A stretch of DNA of 64,000 nt from Candidatus Bathyarchaeia archaeon (GCA_038727135.1 JAVYWL010000003.1:64001-128000), one strand, 5' to 3'. Shown: positions 1 to 64,000, counted from the first letter of the stretch. Notes: generated by a model not told the origin, from the sequence alone. Translations and numbers: made by a program.

Positions 1-1045
1 GGGCGGTTGCCGTGTGATTCTTGTCCATAATTAAAGTAATCGGGTTGCCTGTCCATGGTAAGCCATCAACATCCCAATAGCTAAACTTGTAACGAACGCC
101 AGTTAAAATCGGAACAACGTTCGGCGCTGTTAAGGAAACCACCGTGCCTTCATTATACCAACCCTCCCCAGGGATCGCGGCAATGCCAGAAGGTTCAGTT
201 CTGATAGCTAGGTAGTATTTTATAGGCAAAAGTATGTTAAATTGTAACAAAAATGGTGGGCTATAGGGAACGCCCCCATATTTTGGTGGAGCAGTATACA
301 CGGCTACCGAAGCAGTTGCCCTGCCAACAGCAGCCGTTGTTGGGATCTCTGAAGTTATTTTTACCCTATTTTCACCCGGCTGGAAATTTCTTGTTTCCTC
401 TATATGCATGATCGGGTAATTAGCAGAATCTTGAACATCAATTATTATTGTTGCGTTTTTCGCTGTTAGAGCAATATTTTCAGCTATCAAGTCGAAGACT
501 ATCTTTTCTTCCCTTTTAAAGTCTATTTGGGGCTCCAATTGGCTATTCAATGTTCCCGCGTTGGTTATTTTAATAGTCCATCCTACTTGAAAAGTTAACG
601 TGTCCATGACAACTACTCCGGCTATGTCGACTGTTGCCACCACGAACCACGTGCCAAAAATTATTTGTTCGGCGTTCTCGGCAGGCCAAGGAATTCTAAA
701 ATGAAATGAAGCTATTCCATCATTGTTCGTCGCTCCCGCGCCAACTATTGTAATGTTCCAAAAGGCATTTTTCGGGTTATCAATTTGAAACGCGACCAAC
801 ACGTTTGCAACTGGCCATTCATTGTATGTTACGCTGGCGTACAACTCAACAAGTTCTTGCGGTTGAAAGCTGTCGCTAGGATTGTTTATCCCCTTCCCAT
901 CAAACGGTGCCTTGTTAGTGAAAACATCAACTTTTCTTGGATTGCTTGAGCAGAGGCCCGCCTTCATAACCGCTTGTGCAAATGTTGTTAAAAGTATTAT
1001 TGCCACCATAGTTATCGTTAGCCTTCTCCATTTTATCATCGTCAT
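1..1045 (-). CDS. Secreted/surface protein with signal peptide and Ig-like/InlB B-repeat-like domain; runs off the window start
   Basis: Not in the ORF track. Translated by hand from ATG 1045: MTMIKWRRLTITMVAIILLTTFAQA...VDVFTNKAPFDGKGINNPSDSF...EGWYNEGTVVSLTAP...YKFSYWDVDG...ITLIMDKNHTATA; no stop seen in the portions translated. Confidence 0.8.
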   Translation of the reverse strand, partial: MTMIKWRRLTITMVAIILLTTFAQAVMKAGLCSSNPRKVDVFTNKAPFDGKGINNPSDSFQPQELVELYASVTYNEWPVANVLVAFQIDNPKNAFWNITIVGAGATNNDGIASFHFRIPWPAENAEQIIFGTWFVVATVDIAGVVVMDTLTFQVGWTIKITNAGTLNSQLEPQIDFKREEKIVFDLIAENIALTAKNATIIIDVQDSANYPIMHIEETRNFQPGENRVKITSEIPTTAAVGRATASVAVYTAPPKYGGVPYSPPFLLQFNILLPIKYYLAIRTEPSGIAAIPGEGWYNEGTVVSLTAPNVVPILTGVRYKFSYWDVDGLPWTGNPITLIMDKNHTATA

Positions 1046-1253
1046 CAAGCCATTACTAGATGAGATGTTCTTTAACAAATATTCCGTAATCACGAATATT
1101 GCTATAGAAGATGTGTTTTTGAAAGTGCATAACTGCGATTTTTCTTTGAAAATGTTAAAATTTGGATTCTGAATCCTAATTAATTATACATCGGAAGGGG
1201 AAACATCCCTTAAAAACATGTAGCTGCATGGCTATTTTAAAAAGGGTGTTGGG

Positions 1254-1418
1254 ATGAAGCGTAAATTAGTTGTTATAGTTGCGGAATTGGTGGATGAGGC
1301 GGCTAAGGAAAGGGATAACGTTATCAAACAAGAGCTTGCTGAGTGGTTTCGAGAAGATGCTGTTTCAATTCCATGGATAAAGGAACTTAAAAGCATAGCC
1401 ATCCAAGAAGAACGATAA
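1254..1418 (+). CDS. Small hypothetical protein (54 aa)
   Basis: Hand translation MKRKLVVIVAELVDEAAKERDNVIKQELAEWFREDAVSIPWIKELKSIAIQEER*; fills an intergenic gap, G-rich upstream. Confidence 0.55.
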   Translation: MKRKLVVIVAELVDEAAKERDNVIKQELAEWFREDAVSIPWIKELKSIAIQEER

Positions 1419-1497
1419 AAGCGGAGAATAACTGTTTACTCCCTTCTTTTAAAATTCTGGGAAAGATTTATGGATTAGATACATACATTTTGAATGT

Positions 1498-1602
1498 GGG
1501 CCGGTAGTCTAGCTGGCTAACAATGAAAAGAACAGCATGTTGAGGCCTACGGACGTCGCCCTCACGCGGCGAAGGTCACCGGTTCAAATCCGGTCCGGCC
1601 CA
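1498..1602 (+). tRNA. tRNA-Val(CAC) with ~31-nt non-canonical D-arm intron (~1520-1550)
   Basis: Acceptor GGGCCGG/CCGGCCC-A, anticodon arm TCGCC-CTCACGC-GGCGA, T-loop GGTTCAAATCC; extra 31 nt between AGCTGGCTA and GGAC. Confidence 0.9.
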
Positions 1603-1656
1603 CCTTTTATAGAAGCTTTGTTTAAACTTTTATAGCTGATGTTGGCCAATTAACGG

Positions 1657-3051
1657 TTGAAAAGCAAAGTTATGTTGGAGACGGTCTTATTGAGGTTATT
1701 TGGCACTTCGGGCCTAAGAGGTTTAGTTAATGCTGACTTAACTCCATTTTTGGCTGTTAGGGTCGGGATGGCTTTAGGAAAATTCCTTGGGACTGGTAAG
1801 GTTTTTGTGGCAAGGGATACGAGAACTTCCGGCTTGATAATTGAGAATGCTTTGGTTTCGGGTTTGCTGGCCTGTGGAATAGAAGTTTATGGTTTAGGTG
1901 TTTTGCCAACACCTGTTTTGGCTTATTTAACCATGAGGCTTGAAGCTGATGCTGGGTTGATGGTTACGGCTTCTCATAATCCACCTCAATACAACGGGAT
2001 AAAAATTTTCGATGGAAAAGGCATGGCGTATGATGAAAAGCGGCAAGAGATGCTTGAAAAAGTTATTGAAAGTGGGGATTTTAGACTGGCTGAGTGGCGG
2101 AATCTCGGCAGAGTCGAGTATTGCGATGAAAGCCAATTATATGTGGATATGATTTTGAAAAGCCTGAGGCTCGGCAGGAAGTGGCGGGTTGTGATAGACC
2201 CTGGTTGTGGAGCCACAAGCTATATTGCACCAGAAATTTTTAAGGAGTTGGGATGCGAGGTTAAGGCTGTAAATGCTCAACCTGATGGTTTCTTTCCATG
2301 TAGGAGCCCTGAGCCGAACGCTGAATCCTTAAAGCCTTTATCAAAGATTGTTAAAGAGCTTAAAGCCAATGTTGGGATAGCATATGATGGTGACGGAGAT
2401 AGGGTCGCCTTCATAGACGAGAAGGGCAACTTTATGGATTTTGATAGGGTTTTGGCGGCGTATGCGGCTTACGTCTTGAAGAGGCATGGAAGTGGAACTG
2501 TTGTTACAAATGTTGAGGCTTCTATGTGTTTTGAAAAGATGGTTGAGCCTATGGGCGGGAAAGTTATCAGAACAAAGGTTGGAGATGTTTATGTTGCAGA
2601 AACCATAAAAAGGTCTGGGGCAGTTTTTGGCGGTGAACCGTGTGGCGCTTGGATACACCCAAAATACCATTTCTGTCCGGATGGGATTCTTTCATCAGCG
2701 CTTCTTTTGAAGGCTTTGGAAGATGAGAGCAAAAGCCTTTCAGAATTTGTTGCTGACGTCCCAGCATATCCTGTTATTAGAAAGAACGTTAGTTGTAGAA
2801 ACGAGGTGAAGCACGCGGTTGTCAAAAGGACTGAAGGGTTTCTGAAAAAGGCTTTTCCGGATTATAGACAGATTTCAACGGTTGATGGTGTTCGCTTATC
2901 CCTTGAGGATAGCTGGGTTTTGGTTAGGGCTTCTGGCACAGAGCCCCTTATACGGCTGACGGTGGAGGGTGAATCTTTAAAGACCGCTGAGGCAATAATG
3001 GATAGGGCTTTAGCCGCTGTTGAAAGGGCTTTGGAGGATTTGGAAAATTGA
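1657..3051 (+). CDS. glmM: Phosphoglucosamine mutase / phosphohexomutase
   Basis: LFGTSGLRG, TASHNP, DGDGDR and VRASGTEP motifs; overlaps glmU; start may be TTG 1690. Confidence 0.9.
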   Translation: MKSKVMLETVLLRLFGTSGLRGLVNADLTPFLAVRVGMALGKFLGTGKVFVARDTRTSGLIIENALVSGLLACGIEVYGLGVLPTPVLAYLTMRLEADAGLMVTASHNPPQYNGIKIFDGKGMAYDEKRQEMLEKVIESGDFRLAEWRNLGRVEYCDESQLYVDMILKSLRLGRKWRVVIDPGCGATSYIAPEIFKELGCEVKAVNAQPDGFFPCRSPEPNAESLKPLSKIVKELKANVGIAYDGDGDRVAFIDEKGNFMDFDRVLAAYAAYVLKRHGSGTVVTNVEASMCFEKMVEPMGGKVIRTKVGDVYVAETIKRSGAVFGGEPCGAWIHPKYHFCPDGILSSALLLKALEDESKSLSEFVADVPAYPVIRKNVSCRNEVKHAVVKRTEGFLKKAFPDYRQISTVDGVRLSLEDSWVLVRASGTEPLIRLTVEGESLKTAEAIMDRALAAVERALEDLEN

Positions 3052-4325
3052 AGGCTGTTGTCCTTGCAGCAGGTGAGGGCACAAGGCTTCAGCCTATTAC
3101 TTTAACCCGTCCAAAACATCTAATCAGCGTGGGAGGAAAGCCTGTTCTTGAGCATTGTTTAAACGCTGTTAAGGCTTGTGGAATAAGCGAAATAGTAATA
3201 GTTGTGCATTATATGGCTGAAGCTATCCGCAGATATCTTGGTTCTGGAGAAAAATTGGGATTAAAAATTGAGTATGCCTATCAAAAAGGTGTTCTTGGGA
3301 CTGGAAATGCTGCAAGTGTTGCCGAACCATTCGTTGATGGAGACTTCGTACTAATCTATGGTGATTTGCTTTTCACTCCAGAGGCTCTCAAAAAAGTCTT
3401 GGAAATGCACAACCGAAAGAAGCCCTCGGCAACGCTTTCTGTGGTGCCTGTTGAGCACCCAGAGGATTACGGCATAGTCGAGCTTAAAGATGATGGAGCT
3501 GTAAAGCGCATAATCGAAAAGCCCCCTCGAGAAGAGGCGCCTACAAACTTGGCCAATGCCGGGCTATACGTTTTCACTTCTGAAATTTTTGAAAAATTGA
3601 GGAGGGTTTCGGCTTCTTCGAGGGGCGAATTGGAAATAACAGACGCCATTGAGTTTCTCATAAGAGAGGGGAAGCCCGTTTTCGCCGTTGAAATCCCGAG
3701 GGATGAGTGGTTTGATATAGGTAGACCTTGGGATTTGCTGGAGGCTAACCGCTGGGCGCTTACTCGTATGGAACACGGCGTATCTGGAAATGTTGAGGAG
3801 GGCGCCCACATAATTGGACCAGTGACGGTTGCCGAAACCGCCCGCATACGCTCCGGAGCCTACATTGAAGGACCAGCCTACGTAGGCGAAAACAGCGATG
3901 TTGGACCCAACTGTTACATACGTCCATGCACAAGCATAGGCAAAAATGTGCGGATAGGGAATGCTTGCGAAATAAAGAACAGCATAATCATGGATGGAGT
4001 CCACATTGGGCATTTATCTTATGTTGGCGACAGCATAATTGGCGAAAACTGCAACCTGGGCGCTGGAACAATAACTGCTAACTATCGCCTCGACGCTGGA
4101 ACAATAAAAATGATGGTTAAGGACAAGCTTGTGGACTCTGGAAGAACAAAGTTGGGCGCAGTTTTAGGAGATAACGTTAAAACGGGAATAAATGCGCTCC
4201 TAATGCCCGGCGTAAAGGTTGGAAACAACTGTTGGATCGGACCAAACGTCATAGTTTACCGTGACTTGCCGCCAAACACCGCCATATTCCTAAAGCAAAA
4301 CCTAGAAGAGAAGAAGATGGGCTGA
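3048..4325 (+). CDS. glmU: Bifunctional sugar-1-phosphate nucleotidyltransferase/acetyltransferase
   Basis: LAAGEGTRL..T..RPK motif plus C-terminal hexapeptide repeats (HLSYVGDS). Confidence 0.9.
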   Translation: MKAVVLAAGEGTRLQPITLTRPKHLISVGGKPVLEHCLNAVKACGISEIVIVVHYMAEAIRRYLGSGEKLGLKIEYAYQKGVLGTGNAASVAEPFVDGDFVLIYGDLLFTPEALKKVLEMHNRKKPSATLSVVPVEHPEDYGIVELKDDGAVKRIIEKPPREEAPTNLANAGLYVFTSEIFEKLRRVSASSRGELEITDAIEFLIREGKPVFAVEIPRDEWFDIGRPWDLLEANRWALTRMEHGVSGNVEEGAHIIGPVTVAETARIRSGAYIEGPAYVGENSDVGPNCYIRPCTSIGKNVRIGNACEIKNSIIMDGVHIGHLSYVGDSIIGENCNLGAGTITANYRLDAGTIKMMVKDKLVDSGRTKLGAVLGDNVKTGINALLMPGVKVGNNCWIGPNVIVYRDLPPNTAIFLKQNLEEKKMG

Positions 4326-4336
4326 TTTGAAAAACT

Positions 4337-5392
4337 TTAGCTGACCATTATTGCGGTTCCACAGTATTCGCACTGCACAGATGTTTGTCCCTTGTAAATT
4401 TCCTTTGTGTAAGGTGCCCCACAGTGGGGACATCTGATAATCCTTATTGTTGGTGCTTCTTTTGGAGTTATGCCCCTTATTGCCGCTATGTCTCTGTCTG
4501 CCTCGCCGCCTATAATGTATTGGAAGAACCTTGTTATTACGTCTGCCTCCCAACCCTTAACGTCAAAAGGTGTCTCCTCTAATCCACGTTCTGGTTTAAA
4601 GCGGACATAAACGCCCGTCCAAGCAATAAGCCCAACCCTTCCCTTTGAAATTTCTTGAAGAGCTCCTATAGGCTGTTCTATGAGGACCATGCGTTCCGTC
4701 TTCTTTTTTGTCGCTATGAATAGTTTCTTTTCAAGAACGACCTCTTTCTTCCCTTCGAAGATGAACCTTTGGTTTGTGAAGTAAAGGGTTCCTTCGCATT
4801 TATCTTTCGTCATAATTTTTCCTTCAACGGCTAGGACTGGGCTTTCCTCTGGTTTCAATGGGAAAGACGCGTATGAGAAAAGCTCCATGGTTTTTTCTGC
4901 TACTTTTAGGTCTCTGTCTATGGCGTTTATGCTTCCCAAAAACTCGCCGAGTGAGGCGCTGATTTTCGCTGTTTCCATAGATATCCTAGCTCTTAACATG
5001 GAGGCTTCTGTTGAGAGGCGCCCAGCCAAAGACCAACAATAGCCTATGTTTCCACGGTCTATCTCGGCTCTAAGCCTATGCGCATCAGATTGAAGTGTTC
5101 GAATTTGGGCTGTTAGTGGCTGGACATTGCTGTAGAAGCTTTGCTTAATGGTTGGCGATGCTTCCATCCACTTCTTGGTTAAGATTTCAATGCTTTTCTC
5201 CAAATGTCCCATTGCTGCATAACCCCGCCCCCGAACCGTCACGAGTCTGCTTGGCAATGAAGCCATCGAGCTGTCAATCTGGGCTAGTTTGCTTTCAACG
5301 TCGCTTATTGCCGCAGAAGCCCCTGAAAGGTCAGACTCTATCGAGCTAAGCCTCGAGTACAAGGCTTCCCGTTCTCTATCAACTTGAGCCAT
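4337..5392 (-). CDS. Coiled-coil + PH/GRAM-like domain + C-terminal Zn-ribbon protein
   Basis: N-terminal heptads, EGTLYFTNQRFIF, CPHCG...CEYCG. Confidence 0.7.
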   Translation of the reverse strand: MAQVDREREALYSRLSSIESDLSGASAAISDVESKLAQIDSSMASLPSRLVTVRGRGYAAMGHLEKSIEILTKKWMEASPTIKQSFYSNVQPLTAQIRTLQSDAHRLRAEIDRGNIGYCWSLAGRLSTEASMLRARISMETAKISASLGEFLGSINAIDRDLKVAEKTMELFSYASFPLKPEESPVLAVEGKIMTKDKCEGTLYFTNQRFIFEGKKEVVLEKKLFIATKKKTERMVLIEQPIGALQEISKGRVGLIAWTGVYVRFKPERGLEETPFDVKGWEADVITRFFQYIIGGEADRDIAAIRGITPKEAPTIRIIRCPHCGAPYTKEIYKGQTSVQCEYCGTAIMVS

Positions 5393-5497
5393 TACATCTC
5401 GCCAAAAATAATTTGGCTTGATAATCCTAATAATGCTTGTGTGTAGTTAAACCCTAAAATATGTGTTCTTATAAGTGTACGTATAGGAGGATAAGCA

Positions 5498-5920
5498 TTG
5501 TCGGTGGCTCAGAGAAGGTTCTTCACGGAAGTTTCGGCTCTCATAGACAAAACTGTGATCGTTATAACAACGGCTGGCAAAACATACAATGGAACATTAA
5601 TAGGAATTAATCCGGACAATTTAAGTCTGTGCCTAGCGGATGCAAAAGATGAGGAGGGTAAAAAGCTCCATAGAGTTTTTTTGAACGGTAATGTTGTCGC
5701 CCAAATTTTGAGTGTTGAAAAGCCTTTCGATTTGAAGGCTCTGGCTGAACGTCTTGAAAGGGTTTTCCCAACGATGGTTAAGCTTTATGAAGATAAGGGT
5801 TTCATCTGGGTTATGGACAAGGTTAAAGTAACAGAAAAAGGCGTTGTTGAGGGTTCAGGTCCGGCTGCAGAAAGAGTGCAAAAAGTCTATGAACAATTCA
5901 TCAGCGAGACAAGGGGCTAG
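5498..5920 (+). CDS. Lsm/Sm-like RNA-binding protein (SmAP3 type, with C-terminal domain)
   Basis: Sm fold (GKTYNGTLIG...NLSLCLADA...VFLNGNVV) plus Lsm_C-like extension, 140 aa. Confidence 0.85.
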   Translation: MSVAQRRFFTEVSALIDKTVIVITTAGKTYNGTLIGINPDNLSLCLADAKDEEGKKLHRVFLNGNVVAQILSVEKPFDLKALAERLERVFPTMVKLYEDKGFIWVMDKVKVTEKGVVEGSGPAAERVQKVYEQFISETRG

Positions 5921-6666
5921 ACAAACCAGCGGAATTGCTCTTCCCTTTTCTTTTCCTCTTTAACAGTTCTAACCCAGCCGAAAGACTCTAATATCTTCGT
6001 TGTCTTCTCAGCGGCAGCATCAAGCCTTGACAAGTCAACTTTAAGGTTCAAATACTTGTTTAAGGCAGAAAGCGCATAACGAGCCGCATTAGCGTCCGGA
6101 TAAGTACCTAGAGTCTCCACGAGGATCGAGAAACCCCTAAAGCCTCTGAGGCTTCCAAGCCCTATGAGTATGCCAGCCACTCCGAAAATGTTTCCAACCA
6201 TTATTTTTGCGCCCAAGTTTAAGGCTTCTTTTAGGGTTTCTGGGTCAGAGGCTGCACAGTAAATCTCCGGTGTTTCCTTAACTTCTTCCTGTTTGAACCC
6301 TCCGATGGTTATGAGGAAGCGGCATCCCAACTCCTCGGCAATGTCAAGAACTTTCCCGCAAAGTTCATACTGTCCAAAAGTTGTTAGGGCTTGGGTGTTG
6401 CCATACCAAATAATAAGGTCTCGCCCTTCTCCCCTGCTCTTGTGGTAGTATAGCTCGTTTATTGGGGAGCGGGTGCCACCATTTTCTGTTGTTACAGCCA
6501 AGTCTTGGAACGATGCAGAAAAGATTCTTGCAAAGCGTTTTGCTTCGAGCTCATGGATTAAGTGTAATGCCACTATGTTGGCTACAAAGCCTATGCCGGG
6601 CAACCCCTCGATCAGAACGGGATTTTCAAGTTTTGGCCTCTCTTCAATTTGGACAGTTAAAGCCAT
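5917..6666 (-). CDS. PAC2 family proteasome assembly chaperone
   Basis: LIEGLPGIGFVA, ITIGG, GVAGILIG; start placed at MALTVQ (6666). Confidence 0.85.
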   Translation of the reverse strand: MALTVQIEERPKLENPVLIEGLPGIGFVANIVALHLIHELEAKRFARIFSASFQDLAVTTENGGTRSPINELYYHKSRGEGRDLIIWYGNTQALTTFGQYELCGKVLDIAEELGCRFLITIGGFKQEEVKETPEIYCAASDPETLKEALNLGAKIMVGNIFGVAGILIGLGSLRGFRGFSILVETLGTYPDANAARYALSALNKYLNLKVDLSRLDAAAEKTTKILESFGWVRTVKEEKKREEQFRWFV

Positions 6667-6768
6667 TAGATGACTCCTCTTCGCTGGTATTAGAAATGAA
6701 CCTTGCAATATAAGTTTGCGGCTCTACATTTTATAAGCATGTTCAACTGATTTTGTTTAGATTCCAGA

Positions 6769-8394
6769 ATGAGCTTCGAAGTAAAAGAAAGGGACTTGCT
6801 TGCCAGAATTGGGAAACTGCGAACAAAAAGCGGCACTATAGAGACTCCACTCCTTTTCCCCGTTATAAACCCGGCTATACAACCAATTCCGCCTAGAAGA
6901 ATCCGCGAGGATTTCGGCTTCGAAGCTCTAATAACTAACGCCTATATCCTAAAAAGGCGCTTCCAAAACCGGCCAGCCGAAAAGGGCTTGCACAGTTTTC
7001 TAGATTTTAAGGGCGTAATAATGACGGATTCTGGCGCCTACCAAATTTTGGTCTATGGAGATGTGGAAATCACCCCGGAAGAAATTGTAGATTACCAAGA
7101 GCGGATAAACACAGACATAGCCACAATACTTGATTGGCCGACCGGTTGGAGGGTTTCAAGGAAGCATGCGGAGCAAACAGTGAATGAAACGCTGAAAAGG
7201 GCAGCTGAACTTTTCAAGGTTAAAAAGAGGGAAGATATTCTCTGGGTTGGGCCTATTCAAGGCGGACGTTATCTGGATTTGGTAGCGATGTCAGCTTCGG
7301 AGATGGCTAAACTCCCATTCGACATTCACGCTTTAGGAAGCCCAACAGAGGTTATGGAAAACTACCGCTTCGACGTTTTAGTAGACATGATTTTGACAGC
7401 TAAAATGAACTTGCCCATTGAACGCCCCTTCCACCTTTTTGGCGCTGGACACCCCTTCATGTTTTCGTTGGCTGTTGCCCTAGGATGCGACTTTTTTGAC
7501 TCTGCAGCCTATGCCATCTACGCCAGAGAAAACCGTTACATGACAGAAACAGGAACTGTCAGACTTGAAGAGCTTGAGTTTTTCCCATGTGCATGCCCAA
7601 AATGTTCAAGTAAAAGCCCAAAGGATGTGGCTGAACTCCCAAGCAAAGAGAGGCAAGCCTTTATCGCGGAACACAACCTTCACATTTGCTCTGCTGAAAT
7701 TAAGCGGATAAAACAGGCGATAAAAGAAGGTAGACTTTGGGAGCATTTAGAGTTTAGGGCTCATGGGCATCCTGCACTTTTGCAGGCACTAAAAAAATTG
7801 AGAAAATACGAAAAGTTCATCGAAAGGCATAGCCCAACAGTAAAGCGTAGCGGACTTTTCTACTTCGATTCTGCTGGTTTAGTCCGCCCGGAGGTTGTAC
7901 GCCACAGAATAAGGCTTTCTGAGAGATATACTCCTCCAAGAGAAGCTGAAATTCTTATACTGATGCCCCAGACCAGAGCCAAGCCCTACCACAAATCTGA
8001 GGAATACAAAGGGCTGGTGAAAGCTCTTCAAGATTTTCCAAAGGAACGTTTAAATAAACTCCACATCTGTTTTTATGAAGCACCTTTCGGGGTAGTCCCA
8101 CTGGAACTTGATGAAGTTTATCCGCTTTCTCAGCATGAAACAGCTATGCCGCCGGACAAAGAGACCATAGAATATGTGGCTTCGCAAGTGGCGGATTACA
8201 TAAGCAGAACTAGTTACAGAATAGTGCTGTTACTTCGCAATGTTGAAGATTGGGGCGAAACTGTTCTGAAGGCATGCAAAAAGGCGTGTGTAGCCAAAGG
8301 CGTCGCTTTTAAATCTTTTAATATGGATTTTAATATGGATAAAAGATGGGTTAAACCCCTGTTAAACTTTTTAAAGAGAATACGGACAGACTAG
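6769..8394 (+). CDS. tgtA: tRNA-guanine(15) transglycosylase (archaeosine)
   Basis: MTDSGAYQ, HLFGAGHP, DSAAY, CxCxxC Zn site, HNL. Confidence 0.93.
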   Translation: MSFEVKERDLLARIGKLRTKSGTIETPLLFPVINPAIQPIPPRRIREDFGFEALITNAYILKRRFQNRPAEKGLHSFLDFKGVIMTDSGAYQILVYGDVEITPEEIVDYQERINTDIATILDWPTGWRVSRKHAEQTVNETLKRAAELFKVKKREDILWVGPIQGGRYLDLVAMSASEMAKLPFDIHALGSPTEVMENYRFDVLVDMILTAKMNLPIERPFHLFGAGHPFMFSLAVALGCDFFDSAAYAIYARENRYMTETGTVRLEELEFFPCACPKCSSKSPKDVAELPSKERQAFIAEHNLHICSAEIKRIKQAIKEGRLWEHLEFRAHGHPALLQALKKLRKYEKFIERHSPTVKRSGLFYFDSAGLVRPEVVRHRIRLSERYTPPREAEILILMPQTRAKPYHKSEEYKGLVKALQDFPKERLNKLHICFYEAPFGVVPLELDEVYPLSQHETAMPPDKETIEYVASQVADYISRTSYRIVLLLRNVEDWGETVLKACKKACVAKGVAFKSFNMDFNMDKRWVKPLLNFLKRIRTD

Positions 8395-8405
8395 GGCGAA
8401 TAACC

Positions 8406-9011
8406 TTGATTCATGTAGACTTGCACATTCACACGATATTTTCGCCGGACGCTTCAATACACCCAAAAACTATAGTGGAGCAGCTTTTCGCCCACCCCCA
8501 CATAAAAGCGGCAGCAATAACAGACCACAACACTGTTAGAGGATACCACAAAGTGTTGGAGCTGGCTAAAGCTTACCCAGACATCCTCATCATTCCGGGC
8601 GTAGAAGTCAGCACCGTTGGCGGTGACCTTATCCTTTTAGGAGTCGCTGAAGTTCCACCCCAACCATGGACTGTTGAAAATGTCATAGATTTTGCCCATG
8701 AAAGAGGCGGCTTAGTGGTTGCAGCACATCCATATAGAGCCTTTGGTTTGGGCAATTCAGCCAAAAACTACGCGATTGATGCTGTTGAGGTTTTGAATGG
8801 TGGTTGCTCCCGACAACTAAACATGTTAGCCGAAGAATTAGCCAAGGCGATGGCTTTGCCCAGCGTGGCTGGAAGCGACGCCCATAGAGTAGACGAGCTT
8901 TGGACAGTTTACAACGAAATTCAAGCTTCAACAGATTTGGATGAAATTTTAAGGGCTATTAAACGTGGACTTGTTAGGGTAGCCCATACCGAAGAGTCAA
9001 TACATTTTTAA
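8406..9011 (+). CDS. PHP-domain phosphoesterase
   Basis: DLHIHT, ITDHN, AHP, GSDAH motifs. Confidence 0.88.
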   Translation: MIHVDLHIHTIFSPDASIHPKTIVEQLFAHPHIKAAAITDHNTVRGYHKVLELAKAYPDILIIPGVEVSTVGGDLILLGVAEVPPQPWTVENVIDFAHERGGLVVAAHPYRAFGLGNSAKNYAIDAVEVLNGGCSRQLNMLAEELAKAMALPSVAGSDAHRVDELWTVYNEIQASTDLDEILRAIKRGLVRVAHTEESIHF

Positions 9012-9043
9012 AACAGCTGCGCCAATGTTAAGTGCGTTAATGG

Positions 9044-10318
9044 TTGAAAGAGATGAGTCCTCTTCAAATAAAGTTTCTAGGTGCAACCCACGAGGTTGGT
9101 AGGGCAGCCATATCCGTCAAAACAGAAAAAACACAAGTTTTGCTAGACTACGGCGTAATGCTCAACCATGAGCCCGGCTTCCCAATGCATGTTCCACCAA
9201 AAGAAGTGGACGCAATAATTTTGGGACACAGCCACCTAGACCACTCCGGTGCAATCCCCATATTCTTCATTCAGGGGAGGAAAACCGTTTACGCGAATAG
9301 ACTTACAGCAGAGCTTAGCCAACTGCTAATTTCAGACTTCATACACCTTTCAAGCTACTATCTCCCATACGAGTATCTTGAACTAAGAACCATGATGAGG
9401 CACATTAGGCACCTGGATTTCGGCGTGAAAGAAACCGTGGGAGACATAACCTTCGAACTTCACAACGCTGGACACATCCCCGGAAGCGCACAAGTTCTCA
9501 TAGAGGCGGAGGGAAAAAGGGTACTATACACTGGTGACTTCAACTTGACAAATACAAGGCTTTTAGAGGGGGCGAAAATGAACTACGGTGACCTAGACGC
9601 AGTCATAATAGAAAGCACATACGCTGACGAGGATCACCCAGAGCGACCAGAACTCGAAAAGCAATTCGTTGAAGAAGTGACAGAAGTAGTAGAACGGGGC
9701 GGAACAGTTCTCATACCAGCCTTCAGCATTGGAAGATCCCAAGAAATTGCATGCATCCTCGCCGCCCACCATTTTGAGCATCCAGTTTATCTTGATGGGA
9801 TGGCGCGGGAAGCCAGCAGAATGATGATGAATCACATGCAATTCTTGAGGGATCCAAAACTGTTCATGGATGCCATCCACTCGGTCAATTGGGTGGAGGG
9901 CTGGCGGGACCGCAGAAAAGCCACAAAAATGCCTTGCGTAATAATCTCGCCAGCTGGCATGCTTAAGGGCGGTCCTGCAGCATTCTACATATCTAAAATT
10001 GGTAAAAAGGCGAATAACGCAGTTTTCCTCGTGAGCTACCAAATCCCCGGCACGCCTGGAAGAGAACTCCTAGAGAAAGGGGTATGCGTCATCGACGGGA
10101 AAATGCGAAAGGTTAAGGCTACAGTTAAACACTTTGACTTTTCATCCCATTGCGGTGCAAAAGAGCTTAAAGAAGCCGTGAAAAAGATTAACGGTAAGGC
10201 AAAATTCTATGTGATCCACGGCGCCGAGGGAAACTGCGAACTTCTTGCAAAATGGATAGAGAAAGAAGCCGGACTGGAGGCTGTGGCCCCCAGACCAGGA
10301 GACACATTTAAGGTTTAA
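9044..10318 (+). CDS. Beta-CASP metallo-beta-lactamase ribonuclease (aCPSF2-like)
   Basis: HSHLDH, AGHIPGS, YTGD, ESTY, GRSQE, FSSH, HG motifs. Confidence 0.88.
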   Translation: MKEMSPLQIKFLGATHEVGRAAISVKTEKTQVLLDYGVMLNHEPGFPMHVPPKEVDAIILGHSHLDHSGAIPIFFIQGRKTVYANRLTAELSQLLISDFIHLSSYYLPYEYLELRTMMRHIRHLDFGVKETVGDITFELHNAGHIPGSAQVLIEAEGKRVLYTGDFNLTNTRLLEGAKMNYGDLDAVIIESTYADEDHPERPELEKQFVEEVTEVVERGGTVLIPAFSIGRSQEIACILAAHHFEHPVYLDGMAREASRMMMNHMQFLRDPKLFMDAIHSVNWVEGWRDRRKATKMPCVIISPAGMLKGGPAAFYISKIGKKANNAVFLVSYQIPGTPGRELLEKGVCVIDGKMRKVKATVKHFDFSSHCGAKELKEAVKKINGKAKFYVIHGAEGNCELLAKWIEKEAGLEAVAPRPGDTFKV

Positions 10319-10323
10319 AGAAC

Positions 10324-10869
10324 ATGAAGATAGGAATTTTACGCATAGGGCAAGTTGACTCGAAAGTCCTAAACAGGATATGCGAAAACGTAAACATGGC
10401 GTTCCCAAAAACACAGTGCCAAGTAATCCGTGAAACTTTGACTTTGCCGCAAGAAGCCTTCGACAAAGTAAGGAAGCAGTACCGCTCAGACGTGATTTTA
10501 GGCTTAGTGGCAAGCTATGCAGAAAAAGCCAAAAACCTAAACCGTGTTTTAGGCGTGGTCGACGTCGATATTTATGTTCCAGGATTAAACTTTGTGTTTG
10601 GGGAGGCGGAATGTCCTGGAAAAGCGGCTCTCATATCTCTTTGGAGGCTTCGACCAGAATTTTATGGTGCCCCATCAAACTTTGAACTTTTCATCGAAAG
10701 GGGCACAAAAGAGGCTGTGCATGAAATTGGACACACTTTAGGCTTAACCCACTGTATGAATCCATTTTGTGTCATGTATTTTTCCAACACCATCTTTGAA
10801 ACAGACAGAAAGAAAGGTATATTTTGTAATACGTGTTACTCAAACATTGAAAAGTTTCTGCGAATTTAA
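10324..10869 (+). CDS. amzA: Archaemetzincin Zn metalloprotease
   Basis: HEIGHTLGLTHC..CVM..S...D....FC..C signature. Confidence 0.9.
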   Translation: MKIGILRIGQVDSKVLNRICENVNMAFPKTQCQVIRETLTLPQEAFDKVRKQYRSDVILGLVASYAEKAKNLNRVLGVVDVDIYVPGLNFVFGEAECPGKAALISLWRLRPEFYGAPSNFELFIERGTKEAVHEIGHTLGLTHCMNPFCVMYFSNTIFETDRKKGIFCNTCYSNIEKFLRI

Positions 10870-10907
10870 CAGATAAGTACTTTGTTCCTTAAATATTGGG
10901 GAATTTA

Positions 10908-10987
10908 CCCAAGGGTTCGGTGAGTTTTAAGAGGGGAGAAAGGAGAGAAGGGAGTTCCAAAAATAGGAACTACCGAACCCTTTTGGG
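10908..10987. repeat. Structured intergenic element, copy A (related to 62205-62318)
   Basis: Stem CCCAAGGGTTCGGT/ACCGAACCCTTTTGGG enclosing AGGGGAGAAAGGAGAGA and hairpin AGTTCC-AAAAATA-GGAACT. Confidence 0.6.
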
Positions 10988-11073
10988 CTCCCCCTTCCTT
11001 TCTTTCAATGGAAAAGGGAAAGAGAAGCACTAATATAAAAGCTTTTCTATAAAAAAATGCGTTTCATTAACAG

Positions 11074-12099
11074 CTAAACACGTTTTACAGCTCTAACAGT
11101 TCTTTCTAGGAGGAGTTGAGCTGCCTCTTGTGTTGGCCAACCACCGAGTCCGCAGTCTGGCCCTGTGAAGGTCATTCTTTCTCCAAATTTTTCCGTGGCG
11201 TTTTCGAATCTTTTTCTGATGGTTTTTTCGTCTTCGACAAGCTGTTCCATTTCTGGTTTTGTTATTCCCTTCTCATAGAGTTCTGCGATGATGGAGTCTA
11301 TGTCTGTTCTGGTTATTCCAACACGGATGAACTTATCCGTCTTTTCAAGCATACTTTTTGAAATGAATTCTAGGCTGCGGGGAGAGGCTGCATACTCTAT
11401 GGATACCGCATCCAGATTTGTAACATTTAAAATGTCCACTATTCTGGCTGGAGAGTGCATGTGAATGTGCCTTTGAACGTCGCCTTCAAAATTTAAGGCC
11501 TTTTCCAAGACCTCCACTATTGTTTCCGTGTCTGCTAATATTTCTTGAAAACCAAAACTCGGCTCGTCGAGGGCGACAACCTCCGTTTTTACGTATTTTG
11601 AGTTTAAAATGGCGTTTTTGACGAACCGCCTTACGGTTTCCGCAAACATAAATAGCACGTCCTTGTATAAGGTTGTTCCGATCTCTTTTAAGTAAAGCTC
11701 CAACGGACCAGTAACACAGACGCGAAGGGCAATCCTTTTTCCTATACCTTCGTAGATTCTTTTCGCCTCTTCGTTAATAACGTGTACTTCCGGTATGATG
11801 GCGTCTTTCTCTTCAACAATGTATGTGCCTCTTTCCATCGCCTTATGGATGGGTTCAGCGAACTGTCTATGTATATCATAATGTTGTGGATAGTTGACAA
11901 TATCCAAACCAGTTTTAAGTTTTCTAAAAAACGATTCTACTATAACTTCGTAGAAGTTTTTATATAGAAAAGGGTTCTCTTTCAAATTTTTTCCGTTGGC
12001 AACATGTTCTCTTGCCAGCTTATAAGCTTCACCAAACATTTTCCTTTCAATAGATTTGGGCAGAGGGAAGCTTCCTACGTCGTCAACAAGTACTTCCAT
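11074..12099 (-). CDS. Core (C-terminal-only) MetE-like methionine synthase / URO-D-like methyltransferase
   Basis: DDVGSFP, VTGP, LDEP, HxH, GPDCGL Zn-binding motifs. Confidence 0.8.
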   Translation of the reverse strand: MEVLVDDVGSFPLPKSIERKMFGEAYKLAREHVANGKNLKENPFLYKNFYEVIVESFFRKLKTGLDIVNYPQHYDIHRQFAEPIHKAMERGTYIVEEKDAIIPEVHVINEEAKRIYEGIGKRIALRVCVTGPLELYLKEIGTTLYKDVLFMFAETVRRFVKNAILNSKYVKTEVVALDEPSFGFQEILADTETIVEVLEKALNFEGDVQRHIHMHSPARIVDILNVTNLDAVSIEYAASPRSLEFISKSMLEKTDKFIRVGITRTDIDSIIAELYEKGITKPEMEQLVEDEKTIRKRFENATEKFGERMTFTGPDCGLGGWPTQEAAQLLLERTVRAVKRV

Positions 12100-12191
12100 G
12101 AGAGGAGACTATATACTTTTAACAATAAAAGTTAATCTGGAGGCTTAAATCTTAAGAGTAACAAATATAAGCGTGTTCCCTTCTGTGAACA

Positions 12192-13184
12192 TTGACTGGT
12201 GAGAGAATGCCGAGCGTATGGAAACTTCGTGCATCCATGATTGGAACATTAGCCCTAATAATAGGCTTATCCACGCTAGTGTTCACGCTAATCTTGAGCT
12301 TAATTGGTGTTATGGACATAATGGTTTTAGGAGTTTTAGTTGTAGCATTCAACGTGGGACAGTGGTTAATCTCCCCATACATTATTGACGCCCTTTACCG
12401 CACACGTGAAATACCCGAAAGCGAAAATCCAAAACTTCACCAGATAGTTGAAAATCTAAGTAGAAAAAGCGGCTTGAAAAAGCCAAGGCTGATGCTTGCC
12501 CAAATTCCAATTCCAAACGCCTTCGCGTATGGCTCGCCCATTGCTGGAAACCGTGTGGCTGTGACAAGCGGGCTTCTGAAAACTCTTGATGAGGGGGAGG
12601 TTGAAGCTGTTTTAGGTCATGAGCTTGGACACCTGAAGCATAGGGACGTGCAGATAATGATGTTTGTTTCGCTTCTTCCAGCGCTGTTCTACTACATTGG
12701 CTATTCACTTATAATCTCTTCTTCACTTATAATCTCTTCAATGTATGGCAGACGAAGAGAAGAAGGCGGCGGAACGGCAGCGTTAGGCTTTGGTTTCATG
12801 GCCTTTTCATGGATTTTAAACATGTTTATACTGTACCTGAGCCGTCTCCGTGAGTATTATGCTGATAGACACAGTGCATTAATAGTCGAAAATGGTACAC
12901 AAAAACTTTCGGAAGGACTAGCAAAAATAGTCTACGCAACCAGAAACATGGGAAATGCCAGAAAACAGGTGCAGCATCTAAATGCCTTCAAGGCTTTATT
13001 CATAACAGACCCGGACCGTGTGGAAACAGACTCGGCGGCATTAACAGCGGCATCCTCAGGCGACCAAAAACTAGTCCAAGAACTCCTGTCAAGGAGGCTG
13101 ACAACACTAGACCGAATAATCGAGATTTTCTCAACACACCCAAATATAGTAAAACGCTTAAGAGCTCTGCAAGAACTAAGCTAA
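12192..13184 (+). CDS. htpX: Zn metalloprotease HtpX
   Basis: PNAFA, HELGH, SRLREYYAD, FSTHP; TM helices. Confidence 0.92.
   Translation: MTGERMPSVWKLRASMIGTLALIIGLSTLVFTLILSLIGVMDIMVLGVLVVAFNVGQWLISPYIIDALYRTREIPESENPKLHQIVENLSRKSGLKKPRLMLAQIPIPNAFAYGSPIAGNRVAVTSGLLKTLDEGEVEAVLGHELGHLKHRDVQIMMFVSLLPALFYYIGYSLIISSSLIISSMYGRRREEGGGTAALGFGFMAFSWILNMFILYLSRLREYYADRHSALIVENGTQKLSEGLAKIVYATRNMGNARKQVQHLNAFKALFITDPDRVETDSAALTAASSGDQKLVQELLSRRLTTLDRIIEIFSTHPNIVKRLRALQELS
12704..12739 (+). repeat. Perfect 18-bp tandem duplication inside htpX
   Basis: TTCACTTATAATCTCTTC x2, encoding SLIISS-SLIISS. Confidence 0.95.
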
Positions 13185-13225
13185 ACTTCCTCCTTCCCAA
13201 TATTTAATAAAGAGCCACGTAAGGT

Positions 13226-14341
13226 TTACTGATAAACTTTGACTGGTTTTCCAAGGATTTTGTTGTTTAGCTCCTTTACTCCTAGTCCGTTAATTTTTGG
13301 AAATGTCCGCGTTGAGTCTCTGACTTTCGTTCCGCCTTTTGTAACCAGTTTGTCCTTGAGTAACAAGTCGGAGTCTAGGTCTGCGTACTGTATGTTTTTT
13401 ACTGCCGCGGCTAGGTGGGTTCCAGCTGCTATGCCTATTTCCGACTCTCCCATGCAGCCTATCATGCATGGTATTCCAGCGGCTTCGGCTATGGCGGCTA
13501 TTTTCTTGGCTTTGTGGATTCCCCCACTTTTCATCAACTTTATGTTTATCATGTCTACGGCTTCAGCTTTTATCAGTTGTAGGGCGTCTTCCGGCGAATG
13601 AACACTTTCATCTGCCATTATCGGTATAGTTGAGTTTCGCTTAACCTCCACTAGCCCTTTTAAGTCTTCTGCCGGGACTGGCTGTTCCGCGAATTGGATG
13701 TTAAACTTTTCAATTTTGTTTAGAACTTCTATGGCTTGCTTTGGCGTCCAACCTTGATTTGCGTCAATCCTTATCTGTATTTTTTCGCCGACTGCCTCGC
13801 GGATAAGCCTAATCCGTTCAATATCTTCTTCTGGGTTTACTCCAACCTTAACTTTTAGGGCTTTAAACCCTTTCTTAACGGCTTTAACCGCGTCTTTAGC
13901 CATTTCCTTTGGAGACTTTATGCTTAATGTGATGTCGGTTAGGACTTCGGTTCTGTAGCCACCCATAACCATGTAGAGGGGCTTTCGAACAGTCTTGCCT
14001 AAGATGTCGTGTAAGGCTATGTCTATGGCTGCCTTTGCCGAAGGGTTTCCAGCCACAATGGAATCCATAAGCTCAATGTTTTGTTCAATTCTTAAGGGGC
14101 ACATGCCAATAAGCCTAGGCGCAATCTTATCTAAGGCTTTGATGACGGTCTCCGCCGTTTCGCCAGTGACCCGCTCTGAAGGCGAAGACTCACCCCAGCC
14201 GTAAACGCCATAATCCGTAACTATTTTCACGACAACGTTGTGGCTTTCAGTGCTTGCGCCCGGAGCAATTCTGAAAGGTTCATGGTAAGCTAAAGTAACT
14301 GGATAAACCTCAATTTTTTGAATTCCCAAAGCTGCTTTCAC
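13226..14341 (-). CDS. Dipeptide epimerase (L-Ala-D/L-Glu epimerase, enolase superfamily)
   Basis: KVKVG, DANQGW, EQP, ADES, NIKLMKSGG, DLD. Confidence 0.88.
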   Translation of the reverse strand: MKAALGIQKIEVYPVTLAYHEPFRIAPGASTESHNVVVKIVTDYGVYGWGESSPSERVTGETAETVIKALDKIAPRLIGMCPLRIEQNIELMDSIVAGNPSAKAAIDIALHDILGKTVRKPLYMVMGGYRTEVLTDITLSIKSPKEMAKDAVKAVKKGFKALKVKVGVNPEEDIERIRLIREAVGEKIQIRIDANQGWTPKQAIEVLNKIEKFNIQFAEQPVPAEDLKGLVEVKRNSTIPIMADESVHSPEDALQLIKAEAVDMINIKLMKSGGIHKAKKIAAIAEAAGIPCMIGCMGESEIGIAAGTHLAAAVKNIQYADLDSDLLLKDKLVTKGGTKVRDSTRTFPKINGLGVKELNNKILGKPVKVYQ

Positions 14342-14377
14342 CGCATGATAGTTTTCGCACTTTCTTGAAAAGTTTTA

Positions 14378-15670
14378 CTAAAGTTCTTCTGCTGTTTTTC
14401 GCCGTCCTATTCCCATTCTCTTGAACTTTATTTTTGCCGTTAGAATTTTCTCCGTTGCGAAAAGCCTTGAGGCTGCATACATAACTATTATCGTGAAGGC
14501 TAAAACATAGATTATGCCTAACGCCGCGGTCCAATAGTCGCCCATTATGACGGCTTTTGAGGCTATTATTGGATGGCTAAATGGAATAGCATAAAAAAGA
14601 ATTCTTAGCGCCAATGGTAAGGTGTTGATGTCCAAGTATATTAGGGCGAAGGATGGGAGAAATATAAGCGGGTAAATGTAGCCCACAAAGGATTGGGCGC
14701 TTCGAACATCCTCAGCGAAGGCAGACATTATAACAGCCAAAGCCAAAGCTGAAAGCATCGTAACAAAGAGGGATACACCCAAGAGCAGATAGCCATGAAA
14801 AGAAGGCGTAAGCCCCAAGGCAGCCAAATCCAAGTTTATGTTGGCTGGAATCCCAGACATAGCTGAGCCCAACAAATAGCTGTAGCCAGCCATATAAGCC
14901 ACAGCGCCAACAGCGGCAACAATAATTGAACCGGAAAGCTTCCCCAAAAGAATTGAAAGGCGATCCATAGGAAGAGTTAACAGCGTTTCAAGTGTCTTCT
15001 CCTCCTTTTCCATAGCTACCGAAGTGGCAGCTATCTGCACCGAATAAGTAAGCAAAATCATAATCGTAATGGGGAGAGCAATAGACTGGGACATAAGCAG
15101 ACCAGAAAGCATGGTTGGGTCAATGCCGGGCTTAACTTCGCCCTTTATAATTGCTGACTTTTCAACTGCCACGACATTTGGGGCAACCTGCCTGTTAAAC
15201 TGTTCAATGAAAGCATCGATCATTGACGAGCCAAACCCCTCGAAAGCGCCCACTGTAGAAAGCGCTCCATAAAACTTCAACTTAATGTTCACGTTTTGCC
15301 CGCTAAGGTATGCATTAATAGTATCATTAAAGCCGTTAGGAATTTCGAGGATTTGTGTGACATTATATTTTGAAAGTAACCTTGTTATGTTTTCACCGTT
15401 CAATGCAACGTTGCTTTCTTTGAAAACGTTAACACCCATCGCCTGAAGCGCGTCTGTGAAATTCTTAGCCCAGTATCCTCCATCGTTATCCACAACAACG
15501 AGGGCGGCTTTTGCTGCCCTTTCCTGCGCGGATTTCGTTGCATAGTTTATGACTCCGCCCAAAACTGGAAACATTACTAGGGGGACAATTATCATTCCTA
15601 AGAGGATTTTTGGGTCTCTTACAAGCTCTTTAAGCTCTTTTAATAGGAAGTTGCCAAATCCCCTAAGCAA
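14378..15670 (-). CDS. ABC-2 type permease (NatB-like)
   Basis: KELKELVRD, EKEEKTLETLL.LP, multiple TM helices. Confidence 0.88.
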   Translation of the reverse strand: MLRGFGNFLLKELKELVRDPKILLGMIIVPLVMFPVLGGVINYATKSAQERAAKAALVVVDNDGGYWAKNFTDALQAMGVNVFKESNVALNGENITRLLSKYNVTQILEIPNGFNDTINAYLSGQNVNIKLKFYGALSTVGAFEGFGSSMIDAFIEQFNRQVAPNVVAVEKSAIIKGEVKPGIDPTMLSGLLMSQSIALPITIMILLTYSVQIAATSVAMEKEEKTLETLLTLPMDRLSILLGKLSGSIIVAAVGAVAYMAGYSYLLGSAMSGIPANINLDLAALGLTPSFHGYLLLGVSLFVTMLSALALAVIMSAFAEDVRSAQSFVGYIYPLIFLPSFALIYLDINTLPLALRILFYAIPFSHPIIASKAVIMGDYWTAALGIIYVLAFTIIVMYAASRLFATEKILTAKIKFKRMGIGRRKTAEEL

Positions 15671-16406
15671 GCTTCACCACCCTTGCAAAAACCTCTTCCA
15701 AGTTTGTGCTCCCAAACTTTTCCTTCAGTTCTTTGGGTTCTCCATCGGCGACTACCCTGCCCCTGTTTATTAGGGCAACCCTATCACATAGGTATTCAAC
15801 CTCAAGCATGTTGTGGCTTGAAAGAAGAACAGTCACGCCATGCCTTTTAACATAGCTTTTAATTATTTCCCTAACATGGTAGGAGTGAAGCACGTCCAAA
15901 CCGCTTGTAGGCTCGTCAAGGATAGCCAACTTCGGCTTGAGCATTAAGGCTCTGGCAACGAGAAGACGACGCTTCATCCCCTTACTATAAGTTTTGGTTT
16001 TATCCTTCAGTCTTTCTCCTAAACCAGAGATTTCGGCAGCCTCCATAACCATTTTACGGGCTTCGGCCTTGTCGCTTGTATGAAATCTTGCCATAAACTC
16101 AAGATACTCCAAACCAGAAAGATAACGGTAAGCACCAGCTTCTTCAGGAAGATAAGAGATTACTCGGCGAACATCAGCCGCATTTTGCACCACGTCATAT
16201 CCAAAAACCTTAACAGCACCAGAAGTTGGCACAAGCAGCGTTGAGACTATCCGCAGAGCAGTGGTTTTACCAGCCCCGTTAGGACCAATAAGCCCGAAAA
16301 CCTCGCCTGGCTTAACGCTGAAACTTAATCCGTCTAAAGCGTGAATATTACCAAAAACTTTGGTAACGTTGTAGGCTTCGACAGCCAACATTATGAAACC
16401 TCTCAT
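15663..16406 (-). CDS. ABC transporter ATP-binding protein
   Basis: GPNGAGKT, YSKGM, LDEPT, SSH. Confidence 0.92.
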   Translation of the reverse strand: MRGFIMLAVEAYNVTKVFGNIHALDGLSFSVKPGEVFGLIGPNGAGKTTALRIVSTLLVPTSGAVKVFGYDVVQNAADVRRVISYLPEEAGAYRYLSGLEYLEFMARFHTSDKAEARKMVMEAAEISGLGERLKDKTKTYSKGMKRRLLVARALMLKPKLAILDEPTSGLDVLHSYHVREIIKSYVKRHGVTVLLSSHNMLEVEYLCDRVALINRGRVVADGEPKELKEKFGSTNLEEVFARVVKLA

Positions 16407-16470
16407 AAACGTTTACAAACAACCTTAAAATAATTGCTATTCAGTTGCACGCCTAATGGCTTCTATGCGC

Positions 16471-17613
16471 CTATAATTTCCAGTCTATTTTATGATCCTT
16501 AAAGAAGATTCCAGCAATTATGCCGGCAAAAAGGACAATAAAGGATAGGGGCTGATAAAAAAAGTAGTACGTCATGAATTCGGCGATACTGAATTGAAAT
16601 CCAAGCTTCTTTGAGGCTATATAAAAAATTGTTGAGAACATAATGAAGCCTAAAAAGAAGTTTGTCAAGGCTGTAAACAAAATTGTGGTCAATGAGGGAG
16701 GCAGCACAGGCACACTTGTAAGGTTCAATTGAGATGCTAAAGCTTTCGGGATAAAGTTGAACAGTTGGGCGTCTGGGAAAAAGGAGCAGACATAATTAAA
16801 AAGTATGAGGGCAACTGTTGGGAAAAGCATGAGGGAGCATGGAAAAGCTATGTATGGATACTTAGCAATAGATCTGACAACCTTTCCCCCATGGGCTTTA
16901 ATCCATATTCCCGTCCCGATACCCCACCTCTTCCTCTGAGCTAACCAACTTCTCCACCCTGAAGGAGCCTTCGTATAAACTTCAGCCTTGTTAGTAAACT
17001 TAAACCGCTTATTTCGATAGAAAGCCCTCGCCGCCAAGTCAAGGTCTTCTGAAACCACCTTGGCAAATCCTCCAACCTCTTCGAAGGTTTCCCTTTTAAT
17101 GGCGAAGGCTGTACCGCCGACAGCAAAACATTTCTGCACAAGTTTTGAATACAAGAAGCTTGAAAAGTTTGAGCCGACAAACTCGTAATTCACCATTCTA
17201 GATACGAAGGAATCCAGGATAATCTTCTTCTTTATGTCAAGAATGTCCGCATCCTCCATCTCTAAAGCTACAGTTTTTAGAAAATCCCTACATTCGCCGA
17301 GCTTAACATCCGCGTCCAGAAAAAGAAGAATTTCCCCGCTGGAAACCCTAACAGCCTCGTTCAAAGCCCCAACCTTACCTCTTCTGTGACCATTTAAAAT
17401 GAAATGCACCTCGCCACGAAAACGCTCAATAACCCTCTGCACATCAGCCGTAGGTTCATCTATAGTAACAAAAATCTCTTTATTTTGATAAGAGTCATTA
17501 ACCAAACCATCAAGAAGCTCCTCCAGCAAATCCGAGTGCCTATAAACCGGTATAAAAACACTGATTCTTCTATCCTTAGAACTGGACGGGTTGCTGCCTT
17601 GCAAATCGTCCAT
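16471..17613 (-). CDS. GT2 family membrane glycosyltransferase
   Basis: DAD, SEDLD, QRKRW motifs; C-terminal TM helices. Confidence 0.88.
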   Translation of the reverse strand: MDDLQGSNPSSSKDRRISVFIPVYRHSDLLEELLDGLVNDSYQNKEIFVTIDEPTADVQRVIERFRGEVHFILNGHRRGKVGALNEAVRVSSGEILLFLDADVKLGECRDFLKTVALEMEDADILDIKKKIILDSFVSRMVNYEFVGSNFSSFLYSKLVQKCFAVGGTAFAIKRETFEEVGGFAKVVSEDLDLAARAFYRNKRFKFTNKAEVYTKAPSGWRSWLAQRKRWGIGTGIWIKAHGGKVVRSIAKYPYIAFPCSLMLFPTVALILFNYVCSFFPDAQLFNFIPKALASQLNLTSVPVLPPSLTTILFTALTNFFLGFIMFSTIFYIASKKLGFQFSIAEFMTYYFFYQPLSFIVLFAGIIAGIFFKDHKIDWKL

Positions 17614-17853
17614 CCTGCAAAGTCTCCAAACCTATGTTAATAATTCAGCTTTTTTGTTTTACGCATAACTACGTCTTCCAGAATATTCCCAGAAAGAAAT
17701 ATCGCCAAACTAAGCCATCAACAACCTTTTTAGCTCTGCCGAAAACACCAAATTTATGGCTGATTTCAACGCAAATTGGCTAGTCCTCTAAATTCTGTTC
17801 AACCGCATTACAAGACACGAAACAAAACTCACCAGCGCCCTTGATCACAGTAG

Positions 17854-17880
17854 TGGTGGGGTAGCTGGGATTTGAACCCA
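17854..17880. repeat. Distal att site: duplicated 3' end of tRNA-Pro
   Basis: TGGTGGGGTAGCTGGGATTTGAACCCA, identical to 32931-32957. Confidence 0.95.
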
Positions 17881-18078
17881 AAATAGCGACGGATGGAGAT
17901 ATCTCCCGCAAAATCCCCTCTTTTTCTATTCACAACATTTTTGAAAGTTTAATTTTTGTTTTTTATTTTATAGCACAAACAGAAACAGAGAATGGAATAA
18001 CGCATCCCTTAAGATTAAGTTTAGTTTTCTCGAGTTTAGATAATGTCAGTGATCTATGAGTTAGAATGTAATGACTGT

Positions 18079-18623
18079 TCACGTAGACATATAGATGCCT
18101 AACGTTACATTTGCATTTAACTGGACAGCGATAAAATCTGGTAATCGCACGAAGCTAAAGAATCCTATCCATAACTTTAGAGCTACAACTTGATATGTTT
18201 TTACTGTGAGTTATAAGTGTTATAGACAATGTAGCGGTCTTGCCACTAAAAGCCACCATTAGGTACACTCCATCCAATACCTATTGATGCGTTGCCGCCA
18301 ACATCTAGTGCAATTGTTATTCGTTCATAGCCTTCTACATTGAAGCAACGCCAAACTGAAGGTACTCCTCCGGGAAGGGCGACGTGAAATCTTTCGCCGT
18401 ACATATATGTTGTGTGAATTATTTTTACGTTTTTTGTTGAGTTTCCTCTTGTACTGAATGCCGAAACCGCCATAACTGTGTCTGTCATGCTTATTTCTCC
18501 ATTATCGTCGTAGTCAAGCCATGGATCATTCCTGACAATTTGCTGCATAGACACCGAAGAGAAAGCCAAAGTTAACAGGATGGAGCTGATCAAAATTGTA
18601 ACTGCAAGCTGTTTCCTATTCAT
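18079..18623 (-). pseudogene. Secreted dockerin/EF-hand-like protein, apparently interrupted
   Basis: Signal peptide, DYDDNGEISMTD loop; TAG at 18246-18248, then a plausible C-terminus TVKTYQVVALKLWIG...VTLGIYMST* in another frame ending at 18079. Confidence 0.55.
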
Positions 18624-18701
18624 AAGGCTTTATCACTTTTTCCTTCTAATCTATCATTTTCAATCATCTTTAAAAAAGAAAAAGGAAGTGTTGAAAAATG
18701 T

Positions 18702-20879
18702 TTAAGGTGAAGATGGAGGCGGCGGTGGTGGCTGCCATGGCGGGCTTGTTTTTCCGAAGTATTTGCAGACGAAGCCTAGGTCTTTGGCGTCTACTTTGCG
18801 GTCGTTGTTGACGTCTGCTCTGAAGCACCATCTTGGGTGCATGTTTGGGCATGGAGTGGAGCCGAAGGCTTTGCCTACTACACCAATATCTTTGGCATCT
18901 ACTTTGCCGTCATAGTTGGTGTCGCATGGTAAATAGTGGCATATCGGCTGTGGCGGCGTAATGTCGTATAATGCGTGGGGGACATAATACCATTTCCATA
19001 GGTTGTAGGCGTATATTCCGCGAAATACCGGATTATAATACCAATCTACTACCCAGTCTCGTTCCCAATGACGTCTCAGCGGTTGGCTTATTGGCACGCT
19101 TGGACAATCCTCGACAGCAAGCAACTGAATATTAAGGTATATTAGGGCCCTCTCCAATCCATCTTTTACTTTAACACCTTTCTCTATAAGTTCATCCATT
19201 GTTGGGTTACAATATCCCTGATAAGCAGCCATCCCCATTTTACTATGATAGAAATTGCTAGCAAAGTCGTGTGGATCTGCATAGCAAAATGTATATCCGA
19301 AAATAAAGAGCGGAGCCCATTTATTTTTTATCGCCCTGAAATATTCTGGAACAGGTAAGGCTACAATATTAACATGGAACTTTGGATTAAGCGCTTCAAT
19401 GTTTTCTTTAATGATCTCTGCAGCTATTCTTCTCGGCTCATTTCCCGTATTATACAGTATTGTTATTGTGAAGCCTGTCCGCCACACGCTTGCCGCTTGA
19501 AATTCCTCTATAGCCTTTGTTAGGTTGTAGGTGTAGCCTTGCACTGGAGCGTAGTAAGGCAAGCATGGGACGATAGCTGTTGGAGGTGCTATAGCCTCAC
19601 CTGCATAGGCTTGCTGTAGAAATCTTTGATAGTCGAATGCGTAGGCAAAGCCTTTCCTAATATGCGAGTAGTTAAAGAAGTCTCTTGGAATACCATCCTC
19701 GCTCCACCATCCTGGAGGATATATTATACCATAAGGGGTTTCTGGATTAACATCAAAAACATAAAATATGGCTTCCACGGCAAGTTCAGGCAGTGGATAC
19801 ATAAATCTCACTCCTGGTTTCTGATAAAATTCAGTTGCGCTAATACCTGGTATATCGATTGATCCGTTAAGGAACCCTTGAATAATTTCTTCCTTTGTCA
19901 AGCCCCATTTTACAGTGAAGGATGTAACCCAACCAGCCGGTTTGGTGCCAAAACATGCAGGGAAGTCCGCTGGCCATCCTCTCCAGTAATCATAGTTTAT
20001 AACAACCCTCCAGTATCTCTCCGGTTCGGATATCGTATCTAACATGAATGGCCCTGTCCCACACATAACTGGGTATGGTTCGTCTAGAGGAGATGTTGGC
20101 AAGTGATGGTAATTTATCCAATCAGTATAGTCGCCCCATTCGCCACCCCATTCCTTCCGGTTAAGCCATCCGATCACGTATTCGTTTATCCAAGCTTTGC
20201 TCAATATGCTTGAGTATGGCTGGCATAAAATCTGTAGGAATGGCGGATATATTGCTGGGAAAACAAAGTTGAACCAGACATGAGTAGCATTTGACTCAAC
20301 AGCGTGATCTATGGCCTTTCCAACGTTAATAATGCCCTCAGGTGTGCTGAGGTTAAATTGTGGACCATATTTTATGAGGTCTTCAGCTCCGGAAGCGTTT
20401 AGGAGAGGGGTGTAAATAGTCCACGCTAGCCCTTCATCGTAAACCATGACACGCTCAAAAGTGTACTCAACATCCTCAGGTTTAAGCGGATAGTAATGCA
20501 ATTCAATGTCACGGAAGTACACTCCAGTCCTTATTTCAAAGATGTACCTATAGAACCACGGCAACCCTTCAGGACTAACGCTTCCTGTAATGTTCTCAAC
20601 AACCCATTTTGTCGCAAGCTGAGGCATAATATGATCGGATGTAACCCTTTCGCCGTCATAGAACAACAAAGTCTCATAGATATTAAAAATTAGCTCAGCA
20701 CTTGCATCATCAAAACACCGCGCTGGATCAACCGTTTCAGGCCCATCAATGGTTCCCTTAATGAGATGGTAGACCTCATTAATTGGAGGAAATGCATACG
20801 CCGGAATAATGCTAAAAACGTTTAGGCTTACTGTTATGACAGTTATCCAAAAAATACCCACCAACAATTTTCTCCTCAT
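18702..20879 (-). CDS. Family 5 (peptide/nickel) ABC substrate-binding protein with C-terminal dockerin-like repeats
   Basis: Start MRRKLL at 20879 after GGAGGAGA; NIYETLL, GTGPF, RKGFAYAFD; DTNYDGKVDAKD and DVNNDRKVDAKD; poly-Pro tail. Confidence 0.88.
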   Translation of the reverse strand: MRRKLLVGIFWITVITVSLNVFSIIPAYAFPPINEVYHLIKGTIDGPETVDPARCFDDASAELIFNIYETLLFYDGERVTSDHIMPQLATKWVVENITGSVSPEGLPWFYRYIFEIRTGVYFRDIELHYYPLKPEDVEYTFERVMVYDEGLAWTIYTPLLNASGAEDLIKYGPQFNLSTPEGIINVGKAIDHAVESNATHVWFNFVFPAIYPPFLQILCQPYSSILSKAWINEYVIGWLNRKEWGGEWGDYTDWINYHHLPTSPLDEPYPVMCGTGPFMLDTISEPERYWRVVINYDYWRGWPADFPACFGTKPAGWVTSFTVKWGLTKEEIIQGFLNGSIDIPGISATEFYQKPGVRFMYPLPELAVEAIFYVFDVNPETPYGIIYPPGWWSEDGIPRDFFNYSHIRKGFAYAFDYQRFLQQAYAGEAIAPPTAIVPCLPYYAPVQGYTYNLTKAIEEFQAASVWRTGFTITILYNTGNEPRRIAAEIIKENIEALNPKFHVNIVALPVPEYFRAIKNKWAPLFIFGYTFCYADPHDFASNFYHSKMGMAAYQGYCNPTMDELIEKGVKVKDGLERALIYLNIQLLAVEDCPSVPISQPLRRHWERDWVVDWYYNPVFRGIYAYNLWKWYYVPHALYDITPPQPICHYLPCDTNYDGKVDAKDIGVVGKAFGSTPCPNMHPRWCFRADVNNDRKVDAKDLGFVCKYFGKTSPPWQPPPPPPSSP

Positions 20880-21323
20880 TTCTCCTCCCAATAATAATGA
20901 GAACTTAAAAGAGAATATAAATTTTTCATGAAAATTTTCGTGTAAAAGGAAGGCGAGAATAGTTACCTTTAAGTTGCCAACTAGAAGAGGGGAGGGCTGA
21001 AGTTTAAGCCTTATCTTAAGGGTTTTCATGATCTTCAGCACGGAAAATTTAGCAACAATTGAAAGTGGTGTTTGACTGCCCCCAGTTATCATCGTGGAAA
21101 TGAAAATAGCTGAATCAAAAATATTAAAGAATGGCTTAAAAAGGCAAATATAAGCGAAAGACCACCACTTCAATTTTCATGAAGCTTTAGCACTCGAGCC
21201 GATTATTTCAAACATAATTTGCATGTGGTTTATAGTGAAATATCTTGGCGATTATCGTGGAAAAACCCTCATCCACGTTTTGGCTCAATTATAGTAAAAC
21301 AGGTAAGTTGAAGTTATATGTAG

Positions 21324-21551
21324 TTATATTGAGTAAAATGATGAAATTCTGCGCCTTATTCTTCTACGGCTAAGCCTGTAACTCGCAAATATTTTTAAGA
21401 GCTGACTATCGGGGATTCTTAAATGTCCTGAAGGCAGCTTTATACACGCTATTAAGCCCTTCTTAATCCATCTGTATATGGTTTGGTCTGTCACGCCAAG
21501 CATATTCGCAACTTGCCTAACCTTATAGTAGGAAGGGTAACGTCTATCCAT
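21324..21551 (-). CDS. Excisionase-like helix-turn-helix (HTH_17/MerR-type) protein
   Basis: YKVRQVANMLGVTDQTIYRWIKKGLI...KLPSGHLRIP. Confidence 0.85.
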   Translation of the reverse strand: MDRRYPSYYKVRQVANMLGVTDQTIYRWIKKGLIACIKLPSGHLRIPDSQLLKIFASYRLSRRRIRRRISSFYSI

Positions 21552-21680
21552 TCGCCATCCTTCCAAGTAATACAAGTTTAACCTTCATTTAAACTTTAAA
21601 CGCCTCCAAAACGCCTTTCAGCTTCGAATTTCAGCCTTTTCCGCGCGAAGTTTAATATTTTCATGCTTCTTTAACGTTAA

Positions 21681-21916
21681 TTGGATAAATATGCCTCCAG
21701 ACGAATACATGAGCATTTGGATATGCTGCTTTTCGGTAAACGCTACAGCTGGCTCCATAGGTGGATGGATGAGCCATGGCGAAGCATGGGCAAAAAGCAT
21801 AGGCAATTGCGACACGACCCATACAGAACGCCTATACAAGCCTTTGTCCTCTCCGGGGGAGATTGGAAAGCGTATGCATCAGCATTATACCATATCATGT
21901 TGGATAAACTTTTAAT
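21681..21916 (+). pseudogene. 5' part of a His-rich hypothetical gene split by the Cas1 element (3' part at 28525-28592)
   Basis: SRRIHEHLD...HRWMDEP...HRQLRHD...HIMLDKLL runs into the target-site duplication; the track's C-terminus is read-through into the terminal repeat. Confidence 0.75.
21903..21916. repeat. Target-site duplication, left copy
   Basis: GATAAACTTTTAAT, identical to 28524-28537 (13 bp if the element ends are taken as symmetric). Confidence 0.9.
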
Positions 21917-22032
21917 CTTTTTCTCTCTCTCTTTACCCTTATACCCCTACACACACCTATTAAATAAACAAAAAAATAAACAAACAATCCATCAATTAAT
22001 CAGTCAATCAGTTAATTAATCAAACAAAAACA
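21917..22032 (+). repeat. Left terminal inverted repeat (imperfect, ~116 bp)
   Basis: Begins CTTTTTCTCTCTCT and ends AATCAAACAAAAACA; both blocks match the reverse complement of 28416-28524. Confidence 0.85.
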
Positions 22033-22151
22033 TAAAGCCTCAATACAAGTTGGAAAGCAGAGGACGGAATCAAAAAGCGTATCGGTTGCCTTAAAAGGGA
22101 ATTCCAATAGGACAGTTGACTGGAAAAAGCGTGTTTAAAGCTCTCTAAGTT

Positions 22152-23702
22152 TTAAAATGGGGTGTTCAGCTGATCCGGCGACACATGGAGATCGAGAGTT
22201 GTAAAAGCGATAATTGGTTGCCTTAAAGCTTGCGTTTCATAAGTGTTGTATTTTTCAATGAATGAAGCTGTTATGGCGTCATACTCTTGTGCAATTAGTA
22301 TGGGTTCAACAGCCATGAATTTTTCTTCTGCATTGTTTACTTCTTTATAGAGATACTCCATGAACTTAGTAAGCTCTTTTGGTGTACATTTTTTGTGGAC
22401 TTTGTATATTAGAACTCGCCCTATTGGGCTCTTTGAGCTATCATGCTGGAAATATTTTTGCAAGATAATTACATCTTTTTCTTGTAATGAAATCTCTACG
22501 GTGATTTTTGGTTTGCTTACTCGCATTATTGTGTAATAGAAATTAGATGGATCAGACCAGACATTGGAGATGTCGGTCGCTATTTTTGGGTAAATCTTAA
22601 AGGCAATATATGTAGGTTTTGATAATGTCTGGAGTTCAAAGTCTGCATCAGTTCCATTAGAAGTAGGTGTATATTTAAGGAGACGCACTTCTTCCCATGG
22701 AATAATTGTGTTTCTAAGGAAGCAATAATCTACTAGGTCTGTTGCGAATTTTTGAGCAATAAGACATGCAGAGAAAATATGATGTGCATTGTCTGATTTG
22801 GTAGTTCTAATTCTAAGGATCTCTTGATAATGTAATAGTTGGATTAGGTCTTTGATTTCAGCTTTATCTTTCTTCGCCTCGATAATAGTTATTGTCTTCT
22901 TTGATTTTTGATAGCCTATACATAGTAAGTCAACAGGCTTTCTTGCTGTTGATCCGACAAAAGTTTGTATCAAAAAGTCATACTCGTTATTTTTACAAGC
23001 CGGAATAAATTGAATAAAATTAGGATCTGCTCGCCCTAATTTATATGCAACTACTGCTTTGACCGGGAACTCGATTTCACCTACCCGTTTTATGTAATTT
23101 TTGAGCGGGAAACCGCTAAGCTTTAGAGGTTTGAACTCAATGGTTTGTTTTGTATGCTGTGTCGAAAATTCTCTATAAAGTAGTTTTATTATTTCCTGTG
23201 CATCTTCCCGTGTGATTGTTTTTACGGCATGGGCAGCCCCACGTTCTTCTCTTTCTAATGTTAAAATTGAGCGTATTATGCCCGCCTCTACGGCTGCATA
23301 AAATTGACTAACAGTTATATTAGCGTCGTTTTTACATAAGTCCGAATGCTCAGGGTGAGGTTCAAAACAAAATCTGTAGGGGTAAACAAAGTTCTCCGAT
23401 TTCCATATTCTTTGGTCGTTGTAAAACGGCTCTTCACGGACTCTATAAACACCATGGATCGTGCTCTCCTGCTTTTCCCTAAGTACATGGAAAAACACAA
23501 CATCTCCCTTTCGCATGCCGATAAGATCCTCTATTATTGACTGCACAGTGTTTGATCCTGCATCGAAATATTGAATTTCCCCTTTCCTTTCACTACCCTC
23601 TCTATTTCCGTATACTCCTATGTAACGGCTAATTTCCCAGTCTCCTTCAGAGATCTGACAAAGGAAAGCACGATCGCTCAAATAATTCCCTCCATTATTC
23701 AA
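22152..23702 (-). CDS. Putative restriction endonuclease: EVE/PUA-like N-terminus + NucS-like PD-(D/E)xK domain
   Basis: GDVVFFHV...GVYRV..EPF....IW....YPYRF; VDLL...IIEAK...QLLHY; overlaps the MTase stop. Confidence 0.65.
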   Translation of the reverse strand: MNNGGNYLSDRAFLCQISEGDWEISRYIGVYGNREGSERKGEIQYFDAGSNTVQSIIEDLIGMRKGDVVFFHVLREKQESTIHGVYRVREEPFYNDQRIWKSENFVYPYRFCFEPHPEHSDLCKNDANITVSQFYAAVEAGIIRSILTLEREERGAAHAVKTITREDAQEIIKLLYREFSTQHTKQTIEFKPLKLSGFPLKNYIKRVGEIEFPVKAVVAYKLGRADPNFIQFIPACKNNEYDFLIQTFVGSTARKPVDLLCIGYQKSKKTITIIEAKKDKAEIKDLIQLLHYQEILRIRTTKSDNAHHIFSACLIAQKFATDLVDYCFLRNTIIPWEEVRLLKYTPTSNGTDADFELQTLSKPTYIAFKIYPKIATDISNVWSDPSNFYYTIMRVSKPKITVEISLQEKDVIILQKYFQHDSSKSPIGRVLIYKVHKKCTPKELTKFMEYLYKEVNNAEEKFMAVEPILIAQEYDAITASFIEKYNTYETQALRQPIIAFTTLDLHVSPDQLNTPF

Positions 23703-24513
23703 TTAGCTTCTTTTGCAGTATGTTAGCTTCTTCGATGAGTCTTCTTTTTGCAATTTCACAATAATTCCTGTCTATTTCTACTCCTATTCCTTTCCTTTTA
23801 AGAAGTGCACATGCTACTAAAGTGGTTCCACTACCGAGAAATGGATCAAGCACGGTATCCCCTACAAAGCTGAACAGTTTGATACATCTTTTTGGAAGTT
23901 CAAGAGGGAATGGTGAGGGATGATGCACTCTTTCAGGATTTTCACCTGAAAATGTCCATACGCCGTTAGTCCAATCAATAAACTCATCTTTTGTTATATC
24001 CGAGATTCCATTTTTCATTTTTTTCCACTGATGTTTGTAGAGCACTACTACGACCTCAACCGGTGCTATAACATATGGTGCTGAAGCGCTAAGCCATGAT
24101 CCCCATGCAGTTCTTCTAGATATGTTCTGTTCATTCCATATTATCGTTGAGAAATACTTCCATCCTAATTTTTTGGCAATGCTAACAATATCTAAGTAAA
24201 CACTTTGAAAACCTTCATCCCTTCTCCCTTTGCTTTTGTCGAGTGGTATGTTTAAACACATTCTGCCATCGGGTTTTATTAACTCTAAAGCTTTCTGAAG
24301 CCATTTTTCAGTGAATTCAAGGTACTTTTCATATGGAATATCATCTCTAAAAGATCCATAATGGATATCAACGTTATAAGGAGGAGACGTAACGATCAAA
24401 TCTATGGTATTTTTATGTATAAAATCCGTTGTCAGAAAATCGTCGTTTAAAATTATTATTTCATCATTTTTTCTGAAGAATACTTTTTCGTGCTGTACCC
24501 GAAGCTCTTCCAA
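23695..24513 (-). CDS. Site-specific DNA methyltransferase, beta class (N4-C/N6-A family)
   Basis: Motif IV TSPPY precedes HPSPFP and motif I DPFLGSGTT. Confidence 0.92.
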   Translation of the reverse strand: MEELRVQHEKVFFRKNDEIIILNDDFLTTDFIHKNTIDLIVTSPPYNVDIHYGSFRDDIPYEKYLEFTEKWLQKALELIKPDGRMCLNIPLDKSKGRRDEGFQSVYLDIVSIAKKLGWKYFSTIIWNEQNISRRTAWGSWLSASAPYVIAPVEVVVVLYKHQWKKMKNGISDITKDEFIDWTNGVWTFSGENPERVHHPSPFPLELPKRCIKLFSFVGDTVLDPFLGSGTTLVACALLKRKGIGVEIDRNYCEIAKRRLIEEANILQKKLIE

Positions 24514-24679
24514 TTATTTGTCTCCACACCACACTTTTTCAGTGAATCTATGTTTTTATCGTTAATAATCTTTCTGATACTCATCTAGGTCGCGCTTCCT
24601 TTTCCAGTCATACTTTGCAAGTCCAATGTTTAACTTCAATGAAACATGGTTTTGTTGCAAATATTAGAAGCATGGTCTT

Positions 24680-24895
24680 TTAGCCTTCATAACTTATCTC
24701 CTCATAGAACACATCAAACAACTCACAAGTAACCTTCATTATTTGCACAGCAATCCACATCTCAGCTTCAACGGACAAATTGCAGTGTTCAGCAATCTCC
24801 CTAGCAAGCTGTCGGCTCATGGCTTCAATATCATTCAGCGAAGGCTTCTCTGAACCTTTCATATGCAGTATCCACCACCCGCCTTTCCTCTTCAC
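24680..24895 (-). CDS. Small hypothetical protein (start probably later, near MSRQLA)
   Basis: Last ORF of an overlapping minus-strand series. Confidence 0.4.
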   Translation of the reverse strand: MKRKGGWWILHMKGSEKPSLNDIEAMSRQLAREIAEHCNLSVEAEMWIAVQIMKVTCELFDVFYEEISYEG

Positions 24896-25118
24896 TTAAA
24901 CTTTCATAGTCACGTTTAACTAGCCAACGCACATAATCAGCCTCTCTTAAGCCTCTATACCTAGCCATGACGTGAAAGAGAATACGATCTTCTAAACGAG
25001 TCCACCACATATTCCACCTAATGCCACGCCTCGTAACCTTCCACTTTCCAACACGTTTCACAGGCTTTTCCTTCGCTTTAGCTAAAAGCTGAAAAATGGT
25101 TTTCCAGTCAAGCGACAC
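24831..25118 (-). CDS. Hypothetical protein, possible ribbon-helix-helix domain
   Basis: Abuts the upstream stop; ARYRGLREADYVRWLVKR resembles RHH helices. Confidence 0.55.
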   Translation of the reverse strand: MSLDWKTIFQLLAKAKEKPVKRVGKWKVTRRGIRWNMWWTRLEDRILFHVMARYRGLREADYVRWLVKRDYESLSEEERRVVDTAYERFREAFAE

Positions 25119-25631
25119 CTACTTCACCATCCTTCCAAGGGCGACCCTCTTCTTAACGAAACGCTCATGTTCAACCTTCAACCTAACATAGGCTTCATGC
25201 CACTCCCGCTCCCAATATTCAACCCTACGCCTAGAAGCCTCAACACGCTTCAAAATCCACGCCTCAACCTCACGCCATTCCTCTTCAGACCATTCCTCTT
25301 CAAAAGCCTGAGCACGCACACGCTTGTAATAACGCTCCCATTCTTCTAATCTATCCTTGTTATAGGCTCTACGTTGAGCACAATAATACACACGCCTATA
25401 AAGCTGGTCGATAAGCTGTTTCTCCCTAATATACTCCTCTAGGGTGACAGGCACTTCTGGTATGCCTAGCCTTTCAGCCTCAACCTTCAAGGCTTGAATT
25501 TGTTTTTGAGAGCCAACCCACTTCCTTCCAGCCCAGTGGCTGAAAGCAGTCAATAACTGCTGGAAAGATGTAATCTTTGAAACATCAACTACCTGCTCAA
25601 ACCTCTGAAACGCCTCAGGAAACTTGTCCAC
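25119..25631 (-). CDS. Hypothetical protein with charged helical C-terminus
   Basis: Likely GTG start MDKFPEAFQRFE at 25631, overlapping the upstream stop. Confidence 0.65.
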   Translation of the reverse strand: MDKFPEAFQRFEQVVDVSKITSFQQLLTAFSHWAGRKWVGSQKQIQALKVEAERLGIPEVPVTLEEYIREKQLIDQLYRRVYYCAQRRAYNKDRLEEWERYYKRVRAQAFEEEWSEEEWREVEAWILKRVEASRRRVEYWEREWHEAYVRLKVEHERFVKKRVALGRMVK

Positions 25632-26136
25632 CCTTAACCACCACTCCACGCTTTTCCAAGCCAGTGTCATACAAAACAAGAACCACTTTGTCTGGGAATG
25701 TGGTTGGCTCGTAGCCCTCCAAGTAGCCTACCACTTGTTGAGGTGGTCTGCCAACTTTATTGCTTGTTCTTAAAGTGGCTTGTCCACGCCTAACAGTCCA
25801 CCAGAAAAAGTTCCAGTCTAAATGTTCAGTGTCAAGTAGAATTTTTAGGTATTCTTTGAATGGGCGTCTGCTGAAGCACCAAGCTCTATAACTGCCTTCG
25901 CAGTCGCTTGTTATGTAGATGTCGCCTAGCCTATACTTGTATTGCACGTCAGCAAGCGTTTGTTTAGCTTGTTCCAATGTGCAGTTTTCCAAATCCCATA
26001 AAATTATGTGTTCATCTTCACCAACTTTGCTTGTCACACCTTCTAGGGTTTGAGTTTTAGAAATCATGAAGAAGACTGTGACGGTGCCAAGCTTGAAAAG
26101 AAAATTCAGTCTAGTCGGCAGTTTCATTAAGGTCAC
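25615..26136 (-). CDS. Putative small AEP-superfamily primase-polymerase-like protein
   Basis: HIILWDLE (hhhDhE), YITSDCEGSYRAW (motif II-like, His replaced by Arg), TLRTSNK (motif III-like). Confidence 0.5.
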   Translation of the reverse strand: MTLMKLPTRLNFLFKLGTVTVFFMISKTQTLEGVTSKVGEDEHIILWDLENCTLEQAKQTLADVQYKYRLGDIYITSDCEGSYRAWCFSRRPFKEYLKILLDTEHLDWNFFWWTVRRGQATLRTSNKVGRPPQQVVGYLEGYEPTTFPDKVVLVLYDTGLEKRGVVVKGGQVS

Positions 26137-26438
26137 CTATTTTTACGCTTTAACAACTCCTTCGCAGTCCTAATGTAGTCGTCCACAGTCATGGGTCTAA
26201 ACAGAATACTTAATTGAAATCTAATGTCGTCTTCAGATATTCCATTTTCTAGCATTTCAGCAACTTTTCTGATGTTTGCTTCTCGCCTCACTGAGCCGTG
26301 TCCACGGTCAAACTGTGTTAAGAATGGCGGGTTGCTTTTTTCTGTGGTTGACGTAGCCTTATCCTTTTCTGCACATTCATCAGAGCAATAAGTCAACCTA
26401 TCGGGGATTTTCTTGCCACAAACTTTGCAGGTCTTCAT
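26133..26438 (-). CDS. Zn-finger + HTH-like protein
   Basis: CKVCGKKI......YCSDEC; 4-bp overlaps with both neighbours. Confidence 0.7.
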   Translation of the reverse strand: MKTCKVCGKKIPDRLTYCSDECAEKDKATSTTEKSNPPFLTQFDRGHGSVRREANIRKVAEMLENGISEDDIRFQLSILFRPMTVDDYIRTAKELLKRKNR

Positions 26439-26632
26439 TCGCTATATCCCCTCTTCTGCAAAACCCCTAGAGCCTTCTTAGTTTCTTTGTCAAAGTAGTT
26501 TAGGGATGCAAGTTCTTTTTTGATGGCTCTCCTCACGAAGTCGCTTACGTCTTCACCTCGTGCCTTGCAGACTTGTTGAAGTAACCGTTTTTCATTTTCA
26601 TTTAGTCTTACCCCAATGATTGCATTTAACAT
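26435..26632 (-). CDS. CopG/ribbon-helix-helix regulator
   Basis: IIGVRLNENEKRLL..VC..RGEDVSDFVRRAI. Confidence 0.8.
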   Translation of the reverse strand: MLNAIIGVRLNENEKRLLQQVCKARGEDVSDFVRRAIKKELASLNYFDKETKKALGVLQKRGYSE

Positions 26633-26674
26633 AGTTTATCACCGCACAACACTTTTATTTTGGAGTAGGTACCT

Positions 26675-27094
26675 ATGTTTCGGTCGGGAAATTTGGGGGT
26701 CAAGCGGGAAAAAGCCTATAAGTACCAGCTTGTCTTTAAGGGGGAACCCTTAGATTTGGAAGAGGTTAGAGCTAAACTTTCAAGTTTTGGTTATCATGTG
26801 GCAATTCATGAAAAACCCGCTGGGCAACATCATTTAGAGGCTTTTGTGGGGGACTGGTTTCTCCAATTTTATGGAACTGGCACGGTAAATGTTTTTGTCA
26901 AAGACAAGGACGACGTTTTTAAAGTCTCAAAATTTTTGGGTCAACTGGGCTGGTTCATGTTGGAAAAATTTAATCCTAGGCTTGCACTTTTGTGGGAGGT
27001 TTTTGGAAAATCGGAGGAAGGGAAAAGTGTTGAATGTTATCGTGAAGTCTTCAATGTCGTTAAGGCTTTTGAGCTTTTTTGGTTAAAATCATAA
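26675..27094 (+). CDS. Hypothetical protein
   Basis: 139-aa ORF divergent from the RHH gene, GGAGTAGG upstream. Confidence 0.5.
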   Translation: MFRSGNLGVKREKAYKYQLVFKGEPLDLEEVRAKLSSFGYHVAIHEKPAGQHHLEAFVGDWFLQFYGTGTVNVFVKDKDDVFKVSKFLGQLGWFMLEKFNPRLALLWEVFGKSEEGKSVECYREVFNVVKAFELFWLKS

Positions 27095-27176
27095 TTGATG
27101 TTTTTAGGGGTGTTTATGGTGAAAAATATCACATACTACGTTGATTTTATATATTTTGAGTATGTTAGTTTAAAGT

Positions 27177-27344
27177 ATGGGTGAAGAAGAAAATATTGCT
27201 TATATAAGTGTGCGGGGTTATCGGTGTCTGCGTTGCGGTCACACATGGGTTCCTAGGAAAAATTCTAAGAGCCCACCTAAAGTGTGTCCAAAATGCAAAA
27301 GTCCTTATTGGGATAAGCCTCGTAGGCGTAAGGTTAAAGAGTGA
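27177..27344 (+). CDS. Small Zn-ribbon protein (55 aa), absent from the ORF track
   Basis: MGEEENIAYISVRGYRCLRCGHTWVPRKNSKSPPKVCPKCKSPYWDKPRRRKVKE*; TTTTATATA box ~30 nt upstream. Confidence 0.8.
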   Translation: MGEEENIAYISVRGYRCLRCGHTWVPRKNSKSPPKVCPKCKSPYWDKPRRRKVKE

Positions 27345-28377
27345 CTATTCTGGGTTGCCATTGTTTTGTTTCGTTTCTTATGTGTTTTGCTAGGAGTAGG
27401 GCTTCTTCTGTGATTAGTGTGTCTAGGGTCTGCTGTTTTCCGTGTTTTATTCTTGGGATTTTGACTTTTTGGTTGAAGAGGTTGTTAAGTTCTTCTGCCA
27501 GCTTGTCTGCTTCGTATTCTAGTAGGTGTATGCGTTTTCCCATTCTTAAATGCACTATGAAGTCTGTGACTGCGACAAAATCGTTTTTGTGGAGTTTTGT
27601 TCTGCGTTCTATTATGAAGTTGTCTATTATGTGGCGGTATAATTCCATGAAGTCGCAGGCTAGGCTTGGTTTGCCGTGTTGCATGGCGTGTAAGAAGCCT
27701 AGGTATGGTTCAAGTTTTGCTTTTAATAGTGCCTTATATACTCTGCATTTTAGCACATAATAGCCAAAGTTGAAAACATTGTTAAGTCCATCATAGGCTT
27801 TAAAGCCCACTCGCTTTTCTGGTCTTATTTTTTCTGGGAAAAGGGTGAATATTTGTTTGAAGTAGTGTTGTGAGGCTTTTCCTTCTATTTGGTTTAGCTT
27901 ATACCTTATGTCTTGGGGTTTTTCTGCTTTTAGGCTGTCGATTTTGCTTTTTAAAGCGGTTAGGTTAAGCTGTTCTAGTCCGTATTTCCTTAAGACCATG
28001 TTTTGGGCTTCTATTTTGGTTTTTACTATTGTTTTTGCTATTTCTACGCCTTTCTGGTTTTTTGTGGCTTCGTATTGCATTATTCTGGTTTTTACGTGGC
28101 TGTCGTCTTCTAGGCTTTTTAAAATGGCTACTACTCTGTTTCGTCTGGTCATTATGTAAGTGTCAATGTTCCAAAGTGCCAAATCTATTAAGGCGTCAAC
28201 ACTTACATAACTGCCTGATTTTAGTATGCATTCGCCTATTTCCTTTTCAAAGTGTGGGTAACGCTCCACCCTCCCGTCTTTGAGGCGGAGTTCAAAACAT
28301 CCTTCCGCCCTGCCCAGATAACTGCCATACTTGTCTAGTTGCAGTTTTAGTGTTTTGACTGGTCGCATTTCAGCCAC
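27334..28377 (-). CDS. cas1: Stand-alone Cas1 integrase (putative casposase)
   Basis: GSYLG N-terminus, catalytic E (QIEGKAS..YF), NFGY, EPYLGFLH, SLACDFMELYR; no cas2 or array in the window. Confidence 0.93.
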   Translation of the reverse strand: MAEMRPVKTLKLQLDKYGSYLGRAEGCFELRLKDGRVERYPHFEKEIGECILKSGSYVSVDALIDLALWNIDTYIMTRRNRVVAILKSLEDDSHVKTRIMQYEATKNQKGVEIAKTIVKTKIEAQNMVLRKYGLEQLNLTALKSKIDSLKAEKPQDIRYKLNQIEGKASQHYFKQIFTLFPEKIRPEKRVGFKAYDGLNNVFNFGYYVLKCRVYKALLKAKLEPYLGFLHAMQHGKPSLACDFMELYRHIIDNFIIERRTKLHKNDFVAVTDFIVHLRMGKRIHLLEYEADKLAEELNNLFNQKVKIPRIKHGKQQTLDTLITEEALLLAKHIRNETKQWQPRIVTL

Positions 28378-28415
28378 CTATTTACCTAGAAGTATATTAC
28401 TTTTGGGTATATATT

Positions 28416-28524
28416 TGTTTTTGTTTGATTGTTTGTTTGATTGTTTGAGGGTTTGTTTGATTGATTGATGCATCTCTTTGTATTGGGTGGTGGGTGTGGG
28501 TGGATTGGGTAGAGAGAGAAAAAG
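28416..28524 (-). repeat. Right terminal inverted repeat (~109 bp)
   Basis: TGTTTTTGTTTGATT...AGAGAGAGAAAAAG with internal TTTG/ATTG tetramer runs. Confidence 0.85.
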
Positions 28525-28537
28525 ATAAACTTTTAAT
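28524..28537. repeat. Target-site duplication, right copy
   Basis: GATAAACTTTTAAT. Confidence 0.9.
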
Positions 28538-28592
28538 AAATGCTGCCTCGGTCGAATTATTATACTTCATAATTAAGACATTGAAATCCTAA
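28525..28592 (+). pseudogene. 3' part of the gene interrupted by the Cas1 element
   Basis: In-frame continuation DKLLINAASVELLYFIIKTLKS*, stopping 3 nt before the convergent ORF end at 28596. Confidence 0.7.
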
Positions 28593-28595
28593 TTT

Positions 28596-29159
28596 TCATC
28601 GCCCAACTTGTTCTTGAGTAAAGTACTTCTTAAGCTCTTCTTCAAAATTTTTTAATTCTTCCATCAACTTTCTTGAGACTAATTCATAAAGTTTCGGATC
28701 CAAAAACTCTGAAGGTTTTTCCATGAATTCTTTGAGAGTATTAAAAAAGGTTTGTCGAAACTGTATATTCATTGGATCTTTGCCAGCTGAGTATGCGGAC
28801 ACTTCAAGACACATGTTAATGGTTTTTGAAAAATCTAAAGTGCTTCCTCTACACAAGTACAAGTAGAAGAATAACGACATTGCCAACTTTATATGTTCCC
28901 TAATCTTTTCCTCGATAGGCTGGAAGACTTTTAAGGCGAAAAGTCCCTTATTCAAACTTTCTTTTTCTTTGAGATTTATAAGCACTCCGCTCTGTATCAT
29001 AACCTTTATTTTGCGATAAAGCTGAGATGTCGATACTTTTGCATTCTTTCTTATTTCATCCCAACTTTGGGGCTGCTTCTTTATTAATTCCCATAAAATG
29101 CGCGCGTCTGAGCTTAATTCTTCCCCCACTTGTCCTCTCATTTTTGCAAAAACCTCCAC
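28596..29159 (-). CDS. Winged-helix DNA-binding protein (candidate element regulator)
   Basis: SWDEIRKNAKVSTSQLYRKIKVMIQSGVL; divergent from the replication/integration operon. Confidence 0.65.
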   Translation of the reverse strand: MEVFAKMRGQVGEELSSDARILWELIKKQPQSWDEIRKNAKVSTSQLYRKIKVMIQSGVLINLKEKESLNKGLFALKVFQPIEEKIREHIKLAMSLFFYLYLCRGSTLDFSKTINMCLEVSAYSAGKDPMNIQFRQTFFNTLKEFMEKPSEFLDPKLYELVSRKLMEELKNFEEELKKYFTQEQVGR

Positions 29160-29231
29160 GTAGATCTCAGCTTACATTTGCAGTTTTGAAAGGAAAACTA
29201 GAAAAGCCTTTCTCATCAAACGCGCATCTCG

Positions 29232-29792
29232 GTGAATAAAATGTCGAAAATTGATGCTGAGCTAATAAAGCCTTTGCCAGAGCCAAGTGAGGGCGACTAC
29301 GTCATTGAAAAGGTTGAGCGCGTCGATCAGACGCCGCTTCGAGGACTACAAGGCTGGAGGGTTACGCTTCGCAATGCTAAGGATGGTAGCTTATGCGCTA
29401 CGATGCTATGGAAAAGAGAGCAAGTCGGGCCGAATTCTAAGCTTGGCTCTTTTCTTTTGGCTCTCGGTAAAGACGCTGATACATGGACAGGTAAAATTAT
29501 TAGGCTAGCATCTTGGAAGCCTAGAGAAAGGAAGGTTGTAATGGTTGCTGACAAAGTAAAAGACATAGTAACTGCAGCTGGAGCCACAGCTAAAACTGAT
29601 CTGGTTATGGCTTGCAAACAACGGCTAATCGACATCCTTGAACGCGGCAAAATCTACAGCGTTGCCGAAATTAAAGGGTTAAGCCCAGACTATAAGGAGG
29701 ACATTATTGCTTCAGCCCTTGAATTGCTGGTCAGCGAAGGAAAAGTTTTCAAAATTCCTACGACACCTACGCGATATTATTATGAGGGCTAA
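29232..29792 (+). CDS. Hypothetical protein: beta-rich (OB-like) N-terminus + wHTH C-terminus
   Basis: GDYVIEKVE...NSKLGSFL..LG....W.GK.IR; ALELLVSEGKVFK. Confidence 0.6.
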   Translation: MNKMSKIDAELIKPLPEPSEGDYVIEKVERVDQTPLRGLQGWRVTLRNAKDGSLCATMLWKREQVGPNSKLGSFLLALGKDADTWTGKIIRLASWKPRERKVVMVADKVKDIVTAAGATAKTDLVMACKQRLIDILERGKIYSVAEIKGLSPDYKEDIIASALELLVSEGKVFKIPTTPTRYYYEG

Positions 29793-29794
29793 GG

Positions 29795-30892
29795 ATGCGA
29801 TTTCAGAAGGCTTATTTGATTAGGCTTAAGCTTCTGGAAGGGTTTCTCTCACACAAGCTTTCTTATCTCAAACAGTTATGTATCTCTAGTGATATATGCA
29901 CTTCTGAGAAGACATCGCATGCCTTGAGAAAGTTTCCGCCCGGGCTTCTTCCCACAGCCATAAGTGTTGAACTTGCCCTTTACAGCGGCTACATTGAGCC
30001 ATACGACCCCTTAAGCATGCTTATAATTGCGCCTGTTGGAAGCGGGAAAACGGAGCTGCTTAAGGCTTACGCAGAAAACAGGGGCGTAGCGCTTTACAAT
30101 GATTTCACAAGCTATGGGCTTACGGGATTACTTGGACAAATCCAAGCCGGGCTTATACGCCACGTCATGGTTGCTGATTTGGTCCGACTTACAGCAAGAG
30201 GAAACCCCGTTTGGCATCAAATACTTTTAACGCTTAACGCTTTGATGGAGGAAGGTGTCCAAAACATAGACACCTTTCATATACGCTTTCACTCCCCAAC
30301 ACCAGTTAAGGCAGGCGTTGTAGCTGCACTAACAACTGATGAATGGAAAGCCCGCCGAAAACAATGGATGCGCTTAGGCTTCCTAAGCCGAGCCGTACCG
30401 ATAAGCTACCACATCGCGCCTGAAGATATAATCCGCGGAGAACAAGCCCTATACAAGGCTGAACCCGCGTTCAAACCCGTAAAGGTGAACCTTCCAGAAA
30501 AGCCTCTAAGCGTAAACGTTCCTGAAAGGCATAAAGAAGCCTTGATGCGTCTGGGAAGGGTTATAGCGGCTGTAAACCGTGACGAGACGCGTTTCAGATC
30601 GCACCGACATGTCATAGCAATGGCTAAGGCTTCAGCCCTACGCGAAAACAGAACCGAAGTAAACGAGGAAGACGTTAAATTGCTTAAAGCCCTAAGCGTC
30701 TTATGGCTAAGCCCATACAGCGGAGACGAGCCAAGCTTCCGCATAATGCTCACCCTACCAGCAACATCAAACCAAATACTAAGCGAGCTTTCAAACCTCT
30801 ACAGTCCAGCCACAATTTACAGGCGGCTGAACTACCTTGAAAACTTAAAGGCCGTAAGGCGGGATGGCGACAAATGGGTTCCAAACCTCTAG
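29795..30892 (+). CDS. AAA+ ATPase, MCM-like helicase candidate with C-terminal wHTH (start probably ~29920)
   Basis: Walker A APVGSGKT, LNALMEEG, FLSR (Arg finger-like), RSHRHVIAMAKASA (sensor-2-like), SPATIYRRL. Confidence 0.7.
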   Translation: MRFQKAYLIRLKLLEGFLSHKLSYLKQLCISSDICTSEKTSHALRKFPPGLLPTAISVELALYSGYIEPYDPLSMLIIAPVGSGKTELLKAYAENRGVALYNDFTSYGLTGLLGQIQAGLIRHVMVADLVRLTARGNPVWHQILLTLNALMEEGVQNIDTFHIRFHSPTPVKAGVVAALTTDEWKARRKQWMRLGFLSRAVPISYHIAPEDIIRGEQALYKAEPAFKPVKVNLPEKPLSVNVPERHKEALMRLGRVIAAVNRDETRFRSHRHVIAMAKASALRENRTEVNEEDVKLLKALSVLWLSPYSGDEPSFRIMLTLPATSNQILSELSNLYSPATIYRRLNYLENLKAVRRDGDKWVPNL

Positions 30893-31212
30893 TCTACCTT
30901 CAACTAACAAGCCTAGAATCCTTGATTGAAGAGCTAAAGCATAGAAGCCTGTCTGAAGCTAGGCTTTCAGAATGGATCCAGCGTCGCGACATGCTTGAAC
31001 GCCGAAAGTTTAGAGTTACAGCCTTAGACCCGTATTATGGGCTTATACTACGCTACGAAAGCGTATATTATCAGGGCTTAGCTGTTGACGGCGAAACTGC
31101 AGAGCTTAAAAAATCTAGGGAAGAAGCCAAAAAGCGCATTACTGAAAGGCTTGAGGCTGAGGGAATACGCCTACTTGAAGGCGAATACCACGCTGGAAAG
31201 GCTGAATGGTAA
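30874..31212 (+). CDS. Hypothetical protein
   Basis: Overlaps the ATPase stop, same operon. Confidence 0.6.
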   Translation: MGSKPLVYLQLTSLESLIEELKHRSLSEARLSEWIQRRDMLERRKFRVTALDPYYGLILRYESVYYQGLAVDGETAELKKSREEAKKRITERLEAEGIRLLEGEYHAGKAEW

Positions 31213-31279
31213 ACAAGCAGCCTAGACCCGTTAACGCTAAAATTTTCATTGTCTACGGGTTGCATTTGGCATCTTTGGG

Positions 31280-31762
31280 TTGCCATTACAATGGGACTAT
31301 CGCTCAATCCTCGCTGATTCGGGGGCTGCCATAGTGAAAATCGTTAAAGCCTTAAAAGAGCCTAATTCCTCAAACAAAGACGTTTTCAGGCTTCTCTTCA
31401 GAAACCACAAGACCATTCACGCTTCAAGGCTCCTTTTTAGTTGGATGCTGGATAATGGCGGTTACGCAACACCATCCCAGCTAAGCCAATTCGCATGGAA
31501 ACTACAAAAAGGTAAGGTTGAGGAGGGCTACCGTTATCGGCGTTCAAGCCTTTACAGAACAGTTTTGAGGCGCCTCTTAGACTTCGGCTTCATAAACCAG
31601 CAGCAAATATATGATAAGGAAACGGGCAAAATTGTCCAAGCCTACGTTCTAATAAAGCAGCCCATACCAAAACGCGCTCCTCTCAGCGGAGCCAGCTTCT
31701 GGAAGCTGGCATGGCACATATGCAAAGCGTGGAATGAACAACTCGAAAAGGCGAAAGGCTAA
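31280..31762 (+). CDS. Hypothetical wHTH-like protein
   Basis: YRRSSLYRTVLRRLLDFGFI; directly upstream of the integrase. Confidence 0.65.
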   Translation: MPLQWDYRSILADSGAAIVKIVKALKEPNSSNKDVFRLLFRNHKTIHASRLLFSWMLDNGGYATPSQLSQFAWKLQKGKVEEGYRYRRSSLYRTVLRRLLDFGFINQQQIYDKETGKIVQAYVLIKQPIPKRAPLSGASFWKLAWHICKAWNEQLEKAKG

Positions 31763-31769
31763 GGCGGAC

Positions 31770-32900
31770 ATGACAACGCCAATCCATTGTCCACAGTGCG
31801 GTTCAACGCTTTTTTGGAAGGATGGAATGCGTTATCTATTTGATGGCTCAGCTGTTCAGCGTTATGTTTGCAGAAATTGTGGACACCGCTTCTCTGAGCC
31901 GAGCAATAAAATTGAAAAGCAAAACCGCAAGCCCATACTTTTGGAGAGGGCTCCCTTGACCCTTAAAGCCCAAACAGAAAAGCGGGCTGCGGGAGCCACA
32001 GAAAAGCCAAGCATTGCGGAGCTTCAGGGAAAAATCGTTGAGTTTCTATGGTGGATGAAGAAGCAAGGATATAAAGAGACAACGATAGCTGGTAAAGGAA
32101 AAAGGCTTCAGAGGCTTGTTAGGCTTGGAGCCAACCTTTTAGATCCTGAAAGCGTAAAAAAAACAATAGCGAGGCAAAACTGGTGCGATTCAGGAAAGGA
32201 AACAACGGCATACGCTTATGACCTCTTTGCAAAATACGCTGGGATTAAATGGGAGAGACCAACCTACAAGCCTCCGAGAAAGCTTCCATTCATACCACAT
32301 GAAAGGGAGATTGACGACCTAATAGCTGGCTATAATAATAAACATGTGGTAGCGTTCCTTCAAATTGCAAAGGAAACTGGAGCAAGGGCTGGAGAAATCT
32401 TCGATCTAAAATGGACGGACATAGACTTTGAAAGGAAAACGTTGTCGATAACCCCTGAGAAGGGAAGCGATCCTAGAATCTTGAGGATTTCAGACAAGCT
32501 AATAGCCATGCTTCAAAACATGCCAAAAAAGAGTGAAAGGGTATTCAGCAATTACAAAAGCTTAAAAACCCTAAGCTTAGCCTTCCAGCGCTATCGCAAA
32601 AGAATAGCCTTCAGGCTTGGAAATCCGAGACTTCTAAGGATAAGCTTCCACACGCTTCGCCATTGGAAAGCCACAATGGAGTATCATAGAACAAAAGACA
32701 TACTTCACGTAATGCAGATGCTCGGACATAGAAACATCAAAAACACGCTGATATATACCCAGCTCGTCAAATTTGAAGGTGAAGACGAGTACATTTGCAG
32801 GGCGGCTAAAACAGTTGAACAAGCTTCAGCCCTAATCGAGGCTGGATTTGAATACGTCTGCGACATTGACGGAATCAAGCTGTTTAGAAAACGCAAGTAG
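31770..32900 (+). CDS. Tyrosine recombinase/integrase with N-terminal Zn ribbon
   Basis: CPQCGS...CRNC; TGARAGE, EKG, FHTLRH, LGH, IYTQL catalytic set intact. Confidence 0.93.
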   Translation: MTTPIHCPQCGSTLFWKDGMRYLFDGSAVQRYVCRNCGHRFSEPSNKIEKQNRKPILLERAPLTLKAQTEKRAAGATEKPSIAELQGKIVEFLWWMKKQGYKETTIAGKGKRLQRLVRLGANLLDPESVKKTIARQNWCDSGKETTAYAYDLFAKYAGIKWERPTYKPPRKLPFIPHEREIDDLIAGYNNKHVVAFLQIAKETGARAGEIFDLKWTDIDFERKTLSITPEKGSDPRILRISDKLIAMLQNMPKKSERVFSNYKSLKTLSLAFQRYRKRIAFRLGNPRLLRISFHTLRHWKATMEYHRTKDILHVMQMLGHRNIKNTLIYTQLVKFEGEDEYICRAAKTVEQASALIEAGFEYVCDIDGIKLFRKRK

Positions 32901-32930
32901 CTTACACCTGCTGGGGTTTTATCCAAAGGA

Positions 32931-33009
32931 TGGTGGGGTAGCTGGGATTTGAACCCAGGATCGCCAGCGCCCCAGGCTGGTATCCTAGACCAAACTAGAC
33001 GACTACCCC
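32931..33009 (-). tRNA. tRNA-Pro(GGG), CCA encoded; integration target
   Basis: GGGGTAG...CCAGC-CTGGGGC-GCTGG...GGTTCAAATCC...CTACCCC-A-CCA. Confidence 0.95.
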
Positions 33010-33331
33010 AATATTACAGACCAGCGCCCCATACTTATTTTCTTTTTCTAAGCCAAGACTTTTGGAGTCATGGTTGTGCTGTTATGCTTTTACAAAACAC
33101 TAGCCATCTTTAGTTTTTCGGAGCGACTTGAAGCATCTTCGTGTTGCGGGTTTCAACGTTGACATTTGCCCTGTCGACGCGTAGTCAAATTTGGACCATG
33201 TAGCCGAAAAATAGTTGCTTGGCTTCTGTGGAAAATGGACTTTCAAAGGCTTTTATTTCCCCTATCTCCTCCCTCTAGGTTTTAGGCGGAAAAGTAACAG
33301 CTTTAAAATCCACGGGTTTACGATGAAATAC

Positions 33332-33428
33332 TGGCGGGCCCGCCGGGAATTGAACCCGGGACCCCCGGGTTTCTCTGTGCTTTATAGCTTAAAAGCCCGG
33401 TGCTCTATCCTTACTGAGCTACGGGCCC
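33332..33428 (-). tRNA. tRNA-Lys(TTT) with 19-nt canonical 37/38 intron (33371-33389)
   Basis: GGGCCCG...CCGGG-CTTTTA[intron]A-CCCGG...GGTTCAATTCC...CGGGCCC-G-CCA. Confidence 0.93.
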
Positions 33429-33500
33429 TTTTGGGTTTTCGTTTTAGAGAATTTAGGAGGATGTTATTTAGTATTTCGTTTAGTCTTGCATTTTAAAAAG

Positions 33501-33875
33501 CTAGGATGGTGATGATTGAACCTTCAAAAGGCTTGTTATGAAGTTTTTTATCTTGTCATTGGCGCTGAGAATTGTCTCTATTGTTTTTGCACCTTTCTCT
33601 GTTAGTTTATAAACTCTTTTCCTTTCATTCCATGTGCCTTCTATTAGTCCGTTCCTCTCTAAAGAGTAGAGTAGGGAGTAGACGGTTCCAGAGCTTACCA
33701 GTAGGTGGAATTTGTTGTGGATGAAGGATATGACGTCGTAGCCGCTCATTGGGCCGTTTCTGAGTTCTGCCAAAATTATTATGTCCATGAAGTTTTTGAT
33801 TATGCGTTCATGCATCTTTTTTAATATTTTTCCTTCCAACTTTCCACCGCCAACAATGATTGTCAAAGCCGTCAT
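33501..33875 (-). CDS. PadR family transcriptional regulator
   Basis: PMSGYDVI...SSGTVYSLLYSLE..GLI...RVYKLTEKG. Confidence 0.9.
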   Translation of the reverse strand: MTALTIIVGGGKLEGKILKKMHERIIKNFMDIIILAELRNGPMSGYDVISFIHNKFHLLVSSGTVYSLLYSLERNGLIEGTWNERKRVYKLTEKGAKTIETILSANDKIKNFITSLLKVQSSPS

Positions 33876-34042
33876 GTTTATTCACGTTTTAACATTTTAG
33901 GTTAGATATAAATATTTAAATTTTATTCTAATTCTAAATTCGAAGTTGAAACTGAATGAAATATGTTTAAATACAAAACAGGTGCAAACTTAATAAACCC
34001 GCCGTTAAAATCAAATCTCAAAAACTGGCTGGAGGCGGATAA

Positions 34043-34939
34043 ATGAAGGTTGTGTCCAAAAGTAGACGCATTTACTCTTTTTCACCAAAACATGAACCGG
34101 CTGAGTATGTCAAACTTGGAGAAAAGATTCGATTAGAACTGGAGGACGCCTTCGGAGGACAGATTAAAGATGAAAAGATGCCATTAGAAAAGTTGGACTG
34201 GACAAAGGTTAATGGTGCCACTGGCCCCATATTCGTTGAAGGAGTTGAACCTGGTGACACGCTTGTCGTCCGAATAGAAGACGTAAGGGTGGCTGATAGG
34301 GGCGTAATAGCGGTTGTGCCAAAACATGGTGCTTTAAAGGAAAAGCCCTTCAAGGCTAAAATAAAATTTATTCCAATAATTGGCGAGTATGCCCATTTCA
34401 AGAGAGATGTGAAAATGAAGATTTGCCCGATGATTGGAACTATTGGGGTGGCTCCAGAGGCTGGCGAAGTTCCAACGGGCAACTTGGGAAGACACGGTGG
34501 AAACATGGATGTTAAGGAAATGACACGTGGAACAATTCTTTATTTGCCGGTTTTTGTTAGGGGGGCGCTTTTCGCCGCTGGTGATTTGCATGCAATCCAA
34601 GCTGACGGGGAGGTTTGTGTCTCAGCAATAGAAGTTTCAGGCGAGGTGACGTTAAGCTTTGATGTTCTTGAAAAGAAGAGTGTTTCATGGCCCATCTTGG
34701 AGACAAAGGATAGCTATGAAATTTTAGTTTGCGCCGATTCGCTTGATGATGCTTGTTCTTTGGCGGTTGAGGAGGCCGTTAAAGCCTTAATGCGCGAACA
34801 TAATTGGAGTTTTGAAGAGGCTTACATGTTTGCGAGCCTTGCTATAGACCTTAGAATTAATCAGGTTGTGGATCCTAAAAAGGGTGTAAGGGCTGTGATT
34901 CCAAAAGAATTTGTTTCACGCCAAGCGCTGGCAGTTTAA
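34043..34939 (+). CDS. Acetamidase/formamidase family protein
   Basis: TGPIFVEGVEPGD, HGGNMD, GDLHAIQADGE. Confidence 0.9.
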   Translation: MKVVSKSRRIYSFSPKHEPAEYVKLGEKIRLELEDAFGGQIKDEKMPLEKLDWTKVNGATGPIFVEGVEPGDTLVVRIEDVRVADRGVIAVVPKHGALKEKPFKAKIKFIPIIGEYAHFKRDVKMKICPMIGTIGVAPEAGEVPTGNLGRHGGNMDVKEMTRGTILYLPVFVRGALFAAGDLHAIQADGEVCVSAIEVSGEVTLSFDVLEKKSVSWPILETKDSYEILVCADSLDDACSLAVEEAVKALMREHNWSFEEAYMFASLAIDLRINQVVDPKKGVRAVIPKEFVSRQALAV

Positions 34940-35102
34940 AATTTAAAAGTTGAAGTAACTTTGAGGAATTTTGGGCTGACATTTTAAAGTTTAATTTCCA
35001 TTATTTTGGCTGAAAAAGGCTCATTTTAACAGTTAGCGATATCTCTGCATATTAACAAACGTTATTTTTCTGATTAGCCTCTTTTTGGCTGGTGTTTGGG
35101 GA

Positions 35103-35681
35103 TTGTTTTCGTGGAAGCGTTCCTTTGAGAGGTTAAACAGCGAATATGAGACTGTTTTGAAAAAGAGGCAAGCCTTGAACAGCTTGCTTGAGAGCGGTAG
35201 AATATCACAGCCAACATACGAGCTTTTTGAGAACGAGATGAACGAGGCCATAGCAGAAATTGAAAGGCAAAGAAAGGCTTTGCTGGATAAGATGGCTGTT
35301 AAAGCGAGGGAGCTTGAAGAGCAAATTAAGACTTTGGAGAAGTTGCTGGCGAACTTTGAGATTCAACATGTTGGCGGCGAAATAGAGGAGGAAGTTTACT
35401 AGCGTGAAATAGCCCTCCTTTCCATGGGGCTTGAAAGTACGAGGCAAGAGTTAAATGCCATCAAAGAAACCATTGAGAAACTTTCAAACCCGCAAGCGGC
35501 AGAAAGCGGCACTATACTGAAACAACAAGAAGTGGAGCAAAAGCCCGCTGAAAGTAGCGAAAAAAGCAGTCTTGAAGTGGCTGTTGTGGAACTAACCCCA
35601 AAAGTTGAAGCAGAGAGTATAGGAGAAAACCTGCAGGAAACCCAGCAAGTAGAACAGATAGAGCAGAAAAACGAGGAATAG
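35103..35681 (+). pseudogene. CdvA-like coiled-coil protein with an in-frame TAG (35400-35402)
   Basis: Track ORFs 35085-35402 and 35424-35681 share a frame: EEVY*REIALLSMGLEST; L..L...G.IS..TY and GEIEEE.Y repeats resemble CdvA coiled coils. Confidence 0.65.
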
Positions 35682-35781
35682 CTGAATCGCTCTTTCTCCT
35701 TTTTCTTTTTCTATTTTAAACTTTCGCTAATTTAAGGGCAAGAGAATTTTATATTCCGAGTCACCCACCTATTTTTGAGGG

Positions 35782-36864
35782 TTGTGTTTGCAAAGTGATG
35801 ATGTTTTGATGACTTTCCATGAAAAGTTTAAGCAGTACGACCTTGGAGAGGGACACCCTTTTAGGGGAGACAGATTCATAAACGCTATGAACCTCTTCAA
35901 AGAGCAAGGCTTGCTTAATCGTCCACAGCTCAAGATTGTGGAACCAAAACCAGTATCAAAGGAGGAGCTTTTAAGGGTGCATACTGAAGATTACATCAAC
36001 TTAATTTTCCGGCTGGCAGAAGAAAGCAGACCATACGACATTGAGACTCCAGTTTCGCCTTCAATTCTTGAGGCTGCTTTGCTCATTGTTGGCGGTGCAA
36101 TTGAATGTGGAAAGGCCATTTTTAACGGAGTTGCCAAGCACGCCATATCACTTGGCGGCGGTTACCACCATGCTGGGAGGGATTATGGTGGTGGATTCTG
36201 CCTCTTCAACGACATAGCCGTTTTGGTTGAATTTTTGAGGGCTGAAAAGGGCGTGAGGCGCTTTCTCATATTGGACTATGATGTCCATTTTGGGAATGGG
36301 ACAAGCGACATTTATTATGCCGACCCAAGCGTGCTCTTTATTTCTCTGCACCAAGACCCACGAACAATATATCCTGGAAAAGGTTTCACATGGGAAATAG
36401 GCGAAGGCGAAGGGGAAGGCTACAACGTTAATATGCCACTCCCGCCCGGAACAGGCGACGAAACATATTTGCATGCTGTTAAGGAGATTTTTGTACCCTT
36501 AGCCGAGGAGTTCAAACCAGAAATAATAATCGCGAACGGTGGGAGCGACTCTCATTTCGCAGATATGCTGGGCGACCTAAGTCTAACAGCCGACGGCTTT
36601 TTTAGGCTCTCATGCCTAATTAGGGAGACAGCCCAAAAAGTTTGTAATGGAAGACTTGTTCTATTGCTTGGAAGCGGATATAACCCAAAGGTTCTGCCCA
36701 TATGCTGGTACGCCCTTGTCGCAGGAGTGGTAGGCCTGGAAAAAATAAATGTTAAAGAGCCATACACGCTGCCTGTTGAACCACCTTTTGTAAGGAAAAA
36801 AGTTGAAGACACGATTGATGAGTTAAAAGGCTTGCTGAAGAAGAAATGGAAATGTTTTAGGTGA
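35782..36864 (+). CDS. Histone deacetylase / AcuC family protein
   Basis: GGYHHA, GFCLFND, DYDVHFGNGT, SLHQ, YPG, GSD. Confidence 0.92.
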   Translation: MCLQSDDVLMTFHEKFKQYDLGEGHPFRGDRFINAMNLFKEQGLLNRPQLKIVEPKPVSKEELLRVHTEDYINLIFRLAEESRPYDIETPVSPSILEAALLIVGGAIECGKAIFNGVAKHAISLGGGYHHAGRDYGGGFCLFNDIAVLVEFLRAEKGVRRFLILDYDVHFGNGTSDIYYADPSVLFISLHQDPRTIYPGKGFTWEIGEGEGEGYNVNMPLPPGTGDETYLHAVKEIFVPLAEEFKPEIIIANGGSDSHFADMLGDLSLTADGFFRLSCLIRETAQKVCNGRLVLLLGSGYNPKVLPICWYALVAGVVGLEKINVKEPYTLPVEPPFVRKKVEDTIDELKGLLKKKWKCFR

Positions 36865-36901
36865 GATGTCTCTTAATTCTAAGCAAATGAAGGTATAAGA
36901 G

Positions 36902-38041
36902 ATGGAAAATATTGATGAGGTTCGTGAGCTTTTTCCCGTCGTCAAGAACAAGGTTTTCTTGAATCATGCTGCCCAGTCGCCGCTTCCAAAGCCCGTTGCC
37001 GACGCGGTTAAAAAGTGTGTGGAAGATTTCTCAGAGTTTGGGAGCGTTTCCACTTCAGAATGGGACGACTGTGGAAAGGCTTTGTTTGCAAGGCTTATAG
37101 GCGCAAAACCGGAAGAAATAGCCCTTGTCGAGAACACTTCTGTTGGTTTGAATATAGCTGCAAATGTGCTGGAATATCCGCCGGGCTCAAAGGTTGTGAC
37201 TACGGATTTGGAGTATCCCTCGGTGGTTTACCCATGGCTTAAGGGAAGCTTAGGCGTTAAAGTTCACTATGTTGAGAATGTCAACGGAAAGATTCCACTT
37301 GAGGATTTTGAGAAAGCCGTGGATGATAAGACTGTTGCTGTTGCAGTAAGCCACGTTGAATACGTTAATGGCTTCAGAAATGATTTGAAGGCTTTAAGCC
37401 AAATAGCCCACGAGCATGGCGCATACTTGATTGTTGATGCCATACAATCGGCTGGCGTAATTCCAATAGATGTTAAACGCGAAGGCGTAGACTTTCTAAC
37501 AACGGCTTGTTACAAGTGGCTTTTAAGCCCGCCGGGAGCCGCATACCTATACGTGCGGGAAGACCTCATAGAAAATTTTGAGCCGCCCTACATTGGATGG
37601 GCAAGCGTTAAACAAGAAATTTTCGAAACCGTGGATTTTTGGGACATTTGGAGCTTGAAGCTTTCAGAAACCGCAAGCCGCTTTGAAGTTGGCACACCAA
37701 GCTTTTTGAGCTTTGTGGGCGCGGCTGAAGCCATAAAAATGCTTTTGAGCTTTGGAGTTGAAAATATTGAAAAGCGTGTTTTAAGGCTTACAGACCATTT
37801 AATAGAGGCTGTTAAAGCTTTAGGATTGGAGCTTCAAACACCAGAAGAACCACAATATCGCTCTGGCATAGTCAACTTTGAAGTTGACAAGCCGAAAGAG
37901 GTTGTTGAACAATTAAGATGCATGGGCATAGTTGTTTCCGCAAGAGCCAACGGAATAAGGGTTTCACCCCACTTCTACAACACAGAAGAAGAAATAGACA
38001 AACTCATAAGTGAACTTAAAGCAATTCTGCCGAAAAACTAG
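36902..38041 (+). CDS. Class V PLP aminotransferase (cysteine desulfurase-like)
   Basis: FLNHAAQSP, VDAIQS, YKWL, RVSPHFYNT. Confidence 0.88.
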   Translation: MENIDEVRELFPVVKNKVFLNHAAQSPLPKPVADAVKKCVEDFSEFGSVSTSEWDDCGKALFARLIGAKPEEIALVENTSVGLNIAANVLEYPPGSKVVTTDLEYPSVVYPWLKGSLGVKVHYVENVNGKIPLEDFEKAVDDKTVAVAVSHVEYVNGFRNDLKALSQIAHEHGAYLIVDAIQSAGVIPIDVKREGVDFLTTACYKWLLSPPGAAYLYVREDLIENFEPPYIGWASVKQEIFETVDFWDIWSLKLSETASRFEVGTPSFLSFVGAAEAIKMLLSFGVENIEKRVLRLTDHLIEAVKALGLELQTPEEPQYRSGIVNFEVDKPKEVVEQLRCMGIVVSARANGIRVSPHFYNTEEEIDKLISELKAILPKN

Positions 38042-38100
38042 AGGGGCTATCAATTTTGCAGTTCGCCACCAAGAGCAAAATTGACACCGATGCGCGTGTT

Positions 38101-40572
38101 TTAGTCATATTCGCTTATGAAGTTTAATTCTGGATATTGGGGCACTTGTCTACCCTCGCCTTTTTCAGGCAAAATCTCCAGCTTTAAGATTTTGCACGTG
38201 CCAATGATGTCTTCTCTGTTCTCTTCTAGAATTCTCGCATAATCGTTGTTACCAGCGTAGATTTTAACCAGCTTTATTGGCGCATTGAGGGGCTTACGCT
38301 TTTCAGCCTTATCTCTTCTAATTTCTGTTATCAAGGTTATTAGCAGGTCGCCCTCTTTTTCAGCCCTTTCGTCGATTTTGCTTGCGTCTGCTTGGGGCCA
38401 TGGGGTTTTGTGTATGCTTTTTATGCCCATGTGTTCAGCATACATGTGCTGATAGATTTCCTCTGTTATATGGGGTGTTATAGGCGCCAGCAACTGTAGT
38501 ATACGGTATAAAACAGTGTAAAGCGTGTATTGGGCAGCTTTCCTTTTAGCTTCGCCATACAATTCGGGCTTGTATAGACGGTCCTTGACAGCTTCGATGT
38601 ACTGGTCGCAGAAGATATGCCAGGTGAAATTGCGTGTTTCTTCAAGGGCCATGTTGAACTGGCATTTTTCCAAGGCCTCTGTAACCCGCTGCGTCAGCCT
38701 TTCAGCCTTGCTTAAAATCCACTTATCCAACAGTTGAAGTTCATAATTGCCGTTGCCAGGCTTGTAGTCGGCTAGTTGGTTGCCTACGAAGCGGGCGGCG
38801 TTCCAGAGCTTTGTAAGGAAGCGCCTTCCATACTCCACGTCTGGCCATCTGAATGGAATGTCCGAGCCTGTTGCTCCGCCTCCAGCAGCCCATTGTCTGG
38901 CGGCGTCCGCCCCATACTTGTCTAGGACTTCTGGGGTTGCCACGTAGTTTTTTAGGGATTTGCTCATTTTTCTGCCGTCAGCGCCTAAAACCATGCCGTT
39001 TATGAGGCAGCTCTTGTAGGGCTTCTCATCAAACAGTGCCAAGTGCCTAACCATTAAGTAATAGGCCCATGTACGAATGATGTCCACACCTGAAGGATGC
39101 ATGTCTGCTGGGAAAAGCCTCCTCCAGTCCTTTCGGTCTGGCCAGCCCGCGTGTACGGCGCATGTTATGGAAGAGTCCATCCAAGTGTCCAGCACATCAG
39201 TTTCTGGAGTGAATTCTTTGCATCCGCATTTTGGACAGGCGTCTATGCGGGGCTTTTCAAGTTTTGGGTCTATGGGAACCCAACTTTCTTCCGCTAGGAT
39301 TGTTTCTCCGCATTTTTTACAGTACCATATAGGTATGGGCGTGGCGAAGATTCGTTGGCGGCTTATAACCCAGTCCCAATCCAGCGAACGTGCCCAATCT
39401 ATGAGGCGGTACTTCATGTAATCGGGATACCAAACAACCTCATGGGCTTCCTTTTCTACACGGTCTGTTAGGATGCGGGTTTTCATAAACCACTGTTTGC
39501 GCTCCAAAATTTCTATTGGCGTTTCGCATCTTTGGCATACGCCTATCTCCTGCCTTATAGACTCAATTTTTTCTAGAAGCCCTTCAGCCCTCAAGTCCTC
39601 TACTATGGCTTTTCTGGCTTCTTCGACCGTTAAGCCCTTATATTTTCCGCCGTTCTCGTTTATCAGCCCATTTTCAGTCAGAATTGTGATTACGGGCAAG
39701 TTGTGCCTCTTGACGGTGCGGACGTCCTCCTTGTCGCCGTAGGTGCAAATCATAACAACGCCTGTGCCGAAGGATGGGTCGACAGCGTCGTCTTGGATAA
39801 TCTCCACAGTGCGGTTCACAATTGGCACTTTTATGCGTTTTCCGATGTATTTGTTGTAGCGGGTGTCTGTTGGGTTTACCGCTACGGCTACACATGCCGG
39901 TATAAACTCTGGTCGGGTTGTGGCTATGAGAAGGTGTCCGCCACCATCTGCCAATGGAAATCTTATGTAGTGTAGCTTGCCTTCCCGCTCTTCATGCTCC
40001 ACTTCAGCATCTGCAATGGCAGTTTCACATCTTGGACACCAGTTGACCGGATGTGTGCCCTGATAAATGTATCCCTTCTTGTAGAGGATTATGAAGCTAA
40101 GCTGGGTTCTTCGCCAATAATCCGGGTCCATGGTGCGGTATTCCGTTGTCCAATCAACGCTGCATCCAAGCCTTACAATGCCCTCCTTCATCATGGCAAT
40201 ATACTTTTCAACAAGCTGCATGCACAAACTGCGAAACTTGTCAGGCGGCAAGTCTCGCTTACGAATGTTGTGCTCCCTTTCCACCTGAACTTCTATGCCT
40301 AAACCGTGGCAGTCCCACCCCTGCGGGAAATAGACATTGTATCCTCTCATGCGTTTATATCTGGCGACTATGTCGAAATAGGTCCAGTTTAGGACGTTCC
40401 CCATGTGGAACTCGCCGGAAGGATAAGGCGGCGGAGTGTCGATGCTGAAAACTGGACACTTTTTGTCTTTCCAGTCGAAACGGTATATACCCCAATCTTC
40501 CCAAAGCTTCTGCCACTTCCGCTCAATAGCTAATATGTCAAACTCCTTTGGCAAAGGCTTCATACGAGACAT
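38101..40572 (-). CDS. valS: Valine--tRNA ligase
   Basis: DTPPPYPSGEFHMGN, DWVISRQR, KMSKS; start MSRMKP (40572 or 40563). Confidence 0.95.
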   Translation of the reverse strand: MSRMKPLPKEFDILAIERKWQKLWEDWGIYRFDWKDKKCPVFSIDTPPPYPSGEFHMGNVLNWTYFDIVARYKRMRGYNVYFPQGWDCHGLGIEVQVEREHNIRKRDLPPDKFRSLCMQLVEKYIAMMKEGIVRLGCSVDWTTEYRTMDPDYWRRTQLSFIILYKKGYIYQGTHPVNWCPRCETAIADAEVEHEEREGKLHYIRFPLADGGGHLLIATTRPEFIPACVAVAVNPTDTRYNKYIGKRIKVPIVNRTVEIIQDDAVDPSFGTGVVMICTYGDKEDVRTVKRHNLPVITILTENGLINENGGKYKGLTVEEARKAIVEDLRAEGLLEKIESIRQEIGVCQRCETPIEILERKQWFMKTRILTDRVEKEAHEVVWYPDYMKYRLIDWARSLDWDWVISRQRIFATPIPIWYCKKCGETILAEESWVPIDPKLEKPRIDACPKCGCKEFTPETDVLDTWMDSSITCAVHAGWPDRKDWRRLFPADMHPSGVDIIRTWAYYLMVRHLALFDEKPYKSCLINGMVLGADGRKMSKSLKNYVATPEVLDKYGADAARQWAAGGGATGSDIPFRWPDVEYGRRFLTKLWNAARFVGNQLADYKPGNGNYELQLLDKWILSKAERLTQRVTEALEKCQFNMALEETRNFTWHIFCDQYIEAVKDRLYKPELYGEAKRKAAQYTLYTVLYRILQLLAPITPHITEEIYQHMYAEHMGIKSIHKTPWPQADASKIDERAEKEGDLLITLITEIRRDKAEKRKPLNAPIKLVKIYAGNNDYARILEENREDIIGTCKILKLEILPEKGEGRQVPQYPELNFISEYD

Positions 40573-40636
40573 CCTAACAAACTTCGACTTTAGGAAAGAT
40601 AAATATACAAGTACATAACAATTACTCCGCTCAAGG

Positions 40637-40728
40637 TTTAGGGGAGCTGGGCGGTGACCCGGCTGAGAGGACGGCTGAGCGCCGTCGACCCTCAGAACCT
40701 GATCCGGGTAATGCCGGCGGAGGGAAAA
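40637..40728 (+). promoter_or_regulatory. TPP riboswitch upstream of thiC
   Basis: AGGGGAGC...GCTGAGA...GACCC..AGAACCTGATCCGGGTAATGCCGGCGGAGGGA matches the THI-box consensus. Confidence 0.92.
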
Positions 40729-40803
40729 TGGAGTGAATAGAGGTGCCTTCAAACTTCTCTAAACAAATAATAACGATCTATTCTGGTTTCTGGAGGGTTT
40801 TGA

Positions 40804-42105
40804 TTGACAACGCAGATGGAGGCAGCTAGGAGAGGGCAAATAACCGAGGAAATGCGGATAGTTGCAGAGGACGAAGGCGAATCTCCCCAAGCCCTTTGCC
40901 AGCGCATAGCACAAGGCACTGTCATAATAACTCGCAACATTAAACGGGAAAACGTTCACCCGGTGGGGATTGGCAAAGGCTTACGCACAAAGGTTAACGC
41001 CAACATTGGCACAAGCCAAGACCTATGCGACCTAAACTTGGAGATTGAGAAGGCCAAGGTTGCCGTCAAATATGGCGCCGACACCGTTATGGATTTAAGC
41101 ACAGCTGGCGACTTGGACGAAATAAGAAGAGCCATAATCAAGGCTGTAAATGTGCCCATTGGAACAGTGCCGATTTATCAGGCAGCCATAGAAGCTACGA
41201 AAAAGAGGGGCGCAATAATCCACATGACAGAAGACGACATATTCAACACCATAGAGAAACACGCCAAAGACGGTGTTGACTTCATGACCGTGCACTGCGG
41301 CGTCACACAACAAATCGTCAAAAAACTCGCGAAGCACCCTAGACTCATGGGAGTTGTAAGCCGCGGCGGAACATTCCTAGCCGCTTGGATACTCCACCAC
41401 AACAAAGAAAACCCATTATACGCCAACTACGACTACCTTCTGGAACTGGCTAAAAAATACGATTTTGCCCTAAGCCTAGGAGACGGCTTAAGGCCGGGCT
41501 GCATATTTGACTCCACAGACTGGGCTCAAATTCAAGAGTTGCTAACAATCGGAGAGCTTGTAGAAAGGGCGAGGGACGCAAACGTTCAAGTCATGGTGGA
41601 GGGACCCGGCCATCTGCCATTAAACGATGTGGCTGCCAACGTCCAGCTTGAAAAATCCATATGCAAGGATGCACCCTTTTACGTGCTTGGTCCAGTTGTC
41701 ACCGAGATAGCGCCTGGATACGACCACATTGTTGGGGCTATAGGCGGAGCGTTGGCTGGTTTGGCAGGCGCCGACTTCTTATGTTACTTGACACCGGCGG
41801 AGCATCTAGGACTGCCAAGCCTAGAAGATGTTAAAGAGGGCGTTATAGCCACAAAAATTGCTGCTCATGCCGCTGACATTGCAAAGCTTGGAGCAAAAGC
41901 CGCTGCACAGGACCTAGCTATGGCTAAGGCTAGGGCGAATCTCGACTGGAAGGGGCAGTTTGAGAATGCCATAGACCCGGAAAAGGCGAAAAAGGTTCAT
42001 GGACGCATAAAGCCGAAAAGTCCTGAAACATGCTCCATGTGCTCGGAATATTGCGCCATAAAAATTTTGAAGGAAGCCTTAAAGGCGGAGGGACAATGCC
42101 TATGA
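40804..42105 (+). CDS. thiC: Phosphomethylpyrimidine synthase
   Basis: KVNANIGTS, SRGG, EGPGH, TPAEHL, CSMC...C. Confidence 0.95.
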   Translation: MTTQMEAARRGQITEEMRIVAEDEGESPQALCQRIAQGTVIITRNIKRENVHPVGIGKGLRTKVNANIGTSQDLCDLNLEIEKAKVAVKYGADTVMDLSTAGDLDEIRRAIIKAVNVPIGTVPIYQAAIEATKKRGAIIHMTEDDIFNTIEKHAKDGVDFMTVHCGVTQQIVKKLAKHPRLMGVVSRGGTFLAAWILHHNKENPLYANYDYLLELAKKYDFALSLGDGLRPGCIFDSTDWAQIQELLTIGELVERARDANVQVMVEGPGHLPLNDVAANVQLEKSICKDAPFYVLGPVVTEIAPGYDHIVGAIGGALAGLAGADFLCYLTPAEHLGLPSLEDVKEGVIATKIAAHAADIAKLGAKAAAQDLAMAKARANLDWKGQFENAIDPEKAKKVHGRIKPKSPETCSMCSEYCAIKILKEALKAEGQCL

Positions 42106-43463
42106 AAAGCCGAATTCCGGTGGCAATAACGATTGCTGGTAGTGACTCCGGTGGTGGCGCTGGAATTCAAGCAGACTTAAAGACTTTTGCGGCTTTAGGA
42201 GTCCATGGAACAGTTGCCATCACCTCTATCACGGCTCAAAACACTTATTCTGTCCGGGCTGTTCAGGACTTGAAGCCAGAAATCGTCAGCGAACAGATTA
42301 GAGCTGTAGCCGAAGATTTTTGCATTGATGCTGGAAAAACAGGCATGCTCCACACGGATGAAATCATAAAAGCTGTGGCTTCAGAAGTCTCCAAATACAA
42401 TTTTCCACTAGTTGTGGACCCGGTGATGGTGGCGAAGTCTGGTGTACCGCTGCTAAAACCCGAAGCCATAAATGCCCTAAAAGAGCATTTGCTTCCCTTG
42501 GCGACCGTCGTTACTCCCAACAGGTTTGAGGCTGAAAGGCTCTCCGGCATTGAGATTAAAAGCTTAAGGGAGGCTGAAAATGCCGCCAAGAAAATCTCTA
42601 AGATGGGACCAGAGGCTGTTGTGGTTAAGGGTGGACACATTGAAGGCGCAGAGGTAACAGACATCCTCTATTATAAAGGTAAGCTTCGGCGTTTCACATT
42701 GCCTAGACTGGATGAAAAAACCACACATGGAACTGGATGCAGCTTCTCAGCTGCCATAGCCGCTGGACTTGCCAAAAAATTGGGCGTTCCAGAGGCTGTT
42801 GAAAACGCTAAGAACTTTGTGGCTTTAAGCATAAAGTTTGGCTTAAAAATTGGGAAGGGTTACGGTCCAGTTAATCCTATGGCTTATCTTTATCGCGAAG
42901 CCTCGAGGTATGAGGTTTTGCTCAACTTGGAGGAAGCCAAAAACCTTTTGGAGAGGCATCCAGAGGTTGCAGAGCTTATTCCAGAAGTGGGCATGAACGT
43001 CGCCATGGCTGTCAGATATGCTGAAAGTGTTAATGATGTTGCCGCCATAGACGGAAGAATCGTCAGAACATTAAGCGGCGTTAGGGCTGCCGGAAACCCG
43101 AAGTTTGGGTGTTCCCGCCACCTAGCCAAGTATTTAGTTGAAATTGTTAGGCATGAGGAGGATAAGAGGGCTGCAATAAACCTAAAGTTTTCAGAGGAAA
43201 CCTTGAAAATTTTGGAAAAGCGCGGTTTAACTGTATCCTTTTATGACCGCTCAAAAGAGCCTGAAGAAATCAAGAGGGTTGAGGGTATGACCATACCTTG
43301 GGGTGTGAAAGAAGCCATAAAAAATGTTGGAAAAGTACCAGATGTTATTTATCATAGGGGCGACGTTGGGAAGGAGCCTATGATAGTTGCTTTTGGTAGG
43401 GACGCCCTTTCCTTGGCTAAAATGGTCGTGGAAATTGCTGGAGGGAAAAAGGGCGATGCATAG
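42102..43463 (+). CDS. thiD: Bifunctional HMP/HMP-P kinase - thiamine-phosphate synthase (ThiD-ThiN)
   Basis: IAGSDSGGGAGIQAD, HGTGC; ThiN part IPEVGMN...GKEPM; ATGA overlap with thiC. Confidence 0.92.
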   Translation: MKSRIPVAITIAGSDSGGGAGIQADLKTFAALGVHGTVAITSITAQNTYSVRAVQDLKPEIVSEQIRAVAEDFCIDAGKTGMLHTDEIIKAVASEVSKYNFPLVVDPVMVAKSGVPLLKPEAINALKEHLLPLATVVTPNRFEAERLSGIEIKSLREAENAAKKISKMGPEAVVVKGGHIEGAEVTDILYYKGKLRRFTLPRLDEKTTHGTGCSFSAAIAAGLAKKLGVPEAVENAKNFVALSIKFGLKIGKGYGPVNPMAYLYREASRYEVLLNLEEAKNLLERHPEVAELIPEVGMNVAMAVRYAESVNDVAAIDGRIVRTLSGVRAAGNPKFGCSRHLAKYLVEIVRHEEDKRAAINLKFSEETLKILEKRGLTVSFYDRSKEPEEIKRVEGMTIPWGVKEAIKNVGKVPDVIYHRGDVGKEPMIVAFGRDALSLAKMVVEIAGGKKGDA

Positions 43464-43675
43464 GTCATATTTGACGTTTAAGCCAGTTTCTAGCCCATTT
43501 TCGCAAGCACTCTTCAGAGCAGAAAACATAAAGCTTATTCACACAGCATGTTTTGCGCACAACCGGTTTTCCGGTTATGATTTTTCCGCAGACTTGGCAT
43601 CGCATGTTTGGCTACCTAACGAGGAAATGGTTTTAAGCGGTATAAAGCTCTTCCTAAAGGCTGGAGGCATAATCA

Positions 43676-44473
43676 ATGGCTGAAAAGATCAGGGAAGTTG
43701 AAGAGGAAGTCATAACAAGGGCGATAATTCGGAAAGCTATGGAAGACTGGATAGACTTGGCTGAAACAGACGTTGTCGTTGTTGGGGCTGGTCCTTCTGG
43801 TTTGACGGCAGCAAGACGCTTGGCAAAGGCTGGATTGAAAACTGTTGTTTTTGAGAGGAAGCTCTCCTTTGGCGGCGGAATAGGCGGCGGAGGCATGCAG
43901 TTCCACAAAATTGTTGTGCAGTCGCCGGCGGACAAGATTCTCCGGGAAGTGGGCTGCAAACTTGAGCCTTTAGAGAAGGGACTCTTCATCGTGGACACGG
44001 CTGACATGATGGCGAAGCTAGCCTGCGGAGCCATCGACGCCGGGGCAAAAATAATTTTGGGTGTAACTGTTGACGACCTAATATACCGCGATTCGCCCAC
44101 AAGGGTTGTTGGTGTTGTCGTTCAGTGGACATCGGTCATTATGGCTGGCATCCATGTTGACCCATTGGCTGTTAAAGCTAAAGCTGTCATTGACTGCACT
44201 GGTCATGATGCAGAAGTTCTCGCTGTAGCCTCTAGAAAAATTCCAGAACTGGGAATCACTATTCAAGGCGAAAAATCCATGTGGTCGTCCCGTGCAGAAG
44301 AGCTAACAGTCAAAAATACTAGGGAAGTTTGTCCGGGACTTTTTGCCGCGGGAATGGCTGTCGCCGCCATAGACCAAGCGCCACGTATGGGACCAATATT
44401 TGGAGGCATGCTCCTCAGCGGCGAAAAGGTTGCGCAGCTGGTTATAGAGAAACTAAAGGGCAAGGGCGCCTAA
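43676..44473 (+). CDS. thi4: Sulfide-dependent thiazole synthase (His-type Thi4)
   Basis: [30 protein letters not shown]. Confidence 0.93.
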
Positions 44474-44479
44474 ACCTTC

Positions 44480-44611
44480 ATGGACTTTTGTGGCATCTGC
44501 AAAAAGAAAGCCGCAAATTACACTTGCCGAAGGTGTGGCAAGCGTGTCTGCAGAGACTGCTATTTTCACCATGGAATCTGCATAGAATGTGCTAGGCTTT
44601 TAGGAAAGTAG
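44480..44611 (+). CDS. Small Cys-rich Zn-finger protein (43 aa), absent from the ORF track
   Basis: MDFCGICKKKAANYTCRRCGKRVCRDCYFHHGICIECARLLGK*, four CxxC pairs. Confidence 0.7.
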   Translation: MDFCGICKKKAANYTCRRCGKRVCRDCYFHHGICIECARLLGK

Positions 44612-45373
44612 TATCCTTTCAGGAGCATTGTAGACGTTCATCCGCTTTCCACGAACAAAGCCTATCAACGTTAAATTCGCCCTTTTGGCAACTTCTATGC
44701 CGGAGTCCAGCGCCGCAGCTATTGAGGCGATTATTGGTATGCCAACCCTTGCGGCTTTCAGAGCTATGTCAGCTGTCAGCCTCCCACTTAGGGTTAGGAA
44801 ACATCCGCCGAAGTCCGTCTTTTGTAAGGCGCATTTCCCCACGACTTTATCCACGGCATTGTGACGCCCAACATCCTCTGCAAAAGCCAATAGCGTCCCG
44901 TCAGCCTTGTAGATGGCAGCAGCATGCACTCCACCCGTTTTCCTGAAAGTCCCTGCCATGCGATTTAGGTTGTTAACGCAGTTCTGGACAGTTTCAGCCT
45001 TAACGATTATTTCCGAGTCTACTTTCTTGAGGAATTTTGGTGTTTGAGGCTGGTAAGGCCCTCCGCATGCTGATGGAATTAAACGGGAGAGCCGTCCCGC
45101 AAGTTTTAGGCGAGTTTCAAGGTTTACGCTTGGTTTTAGGTTTACGTGGCATGTGTCCTTTTTAACCGATATTTTTTCGACTTCTTCAACCGCCTTAACT
45201 ATGCCTTCTGCGAGAAGATGTCCCAAAACCAGTTCTTTTAGGTCTTTAGGAGTGCATATTATTGTGGCGTAATGCCTCTTGTTTATGAAAATGTGGATGG
45301 GCTTTTCTTCAGCCACGTAATCCTCGATTTTCTGAAGTTTTTTGGCTTCGGTGTCAATTTTAACTATTTCCAC
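44600..45373 (-). CDS. fdhD: Formate dehydrogenase accessory sulfurtransferase
   Basis: TGGVHAA, EDVGRHNAVDK, SGR, LIGFVR. Confidence 0.92.
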   Translation of the reverse strand: MEIVKIDTEAKKLQKIEDYVAEEKPIHIFINKRHYATIICTPKDLKELVLGHLLAEGIVKAVEEVEKISVKKDTCHVNLKPSVNLETRLKLAGRLSRLIPSACGGPYQPQTPKFLKKVDSEIIVKAETVQNCVNNLNRMAGTFRKTGGVHAAAIYKADGTLLAFAEDVGRHNAVDKVVGKCALQKTDFGGCFLTLSGRLTADIALKAARVGIPIIASIAAALDSGIEVAKRANLTLIGFVRGKRMNVYNAPERILLS

Positions 45374-45398
45374 TTTTGCTAAATTGGATACCCCCTCT

Positions 45399-46277
45399 CT
45401 ATTTTTTCAGCTCCGAAAGCACAAAATCGACTATTTCATCTGCAATATTGACCCTAGTGACGGACTGTAAGCCCTTCCACCCGGGTTGACTGTTAACCTC
45501 CACCACGAGCGGGCCCTTTGGGCTTTCGAGGATGTCCACTCCTGCAATTTTGCATTTTATTAGGTGGGCGGATTTTACGGCTAACTCTTCCAGCTGGCTG
45601 TCAAGCTTTATTGGCTCTGGGCAGGCTCCTTGGCTGTAGTTGGTTTTCCAGCTTTTGGCAACTCGGCGCATGGCGGCAACCACGCGGTCGCCTATAACAA
45701 AGGCGCGGATATCAGAACAGCCGTGAGGGACAAACTCTTGAATGTAGATTACGCCATGATAAAAGGTCACAGCTCTAAAGGCTGTGTAGGCTACTTCCGG
45801 GTCATTTATGCGCGTCGAGCCTATACCCCTAGAGCCGAAAATTGGCTTGAGGACAACGTCTCCGCCAAGCTCATGGAAAGCCTTTAAGGCTTCGTCAGCA
45901 TCCTCAGTGACAGCTGTCCGCGGCACTGGTATGCCAGCATCCTCCAGTATCGCCAGCAAATCGTATTTGTCAACACAGTGTTCAATGGCTTCTGGAGGAT
46001 TAATAACGTAAAAGCCGAGCCTTTCAAGGCGATAAAGCAAGTCCATGCGGAAAACAATCTCCTCCAATGAACCGCGTCCAATTGGGCGAATTATCAGAGC
46101 ATTTAAATCTTTCAAGACATCGACACTGCGAACGTTTAGGTAGGGCTTATAACCAACCCGCGCCACAAGCCATGGAAAGCTAAAACAAACATATGGAATC
46201 TTGCGCCTTGACAATGCTTCACGAAGCTGAGTTGAACTATAAGCGTTGGGATTTCGCGTGACGATGCCAATTTTCAA
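45399..46277 (-). CDS. RimK-family ATP-grasp alpha-L-glutamate ligase (MptN-like)
   Basis: VLKPIFGSRGIG, DIRAFV, WKTN, GVD, EVN. Confidence 0.85.
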   Translation of the reverse strand: MKIGIVTRNPNAYSSTQLREALSRRKIPYVCFSFPWLVARVGYKPYLNVRSVDVLKDLNALIIRPIGRGSLEEIVFRMDLLYRLERLGFYVINPPEAIEHCVDKYDLLAILEDAGIPVPRTAVTEDADEALKAFHELGGDVVLKPIFGSRGIGSTRINDPEVAYTAFRAVTFYHGVIYIQEFVPHGCSDIRAFVIGDRVVAAMRRVAKSWKTNYSQGACPEPIKLDSQLEELAVKSAHLIKCKIAGVDILESPKGPLVVEVNSQPGWKGLQSVTRVNIADEIVDFVLSELKK

Positions 46278-46355
46278 TTTTATCCGTCCTAACCAACCTT
46301 TACAATGAAATCCTTCTGAGCTGGGTTCTTAAAGTTTCCCACATGACAAAATGGT

Positions 46356-47288
46356 TTAAAATTTATGGACCTTTTCCACCAGGTCCTCTGCTTTTTGTAG
46401 TTTATGAGAAAGTTCTAACTTCAAGTACGCGCCATGAGGGTTATAGTATGGTGGTCCTTTCCTTGAGAATAGTGTTAGAATTTTTCCTTCGTGGTTTATT
46501 TTGTAGCCTTCCTCGCATGGCTCATGCCCTCTTATCAAAATTTTAACGCCAAAATTTTGCAGAACGGTGTCAGTCACTTTTTGTCCGAAGAGTTTTCCCG
46601 CTCCACGAGGAGATGCGCATGTTTCACTTATTGCGTTGGTTGGGTCGCTCCAAAGCAAGTCTTCCAGAAGGCTCTCCTTTGGATGCCTTTCATGGGCGTA
46701 GGCTAAATCCTCAAGGCTTTTTGCTTGCGGTGGCACACCGCCATGAACCATCAGGTAGCGTTCCTCAACAATTACGGCATTGTACAAGAACCCGAAAAGT
46801 TTGAAAATTTCCTCGTAAGCTTGTTGCCACGCTTTGCCGAATTTTGCTTGGAACTGCCATGGCAGGTCGTGGGGTGAAGCCAGTAGGTCTTCTGGTCCCT
46901 CGTGGTTTCCCCTCATTAGGATTATCTGCTTTGGAAAGTGCAGCTTAAGTTTCAAAAGCGTGTAATAAACTTCAGCGGATAAGGGCCCTCTATCCCCGTA
47001 ATCGCCTAGGAAAATCATGGTTGCTTTTTCGTCTCGGCTTAGTTTGTCTAGGAAGTTGCTTCTGTTTAAGATTTCTATTAGGCTTTCCAAGTCGCCGTGC
47101 AAATCCCCAACAACCAGCGCCTCGCCTATGGGCGAAAGTTTAACAAGCCTACCAAAAACCTCAAAATTCCCCATTTTCCCGTTTTCTTTACCAATCAGCT
47201 CCCTAGCCTCTTGAACGACGCGGCAGAAATCTTCGGATGAAGCTTCAAAGGCTTCTTTAACAATTTGCTTAAGATTTGGCTTTTGCAA
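46356..47288 (-). CDS. PPP-family Ser/Thr protein phosphatase
   Basis: GDLHG, GDYGDRG, RGNHE, HGG, LWSDP, RGHE. Confidence 0.92.
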   Translation of the reverse strand: MQKPNLKQIVKEAFEASSEDFCRVVQEARELIGKENGKMGNFEVFGRLVKLSPIGEALVVGDLHGDLESLIEILNRSNFLDKLSRDEKATMIFLGDYGDRGPLSAEVYYTLLKLKLHFPKQIILMRGNHEGPEDLLASPHDLPWQFQAKFGKAWQQAYEEIFKLFGFLYNAVIVEERYLMVHGGVPPQAKSLEDLAYAHERHPKESLLEDLLWSDPTNAISETCASPRGAGKLFGQKVTDTVLQNFGVKILIRGHEPCEEGYKINHEGKILTLFSRKGPPYYNPHGAYLKLELSHKLQKAEDLVEKVHKF

Positions 47289-47298
47289 GTTCTCTGCC

Positions 47299-48582
47299 TC
47301 AAACCTCGATGGCTATTTCAACTCGTTTTCCGGAAAAGTTGAGAATGTTCTTCTCCATGCGGCTTTTGCATTCAAAAATTTTTGCAGCGACATCCTTTAA
47401 GCCCTTTTCAGTCGCCACAATTTCAGCTTCTAAGTTTTCAGCCTTTTTCTTCAACCTATCCACTTGCTCATTTAGTCTCGCCACTTCGCTTTTGGCTTCG
47501 GCTAAAGTTGAGGATGCGAAAAGTTTAGCTTTGCGCTGATTCGCGTCCAAACATTTTTGGTATAGGCTTGCAAGCGAATTCTTGCTGAGAATTTCCTCTA
47601 CGGCTTGCCTTGCTTTTCGCTCCTTATCAGGCTTAAGTTTAAGCTTGCCTTCCACCATAAGCCTCAAGGTTTTCTGCAAAATCTGCCTCAAAAGTGGATA
47701 GCCACTATTTTCTGTAGCTAAAGCCTCGAAAGGATCTGCTAAATATTGGTTAAGCTTTTTCAGCTCTTCTGGTGTTAAGCCGCTTCCTTCGCCATGAGAA
47801 GCCAATGACTGAAGCTTTATTAGGGGCTTTTGAAGGTGACGAAGGCAATACTCGACCTCCCTTCTTAAACTGCTTATTGCTTCGTCCAACTCTGCCAAGT
47901 GGCTTAACCCACCACTTTTTCCAAGTTCAACAATCCTGGACTGGACGTGGGCCAAATCCTCCTCAACTTTTCTACGCTCATCTTCAACTCTCTTTCTCTC
48001 CATTCTTAGGTTTGCCGCCCTCTCCTTCAGCCTGTTAACCTCGTCTATAAGTTGGAAGGTTTCCTCCAAAACCTTCGCCTTAACATACTCTTTTGTTAGA
48101 AACTCGTTAAGCTCCTTAAGTGTGTCCTTCGCAGTTTCAAAAGCCCTTAAGAATTTGCCTCTATCCATTATGAAGAAGGGTGAAATCCTTGGAAACCAGT
48201 TTCTAACATCAACATCCGTAACAGTATAGGCTTTCTGGGCAGCATTAACAAAACTTTCAACATCTTTAAAGGATGGCTTTTCCGGAACCCTAATCGGCTG
48301 CATCCTCTCCCAAAAAAGTTTAGCAAGCTTGTTTAAGGCTTGCGCCCTCTTAAAAGTGCGCATGTTACGCTTCTCAATTTCTTTACGGCTGCTCTCCAAA
48401 AGCATGCGGCAAGCATCAACCAAGCCCTGATGGGACTCCCGCATCTCGTCGAGAAGCCTCTCAGCCTTAGCACGCACAGGACCAAGAACAGAGCTGGTTT
48501 CGCCCTTAAGCCAATCCCTAAGCTCATCGAAGTGAATTTTTAGGCTTACTGACAACAGGCCCCTCCAAAAATAAATGGGCAA
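47299..48582 (-). CDS. Coiled-coil hypothetical protein
   Basis: 427-aa ORF with long heptad regions. Confidence 0.75.
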   Translation of the reverse strand: MPIYFWRGLLSVSLKIHFDELRDWLKGETSSVLGPVRAKAERLLDEMRESHQGLVDACRMLLESSRKEIEKRNMRTFKRAQALNKLAKLFWERMQPIRVPEKPSFKDVESFVNAAQKAYTVTDVDVRNWFPRISPFFIMDRGKFLRAFETAKDTLKELNEFLTKEYVKAKVLEETFQLIDEVNRLKERAANLRMERKRVEDERRKVEEDLAHVQSRIVELGKSGGLSHLAELDEAISSLRREVEYCLRHLQKPLIKLQSLASHGEGSGLTPEELKKLNQYLADPFEALATENSGYPLLRQILQKTLRLMVEGKLKLKPDKERKARQAVEEILSKNSLASLYQKCLDANQRKAKLFASSTLAEAKSEVARLNEQVDRLKKKAENLEAEIVATEKGLKDVAAKIFECKSRMEKNILNFSGKRVEIAIEV

Positions 48583-48678
48583 AAGTCATATTAATGTTTA
48601 AAGCATTTTACTTTTACTCATTTTTAAGTAGAAACTTATATATGAGTATAACTCTAAAGCTCGCTCAGCAGGGACGAA

Positions 48679-49323
48679 ATGGGCATGGCAGCGGATTCCA
48701 GAAAAATAGTTTTCCTAGCGCTTATGGCGGCGTTAGGAAATGTGATGTTTGTTATTTCGCAGACGATTTTTAAGATGACTCAAATAGCCCTAGACTTATC
48801 CCATATTGGAACTTTAATTGCGGCGGTTTATGGGGGCCCATTGGCAGGTTTGGTTGCCGGGCTTCTTGTGGGTATAGGACCTGGAATCTACTTTGGGTAT
48901 GTGGGTGGAAGCCTAGGGCTGCTTGGAGCCTTAGGTTTACCTATAGGAAAAGCGATGACGGGTGTTAGCGTTGGCTATTTGGCGAAGATATTTAGAGTGC
49001 AACATTCGAAAGGCTCTTCTTGGAAGATGACCTTCGCAACTTTGATCGGATATATTCCAGAGTGTATTTATACGCTGTTCTTCTTTATTGTTCTCGTTAC
49101 AATTCTACTTCCAGATGTTGCCGCATTTTTCACATTTATCTTCGGTTCAATATGGGCGCTAGCACTTTCAGTTTTAGCCAAAGCATGGGTTGAAATGGCT
49201 TTGCTGGGATTTTTCATGGGAGCGCTCGTTGGAAACAGCGGTTTTAACGATTTTGTGGGCCGTGTCTTCATGAAAACTTTTACAGTTCAAAAAATTCAAA
49301 CAAAAGGCAAAGAGAAAAACTAA
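48679..49323 (+). CDS. ECF transporter S-component-like membrane protein
   Basis: ALMAALG...DLSHI..LIAA.YGGP..G..G; about 6 TM helices. Confidence 0.7.
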   Translation: MGMAADSRKIVFLALMAALGNVMFVISQTIFKMTQIALDLSHIGTLIAAVYGGPLAGLVAGLLVGIGPGIYFGYVGGSLGLLGALGLPIGKAMTGVSVGYLAKIFRVQHSKGSSWKMTFATLIGYIPECIYTLFFFIVLVTILLPDVAAFFTFIFGSIWALALSVLAKAWVEMALLGFFMGALVGNSGFNDFVGRVFMKTFTVQKIQTKGKEKN

Positions 49324-50285
49324 CCTAACTCAAAGGATTTCGTTAGGGCATCAGGATTAATCTTTCCAGCCGTGAAAGTTTTTCCGGTTCTAATGTTGTT
49401 TATGGTTATTTTTGCTGGTGCGAATATGTTTGGGTCTATTTTGTAGAAGTCGTAGTTGGCGGCTTTGAAAATTTCTAGGAAGGGCTTGCCATAGTCTTTT
49501 GACGATTTGGACGGAGCTTGTTCTACTATCTTGGCTAGCTCGTCTTCGTTTTCATAGTCAACTATGTAGTGAGTTACTCCTCCATATAGGATGGCGTCGT
49601 TGGTTCTAGCCATGGCTTTGACAAATTTTGGGTGCGTTGGCGGTATTGGAGCAGAGCCCCAAGCATAAAGAATAGCGTTAGGGTTAAAGCCCAACTTTGT
49701 GAGTTTATGGATTCCAGTTTCAACTATTCTTCCGGCTACTTGTGTTGCTCCGGCTAGGCTTGCTGTGGGGGTTAGTATTAATGCCAGGTTTTCGTATTGG
49801 ATGTGGCAGTCTTCAGCCAGCCTTCGCATGAGCTTTTCAGGCGGCATTTTGTCGGTTTCCAAGACCACTATGGCTTTGTCAAACTTGTCTTTATAGCCTA
49901 TCTTCTCATAAATTTCCTTTGGTTTTTGGGCTAGGGCTCTTGCGGGTCCGGAGCCTATGGCGAAGTAGTCACCCTCCTTAATGTTCCATCCTGCAAACTG
50001 CGAACCCAAAGTGGCTATGGCTGGATGGTCTGTGTAAACAAATATTGTTGGAAGCTCGAATTCACCATACTGCCAAAAGCCTATAGTGGCTTTTCCACAC
50101 CCGCCCATGCAGATTTCCGTTATAATCTTGCCGGCTTGAAAGCCGCCTTTCGCTTTTATTCCAGCATCCACAACTGTGGCGCCGCATTCCGCCTTTTCAA
50201 CCTTTACGCCGTAAAATTCTGGGTTTCCACAAAGTTTTTCCAGCAGCCTCCATGCCAAACGGTTTACACTTAATCCGCCTTTCAT
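49320..50285 (-). CDS. mch: Methenyltetrahydromethanopterin cyclohydrolase
   Basis: SVN, SQFAGW, GSGPARAL, RIVETG.HK, TND..LYGG, FYKID..IFAP. Confidence 0.95.
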   Translation of the reverse strand: MKGGLSVNRLAWRLLEKLCGNPEFYGVKVEKAECGATVVDAGIKAKGGFQAGKIITEICMGGCGKATIGFWQYGEFELPTIFVYTDHPAIATLGSQFAGWNIKEGDYFAIGSGPARALAQKPKEIYEKIGYKDKFDKAIVVLETDKMPPEKLMRRLAEDCHIQYENLALILTPTASLAGATQVAGRIVETGIHKLTKLGFNPNAILYAWGSAPIPPTHPKFVKAMARTNDAILYGGVTHYIVDYENEDELAKIVEQAPSKSSKDYGKPFLEIFKAANYDFYKIDPNIFAPAKITINNIRTGKTFTAGKINPDALTKSFELG

Positions 50286-50299
50286 GGCTTAACCCCATT

Positions 50300-51127
50300 T
50301 TAGAGAAGTTTTTCATAGTGGCTTAGGTGGGGGTTCGGCTCTTTTGCGACAAAAAGCCTTCCACGACCGTTTTCCGTCAAATCTCCAAGGAACAAGTAGA
50401 AAGGCGCTTCCACAACTTCACCCTCTTCTATTTTAACCCTCTTCCTTATGCCCTCAATTGTGAATGTGGGGAGAACGGATTCCAAGAAGCCTTTGACAAC
50501 TATTGTCCCGTCTATCATGCATGCTCCAGCTCTTCCACCGCAGTCTTTCTGCACGTAAATTGTGCCGCCATGCATCCTGAAACCCACAAACTGTCCGGCA
50601 TTCCCATAAATCTTTATCAAACCTTTCTTCATGTGGGCTCCGGCTTCGCTTCCAACGTTTCCATACACAATTATTTTTCCACCTTTCATTCCTTCAGTGC
50701 TTCCACGGTACGGCGCACCTAAATAGTCACCGGCATTTCCGTGAATCTCTATCGTCCCGCCCTTCATCATGGAGCCAGCCCAACCCAAAACATTGCCGTA
50801 AACGGTTATTTTTCCACCACGCATTTCTTCGCCCAGGTGCATGCCAGCGTCGCCTTTAACAACCATCTCGCCGCTTTTCATCCCAGCGCCTATTCGCCTA
50901 ACGCGGCTCACATCACCATGAATAGTTATCACGGTGGCTTCAGATTTGCCTTCTTCCTTTGCCACTTCAACTTTGAAGAGTTCTCCAAGTTTTTTCTGTT
51001 TGTTCCCCTCCCAAACCTCCAGCCCCTCAATTTCTTTTGGCTTTTTCCCTTGGAAAATGTCTGGGTTTATGCATTCAGCCGTTATTGGCAGTTTAAACTC
51101 TTTTAACGGGTATAGGTTTACCAACAT
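50300..51127 (-). CDS. fwdC: Formylmethanofuran dehydrogenase subunit C
   Basis: GxxMxGGxI beta-helix repeats. Confidence 0.93.
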   Translation of the reverse strand: MLVNLYPLKEFKLPITAECINPDIFQGKKPKEIEGLEVWEGNKQKKLGELFKVEVAKEEGKSEATVITIHGDVSRVRRIGAGMKSGEMVVKGDAGMHLGEEMRGGKITVYGNVLGWAGSMMKGGTIEIHGNAGDYLGAPYRGSTEGMKGGKIIVYGNVGSEAGAHMKKGLIKIYGNAGQFVGFRMHGGTIYVQKDCGGRAGACMIDGTIVVKGFLESVLPTFTIEGIRKRVKIEEGEVVEAPFYLFLGDLTENGRGRLFVAKEPNPHLSHYEKLL

Positions 51128-52818
51128 TACACATCAGCCTTTACGGTTATTGGTTGGGAAATTGCCAAATAATCCTCACTTACCGGATAGTTCTCAAACT
51201 CAACAGTCCAATACTCTTTAAACCGCCTTTTCATTTCCTCTGTTATTTTCGCCTCTTCGCTGGTTTTCACGTTCAGCCACATGGTTGCCCCATCAACATG
51301 CTTCAAAACCTCGCCATCCTTAACAACTACTTGTCCACTTTTGATGGTGTAGGCTGCCCTTTTGAAAGCCCTCCTTAAAGCCTTATACTTCTTCGATGGG
51401 TCCATGGTTTCTGGGTTAAAGTTGTATATGGCTATGTCAGCGTCTGCGCCGACGCCCAAGTGTCCCTTGTTTTTAAGCCCTAAGGCTTTGGCTTGCCCCG
51501 CTCTCGTCACTATGGCTATTTCATAAAAGCTTAACTCGCGGTCTATTGTTGGGAGGAGGCTTCTACTTCTGGCTTTTGGATTAATCTTTTTGAGGGTGGC
51601 TTCTCTGGCTTTTCTGCTCATAAGCCAAGCCACAATCCTCGGATAAGCGATAAATGGTCCGCCGTTCGGGTGGTCTGTTGTCATTAAAATTTTCCAGGGG
51701 TCTTTTATTAGTAGGGCTAGTTCTAAGCCTATTGACCACTGGGTTGCGTGAACATAGCTTTTCCTCTTGTAGTGGAATGGTACGATTCCGGCGCTGGTTT
51801 CTGTTTCCACATCGTGGTTTACCCACTTGTTCCCGCTTAACGTGTAGAGTATGTATTGGAATGGACCGTCAGCCGTCATTGTCGTTGTGTCTGTAAATAT
51901 TACCTGTCCCATGTCCATTGTCACGTGGGAATGGGCGTTAACGTAGTTGGCTATCTCTTCTGCTCCGGACTCGAAGGTTCTCCAGTCGTCACCCTTAAAG
52001 GCGCTGAACTGACAGTGGGTTATGTGGATTACAGGTTTGCCATCTTCGGCTAAATCCTCCACGCATTTCATTGTTTCTAGGGCTGTCACATAATTGCCCG
52101 GCTTTCCAAGGTTGTTTGTGTGCACATGAATTGTGTGGGGCAGGTTTAGAAGCTTATTAACCTTGCATAGTCCGCGTATAATCTCGCGGGGTGTTATCCC
52201 AAAATATGGGACTTGGTCGTCTATGCTGTTTACGTTGCGTCCAAAACCCCAAGCCTCAAGCCCGCCTGGGTTGACAAGTTTTATTGCGTAGCCCTTGGTT
52301 GCCTTCATCATCCATGCTACGTGGCGGGCGCATTCCTCTATTTTACCATCCCTTAAATATTCGAGGACAAACCACCAGTCGCCGAGGAGCGGGTAACTAG
52401 CCTTATCAATTATGGGAGTGTCGCTTAACTCCTCATGGGTGTGCTTCGCCTCCAGTGGTGGCATGGCTGGGTCCATAACTGTTGTCCAGCCCATCCTTGC
52501 ATAACGGTAGCCAGTTGTAAAAGTTGATGGAATAGAATAGCCAACACCAGACCTTGTTACGGCTGTTTTGCGTTCAAAATCCTTGAAGTGGTCTTCTGGG
52601 CGGAGCAGTCTTCCAGCGTTCACTTTTCCGCCTGCTATGTGGCTGTGGATGTCAACCCCACCCGGCATGACAACCATCCCAGAAGCATCAATCTTCTTGG
52701 CGCGGCGCTCGTTGACCTTCTTGACTATTTTGCCGTCTTTTACGGCTATGTCCATTTTTTCTCCGTCAACGTCGTTAATAGGGTCGTAAACAAGCCCGTT
52801 TCGTATTAGAAGCTCCAT
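51127..52818 (-). CDS. fwdA: Formylmethanofuran dehydrogenase subunit A
   Basis: DIHSHIAG, KLVNPGG, TTDHPNGGPF. Confidence 0.95.
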   Translation of the reverse strand: MELLIRNGLVYDPINDVDGEKMDIAVKDGKIVKKVNERRAKKIDASGMVVMPGGVDIHSHIAGGKVNAGRLLRPEDHFKDFERKTAVTRSGVGYSIPSTFTTGYRYARMGWTTVMDPAMPPLEAKHTHEELSDTPIIDKASYPLLGDWWFVLEYLRDGKIEECARHVAWMMKATKGYAIKLVNPGGLEAWGFGRNVNSIDDQVPYFGITPREIIRGLCKVNKLLNLPHTIHVHTNNLGKPGNYVTALETMKCVEDLAEDGKPVIHITHCQFSAFKGDDWRTFESGAEEIANYVNAHSHVTMDMGQVIFTDTTTMTADGPFQYILYTLSGNKWVNHDVETETSAGIVPFHYKRKSYVHATQWSIGLELALLIKDPWKILMTTDHPNGGPFIAYPRIVAWLMSRKAREATLKKINPKARSRSLLPTIDRELSFYEIAIVTRAGQAKALGLKNKGHLGVGADADIAIYNFNPETMDPSKKYKALRRAFKRAAYTIKSGQVVVKDGEVLKHVDGATMWLNVKTSEEAKITEEMKRRFKEYWTVEFENYPVSEDYLAISQPITVKADV

Positions 52819-54272
52819 TAGGCTTTAGCCTCCTTCCTTTTTATCCTTCTAACTTCAGCCAAAATCCGCCTCAGAATCTCCTCGTCTGGAAGAATGCCCC
52901 TCGGTGGGTTCACCACCTTCTTTAGAGGTATGGGCACGTGGTCCATGCGGTAGGCTGTTCCAGAAGCTTCTATGCCCACAAAAGCCGACGGGATAAGCAC
53001 GTCAGCCATTTGAGCTGTCACATTCATGTGGGGGTCGATAACTATTAAGGGGTTTTCCACCAAGTGTTCAGCCGCTTTTCGTGGGAAATTTGAAACTGGG
53101 TCTGAAGCCACTATTAGAGCGGCATCAGACTCCTTCCGCAATAAAACGTCGACAACTGATGTTTCGCCGGGATTGTACCTTGGATAGCCAAGCGAAAAGT
53201 CCACTGCGTATGGGTAGCCCGTCTGCCAAGTAAAAACCGTGTTGGCGCCAGTCACATTGAAGTGCCCCCGCATGGGCATTATGACAAATTTTGTTCTCAT
53301 GTTTAGGTCCCGCACCAATGAAAGCGCCGCGTCTATGTTTCGCAGTTTGCCACTACTCATTGTTAAGCCAAGCCCAAAGAACAAGGCGCCGAAATCGCAG
53401 CTAACCATGGCGTCAGCTACCTCCTCCAAATACTCCACGGGTACACCGGCTACCTTGTCAACTTCCAGTTCTTGGTCGCGGACTAGCGCCCTAAAAGCTT
53501 GCAAAAGCTCATAATCCTTGTTGGGCTCGACTTGCACGAAGTAGTCTGCGATTTCAGCCGTTTTTGTTCGCCTGACGTCAATCACTATGAGTTTTCTTCC
53601 TTCCTTGGCTATTGATGGGTAAGGCTTATACTCGGAAACTGGTGGAGAGACGGGCGCCGGCTTTTTGAAGAACAGCCGTTTAATGGCGCTTTGAACCTTT
53701 TTCCTTCCAACAAGAGCCTTAACTTTGTTCACGTAGCTTCTCCATGCGCTCTTCTCAAATCTTCCCTCCGAGAAGGCTGTGTAACGCTCTATGTGCCTCG
53801 GATGGGCGCTCCACGGATTGCTTCCCCAATAAACGATTAAGTCAGCCCTATGCCTAATCTGCCCCAAAGTGCACGATGGAATTCCCACATCTTGAATGCT
53901 CAAAATTGATGGACCGTGACAGACAACAGCAGTATTGTCTATTACTCCACCCACCTCTTCGGCGAGTTCTATGCCAACGCTTATGGCTTCACAGCTTGTG
54001 CTGCTCCAGCCATAAAGCACCGGATAGTTGGCTTCAGCCAATATTTCGGCAGCCCTTCTAATAGCCTCTTTAAGGGTTGTCTTAACAAGTTCGCCATTTT
54101 TCCTTATCATTGGTTTTAAAACACGATGCTCGCCACAGTAGCCCAAAAACTTGGCTTCACACATGGCACAGCCATTCTTAACTTTGACGATGCGTCCATT
54201 CTCAACAGTTAGTTCTATGTCGTCGCATAGGCTTCCACAAACGGGGCAAGTTACAGCCTTAACAACTGGCAT
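52818..54272 (-). CDS. fwdB: Formylmethanofuran dehydrogenase subunit B (Cys form)
   Basis: CPVCGSLCDD, VCHGP, HPRH, MRGHFNV, GTAYRMD. Confidence 0.95.
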   Translation of the reverse strand: MPVVKAVTCPVCGSLCDDIELTVENGRIVKVKNGCAMCEAKFLGYCGEHRVLKPMIRKNGELVKTTLKEAIRRAAEILAEANYPVLYGWSSTSCEAISVGIELAEEVGGVIDNTAVVCHGPSILSIQDVGIPSCTLGQIRHRADLIVYWGSNPWSAHPRHIERYTAFSEGRFEKSAWRSYVNKVKALVGRKKVQSAIKRLFFKKPAPVSPPVSEYKPYPSIAKEGRKLIVIDVRRTKTAEIADYFVQVEPNKDYELLQAFRALVRDQELEVDKVAGVPVEYLEEVADAMVSCDFGALFFGLGLTMSSGKLRNIDAALSLVRDLNMRTKFVIMPMRGHFNVTGANTVFTWQTGYPYAVDFSLGYPRYNPGETSVVDVLLRKESDAALIVASDPVSNFPRKAAEHLVENPLIVIDPHMNVTAQMADVLIPSAFVGIEASGTAYRMDHVPIPLKKVVNPPRGILPDEEILRRILAEVRRIKRKEAKA

Positions 54273-54275
54273 CCA

Positions 54276-54683
54276 TCAACCCTTCCTAAAAACTGTTTTG
54301 AGAAGCTCCTCCAAGCCTAGAACTGGCTTGTCTGGGGCTGGCTCCACAGAAGCTGGAATCCCCTTGAAAGAGGGCATACCAATGCCATTGGTTTCAGGGT
54401 CGACAACAACATTCGCCCAAGGACCATAAGGGATAAAGACCACGCCTTGGTGCGGTACCCTCAAAGATTTCTTGGCTTTAACCACAACTGAGCCAAAAGC
54501 CGTTGAAACTTGAATGTTGGTTCCATCTCTTATGCCAAGCCTTTTCATATCCTCTGGGTCCATATAGCAAACGGATACGCTTTCCACATACTCTTTTGAG
54601 GATTTTCCCCGCTCTTTTCCGGCACCCTGCTCTATTGTACGTCCAGTCAACAAGGTGACCTTCAGCTTAGGCTTCTCTTCCAT
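54276..54683 (-). CDS. fwdD: Formylmethanofuran dehydrogenase subunit D
   Basis: LLTGRTIEQG, FIPYGPWAN, GMPSFKG. Confidence 0.93.
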   Translation of the reverse strand: MEEKPKLKVTLLTGRTIEQGAGKERGKSSKEYVESVSVCYMDPEDMKRLGIRDGTNIQVSTAFGSVVVKAKKSLRVPHQGVVFIPYGPWANVVVDPETNGIGMPSFKGIPASVEPAPDKPVLGLEELLKTVFRKG

Positions 54684-54760
54684 CGGTTAACCTCAACATT
54701 TGCACATTAACGCCAAACATTTCTTGAAAGCTACATACAGAAAACTCAATCCTAATTAAT

Positions 54761-55726
54761 TTATCCCTTCCTAACATTAAGAATAATTGTGCGAATTAAC
54801 CAGCTATTTGGCGGAATTGGTGGTTGTGGTGGAGACCCCTCCGGAGGAGGCGTAAATTTGGGATGCTCTTCGCCTAGAGGTGATTTTTCAAGTGCTAGTC
54901 TTTCCGCCTTCCTCTTTCGGTAAACATGTATTGCAAAGTATACAAGCATAGCTCCTACGAGTATGAGTACCGAGTAAATGAATGTTGTTAAAGCGTAAGT
55001 GACATAAGTAAAACGCACATTTGAGGTATTATATGTAAATACTATACTGTAAGATAGCGTTCGAGGATAGCCAGATTCCACATAATTAACCGTCCAATAC
55101 TGTCTATCCTCTAACATGAGCCCAGTTTCCCGATCATATATTATTTCAAGCCTTCCATAGTAATCAGCGGATATTATACTTCCATAAAGTGAGATGTCCC
55201 GGGAGCAGCCAAACTCTATATTACTTGCCACTAATGTGTTGAAGAATAGCCATCCATAACACCTTAAGCCTGAATCAGACAAAGTAACTGTCTGATTAAG
55301 AATTTTCACCGCGTCTCCAGGGTTGTGCCCCTCACCAATCCATAAATCAAAGTATTCGCCATGAGGTGGAATTTCCAGCGTAGGCAAGAGTTCTTCAACA
55401 AAGATTGCGGAGCGGTTGATTAGGCTTACATAAAATGTCATCGACGTTGAGGCTGTTCCTGCCATTATAAGCCTTTCTGTAGCCTCAATGTATGTCTCAT
55501 TTATAATGTTGCTAGTGCTCAACTCAAATCGTCCCTGTAGAGAATACCCTAGAACATTTACAGTGTAAGAATATTCAACACGCAAAAACGGGAAAGGCAC
55601 AGTTTGCCTTCCTACGGCAAGAGCGTAGGGAAGAAGCATAACTAGAAAAGTTTCTGAAAGAATGATGAATATGAAAATTTTACTGCGAGACAATATGCTC
55701 ACCAAACCTCTCAAAAACCCTGCCAA
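54761..55726 (-). CDS. Membrane-anchored extracellular hypothetical protein
   Basis: Signal peptide, YDRETGLMLE, C-terminal TM + Pro-rich tail. Confidence 0.7.
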   Translation of the reverse strand: MAGFLRGLVSILSRSKIFIFIILSETFLVMLLPYALAVGRQTVPFPFLRVEYSYTVNVLGYSLQGRFELSTSNIINETYIEATERLIMAGTASTSMTFYVSLINRSAIFVEELLPTLEIPPHGEYFDLWIGEGHNPGDAVKILNQTVTLSDSGLRCYGWLFFNTLVASNIEFGCSRDISLYGSIISADYYGRLEIIYDRETGLMLEDRQYWTVNYVESGYPRTLSYSIVFTYNTSNVRFTYVTYALTTFIYSVLILVGAMLVYFAIHVYRKRKAERLALEKSPLGEEHPKFTPPPEGSPPQPPIPPNSWLIRTIILNVRKG

Positions 55727-55917
55727 TAAAAGGATAAAGCGTATACCCGTTGATCATGATGAACAATGACAATCCCATCAAACACGCATTTTAAATAAAT
55801 ATCATACACATCAGCTTTAAATTTATCCTAACAGTCATTCCCAAAAACCAACAAAGGGTTCCTGGAAGGAGAGAAAAGCCAATAGCATACCACCCCTATC
55901 GTTTTCCGTCTTTCACA

Positions 55918-56868
55918 TTATGGTCTATAACCGCTCAACACAGCCAGTGCTAAGGCGGCGGCAATGATGTCTGCTGTTGTTCCCGGATTCAATAGATTGC
56001 TTTCCTTTCTTAGCATAGCGTCAAATTGGCGGAGCTTCTCCCCTCCAACGACTGTTTTGAGTCCACCGCTTTTCAGAACTTCTTCAGCCATGGCTGAGAC
56101 TTCGCAAGCTCTCTTAAGCCCGACTTTTCTTGCAATGAAGGTGTCTGGATGCTTGGCTAAAACAGCGAGGAAAGTGTGAATTATCGCCGTGTTTAAGTCT
56201 CCGTCTTCCTTAAGATTTCGCATCAACATTGGATAGGCATGTTCGAAGGTTACTGGGTAGTTGTTAACCCATTCTGAGCAAACCATGTCATAAGATGATG
56301 CTATTTTGAAAACTTGATAAAGCGAGATCTTCTCATCAATTATGCGTTTTATGGAATTTGGGTCGTTAACGTCTAGATCTGGAGCTTTTCCCAAACCGCT
56401 GGGCTTGGCAGTCCTAACAGCTTCGTATACTGCAACGGCGTCTTCAGGCGTTGTTGCTTCAACAACCCCTTTCAGATTTTGTCTTAAAATGGAAGGGTCG
56501 AAAGTTCCTTTTTCCATGGGGGTCATGCCAGCCGCCACAGCTAAAGGCGTAAAAAGTATTACTGTGCCAAGTAATGTATTGCCTCCGCTCTGCCAAGCAT
56601 TAATGTCAGCTACACAGTCTCTAATGATTCTTCCAACACCTACGTCTTCTAAAGCCAATTCGCCCTTTGAAACAGCCATACCCCGTTCGGCGGCCAACCT
56701 AAAATGGGGAGCCGCCGCCACAGCAGAAGCCAAAAAATGCATGTGATTTGTGCCCTCAAAACCAACAACCAAATTCACGTTTCCAGGCTTGTCAGCACTA
56801 ACCTCCAAGAGAATGGCCAACTCCAAACAACGCGAAACGTGCTCAGCCTTGTTGAAAGGGAAAGCCAT
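55918..56868 (-). CDS. CitG-like triphosphoribosyl-dephospho-CoA synthase family protein
   Basis: LEVSADKPGNV, NTLLG, DTFIARK, NPGTTAD; start MAFPF (56868). Confidence 0.85.
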   Translation of the reverse strand: MAFPFNKAEHVSRCLELAILLEVSADKPGNVNLVVGFEGTNHMHFLASAVAAAPHFRLAAERGMAVSKGELALEDVGVGRIIRDCVADINAWQSGGNTLLGTVILFTPLAVAAGMTPMEKGTFDPSILRQNLKGVVEATTPEDAVAVYEAVRTAKPSGLGKAPDLDVNDPNSIKRIIDEKISLYQVFKIASSYDMVCSEWVNNYPVTFEHAYPMLMRNLKEDGDLNTAIIHTFLAVLAKHPDTFIARKVGLKRACEVSAMAEEVLKSGGLKTVVGGEKLRQFDAMLRKESNLLNPGTTADIIAAALALAVLSGYRP

Positions 56869-56964
56869 CGAACATTGCACCTTTACTGTATAGCTTGCAT
56901 GGAAAGGCTTATTAACGTTGTGTAAAAAATTACACAGCAATTACCAAAAATACATAAGGAAGAG

Positions 56965-57927
56965 TTGAAAATGCAAAAGTTAAAAGTGTCTGCCCGTGAA
57001 ATAGCCCTAACGGCAATCTTTGCGGCTCTATCGTGGACTGTTTCAGAATTTGTTCCGGGAATTCCGATAATAGGCGCTTCTGGTTCAAGTATAAGCTTCG
57101 ACGCCTCGCTGGCGCCCATCTACGGCGTAATTGTCGGACCATATTTGGGGTTTCTTGCAGCCGTGATCGGTGGTTTAGCTGCAGCTGGAAACCTCTTTAC
57201 GATTTTAACATCCTTCTGCACTGGCATATCGGCGTTTGTTGCAGGAATGTTAACAACCAAAAAAGTGGGTAAAACAATTCATGGATGGACGTTTTCAGCG
57301 GTTGCCATCGCAATACTTTTGGCAGGCTGGTATTCCACGGATATTGGTCGAGCGGCACCATTTTATCCGATTCCCCATATCACGGGACTGTTGATGGTGC
57401 TTATTGCTAGGGGATGGATTGCCGACAAAATTGTAGAGGAAAAAGAAGAAAAACTGGTTAAAAAATTGAAGACGGACTATATGGCTTGGGGCATGATTTG
57501 CCTATTGATAGGGATAACATGCTACTTCACTTACACAGATATTGGAAAATTATTTGAAACCATGGAAATTCTCAAAGTTTTGCCATTTCTCACTTACGCC
57601 ATGCTCATAATCGGAGCGTTCTCGATAATTTACGGATTCTTCAGCTGGATTAAACCAGGATTTGTGACGGCTACAGCCATAGCGTGCTACTGTGGAATCA
57701 TTGCAGACCATATGCTTGGCAACTTAATATTTTTGGGTATGATGGATGTTGTTGCTCCTGCATTGAAGAGCGCGCCAAGCGAGTTTATAGCGGGCATATT
57801 TATGATGGTGCTTCCGATATCAGTTATTGAAAGAACGTTGTTTACAGCTATTGCCACAACAATTGCGGTGGCTCTCTTGCCAACTTTACGGAAAGCTGGG
57901 CTCACATACAGAAAGAGCGAAATATAA
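56965..57927 (+). CDS. ECF S-component-like membrane protein
   Basis: IALTAIFAAL...APIYGVIVGPYLG; many TM helices. Confidence 0.7.
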   Translation: MKMQKLKVSAREIALTAIFAALSWTVSEFVPGIPIIGASGSSISFDASLAPIYGVIVGPYLGFLAAVIGGLAAAGNLFTILTSFCTGISAFVAGMLTTKKVGKTIHGWTFSAVAIAILLAGWYSTDIGRAAPFYPIPHITGLLMVLIARGWIADKIVEEKEEKLVKKLKTDYMAWGMICLLIGITCYFTYTDIGKLFETMEILKVLPFLTYAMLIIGAFSIIYGFFSWIKPGFVTATAIACYCGIIADHMLGNLIFLGMMDVVAPALKSAPSEFIAGIFMMVLPISVIERTLFTAIATTIAVALLPTLRKAGLTYRKSEI

Positions 57928-57937
57928 GCTGATAGTA

Positions 57938-58966
57938 ATGATGTCGAAAATGCAGCCAGCAGAAGGCTTTTTAATAGAGTCTGTTGAGGGCATAATCTTT
58001 GACGTGAAGGGACTAGTTCACCCGCCAAGCAAGATAATAGCTTTTCCCCGCTTTGTTCCAGATAAAAAAGGTTCTCGCATCCGCAACGGCGTTATGTACA
58101 GCAAAGTTTATGGAATTTCTGAAAGGTTCGCTTTTCTCGGAAGGACTATTCCAAATTATGTTGTTCACGACCCGATTTTTGACGATAAGCTATGTGAAGT
58201 TCCGCTGGAAAATGTAAAAAAGGTTTACAGTCCAATTGAGGGCTTGAAGAGGCTTAGGGAAAGCGAAAGCCTCGATGGTTTGGAAAAGGCTGCTTTGCAA
58301 TGTCTAGAAATTTTGAAAAAAGAGGCAGGAGTGCCGTGGAGCAAGCTTGGGATTTCTGGTTCGGTTTTGGTTGGCTTGCATACTGATGCCTCTGACATAG
58401 ACCCAGTTGTTTATGGCGCTGAAAACTGCCGGAAAGTGCACAGTGCCTTAAAGAGGTTGCTTGAGGAAGGTGACACGCCTTTCAAGCCTTACAGTTTGGA
58501 GGATTTGCGGAGGCTTTTCGCTTTCCGTTCGAAAGACACCATTATGAGCTTCGAGGACTTCGTAAAGGTCGAATCCAGAAAGGTTTTCCAGGGCAAGTTC
58601 ATGAATAGAGACTATTTCATCCGTTTCGTGAAGGACTGGAATGAAATAGGCGAAAAGTATGGTGATATCCGCTATAAGAATTGTGGCTATGCGAAGGTTG
58701 AGGCCGTGGTTGTTGATGATGCTGAAGCCATATTCACACCATGCACATACAAAGTTAAAGACGTAAAAGTTGTTGAGGGACCAAAAATCGAACCAATAAG
58801 GGAAATTGCATCTTTTCGTGGAAGGTTCTGCCAACAAGCAAGTGAAGGTGAGAGTGTCATGGCGCAGGGAAAACTTGAACATGTGACGGACCGCAGAAGT
58901 GGCGAGGAATACTTTAGGCTACTTCTTGGAAACAAGCCAACAGACTACATGATTTTAAAAAGTTAG
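57938..58966 (+). CDS. Predicted nucleotidyltransferase (COG1665-like), paralogue 1
   Basis: GISGSVLVG...SDIDPVVYG; C-terminal OB-like region. Confidence 0.8.
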   Translation: MMSKMQPAEGFLIESVEGIIFDVKGLVHPPSKIIAFPRFVPDKKGSRIRNGVMYSKVYGISERFAFLGRTIPNYVVHDPIFDDKLCEVPLENVKKVYSPIEGLKRLRESESLDGLEKAALQCLEILKKEAGVPWSKLGISGSVLVGLHTDASDIDPVVYGAENCRKVHSALKRLLEEGDTPFKPYSLEDLRRLFAFRSKDTIMSFEDFVKVESRKVFQGKFMNRDYFIRFVKDWNEIGEKYGDIRYKNCGYAKVEAVVVDDAEAIFTPCTYKVKDVKVVEGPKIEPIREIASFRGRFCQQASEGESVMAQGKLEHVTDRRSGEEYFRLLLGNKPTDYMILKS

Positions 58967-60048
58967 GTTTTAGCTGCTGACTCCGCAACCTTCAAAACTT
59001 GCTCGTAATAGCGCGGTCCATAAGTCAATGTCATTTGGTGGAAGCACTCGCCATCTTGTAACTCAACTTTTTCAAGGTTTCCTTCAGCATAAACCATTTC
59101 ACCTTTCCACGCCTGCATCCTAAACTCTTCAAGATAGGAGACAACCCTTTTTAAGTCTCTCACCTTTGGGCCTTCAATAATTTTAACAGTTTCAACATGG
59201 TAGATTGATGGCATAAAAGGGGCTTCTGAATCATCTTTTATGCGTAGAAGCGCCTTAACCCAGCCTTCACGGGTAATTCTCCTAACTTGACTGTATTCGT
59301 TTTTTATTTCACTCCAGTCTTTCACTGGTTCAAACTCAACCTTGATGGCCCTTCCGGAGGTTTCGTCGTGGAAAACTCCATAGATGAGCTTGCGCCGTTG
59401 ATGCCAAATAAACTCTTCTGAGCGTATGTTCTTAAAGCGCCAAGCCTTCCCCTTAATGGATGAGTCATCTTCGAACTCGTTAGAAAAACCCGAATTCTCA
59501 TCCATGTAAAGTTCTTGTAGAACCTCACGTATGCGCTCAAGATTTTTCCTCCCATAAACAACCACGTCTATGTCAGAGAATTTTGGATGGTAGAAGCCTT
59601 GGAGAAGCGAGCCGAAAACACCAAAATCCATAATAGACAAGCCGGAACTAACCACTGTTGCTTCTAAGACTTTTTGAAGAGCCTTTAGAAGCTCGTCCTT
59701 CGGTTCTTTTTCAATAAGCCTTTTTAGGACTTCCTCCGGCTTTTTTATGCCCGCCACATTAGAGTTTTTCACGCCGACAACCTTTCTGCCAATTGGCTCA
59801 TACAGAATCATGTATTGTGGATAGTTTGCCTCTATAAAGCGCCAGCCTTCATCCTCATAAAACTTGTAAAAGACATTTGCGCCATCGGTTCTGTAGGCTT
59901 TAGGGTTGGCAGACTTAAAAAGATTAGAAGGCGCATACTCAGCATCGCATACGAAACCATCTGACGGATGAGTATAGCCAAAAACGCGGAAGATTAAGCC
60001 TTCACGTGTTATTATTGCGTCGCGGTCCCTAAGCCTTAAACCGGCCAA
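58963..60048 (-). CDS. Predicted nucleotidyltransferase (COG1665-like), paralogue 2
   Basis: GVFGSLLQG...SDIDVVVYG. Confidence 0.8.
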   Translation of the reverse strand: MAGLRLRDRDAIITREGLIFRVFGYTHPSDGFVCDAEYAPSNLFKSANPKAYRTDGANVFYKFYEDEGWRFIEANYPQYMILYEPIGRKVVGVKNSNVAGIKKPEEVLKRLIEKEPKDELLKALQKVLEATVVSSGLSIMDFGVFGSLLQGFYHPKFSDIDVVVYGRKNLERIREVLQELYMDENSGFSNEFEDDSSIKGKAWRFKNIRSEEFIWHQRRKLIYGVFHDETSGRAIKVEFEPVKDWSEIKNEYSQVRRITREGWVKALLRIKDDSEAPFMPSIYHVETVKIIEGPKVRDLKRVVSYLEEFRMQAWKGEMVYAEGNLEKVELQDGECFHQMTLTYGPRYYEQVLKVAESAAKT

Positions 60049-61073
60049 ATGTACTCTTCCTCGCTCTCAGCAGTTCCGACAACAACTTGATAAAAGGCTT
60101 CACCGCCGCCAACCCTCTCCACCCGTTCCAGCACCCCGGAAACCTCTATTTTCTGGTTGCTTCTGGCTATGTTTCTGTAGCATCCAATCATGGAGACAAC
60201 GGCCCATGGAACCATTTCTCTTGGAAGCTTTGATTTTTTGTTTAATGGTGTGTAGTCTTCAATCTTGTATATGGCTGGGCGGAACATGGCTTCGCTGTCA
60301 TCTTTAACCTTGCATTGGAATTTGACTGGCGCGATTGGCGTGTAAAAGTACTCGCCATACTTGGTTGTAACTTCTTCTGGTTTACGGATAGCATTGTACA
60401 TGAAGATTTTCTCGCGGTAACGCCCCTTAAACCGTCTCGCCGCGTCCAGACGGTTGTTAAAAACGTAGCTTAGGGTTCCCTCCTCAACAAGCTTGTTAAT
60501 TGCTTCCTCCACCTTGCGGAAGTTCTGGCTTCCATAAACAACAATGTCTATGTCAGACTTTTGAGAATGCATGTTTAGTGCTACGGAGCCGTGAACGCCA
60601 AAATCGTCGAGGGCGACCTCTGAAGCGCTGGAAACCAAATTCACAAAATCAAGGGTCATCCTTTGCAGTTTATCCAGCTTTTTCATTTTCAAGAGGCGTT
60701 GGAGGCATTCCCTTGGAACATAAATCCTCCTAATTTTCTTTAAAGGCACGCTGATAACATCTTTTCCTCTGTAAGGGCAATGGTAAACATAGTCCGGGAA
60801 ATGTGTCCGAAAAACTTCTAGGAAGGTTTGGTAGTTTTTCGCTGTGTAAAGCTTTTCAGCCCTTAAAAGCTCGGTTCGTCCATAACGCCATGTTCTCCCC
60901 AAAAGGCGGATATTAAATAGTTCTTTAAATTTTGATGGAATATACTTTAGAAAGGCGAGGACACGCTTTTCCGGGTGCTCGTACCCAAATACGTTTAGTA
61001 TGAAGCCTTCTCTGGTTGTGAATGTGTCTCCGTCCATTGGAAGCCAGTTTTTAGGCGCAGTCGTCAATGTCAC
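60036..61073 (-). CDS. Predicted nucleotidyltransferase (COG1665-like), paralogue 3
   Basis: GVHGSVALN...SDIDIVVYG. Confidence 0.8.
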   Translation of the reverse strand: MTLTTAPKNWLPMDGDTFTTREGFILNVFGYEHPEKRVLAFLKYIPSKFKELFNIRLLGRTWRYGRTELLRAEKLYTAKNYQTFLEVFRTHFPDYVYHCPYRGKDVISVPLKKIRRIYVPRECLQRLLKMKKLDKLQRMTLDFVNLVSSASEVALDDFGVHGSVALNMHSQKSDIDIVVYGSQNFRKVEEAINKLVEEGTLSYVFNNRLDAARRFKGRYREKIFMYNAIRKPEEVTTKYGEYFYTPIAPVKFQCKVKDDSEAMFRPAIYKIEDYTPLNKKSKLPREMVPWAVVSMIGCYRNIARSNQKIEVSGVLERVERVGGGEAFYQVVVGTAESEEEYIWPV

Positions 61074-61150
61074 CTTGTTAGAATTTGGCTGACTGTTTTA
61101 AAAGTGTTGATGCTGAGGAGAAAACGATTTAAGATTAACGGTGAAGACTT

Positions 61151-61636
61151 TTGACGGGTATGCTGGTGAGTTCTCTACATCCCTATGTAGTTTTCCTTCC
61201 AGCAGAAGAAAAAGACCGCATACTAAGCGCAATTTTCGGCTCCAAGGCTTCCCTTGACATTTTAAGATTCTTCCTTAAAACCGGAATTTCGAACAAAGTT
61301 TACCAGAAAGACCTTGTTAAGGGGCTTTCCTACTCAAACAAGACTATAATTGGGAACTTGAAGGTTTTGACTAAGCTTGGAATCTTAACAGAGGACATGG
61401 AAAAGAAACAGCATGAAGGACGAATAGTGTGGGTTAAATCCTACAAGCTTTCAGATGCCGGAAAATGGTTCGCCCTTCTTTTGGCTGAGGAAAAGGAACT
61501 TTCAGACAAGGAAAAGGCAGAAATATTACAGAACATTTTCAGAAGCTACATAAAATGGGTAAAAAACCTATCGGAAAAACTCCACGTGGAAAAGGCCACA
61601 TTTAAAAGAATCTTTAGCGAAGAGATGGAAGGCTAG
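61151..61636 (+). CDS. Winged-helix DNA-binding protein
   Basis: YQKDLV..LSYSNKTII..LKVL..LGIL...YKLSDAGK. Confidence 0.7.
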   Translation: MTGMLVSSLHPYVVFLPAEEKDRILSAIFGSKASLDILRFFLKTGISNKVYQKDLVKGLSYSNKTIIGNLKVLTKLGILTEDMEKKQHEGRIVWVKSYKLSDAGKWFALLLAEEKELSDKEKAEILQNIFRSYIKWVKNLSEKLHVEKATFKRIFSEEMEG

Positions 61637-61647
61637 AAGGTGCAAAA

Positions 61648-62190
61648 TTGAAAACCAAGGTCGCAGTCATAGCCGTATTGGGAGGCAAAGAGTCAGGCAA
61701 AACAACGACAATAGAAGCCTTAACAAGGGAGCTAACCCGCCGAGGCTACAAAGTTGCAGCCATAAAACACATTCCAGAGAAAGACTTTACAATCGACACA
61801 AGGGGCAAGGACACTTGGAGATTCGCCGAAGCCGGAGCAAAAACAGTGGTCGGCATCTCGCCAAAAGAAGTGGCCACTATAGAAAAGGGCAGCGCGAACA
61901 ATTTTTCCCTAGAAGCCATAATAGAAAAATGCCAAGACAATGACATAATCCTAATTGAAGGTTTCAGAAAAATTTTGGGCAAAAACTCCAATATACCAAA
62001 AATAGTGGCGGTAAAATCTGAAGAGGAGGCTGCTGAAGCCCTAAAAGCCTATAAGCCCATAATAGCCTTTACAGGACCCTACTCGCCGATGATAAAAGAC
62101 TTGCCGGCTCCATACTTTGATGTTTTTAGGGAGCAAGCCGAACTTGCGGAGCTTGTGGAAAAAATTATAAGGGAAAAAAGAGGTTTTTGA
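61648..62190 (+). CDS. mobB: Molybdopterin-guanine dinucleotide biosynthesis protein B
   Basis: SGKTT, AIKH, D..GKDTWRF..AGA, LIEGF. Confidence 0.9.
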   Translation: MKTKVAVIAVLGGKESGKTTTIEALTRELTRRGYKVAAIKHIPEKDFTIDTRGKDTWRFAEAGAKTVVGISPKEVATIEKGSANNFSLEAIIEKCQDNDIILIEGFRKILGKNSNIPKIVAVKSEEEAAEALKAYKPIIAFTGPYSPMIKDLPAPYFDVFREQAELAELVEKIIREKRGF

Positions 62191-62204
62191 AGTAGCCCCT
62201 TTAC

Positions 62205-62318
62205 GGAGCGCCCATGTTTATTTGTGGGGTTTGGAGATTCCGAGGGGAGAAGGGGGAGAAAGGAGAGATTTTCAAAAATAGAAGTGGTTTCTCCAAACCT
62301 TTCCACTTTTGGGCGTTC
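62205..62318. repeat. Structured intergenic element, copy B (related to 10908-10987)
   Basis: Stems GGAGCGCCCA/TGGGCGTTCC and GGTTTGGAGA/TCTCCAAACC enclosing AGGGGAGAAAGGAGAGA and TTC-AAAAATA-GAA. Confidence 0.6.
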
Positions 62319-63488
62319 CTATAGGGCTTTAAAGGCTTCAAACCATCTGTTGTATAGGGCTAGCATGTCAAGGGAGACGCTTGGCTTTCTCTCTTCAAGA
62401 ATCTGTCTAAAATCGCTCATCCGCAGGGGCCTTGGCTTGGCAAGCTTGTTTGATGCTTGACCAGACTCGAAGAATTCGCCTATAACTTTTAGGTGGGCTG
62501 CTTGGCAGACGTCTTTTATGTCGCTTCCTGAAAAGCCTTCTGAAAGCCTAGCCAACTCGTGCAAATCCACATCTGGAGCCAAGAGCAAATTGCTCGTGTA
62601 ATGCTTAAACATCATTAGGCGGGCGTGGTGGTCTGGAAGTGGCACAAGGATACGCTTTTGGAAACGCCTAATAAAGGGCCAGTCCAAATCCCAAGGCTTA
62701 TTTGTGGCGCCAATAACATAAACGTGAATGTTCTTTCCCTTATCTATTATGCCGTCCATCTCCTTCAAGAATTGATTTCGCACTCGAACTTCGCCGCCAA
62801 CCTCGTTGGAATGCTTACCCATCAGAGAGTCTAACTCATCAATGAAGATTATAGCTGGCTTCTTATCCTCCAAAGCAGACTTCCTAGCAGACTCAAATAA
62901 GCGGGCAACATTCTGCTCAGCCTCACCCAGCCACTTAGACATTATTGAGGCGGCATCCACAGAAATAAAGACGGCGTCAATCTCTGTTGCAGCGGCGGCA
63001 GCCAACAAAGTTTTGCCACACCCGGGTGGCCCAAATAGAAGTATGCCCCTAGGCCACCCAAGTGGGAAAAGGTCTGGTCTCTGAACCGGGTAGATTATGG
63101 CTTCCTTTATGGCTTTCTTTGCAGTGTCAAGTCCAATAACCTCGTCCCATTTCACATTTGGCTTTTCCTTAACAATTAGGTCTTCATAACTAGCCTTCCT
63201 CTCCTCGCCCACCTTTCCTCCTTCAACACCTTTAGCTTCTTCCGCCCTTGGCTCTGCTGGACCAACAGCGCCCTGCAGCACTTTAATTCTCTCTTGATAG
63301 GCTATGGCCCTTTGAATGTAAACCTTGTTTAAGCTGTAATCCGGATAAAGCTGAACAAGCTTCAGAAGGGTTTCTATAGCCTTCTGATACATGGTTATGG
63401 CCATGCCTCTGGCTCCCTGCTTGTCTAGGCGGACAGCCTCTAATGCATAGTTTGTTGCAGCCTTTTCCAGTTCCTGCGAAGCTTCCAT
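62319..63488 (-). CDS. cdvC: Vps4/CdvC AAA+ ATPase with MIT domain
   Basis: N-terminal MIT helices, GPPGCGKT, SKWLGE, FIDELD, ATNKPW, RRFQKR. Confidence 0.9.
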   Translation of the reverse strand: MEASQELEKAATNYALEAVRLDKQGARGMAITMYQKAIETLLKLVQLYPDYSLNKVYIQRAIAYQERIKVLQGAVGPAEPRAEEAKGVEGGKVGEERKASYEDLIVKEKPNVKWDEVIGLDTAKKAIKEAIIYPVQRPDLFPLGWPRGILLFGPPGCGKTLLAAAAATEIDAVFISVDAASIMSKWLGEAEQNVARLFESARKSALEDKKPAIIFIDELDSLMGKHSNEVGGEVRVRNQFLKEMDGIIDKGKNIHVYVIGATNKPWDLDWPFIRRFQKRILVPLPDHHARLMMFKHYTSNLLLAPDVDLHELARLSEGFSGSDIKDVCQAAHLKVIGEFFESGQASNKLAKPRPLRMSDFRQILEERKPSVSLDMLALYNRWFEAFKAL

Positions 63489-63495
63489 AAGGAGT

Positions 63496-64000
63496 TCACC
63501 TTCTAGCTTCGATCTTTATCTTACCTTTAGCCCCAAGACTTTGGAGGGCTTTTTCAATATCTTCGTATGAGGCGCCCAACTCCCGAGAGCAGCGGGTCAA
63601 GTCTATTTCGCCTCCACTTTTCCGAACATATTCTAGGAGGGCGTCTTCAAGCGTCGGCTTTCCAACTCGGAGCGAAATCTCTTGGATTTCAGCCTTTCTG
63701 AAGGAGATGAGGTTTTGGGAGCTGCTCCCTTCGGCTTCAACTGTTTCGCCGCCAACAGACTGGGAGCATGATGCAGCTAGGGCAACCATCTGCTTAATCT
63801 GGGCTTGGGCAGGCTCAAGTTTTGCCTCCAGCTTTGGCGCTGGTGCTTCCTCCTGCATAGCGGGCGGTTCAGGAAGCTTCTCAGCCAACCTCCTCTCCAA
63901 GAAACTTGAAACTTCTTTCAGAATTTGTTCTCCGGCTGGTGTAACTCTGTCAACTGGGATTATTACCTCATCTGCTGATATTCGTGTAGAATAAATTGTT
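63496..64000 (-). CDS. cdvB: CdvB/ESCRT-III-like protein, C-terminal part with wHTH; runs off the window end
   Basis: Frame open to the window edge (TIYSTRISADEV...EQILKEVSSFLERRLAEKLPEPP); wHTH tail; directly upstream of cdvC. Confidence 0.65.
   Translation of the reverse strand, partial: TIYSTRISADEVIIPVDRVTPAGEQILKEVSSFLERRLAEKLPEPPAMQEEAPAPKLEAKLEPAQAQIKQMVALAASCSQSVGGETVEAEGSSSQNLISFRKAEIQEISLRVGKPTLEDALLEYVRKSGGEIDLTRCSRELGASYEDIEKALQSLGAKGKIKIEARR

Follow-up and report, generated by a model that had tools for sequence, protein, structure and literature searches.

A casposon-like element with Cas1 and a predicted mini-AEP protein in place of PolB in an uncultured Bathyarchaeia archaeon

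We found that a 64,000-nucleotide stretch of DNA from an uncultured Bathyarchaeia archaeon (the whole stretch is referred to here as the window) contains a 6607-bp mobile element at 21917-28523 (Table 1). Our data indicate that this is probably a casposon-like element whose mobility depends on Cas1 and in which a mini-AEP takes the place of PolB, a reading to which we give a probability of about 0.8. The element is a member of a large Bathyarchaeia family that is apparently undescribed; no description of this family was found in the literature searched.

Table 1. Features of the element and its borders, in window coordinates.
Feature	Position	Strand	Match or remark
TSD, left copy, GATAAACTTTTAAT	21903..21916	.	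single copy in empty-site contig
Left TIR	21917..22043	+	outermost 14 nt perfect; subterminal repeats of the CAAACAA type imperfect
Cargo: 516-aa protein	22152..23702	-	weak EVE and NucS-like nuclease matches (sub-threshold Pfam)
Cargo: N4/N6 DNA methyltransferase	23695..24513	-	PF01555, E 7e-47
Pair of overlapping small ORFs (71 aa, 95 aa)	24680..25118	-	no family match
Core gene F2	25119..25679	-	~170 aa from GTG at residue 17; N-terminal domain conserved
Core gene F3, 173-aa mini AEP-like protein (predicted)	25615..26136	-	
Core gene F4, 101-aa Zn-ribbon and helical domain protein	26133..26438	-	
Ribbon-helix-helix (RHH, CopG-type) regulator	26435..26632	-	PF01402
Two ORFs upstream of cas1: 139 aa, and 55 aa with a Zn-ribbon	26675..27344	+	variable regulator-like slot
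Cas1 integrase (putative), 347 aa	27334..28377	-	probable start M4; E165/H230/D242 invariant
Right TIR	28397..28523	-	
TSD, right copy, 14 bp	28524..28537	.	

The sequence-only reading had described a direct repeat flanking inverted ends, and both were found where it had placed them. The two copies of the 14-bp repeat directly adjoin the inverted ends, where CTTTTTCTCTCTCT lies at 21917-21930 and its reverse complement at 28511-28524. Allowing up to one mismatch, CTTTTTCTCTCTCT has only two matches in the window compared to 0.06 expected, and none of 100 shuffles contained two or more. Allowing up to two mismatches, this is the sole paired occurrence across the 1.55-Mb genome. The refuting case named in the sequence-only reading, the same TIRs around a conventional transposase elsewhere in the genome, was looked for and not found. 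The G at 28524 can be assigned to either the TIR or the repeat, which gives a TSD of 13 bp with an element of 6608 bp, as in the sequence-only reading, or a TSD of 14 bp with an element of 6607 bp. The inverted similarity of the ends is imperfect and extends over approximately 125 nt, with subterminal repeats of the CAAACAA type and a mean column identity of 77% across 152 columns when the ends are aligned. Most relatives have far less diverged TIRs than the window copy, and the latter may therefore be old. It is nested in a tyrosine-integrase element, itself integrated at tRNA-Pro, which has its own tyrosine recombinase (31734-32900) and, as att, a 27-bp repeat of the 3' part of tRNA-Pro that lacks TIRs.

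The mobility of the element is evident from an empty site. A search for such a site, which the sequence-only reading had proposed, succeeded: a hot-spring metagenome contig (run X1) joins 21902 to 28524 and retains one copy of the 14-mer, with 14 letters at the junction that fit either side. This contig is 592 nt long with a depth of 5.85, a shorter side of 76 nt, 27 differing letters, and 19 gaps; it was aligned at a minimum likeness of 90 and is approximately 90-94% identical to the flanks. The empty site was present in one contig of one of four metagenome runs and represents related, not identical, sequence. In other metagenome runs the element ends adjoin different flanks (i.e., loose ends), and the region at approximately 22161-24678 is skipped or replaced in contigs of three runs.

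The same architecture is found throughout the family. In all 19 copies for which both ends and flanks were available, TIRs bracket cas1 and exact repeats of 12-15 bp adjoin the TIRs (15 bp in 11 elements, 14 bp in four, 13 bp in three, and 12 bp in one), while only 26 of 342 mismatched left/right pairs reached 12 bp. TIRs of 33-161 nt likewise bracket cas1 at each of the 12 genome loci that had sufficient flanking sequence to the left and right, and a second element in the window's own genome has 82-nt TIRs that are 97.6% identical. Thus the expectation that homologous cas1 loci would be bounded by similar TIRs and by repeats of the same length was borne out. The repeats do agree in length, as predicted, yet the target is not random: the duplicated site is a quasi-palindrome, approximately GRYTAAAWTTTAAYC, conserved across the family, which indicates that insertion is site-specific. 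At locus L088, a tandem pair of different Cas1 elements is separated by a 13-mer that is present in three copies. Elements of the family range from 3.6 to 9.8 kb. They occur patchily (in 19 of 251 genomes of the class), in up to four copies, and some are decayed, several carrying internal stops. The family is abundant: we recovered at least 407 metagenome stretches and 1687 proteins at E ≤0.001. Cargo of the family includes restriction-modification genes, a Shedu nuclease domain, and Fic.

The conserved core of these elements consists of Cas1, the 173-aa F3, the Zn-ribbon protein, the RHH protein, and the 170-aa F2. F2 is present in 14 of 16 elements compared; it had no match in Pfam or NCBIfam, an atlas search yielded nothing useful, and to suppose that it assists replication would be conjecture. 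An RHH gene occupies the same position in several relatives (family F5), with the window copy falling outside the F5 cluster. Judging by its weak domain matches, the 516-aa cargo protein is likely a restriction-type nuclease. Pfam searches of the window element's ORFs found no PolB and no DDE, HUH, or tyrosine/serine recombinase, and neither PolB nor a further recombinase was found among 47 further ORFs from 15 related elements. PF00589 was absent from the ORFs of the window element and from the scanned ORFs of its relatives. In a family-1 casposon (L040), the same PolB search did detect PF03175. These searches uphold the claim that Cas1 is the only recognisable recombinase inside the element. 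They also support the absence of PolB from what had been called a compact Cas1 transposon class, but the class is not devoid of a replicase candidate, given the conserved mini-AEP-like gene.

Cas1 is the only gene family found in all 16 elements compared. The window protein matches PF01867 (E 6e-47) and, over its full length, the generic CRISPR Cas1 model TIGR00287 (159 bits). Its catalytic triad is intact, as had been noted, but the motif is not E/H/E: the third residue is Asp, since E165, H230, and D242 are invariant across 36 Cas1 sequences of the family. The fold matches both Cas1 and casposase structures (E 1.5e-14 and TM 0.58 against casposase 6OPM). By sequence the best PDB match is the CRISPR Cas1 of A. 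fulgidus (4N06, 85 bits) versus 55 bits for the M. mazei casposase (6OPM), so sequence scores do not place this Cas1 in the casposase clade. In a tree whose casposases were those of family 1, the Cas1 sequences of the family form a clade of their own with support of 100/100. By this tree the clade is distinct from family-1 casposases and its deep placement lies within a polytomy; a union of the two was not rejected by the AU test (p 0.34 and 0.49). The missing C-terminal HTH had been taken to set this Cas1 apart from casposases, an argument that fails because family-1 casposases, according to excerpts of PMC8464041, also lack it.

F3 is provisionally assigned to the AEP primase-polymerase superfamily by its predicted fold and, by transitivity, by PF24387. 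The F3 model has a pLDDT of 87.6. In VIA-align, AEP primases or PrimPols make up 12 of the 15 top matches, with Z values of 5.0-6.5 (middling by the tool's own scale) over approximately 105-113 aligned residues. The structural matches include CAPP (7NQD, Z 5.1), and the best Foldseek match is ASFV PrimPol (E 0.014). The window F3 itself has no direct match in Pfam or NCBIfam. Its profile matches P0339 (E 2e-24), which in turn matches PF24387 ('AEP-like') at 34 bits with a cut-off of 27, and five of 46 scanned F3 members match PF24387, four of them below the cut-off. D48, E50, D78, R84, and D107 are invariant in 29 F3 sequences; we read D48xE50 as candidate motif I, S82..R84 as candidate motif II, with Arg at the position where His is usual, and D107 as candidate motif III. 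F3 lies within 3 kb of cas1 at 39 of 50 loci of at least 5 kb. It is a stand-alone protein of 165-185 aa across the family, with no fused helicase, PriCT, or Zn-binding domain, and the best 150 of 748 F3 profile matches are all 74-276 aa. To our knowledge, a predicted AEP-like protein of this size would be among the smallest of the superfamily. The C1 element of the same genome has near-perfect TIRs but no clear F3, its best candidate being a 96-aa segment at E 0.0085; F3 is therefore dispensable in cis for insertion.

We also asked whether the host genome offers a CRISPR context for Cas1. Cas2 (PF09827) had no match in the element or in the genome, which is 94.7% complete. No run of three or more exact 20-mers at 45-110-bp spacing (i.e., a CRISPR-like array) was found in the assembly, from which arrays can escape. 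The earlier observation that cas2 and a CRISPR array are missing thus extends to the genome-wide search. The only three full-length Cas1 genes of the genome are all inside such elements, and a 69-residue cas1 fragment lies on C1. For comparison, Cas2, Cas4, or Csa1 is encoded within approximately 600 bp of cas1 at 33 of 40 other Thermoproteota loci sampled. CRISPR-type Cas1 normally requires Cas2, and the absence of this partner is a point against a Cas1-driven reading.

Three parts of the preferred reading are inferences: integration by Cas1, a catalytically active AEP-like protein that replicates the element, and the transposition intermediate. The Cas1 homologue would join the TIR 3' ends (…GAGAGAAAAAG-3') to both strands of the quasi-palindromic AT-rich target, approximately 13-15 bp apart, and gap repair would then duplicate the target. 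Both casposase activity and CRISPR spacer integration have been shown to proceed in this way. The predicted AEP-fold F3 and three small partners would prime synthesis of the element or copy it, perhaps with an excised form as template. The remaining genes are exchangeable cargo, here a methyltransferase and a nuclease. Since the target is regenerated at each insertion, later elements can insert next to the first and produce tandem arrays.

We considered whether the element is mainly an episome, that is, a small AEP-replicated plasmid- or virus-like replicon that Cas1 only parks at a specific chromosomal site. The conserved, replication-like module of RHH, Zn-ribbon protein, mini-AEP, and F2 recalls the backbones of small archaeal plasmids, a specific target site is also used by integrative plasmids, and many family contigs are 4-9 kb, several of which start and stop in TIRs (L104, 9161 bp; L133, 7202 bp). 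Assemblers, however, also stop contigs at TIRs when an element sits in many contexts, and we saw no circular or free linear form among the metagenome contigs examined and recognised no capsid, partition, or conjugation gene in the element ORFs scanned. Multiple and decayed copies in single genomes look transposon-like. We regard a mainly episomal element as unlikely, and it overlaps the preferred reading, as casposons are thought to behave similarly.

It is considerably less probable that the ends and repeats are made in trans by a host Xer-type enzyme or a helper tyrosine integrase (e.g., 31734-32900), with Cas1 acting elsewhere, for example by interfering with host CRISPR adaptation. A conserved palindrome with inverted arms formally resembles an att core with recombinase-binding arms, the window copy sits inside a tyrosine-integrase element, and Cas1 is at least as CRISPR-like as casposase-like by sequence. 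The att of that integrase element is nevertheless of a different kind, relatives are located in unrelated contexts, and no integrase was recognised in the ORFs of the window element or in 47 others scanned from its relatives. It would be atypical for att arms to reach 100-160 nt at near 100% identity, as TIRs of the family do; Cas1, with its catalytic residues intact, is the one gene that is universally conserved; and the host genome lacks a CRISPR-Cas adaptation module with which Cas1 could interfere. The full-length match to TIGR00287 could point to a degenerate CRISPR-Cas remnant and the inverted repeat could be a product of chance or assembly, neither being mobile. Such accounts are scarcely credible: they are contradicted by the empty site and by an architecture that recurs in all 19 copies that could be tested, which come from different genomes and metagenomes; Cas2, array, and effector are absent; and the TIR 14-mer is far above chance.

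The pairing of Cas1 with PolB is part of the definition of casposons as self-synthesizing transposons. The family described here suggests that a putative Cas1 integrase can also partner with another, very small replication module. Known casposons target tRNA or gene ends, and the duplicated short palindromic site is nearer in form to a CRISPR repeat than those targets. The family thereby offers a compact testable system (a 347-aa Cas1, TIR tips of approximately 15 nt, and a 15-bp target) and raises two questions: what sets the stagger when Cas1 has no Cas2, and by what route repeat arrays arise. Because they carry restriction-modification genes, a Shedu nuclease domain, and Fic, these elements are vehicles of defence genes in an archaeal class that is both major and uncultured. 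A bolder possibility, which we hold tentatively and consider doubtful, is that the family is a Cas1-transposon lineage not derived from known casposases and instead sister to, or an offshoot of, archaeal type I CRISPR Cas1. If so, the family would offer a living model of how a Cas1 transposon could turn into a CRISPR repeat array, with a 15-bp palindromic target regenerated into repeat-element-repeat arrays and a Cas1 that lacks Cas2 and is linked to a minimal AEP primase-polymerase.

Krupovic et al. (2014) reportedly defined casposons by Cas1, PolB, TIR, and TSD. The element has an internal Cas1-family gene, TIRs, and a 14-bp TSD, in keeping with the approximately 14-15 bp of casposons, and has no PolB. 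Family-1 casposons, such as those of Nitrosopumilus, which lie at the EF-2 gene's 3' end, are alike in their Cas1 of approximately 330-350 aa without a C-terminal HTH, TIRs, TSD of approximately 14-15 bp, site-specific insertion, and occurrence in archaea of the same phylum. We recovered three family-1 loci beside EF-2 and recognised a protein-primed PolB (PF03175) in one of them, L040. The present elements differ from these in that a mini-AEP module stands where the protein-primed PolB would be, the target is a free-standing 15-bp quasi-palindrome instead of a gene 3' end, the elements are smaller (3.6-9.8 kb), and the two groups of Cas1 form separate long-branched clades in the tree. Casposon families 2-4 (Aciduliprofundum boonei, Methanosarcina mazei) share a Cas1 homologue that acts alone as integrase, as we propose here, and a 14-15-bp TSD. 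These families encode an RNA-primed PolB, HNH and HTH proteins, and a casposase with a C-terminal HTH, all of which are absent from the present element. Tandem insertions sharing one TSD and cohabitation with integrase elements at one locus, both described for families 2-4 in excerpts of PMC4779613 and PMC9939771, are common to the present family. The excerpted text of the latter, a 2023 review, also states that PolB is conserved in all identified casposons and that the A. boonei casposase produces a 15-bp TSD, with which the 13-15-bp TSD found here agrees (PMC9939771).

The window element is unlike tyrosine-integrase elements in that it has TIRs and encodes no tyrosine recombinase. The Cas1-Cas2 adaptation module of CRISPR shares the Cas1 fold and catalytic triad, its integration also duplicates a partly palindromic repeat, and serial insertions in both cases produce repeat-insert-repeat arrays. 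It differs in that Cas2, Cas4, Csa1, leader, and array are absent here and the 'spacer' is a 4-10-kb element bounded by TIRs. Archaeal plasmid AEP/PrimPol replicons and CAPP likewise have an AEP-fold protein as presumed replicase; F3, a predicted AEP, differs from those of the replicons as a small stand-alone protein free of fused domains, and CAPP (7NQD) shows that Cas1 and a Prim-Pol can be linked.

The 14-mer GATAAACTTTTAAT is present twice in the window, at 21903-21916 and at 28524-28537, with the tip of the inverted ends (TIRs), CTTTTTCTCTCTCT, directly inside the left copy and its reverse complement directly inside the right copy. These data confirm the direct repeat and the inverted ends reported by the sequence-only reading. 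At one mismatch or fewer, the TIR tip occurs at these two places only within the window, where 0.06 occurrences are expected. At two mismatches or fewer, the window pair is the sole paired occurrence in the 1.55-Mb, 7-contig genome, and the same TIRs were not found around a conventional transposase elsewhere in the genome. Imperfect inverted similarity between both ends extends over approximately 125 nt and is composed of CAAACAA-type subterminal repeats. A 14-mer resembling the TIR was found at position 48104 of contig C1, close to a cas1 fragment, but its orientation is wrong and we regard it as a chance match.

We compared positions 21403-29037 with Logan contigs from four metagenome runs on hot springs, each from a different study. 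A contig from run X1 (592 nt, depth 5.85, shorter side of 76 nt) connects 21902 to 28524, with 14 letters that can be assigned to either side of the joint. This contig is an empty site with one copy of the 14-mer, and it is a single contig from one of the four runs. It has 27 letter differences and 19 gaps relative to the window, and its source is therefore a related sequence rather than the same strain. Within the other runs, the element ends continue into different flanks, which again open with a similar AT-rich motif (loose contig ends). Contigs of three runs indicate that part of the element is exchangeable cargo, since on the same element backbone the block at approximately 22161-24678, containing the nuclease and methyltransferase genes, is either skipped (X1 and X6) or exchanged for 363 different letters (X7). 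This marks a cargo-exchange slot beside the left TIR. Positions 22168-24462 are without contig cover in most runs, which is not evidence of absence. Separately, six metagenome contigs, L104 (9161 bp), L133 (7202 bp), L102, L099, L092, and L116, start and/or end inside or exactly at TIRs; these may reflect assemblies that break at a repeat present at many sites, or hint at a free linear form.

We found 1687 relatives of the window Cas1 at E ≤0.001. The best 120 of these, the window protein aside, are 64-80% identical, 329-362 amino acids in length, and located on contigs of mostly 1-10 kb. Among the 22 loci in species genomes, 19 belong to Bathyarchaeia/Bathyarchaeota, one to a Thermoproteota single-cell genome, one to a Bathyarchaeia-type record, and one to a 'Levybacteria' bin. 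The last (L006/L091, MFNH01000027.1) is an archaeal element contig filed in a bin of Candidatus Levybacteria, a bacterial CPR group, and is probably the result of mis-binning rather than a sign of a bacterial host. In each of the 12 genome loci whose flanks are long enough on both sides, TIRs bracket cas1; they are 33-161 nt in length, for the most part 95-100% identical, and span 3.6-8.7 kb. The family has two types of TIR tip, CTTTTTCTC and CCCACAC/CCCAAACCC, and two Cas1 subclades. A metagenome scan gave at least 407 relatives, from which 80 loci were retrieved. Across the window element, the element on contig C1 of the same genome, and all loci with both ends and flanks on the contig (n=19), an exact direct repeat abuts the TIRs in every case: 15 bp in 11, 14 bp in four, 13 bp in three, and 12 bp in one. 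When the left end of one element was paired with the right end of another, repeats of 12 bp or more were found in 26 of 342 pairs only, and in several such pairs that were inspected both elements happen to have the same repeat sequence. Together, the 19 exact repeats and this control indicate that the repeat is a true duplication. Of 251 genomes sampled from the class, 19, among them that of the window, have a family Cas1 at E ≤1e-40. Its spread across families of the class is patchy, with at most four matches per genome, several of which are fragmentary or contain internal stops. The size of this family is new relative to the sequence-only reading.

That homologous cas1 loci should have TIR and repeat boundaries was borne out (12-15 bp, 19/19). 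The duplicated sites are alike between independent insertions (e.g., GATTAAAATTTAATC, GGTTAAATTTTAACC, GACTAAATTTTAATC, and GATAAAACTTTACCC). Because the duplicated site is a shared 15-bp quasi-palindrome, our data indicate that insertion is site-specific, and this conserved palindromic target likewise goes beyond the earlier account. One base on each side can often be read as either repeat or TIR, which puts the true stagger at 13-15 bp. A genome search with a degenerate 15-mer, a crude pattern that misses the window's own site, gave no exact match and 35 matches at one mismatch, compared with 15-25 in shuffled sequences; ideal palindromes are rare in the genome, and we draw nothing further from this search. 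One thought is that the target might be an archaeal BRE/TATA promoter.

In addition to Cas1, the ORFs of the window element with a family match encode an N4/N6 methyltransferase, a 516-amino-acid protein that weakly matches EVE and NucS-like families, two Zn-ribbon proteins, and an RHH protein; the remaining ORFs have no match in Pfam or NCBIfam. No PolB, Cas2, DDE or HUH transposase, or tyrosine or serine recombinase was found among the element's ORFs. The core of the earlier proposal, an element without PolB that is moved by a solo Cas1, is supported, and we infer that Cas1 is its integrase. Rfam gave no RNA family within 21000-29500. We next clustered the ORFs of 16 elements to define core-gene families. 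Cas1 is present in all 16 (broken in four), F2 (a core protein of approximately 170 amino acids) and F3 (173 amino acids) in 14 each, and F4 (a 101-amino-acid Zn-ribbon protein) in 11, while the RHH protein was found in five of 16 by this crude clustering. F2 has no match in Pfam or NCBIfam, and its scores in the atlas search (0.75-0.76) do not exceed chance. Pfam detected no recombinase or polymerase in 47 other ORFs of at least 120 amino acids from 15 elements; the matches include a ThaI restriction enzyme together with a methyltransferase, a nuclease of the Shedu SduA_C type, an SDH protease, and a Fic domain.

An F3 gene is located no more than 3 kb from cas1 at 59 of 102 loci. Among the 50 loci of at least 5 kb, 39 have this arrangement; the other 11 are mostly decayed copies or have cas1 at the contig edge. 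The window F3 has no direct match in Pfam or NCBIfam, and Foldseek with its AlphaFold model (29 sequences, pLDDT 87.6) returned nothing at E ≤0.001, the best weak match being ASFV PrimPol (E 0.014). When the model was compared with 48,161 chains by VIA-align, AEP enzymes made up 12 of the top 15 rows, each aligned over approximately 105-113 residues, with Z values that are middling on the tool's own scale: LigD PolDom 6.1, archaeal PriS 5.7, Pol-alpha primase 5.5, ASFV PrimPol 5.4, RepB' 5.3, human PrimPol 5.2, and CAPP 5.1. An F3 profile matched 748 cluster representatives at E ≤0.001, with no fused form among the best 150 (74-276 amino acids). Of 46 representatives scanned, one F3-family protein (P0339, E 2e-24 to the profile) matches the Pfam 'AEP-like' family PF24387 at 34 bits (cut-off 27), and four more match it below the cut-off. 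Since the fold and the transitive sequence evidence agree, we call F3 a predicted mini-AEP, in which the invariant D48xE50, S82..R84, and D107 would correspond to motifs I-III. We infer that F3 might replicate the element. This module was not part of the sequence-only reading.

We then asked where the Cas1 belongs. The best PDB sequence match is Archaeoglobus fulgidus Cas1 (4N06, 85 bits), with the Methanosarcina mazei casposase (6OPM) behind at 55 bits. Foldseek was set aside as a discriminator between CRISPR Cas1 and casposase, as the Cas1 model (pLDDT 75.5) resembles the two to a similar degree (E 2.4e-16 vs 1.5e-14, TM 0.56 vs 0.58). Our tree comprised 40 Cas1 genes drawn from 400 genomes within the phylum (33 with Cas2, Cas4, or Csa1 within approximately 600 bp), 12 element Cas1 proteins, the further Cas1 locus L042, and three casposases, all of family 1 and found beside EF-2, one (L040) with a PF03175 polymerase nearby. 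The element Cas1 proteins group together with 100/100 support, on a long stem (1.47), in a polytomy with CRISPR-associated clades. The casposases are placed elsewhere, with L042 and a second Cas1 locus, L070, on a separating branch of only 55/66, and an AU test did not reject a clade of element Cas1 and casposases (p 0.34; 0.49 with L070 added). The absence of a C-terminal HTH, offered earlier as an argument for an independent lineage, is not diagnostic because family-1 casposases are also without HTH, according to PMC8464041. L042 (G028:C19), with a radical-SAM gene in its neighbourhood, and L070 (G395:C1:1462755-1463669, which has another copy at a distance of 18 kb and no Cas2, Cas4, or Csa1 within approximately 600 bp) carry the family code f15, as do the three genomes with EF-2-adjacent casposases, and may be further casposon variants.

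The genome assembly (94.7% complete) contains neither Cas2 nor a CRISPR-like array. It contains three full-length Cas1 genes, in the window (C3:64001-128000), on contig C5 (70% identical), and on C1 (54% identical), and a 69-residue cas1 fragment at C1:49090-49296. C5 (6187 bp; L002/L028) is a second, 70%-related element of the window family, assembled as its own short contig that terminates inside the right TIR (matching subterminal TIR sequence), with cas1 in the opposite orientation relative to the core module. The third element (C1:802014-806437, 4.4 kb) has CCCAAACCC-type tips, TIRs of 82 nt that are 97.6% identical, and a 14-bp repeat of its own, GGTTAAATTTTAAG. A clear mini-AEP gene is absent from this element, where the profile matches just a 96-amino-acid segment (E 0.0085), and the element may rely on other copies for replication.

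The window element is nested in another mobile element of approximately 15 kb (17854-33009), which has att repeats and no TIRs, in contrast to the TIR-bounded Cas1 element. An 823-amino-acid protein that combines an SBP_bac_5 solute-binding domain with a dockerin domain at its C-terminus (18702-21173) is odd cargo for such an element. At 33332-33428, ARAGORN lists a 97-nt 'tRNA-???' whose anticodon has two letters; this may be a tRNA that contains an intron or is unusual in another way.

Features of the outer integrase element and the Cas1 gene, in window coordinates
Feature	Position	Strand	Family match
27-bp direct repeats of outer element (tRNA-Pro 3' part)	17854-17880, 32931-32957		
HTH_17 (excisionase-like) gene of outer element	21324-21575		
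Cas1	27334-28377	minus	PF01867 E 6e-47; TIGR00287 159 bits over full length
AAA-lid protein of outer element	29795-30892		
Tyrosine integrase gene, abuts tRNA-Pro	31734-32900		
tRNA-Pro	32931-33009	minus	

Within the literature searched, which did not extend to subscription journals, we found no description of Cas1 elements with this PolB-less, mini-AEP architecture and none of casposons of Bathyarchaeia; a single co-mention with Bathyarchaeota is unrelated in substance. In the portions available, a paper on Bathyarchaeia viruses (PMC10848311) mentions Cas1 in passing only. The viruses described in PMC5894146 as encoding Cas1 are family-3 casposons of Streptomyces. A 2023 review describes a polymerase gene as conserved in all identified casposons. 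Since the window element has no PolB, it is not a member of the casposons as defined, and we file it as a variant of the casposon kind not previously described in the literature searched.

Tandem arrays, a further addition to the sequence-only reading, were also found. At locus L088 (2012-15974), the 13-mer ATAAAAGTTTTAT occurs at 2012-2024, 11781-11793, and 15962-15974, where it flanks and separates two different Cas1 elements, one of 9.8 kb with CTTTTTCTC-type tips and one of 4.2 kb with CCCACACAC-type tips, whose Cas1 is 65% identical to that of the C1 element. A second cas1 lies immediately left of the element at L007. Tandem insertion explains why, at this locus and at L011, L012, L017, and L019, the flanks beyond the repeat resemble the terminus of a further element (left, GTTTGGGTTTGGG; right, CCCCACACAC). 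L103 was considered and rejected as a tandem: its left flank resembles a short TIR tip from a further element, without element genes there, and is possibly a remnant. According to PMC4779613, known casposons likewise insert in tandem.
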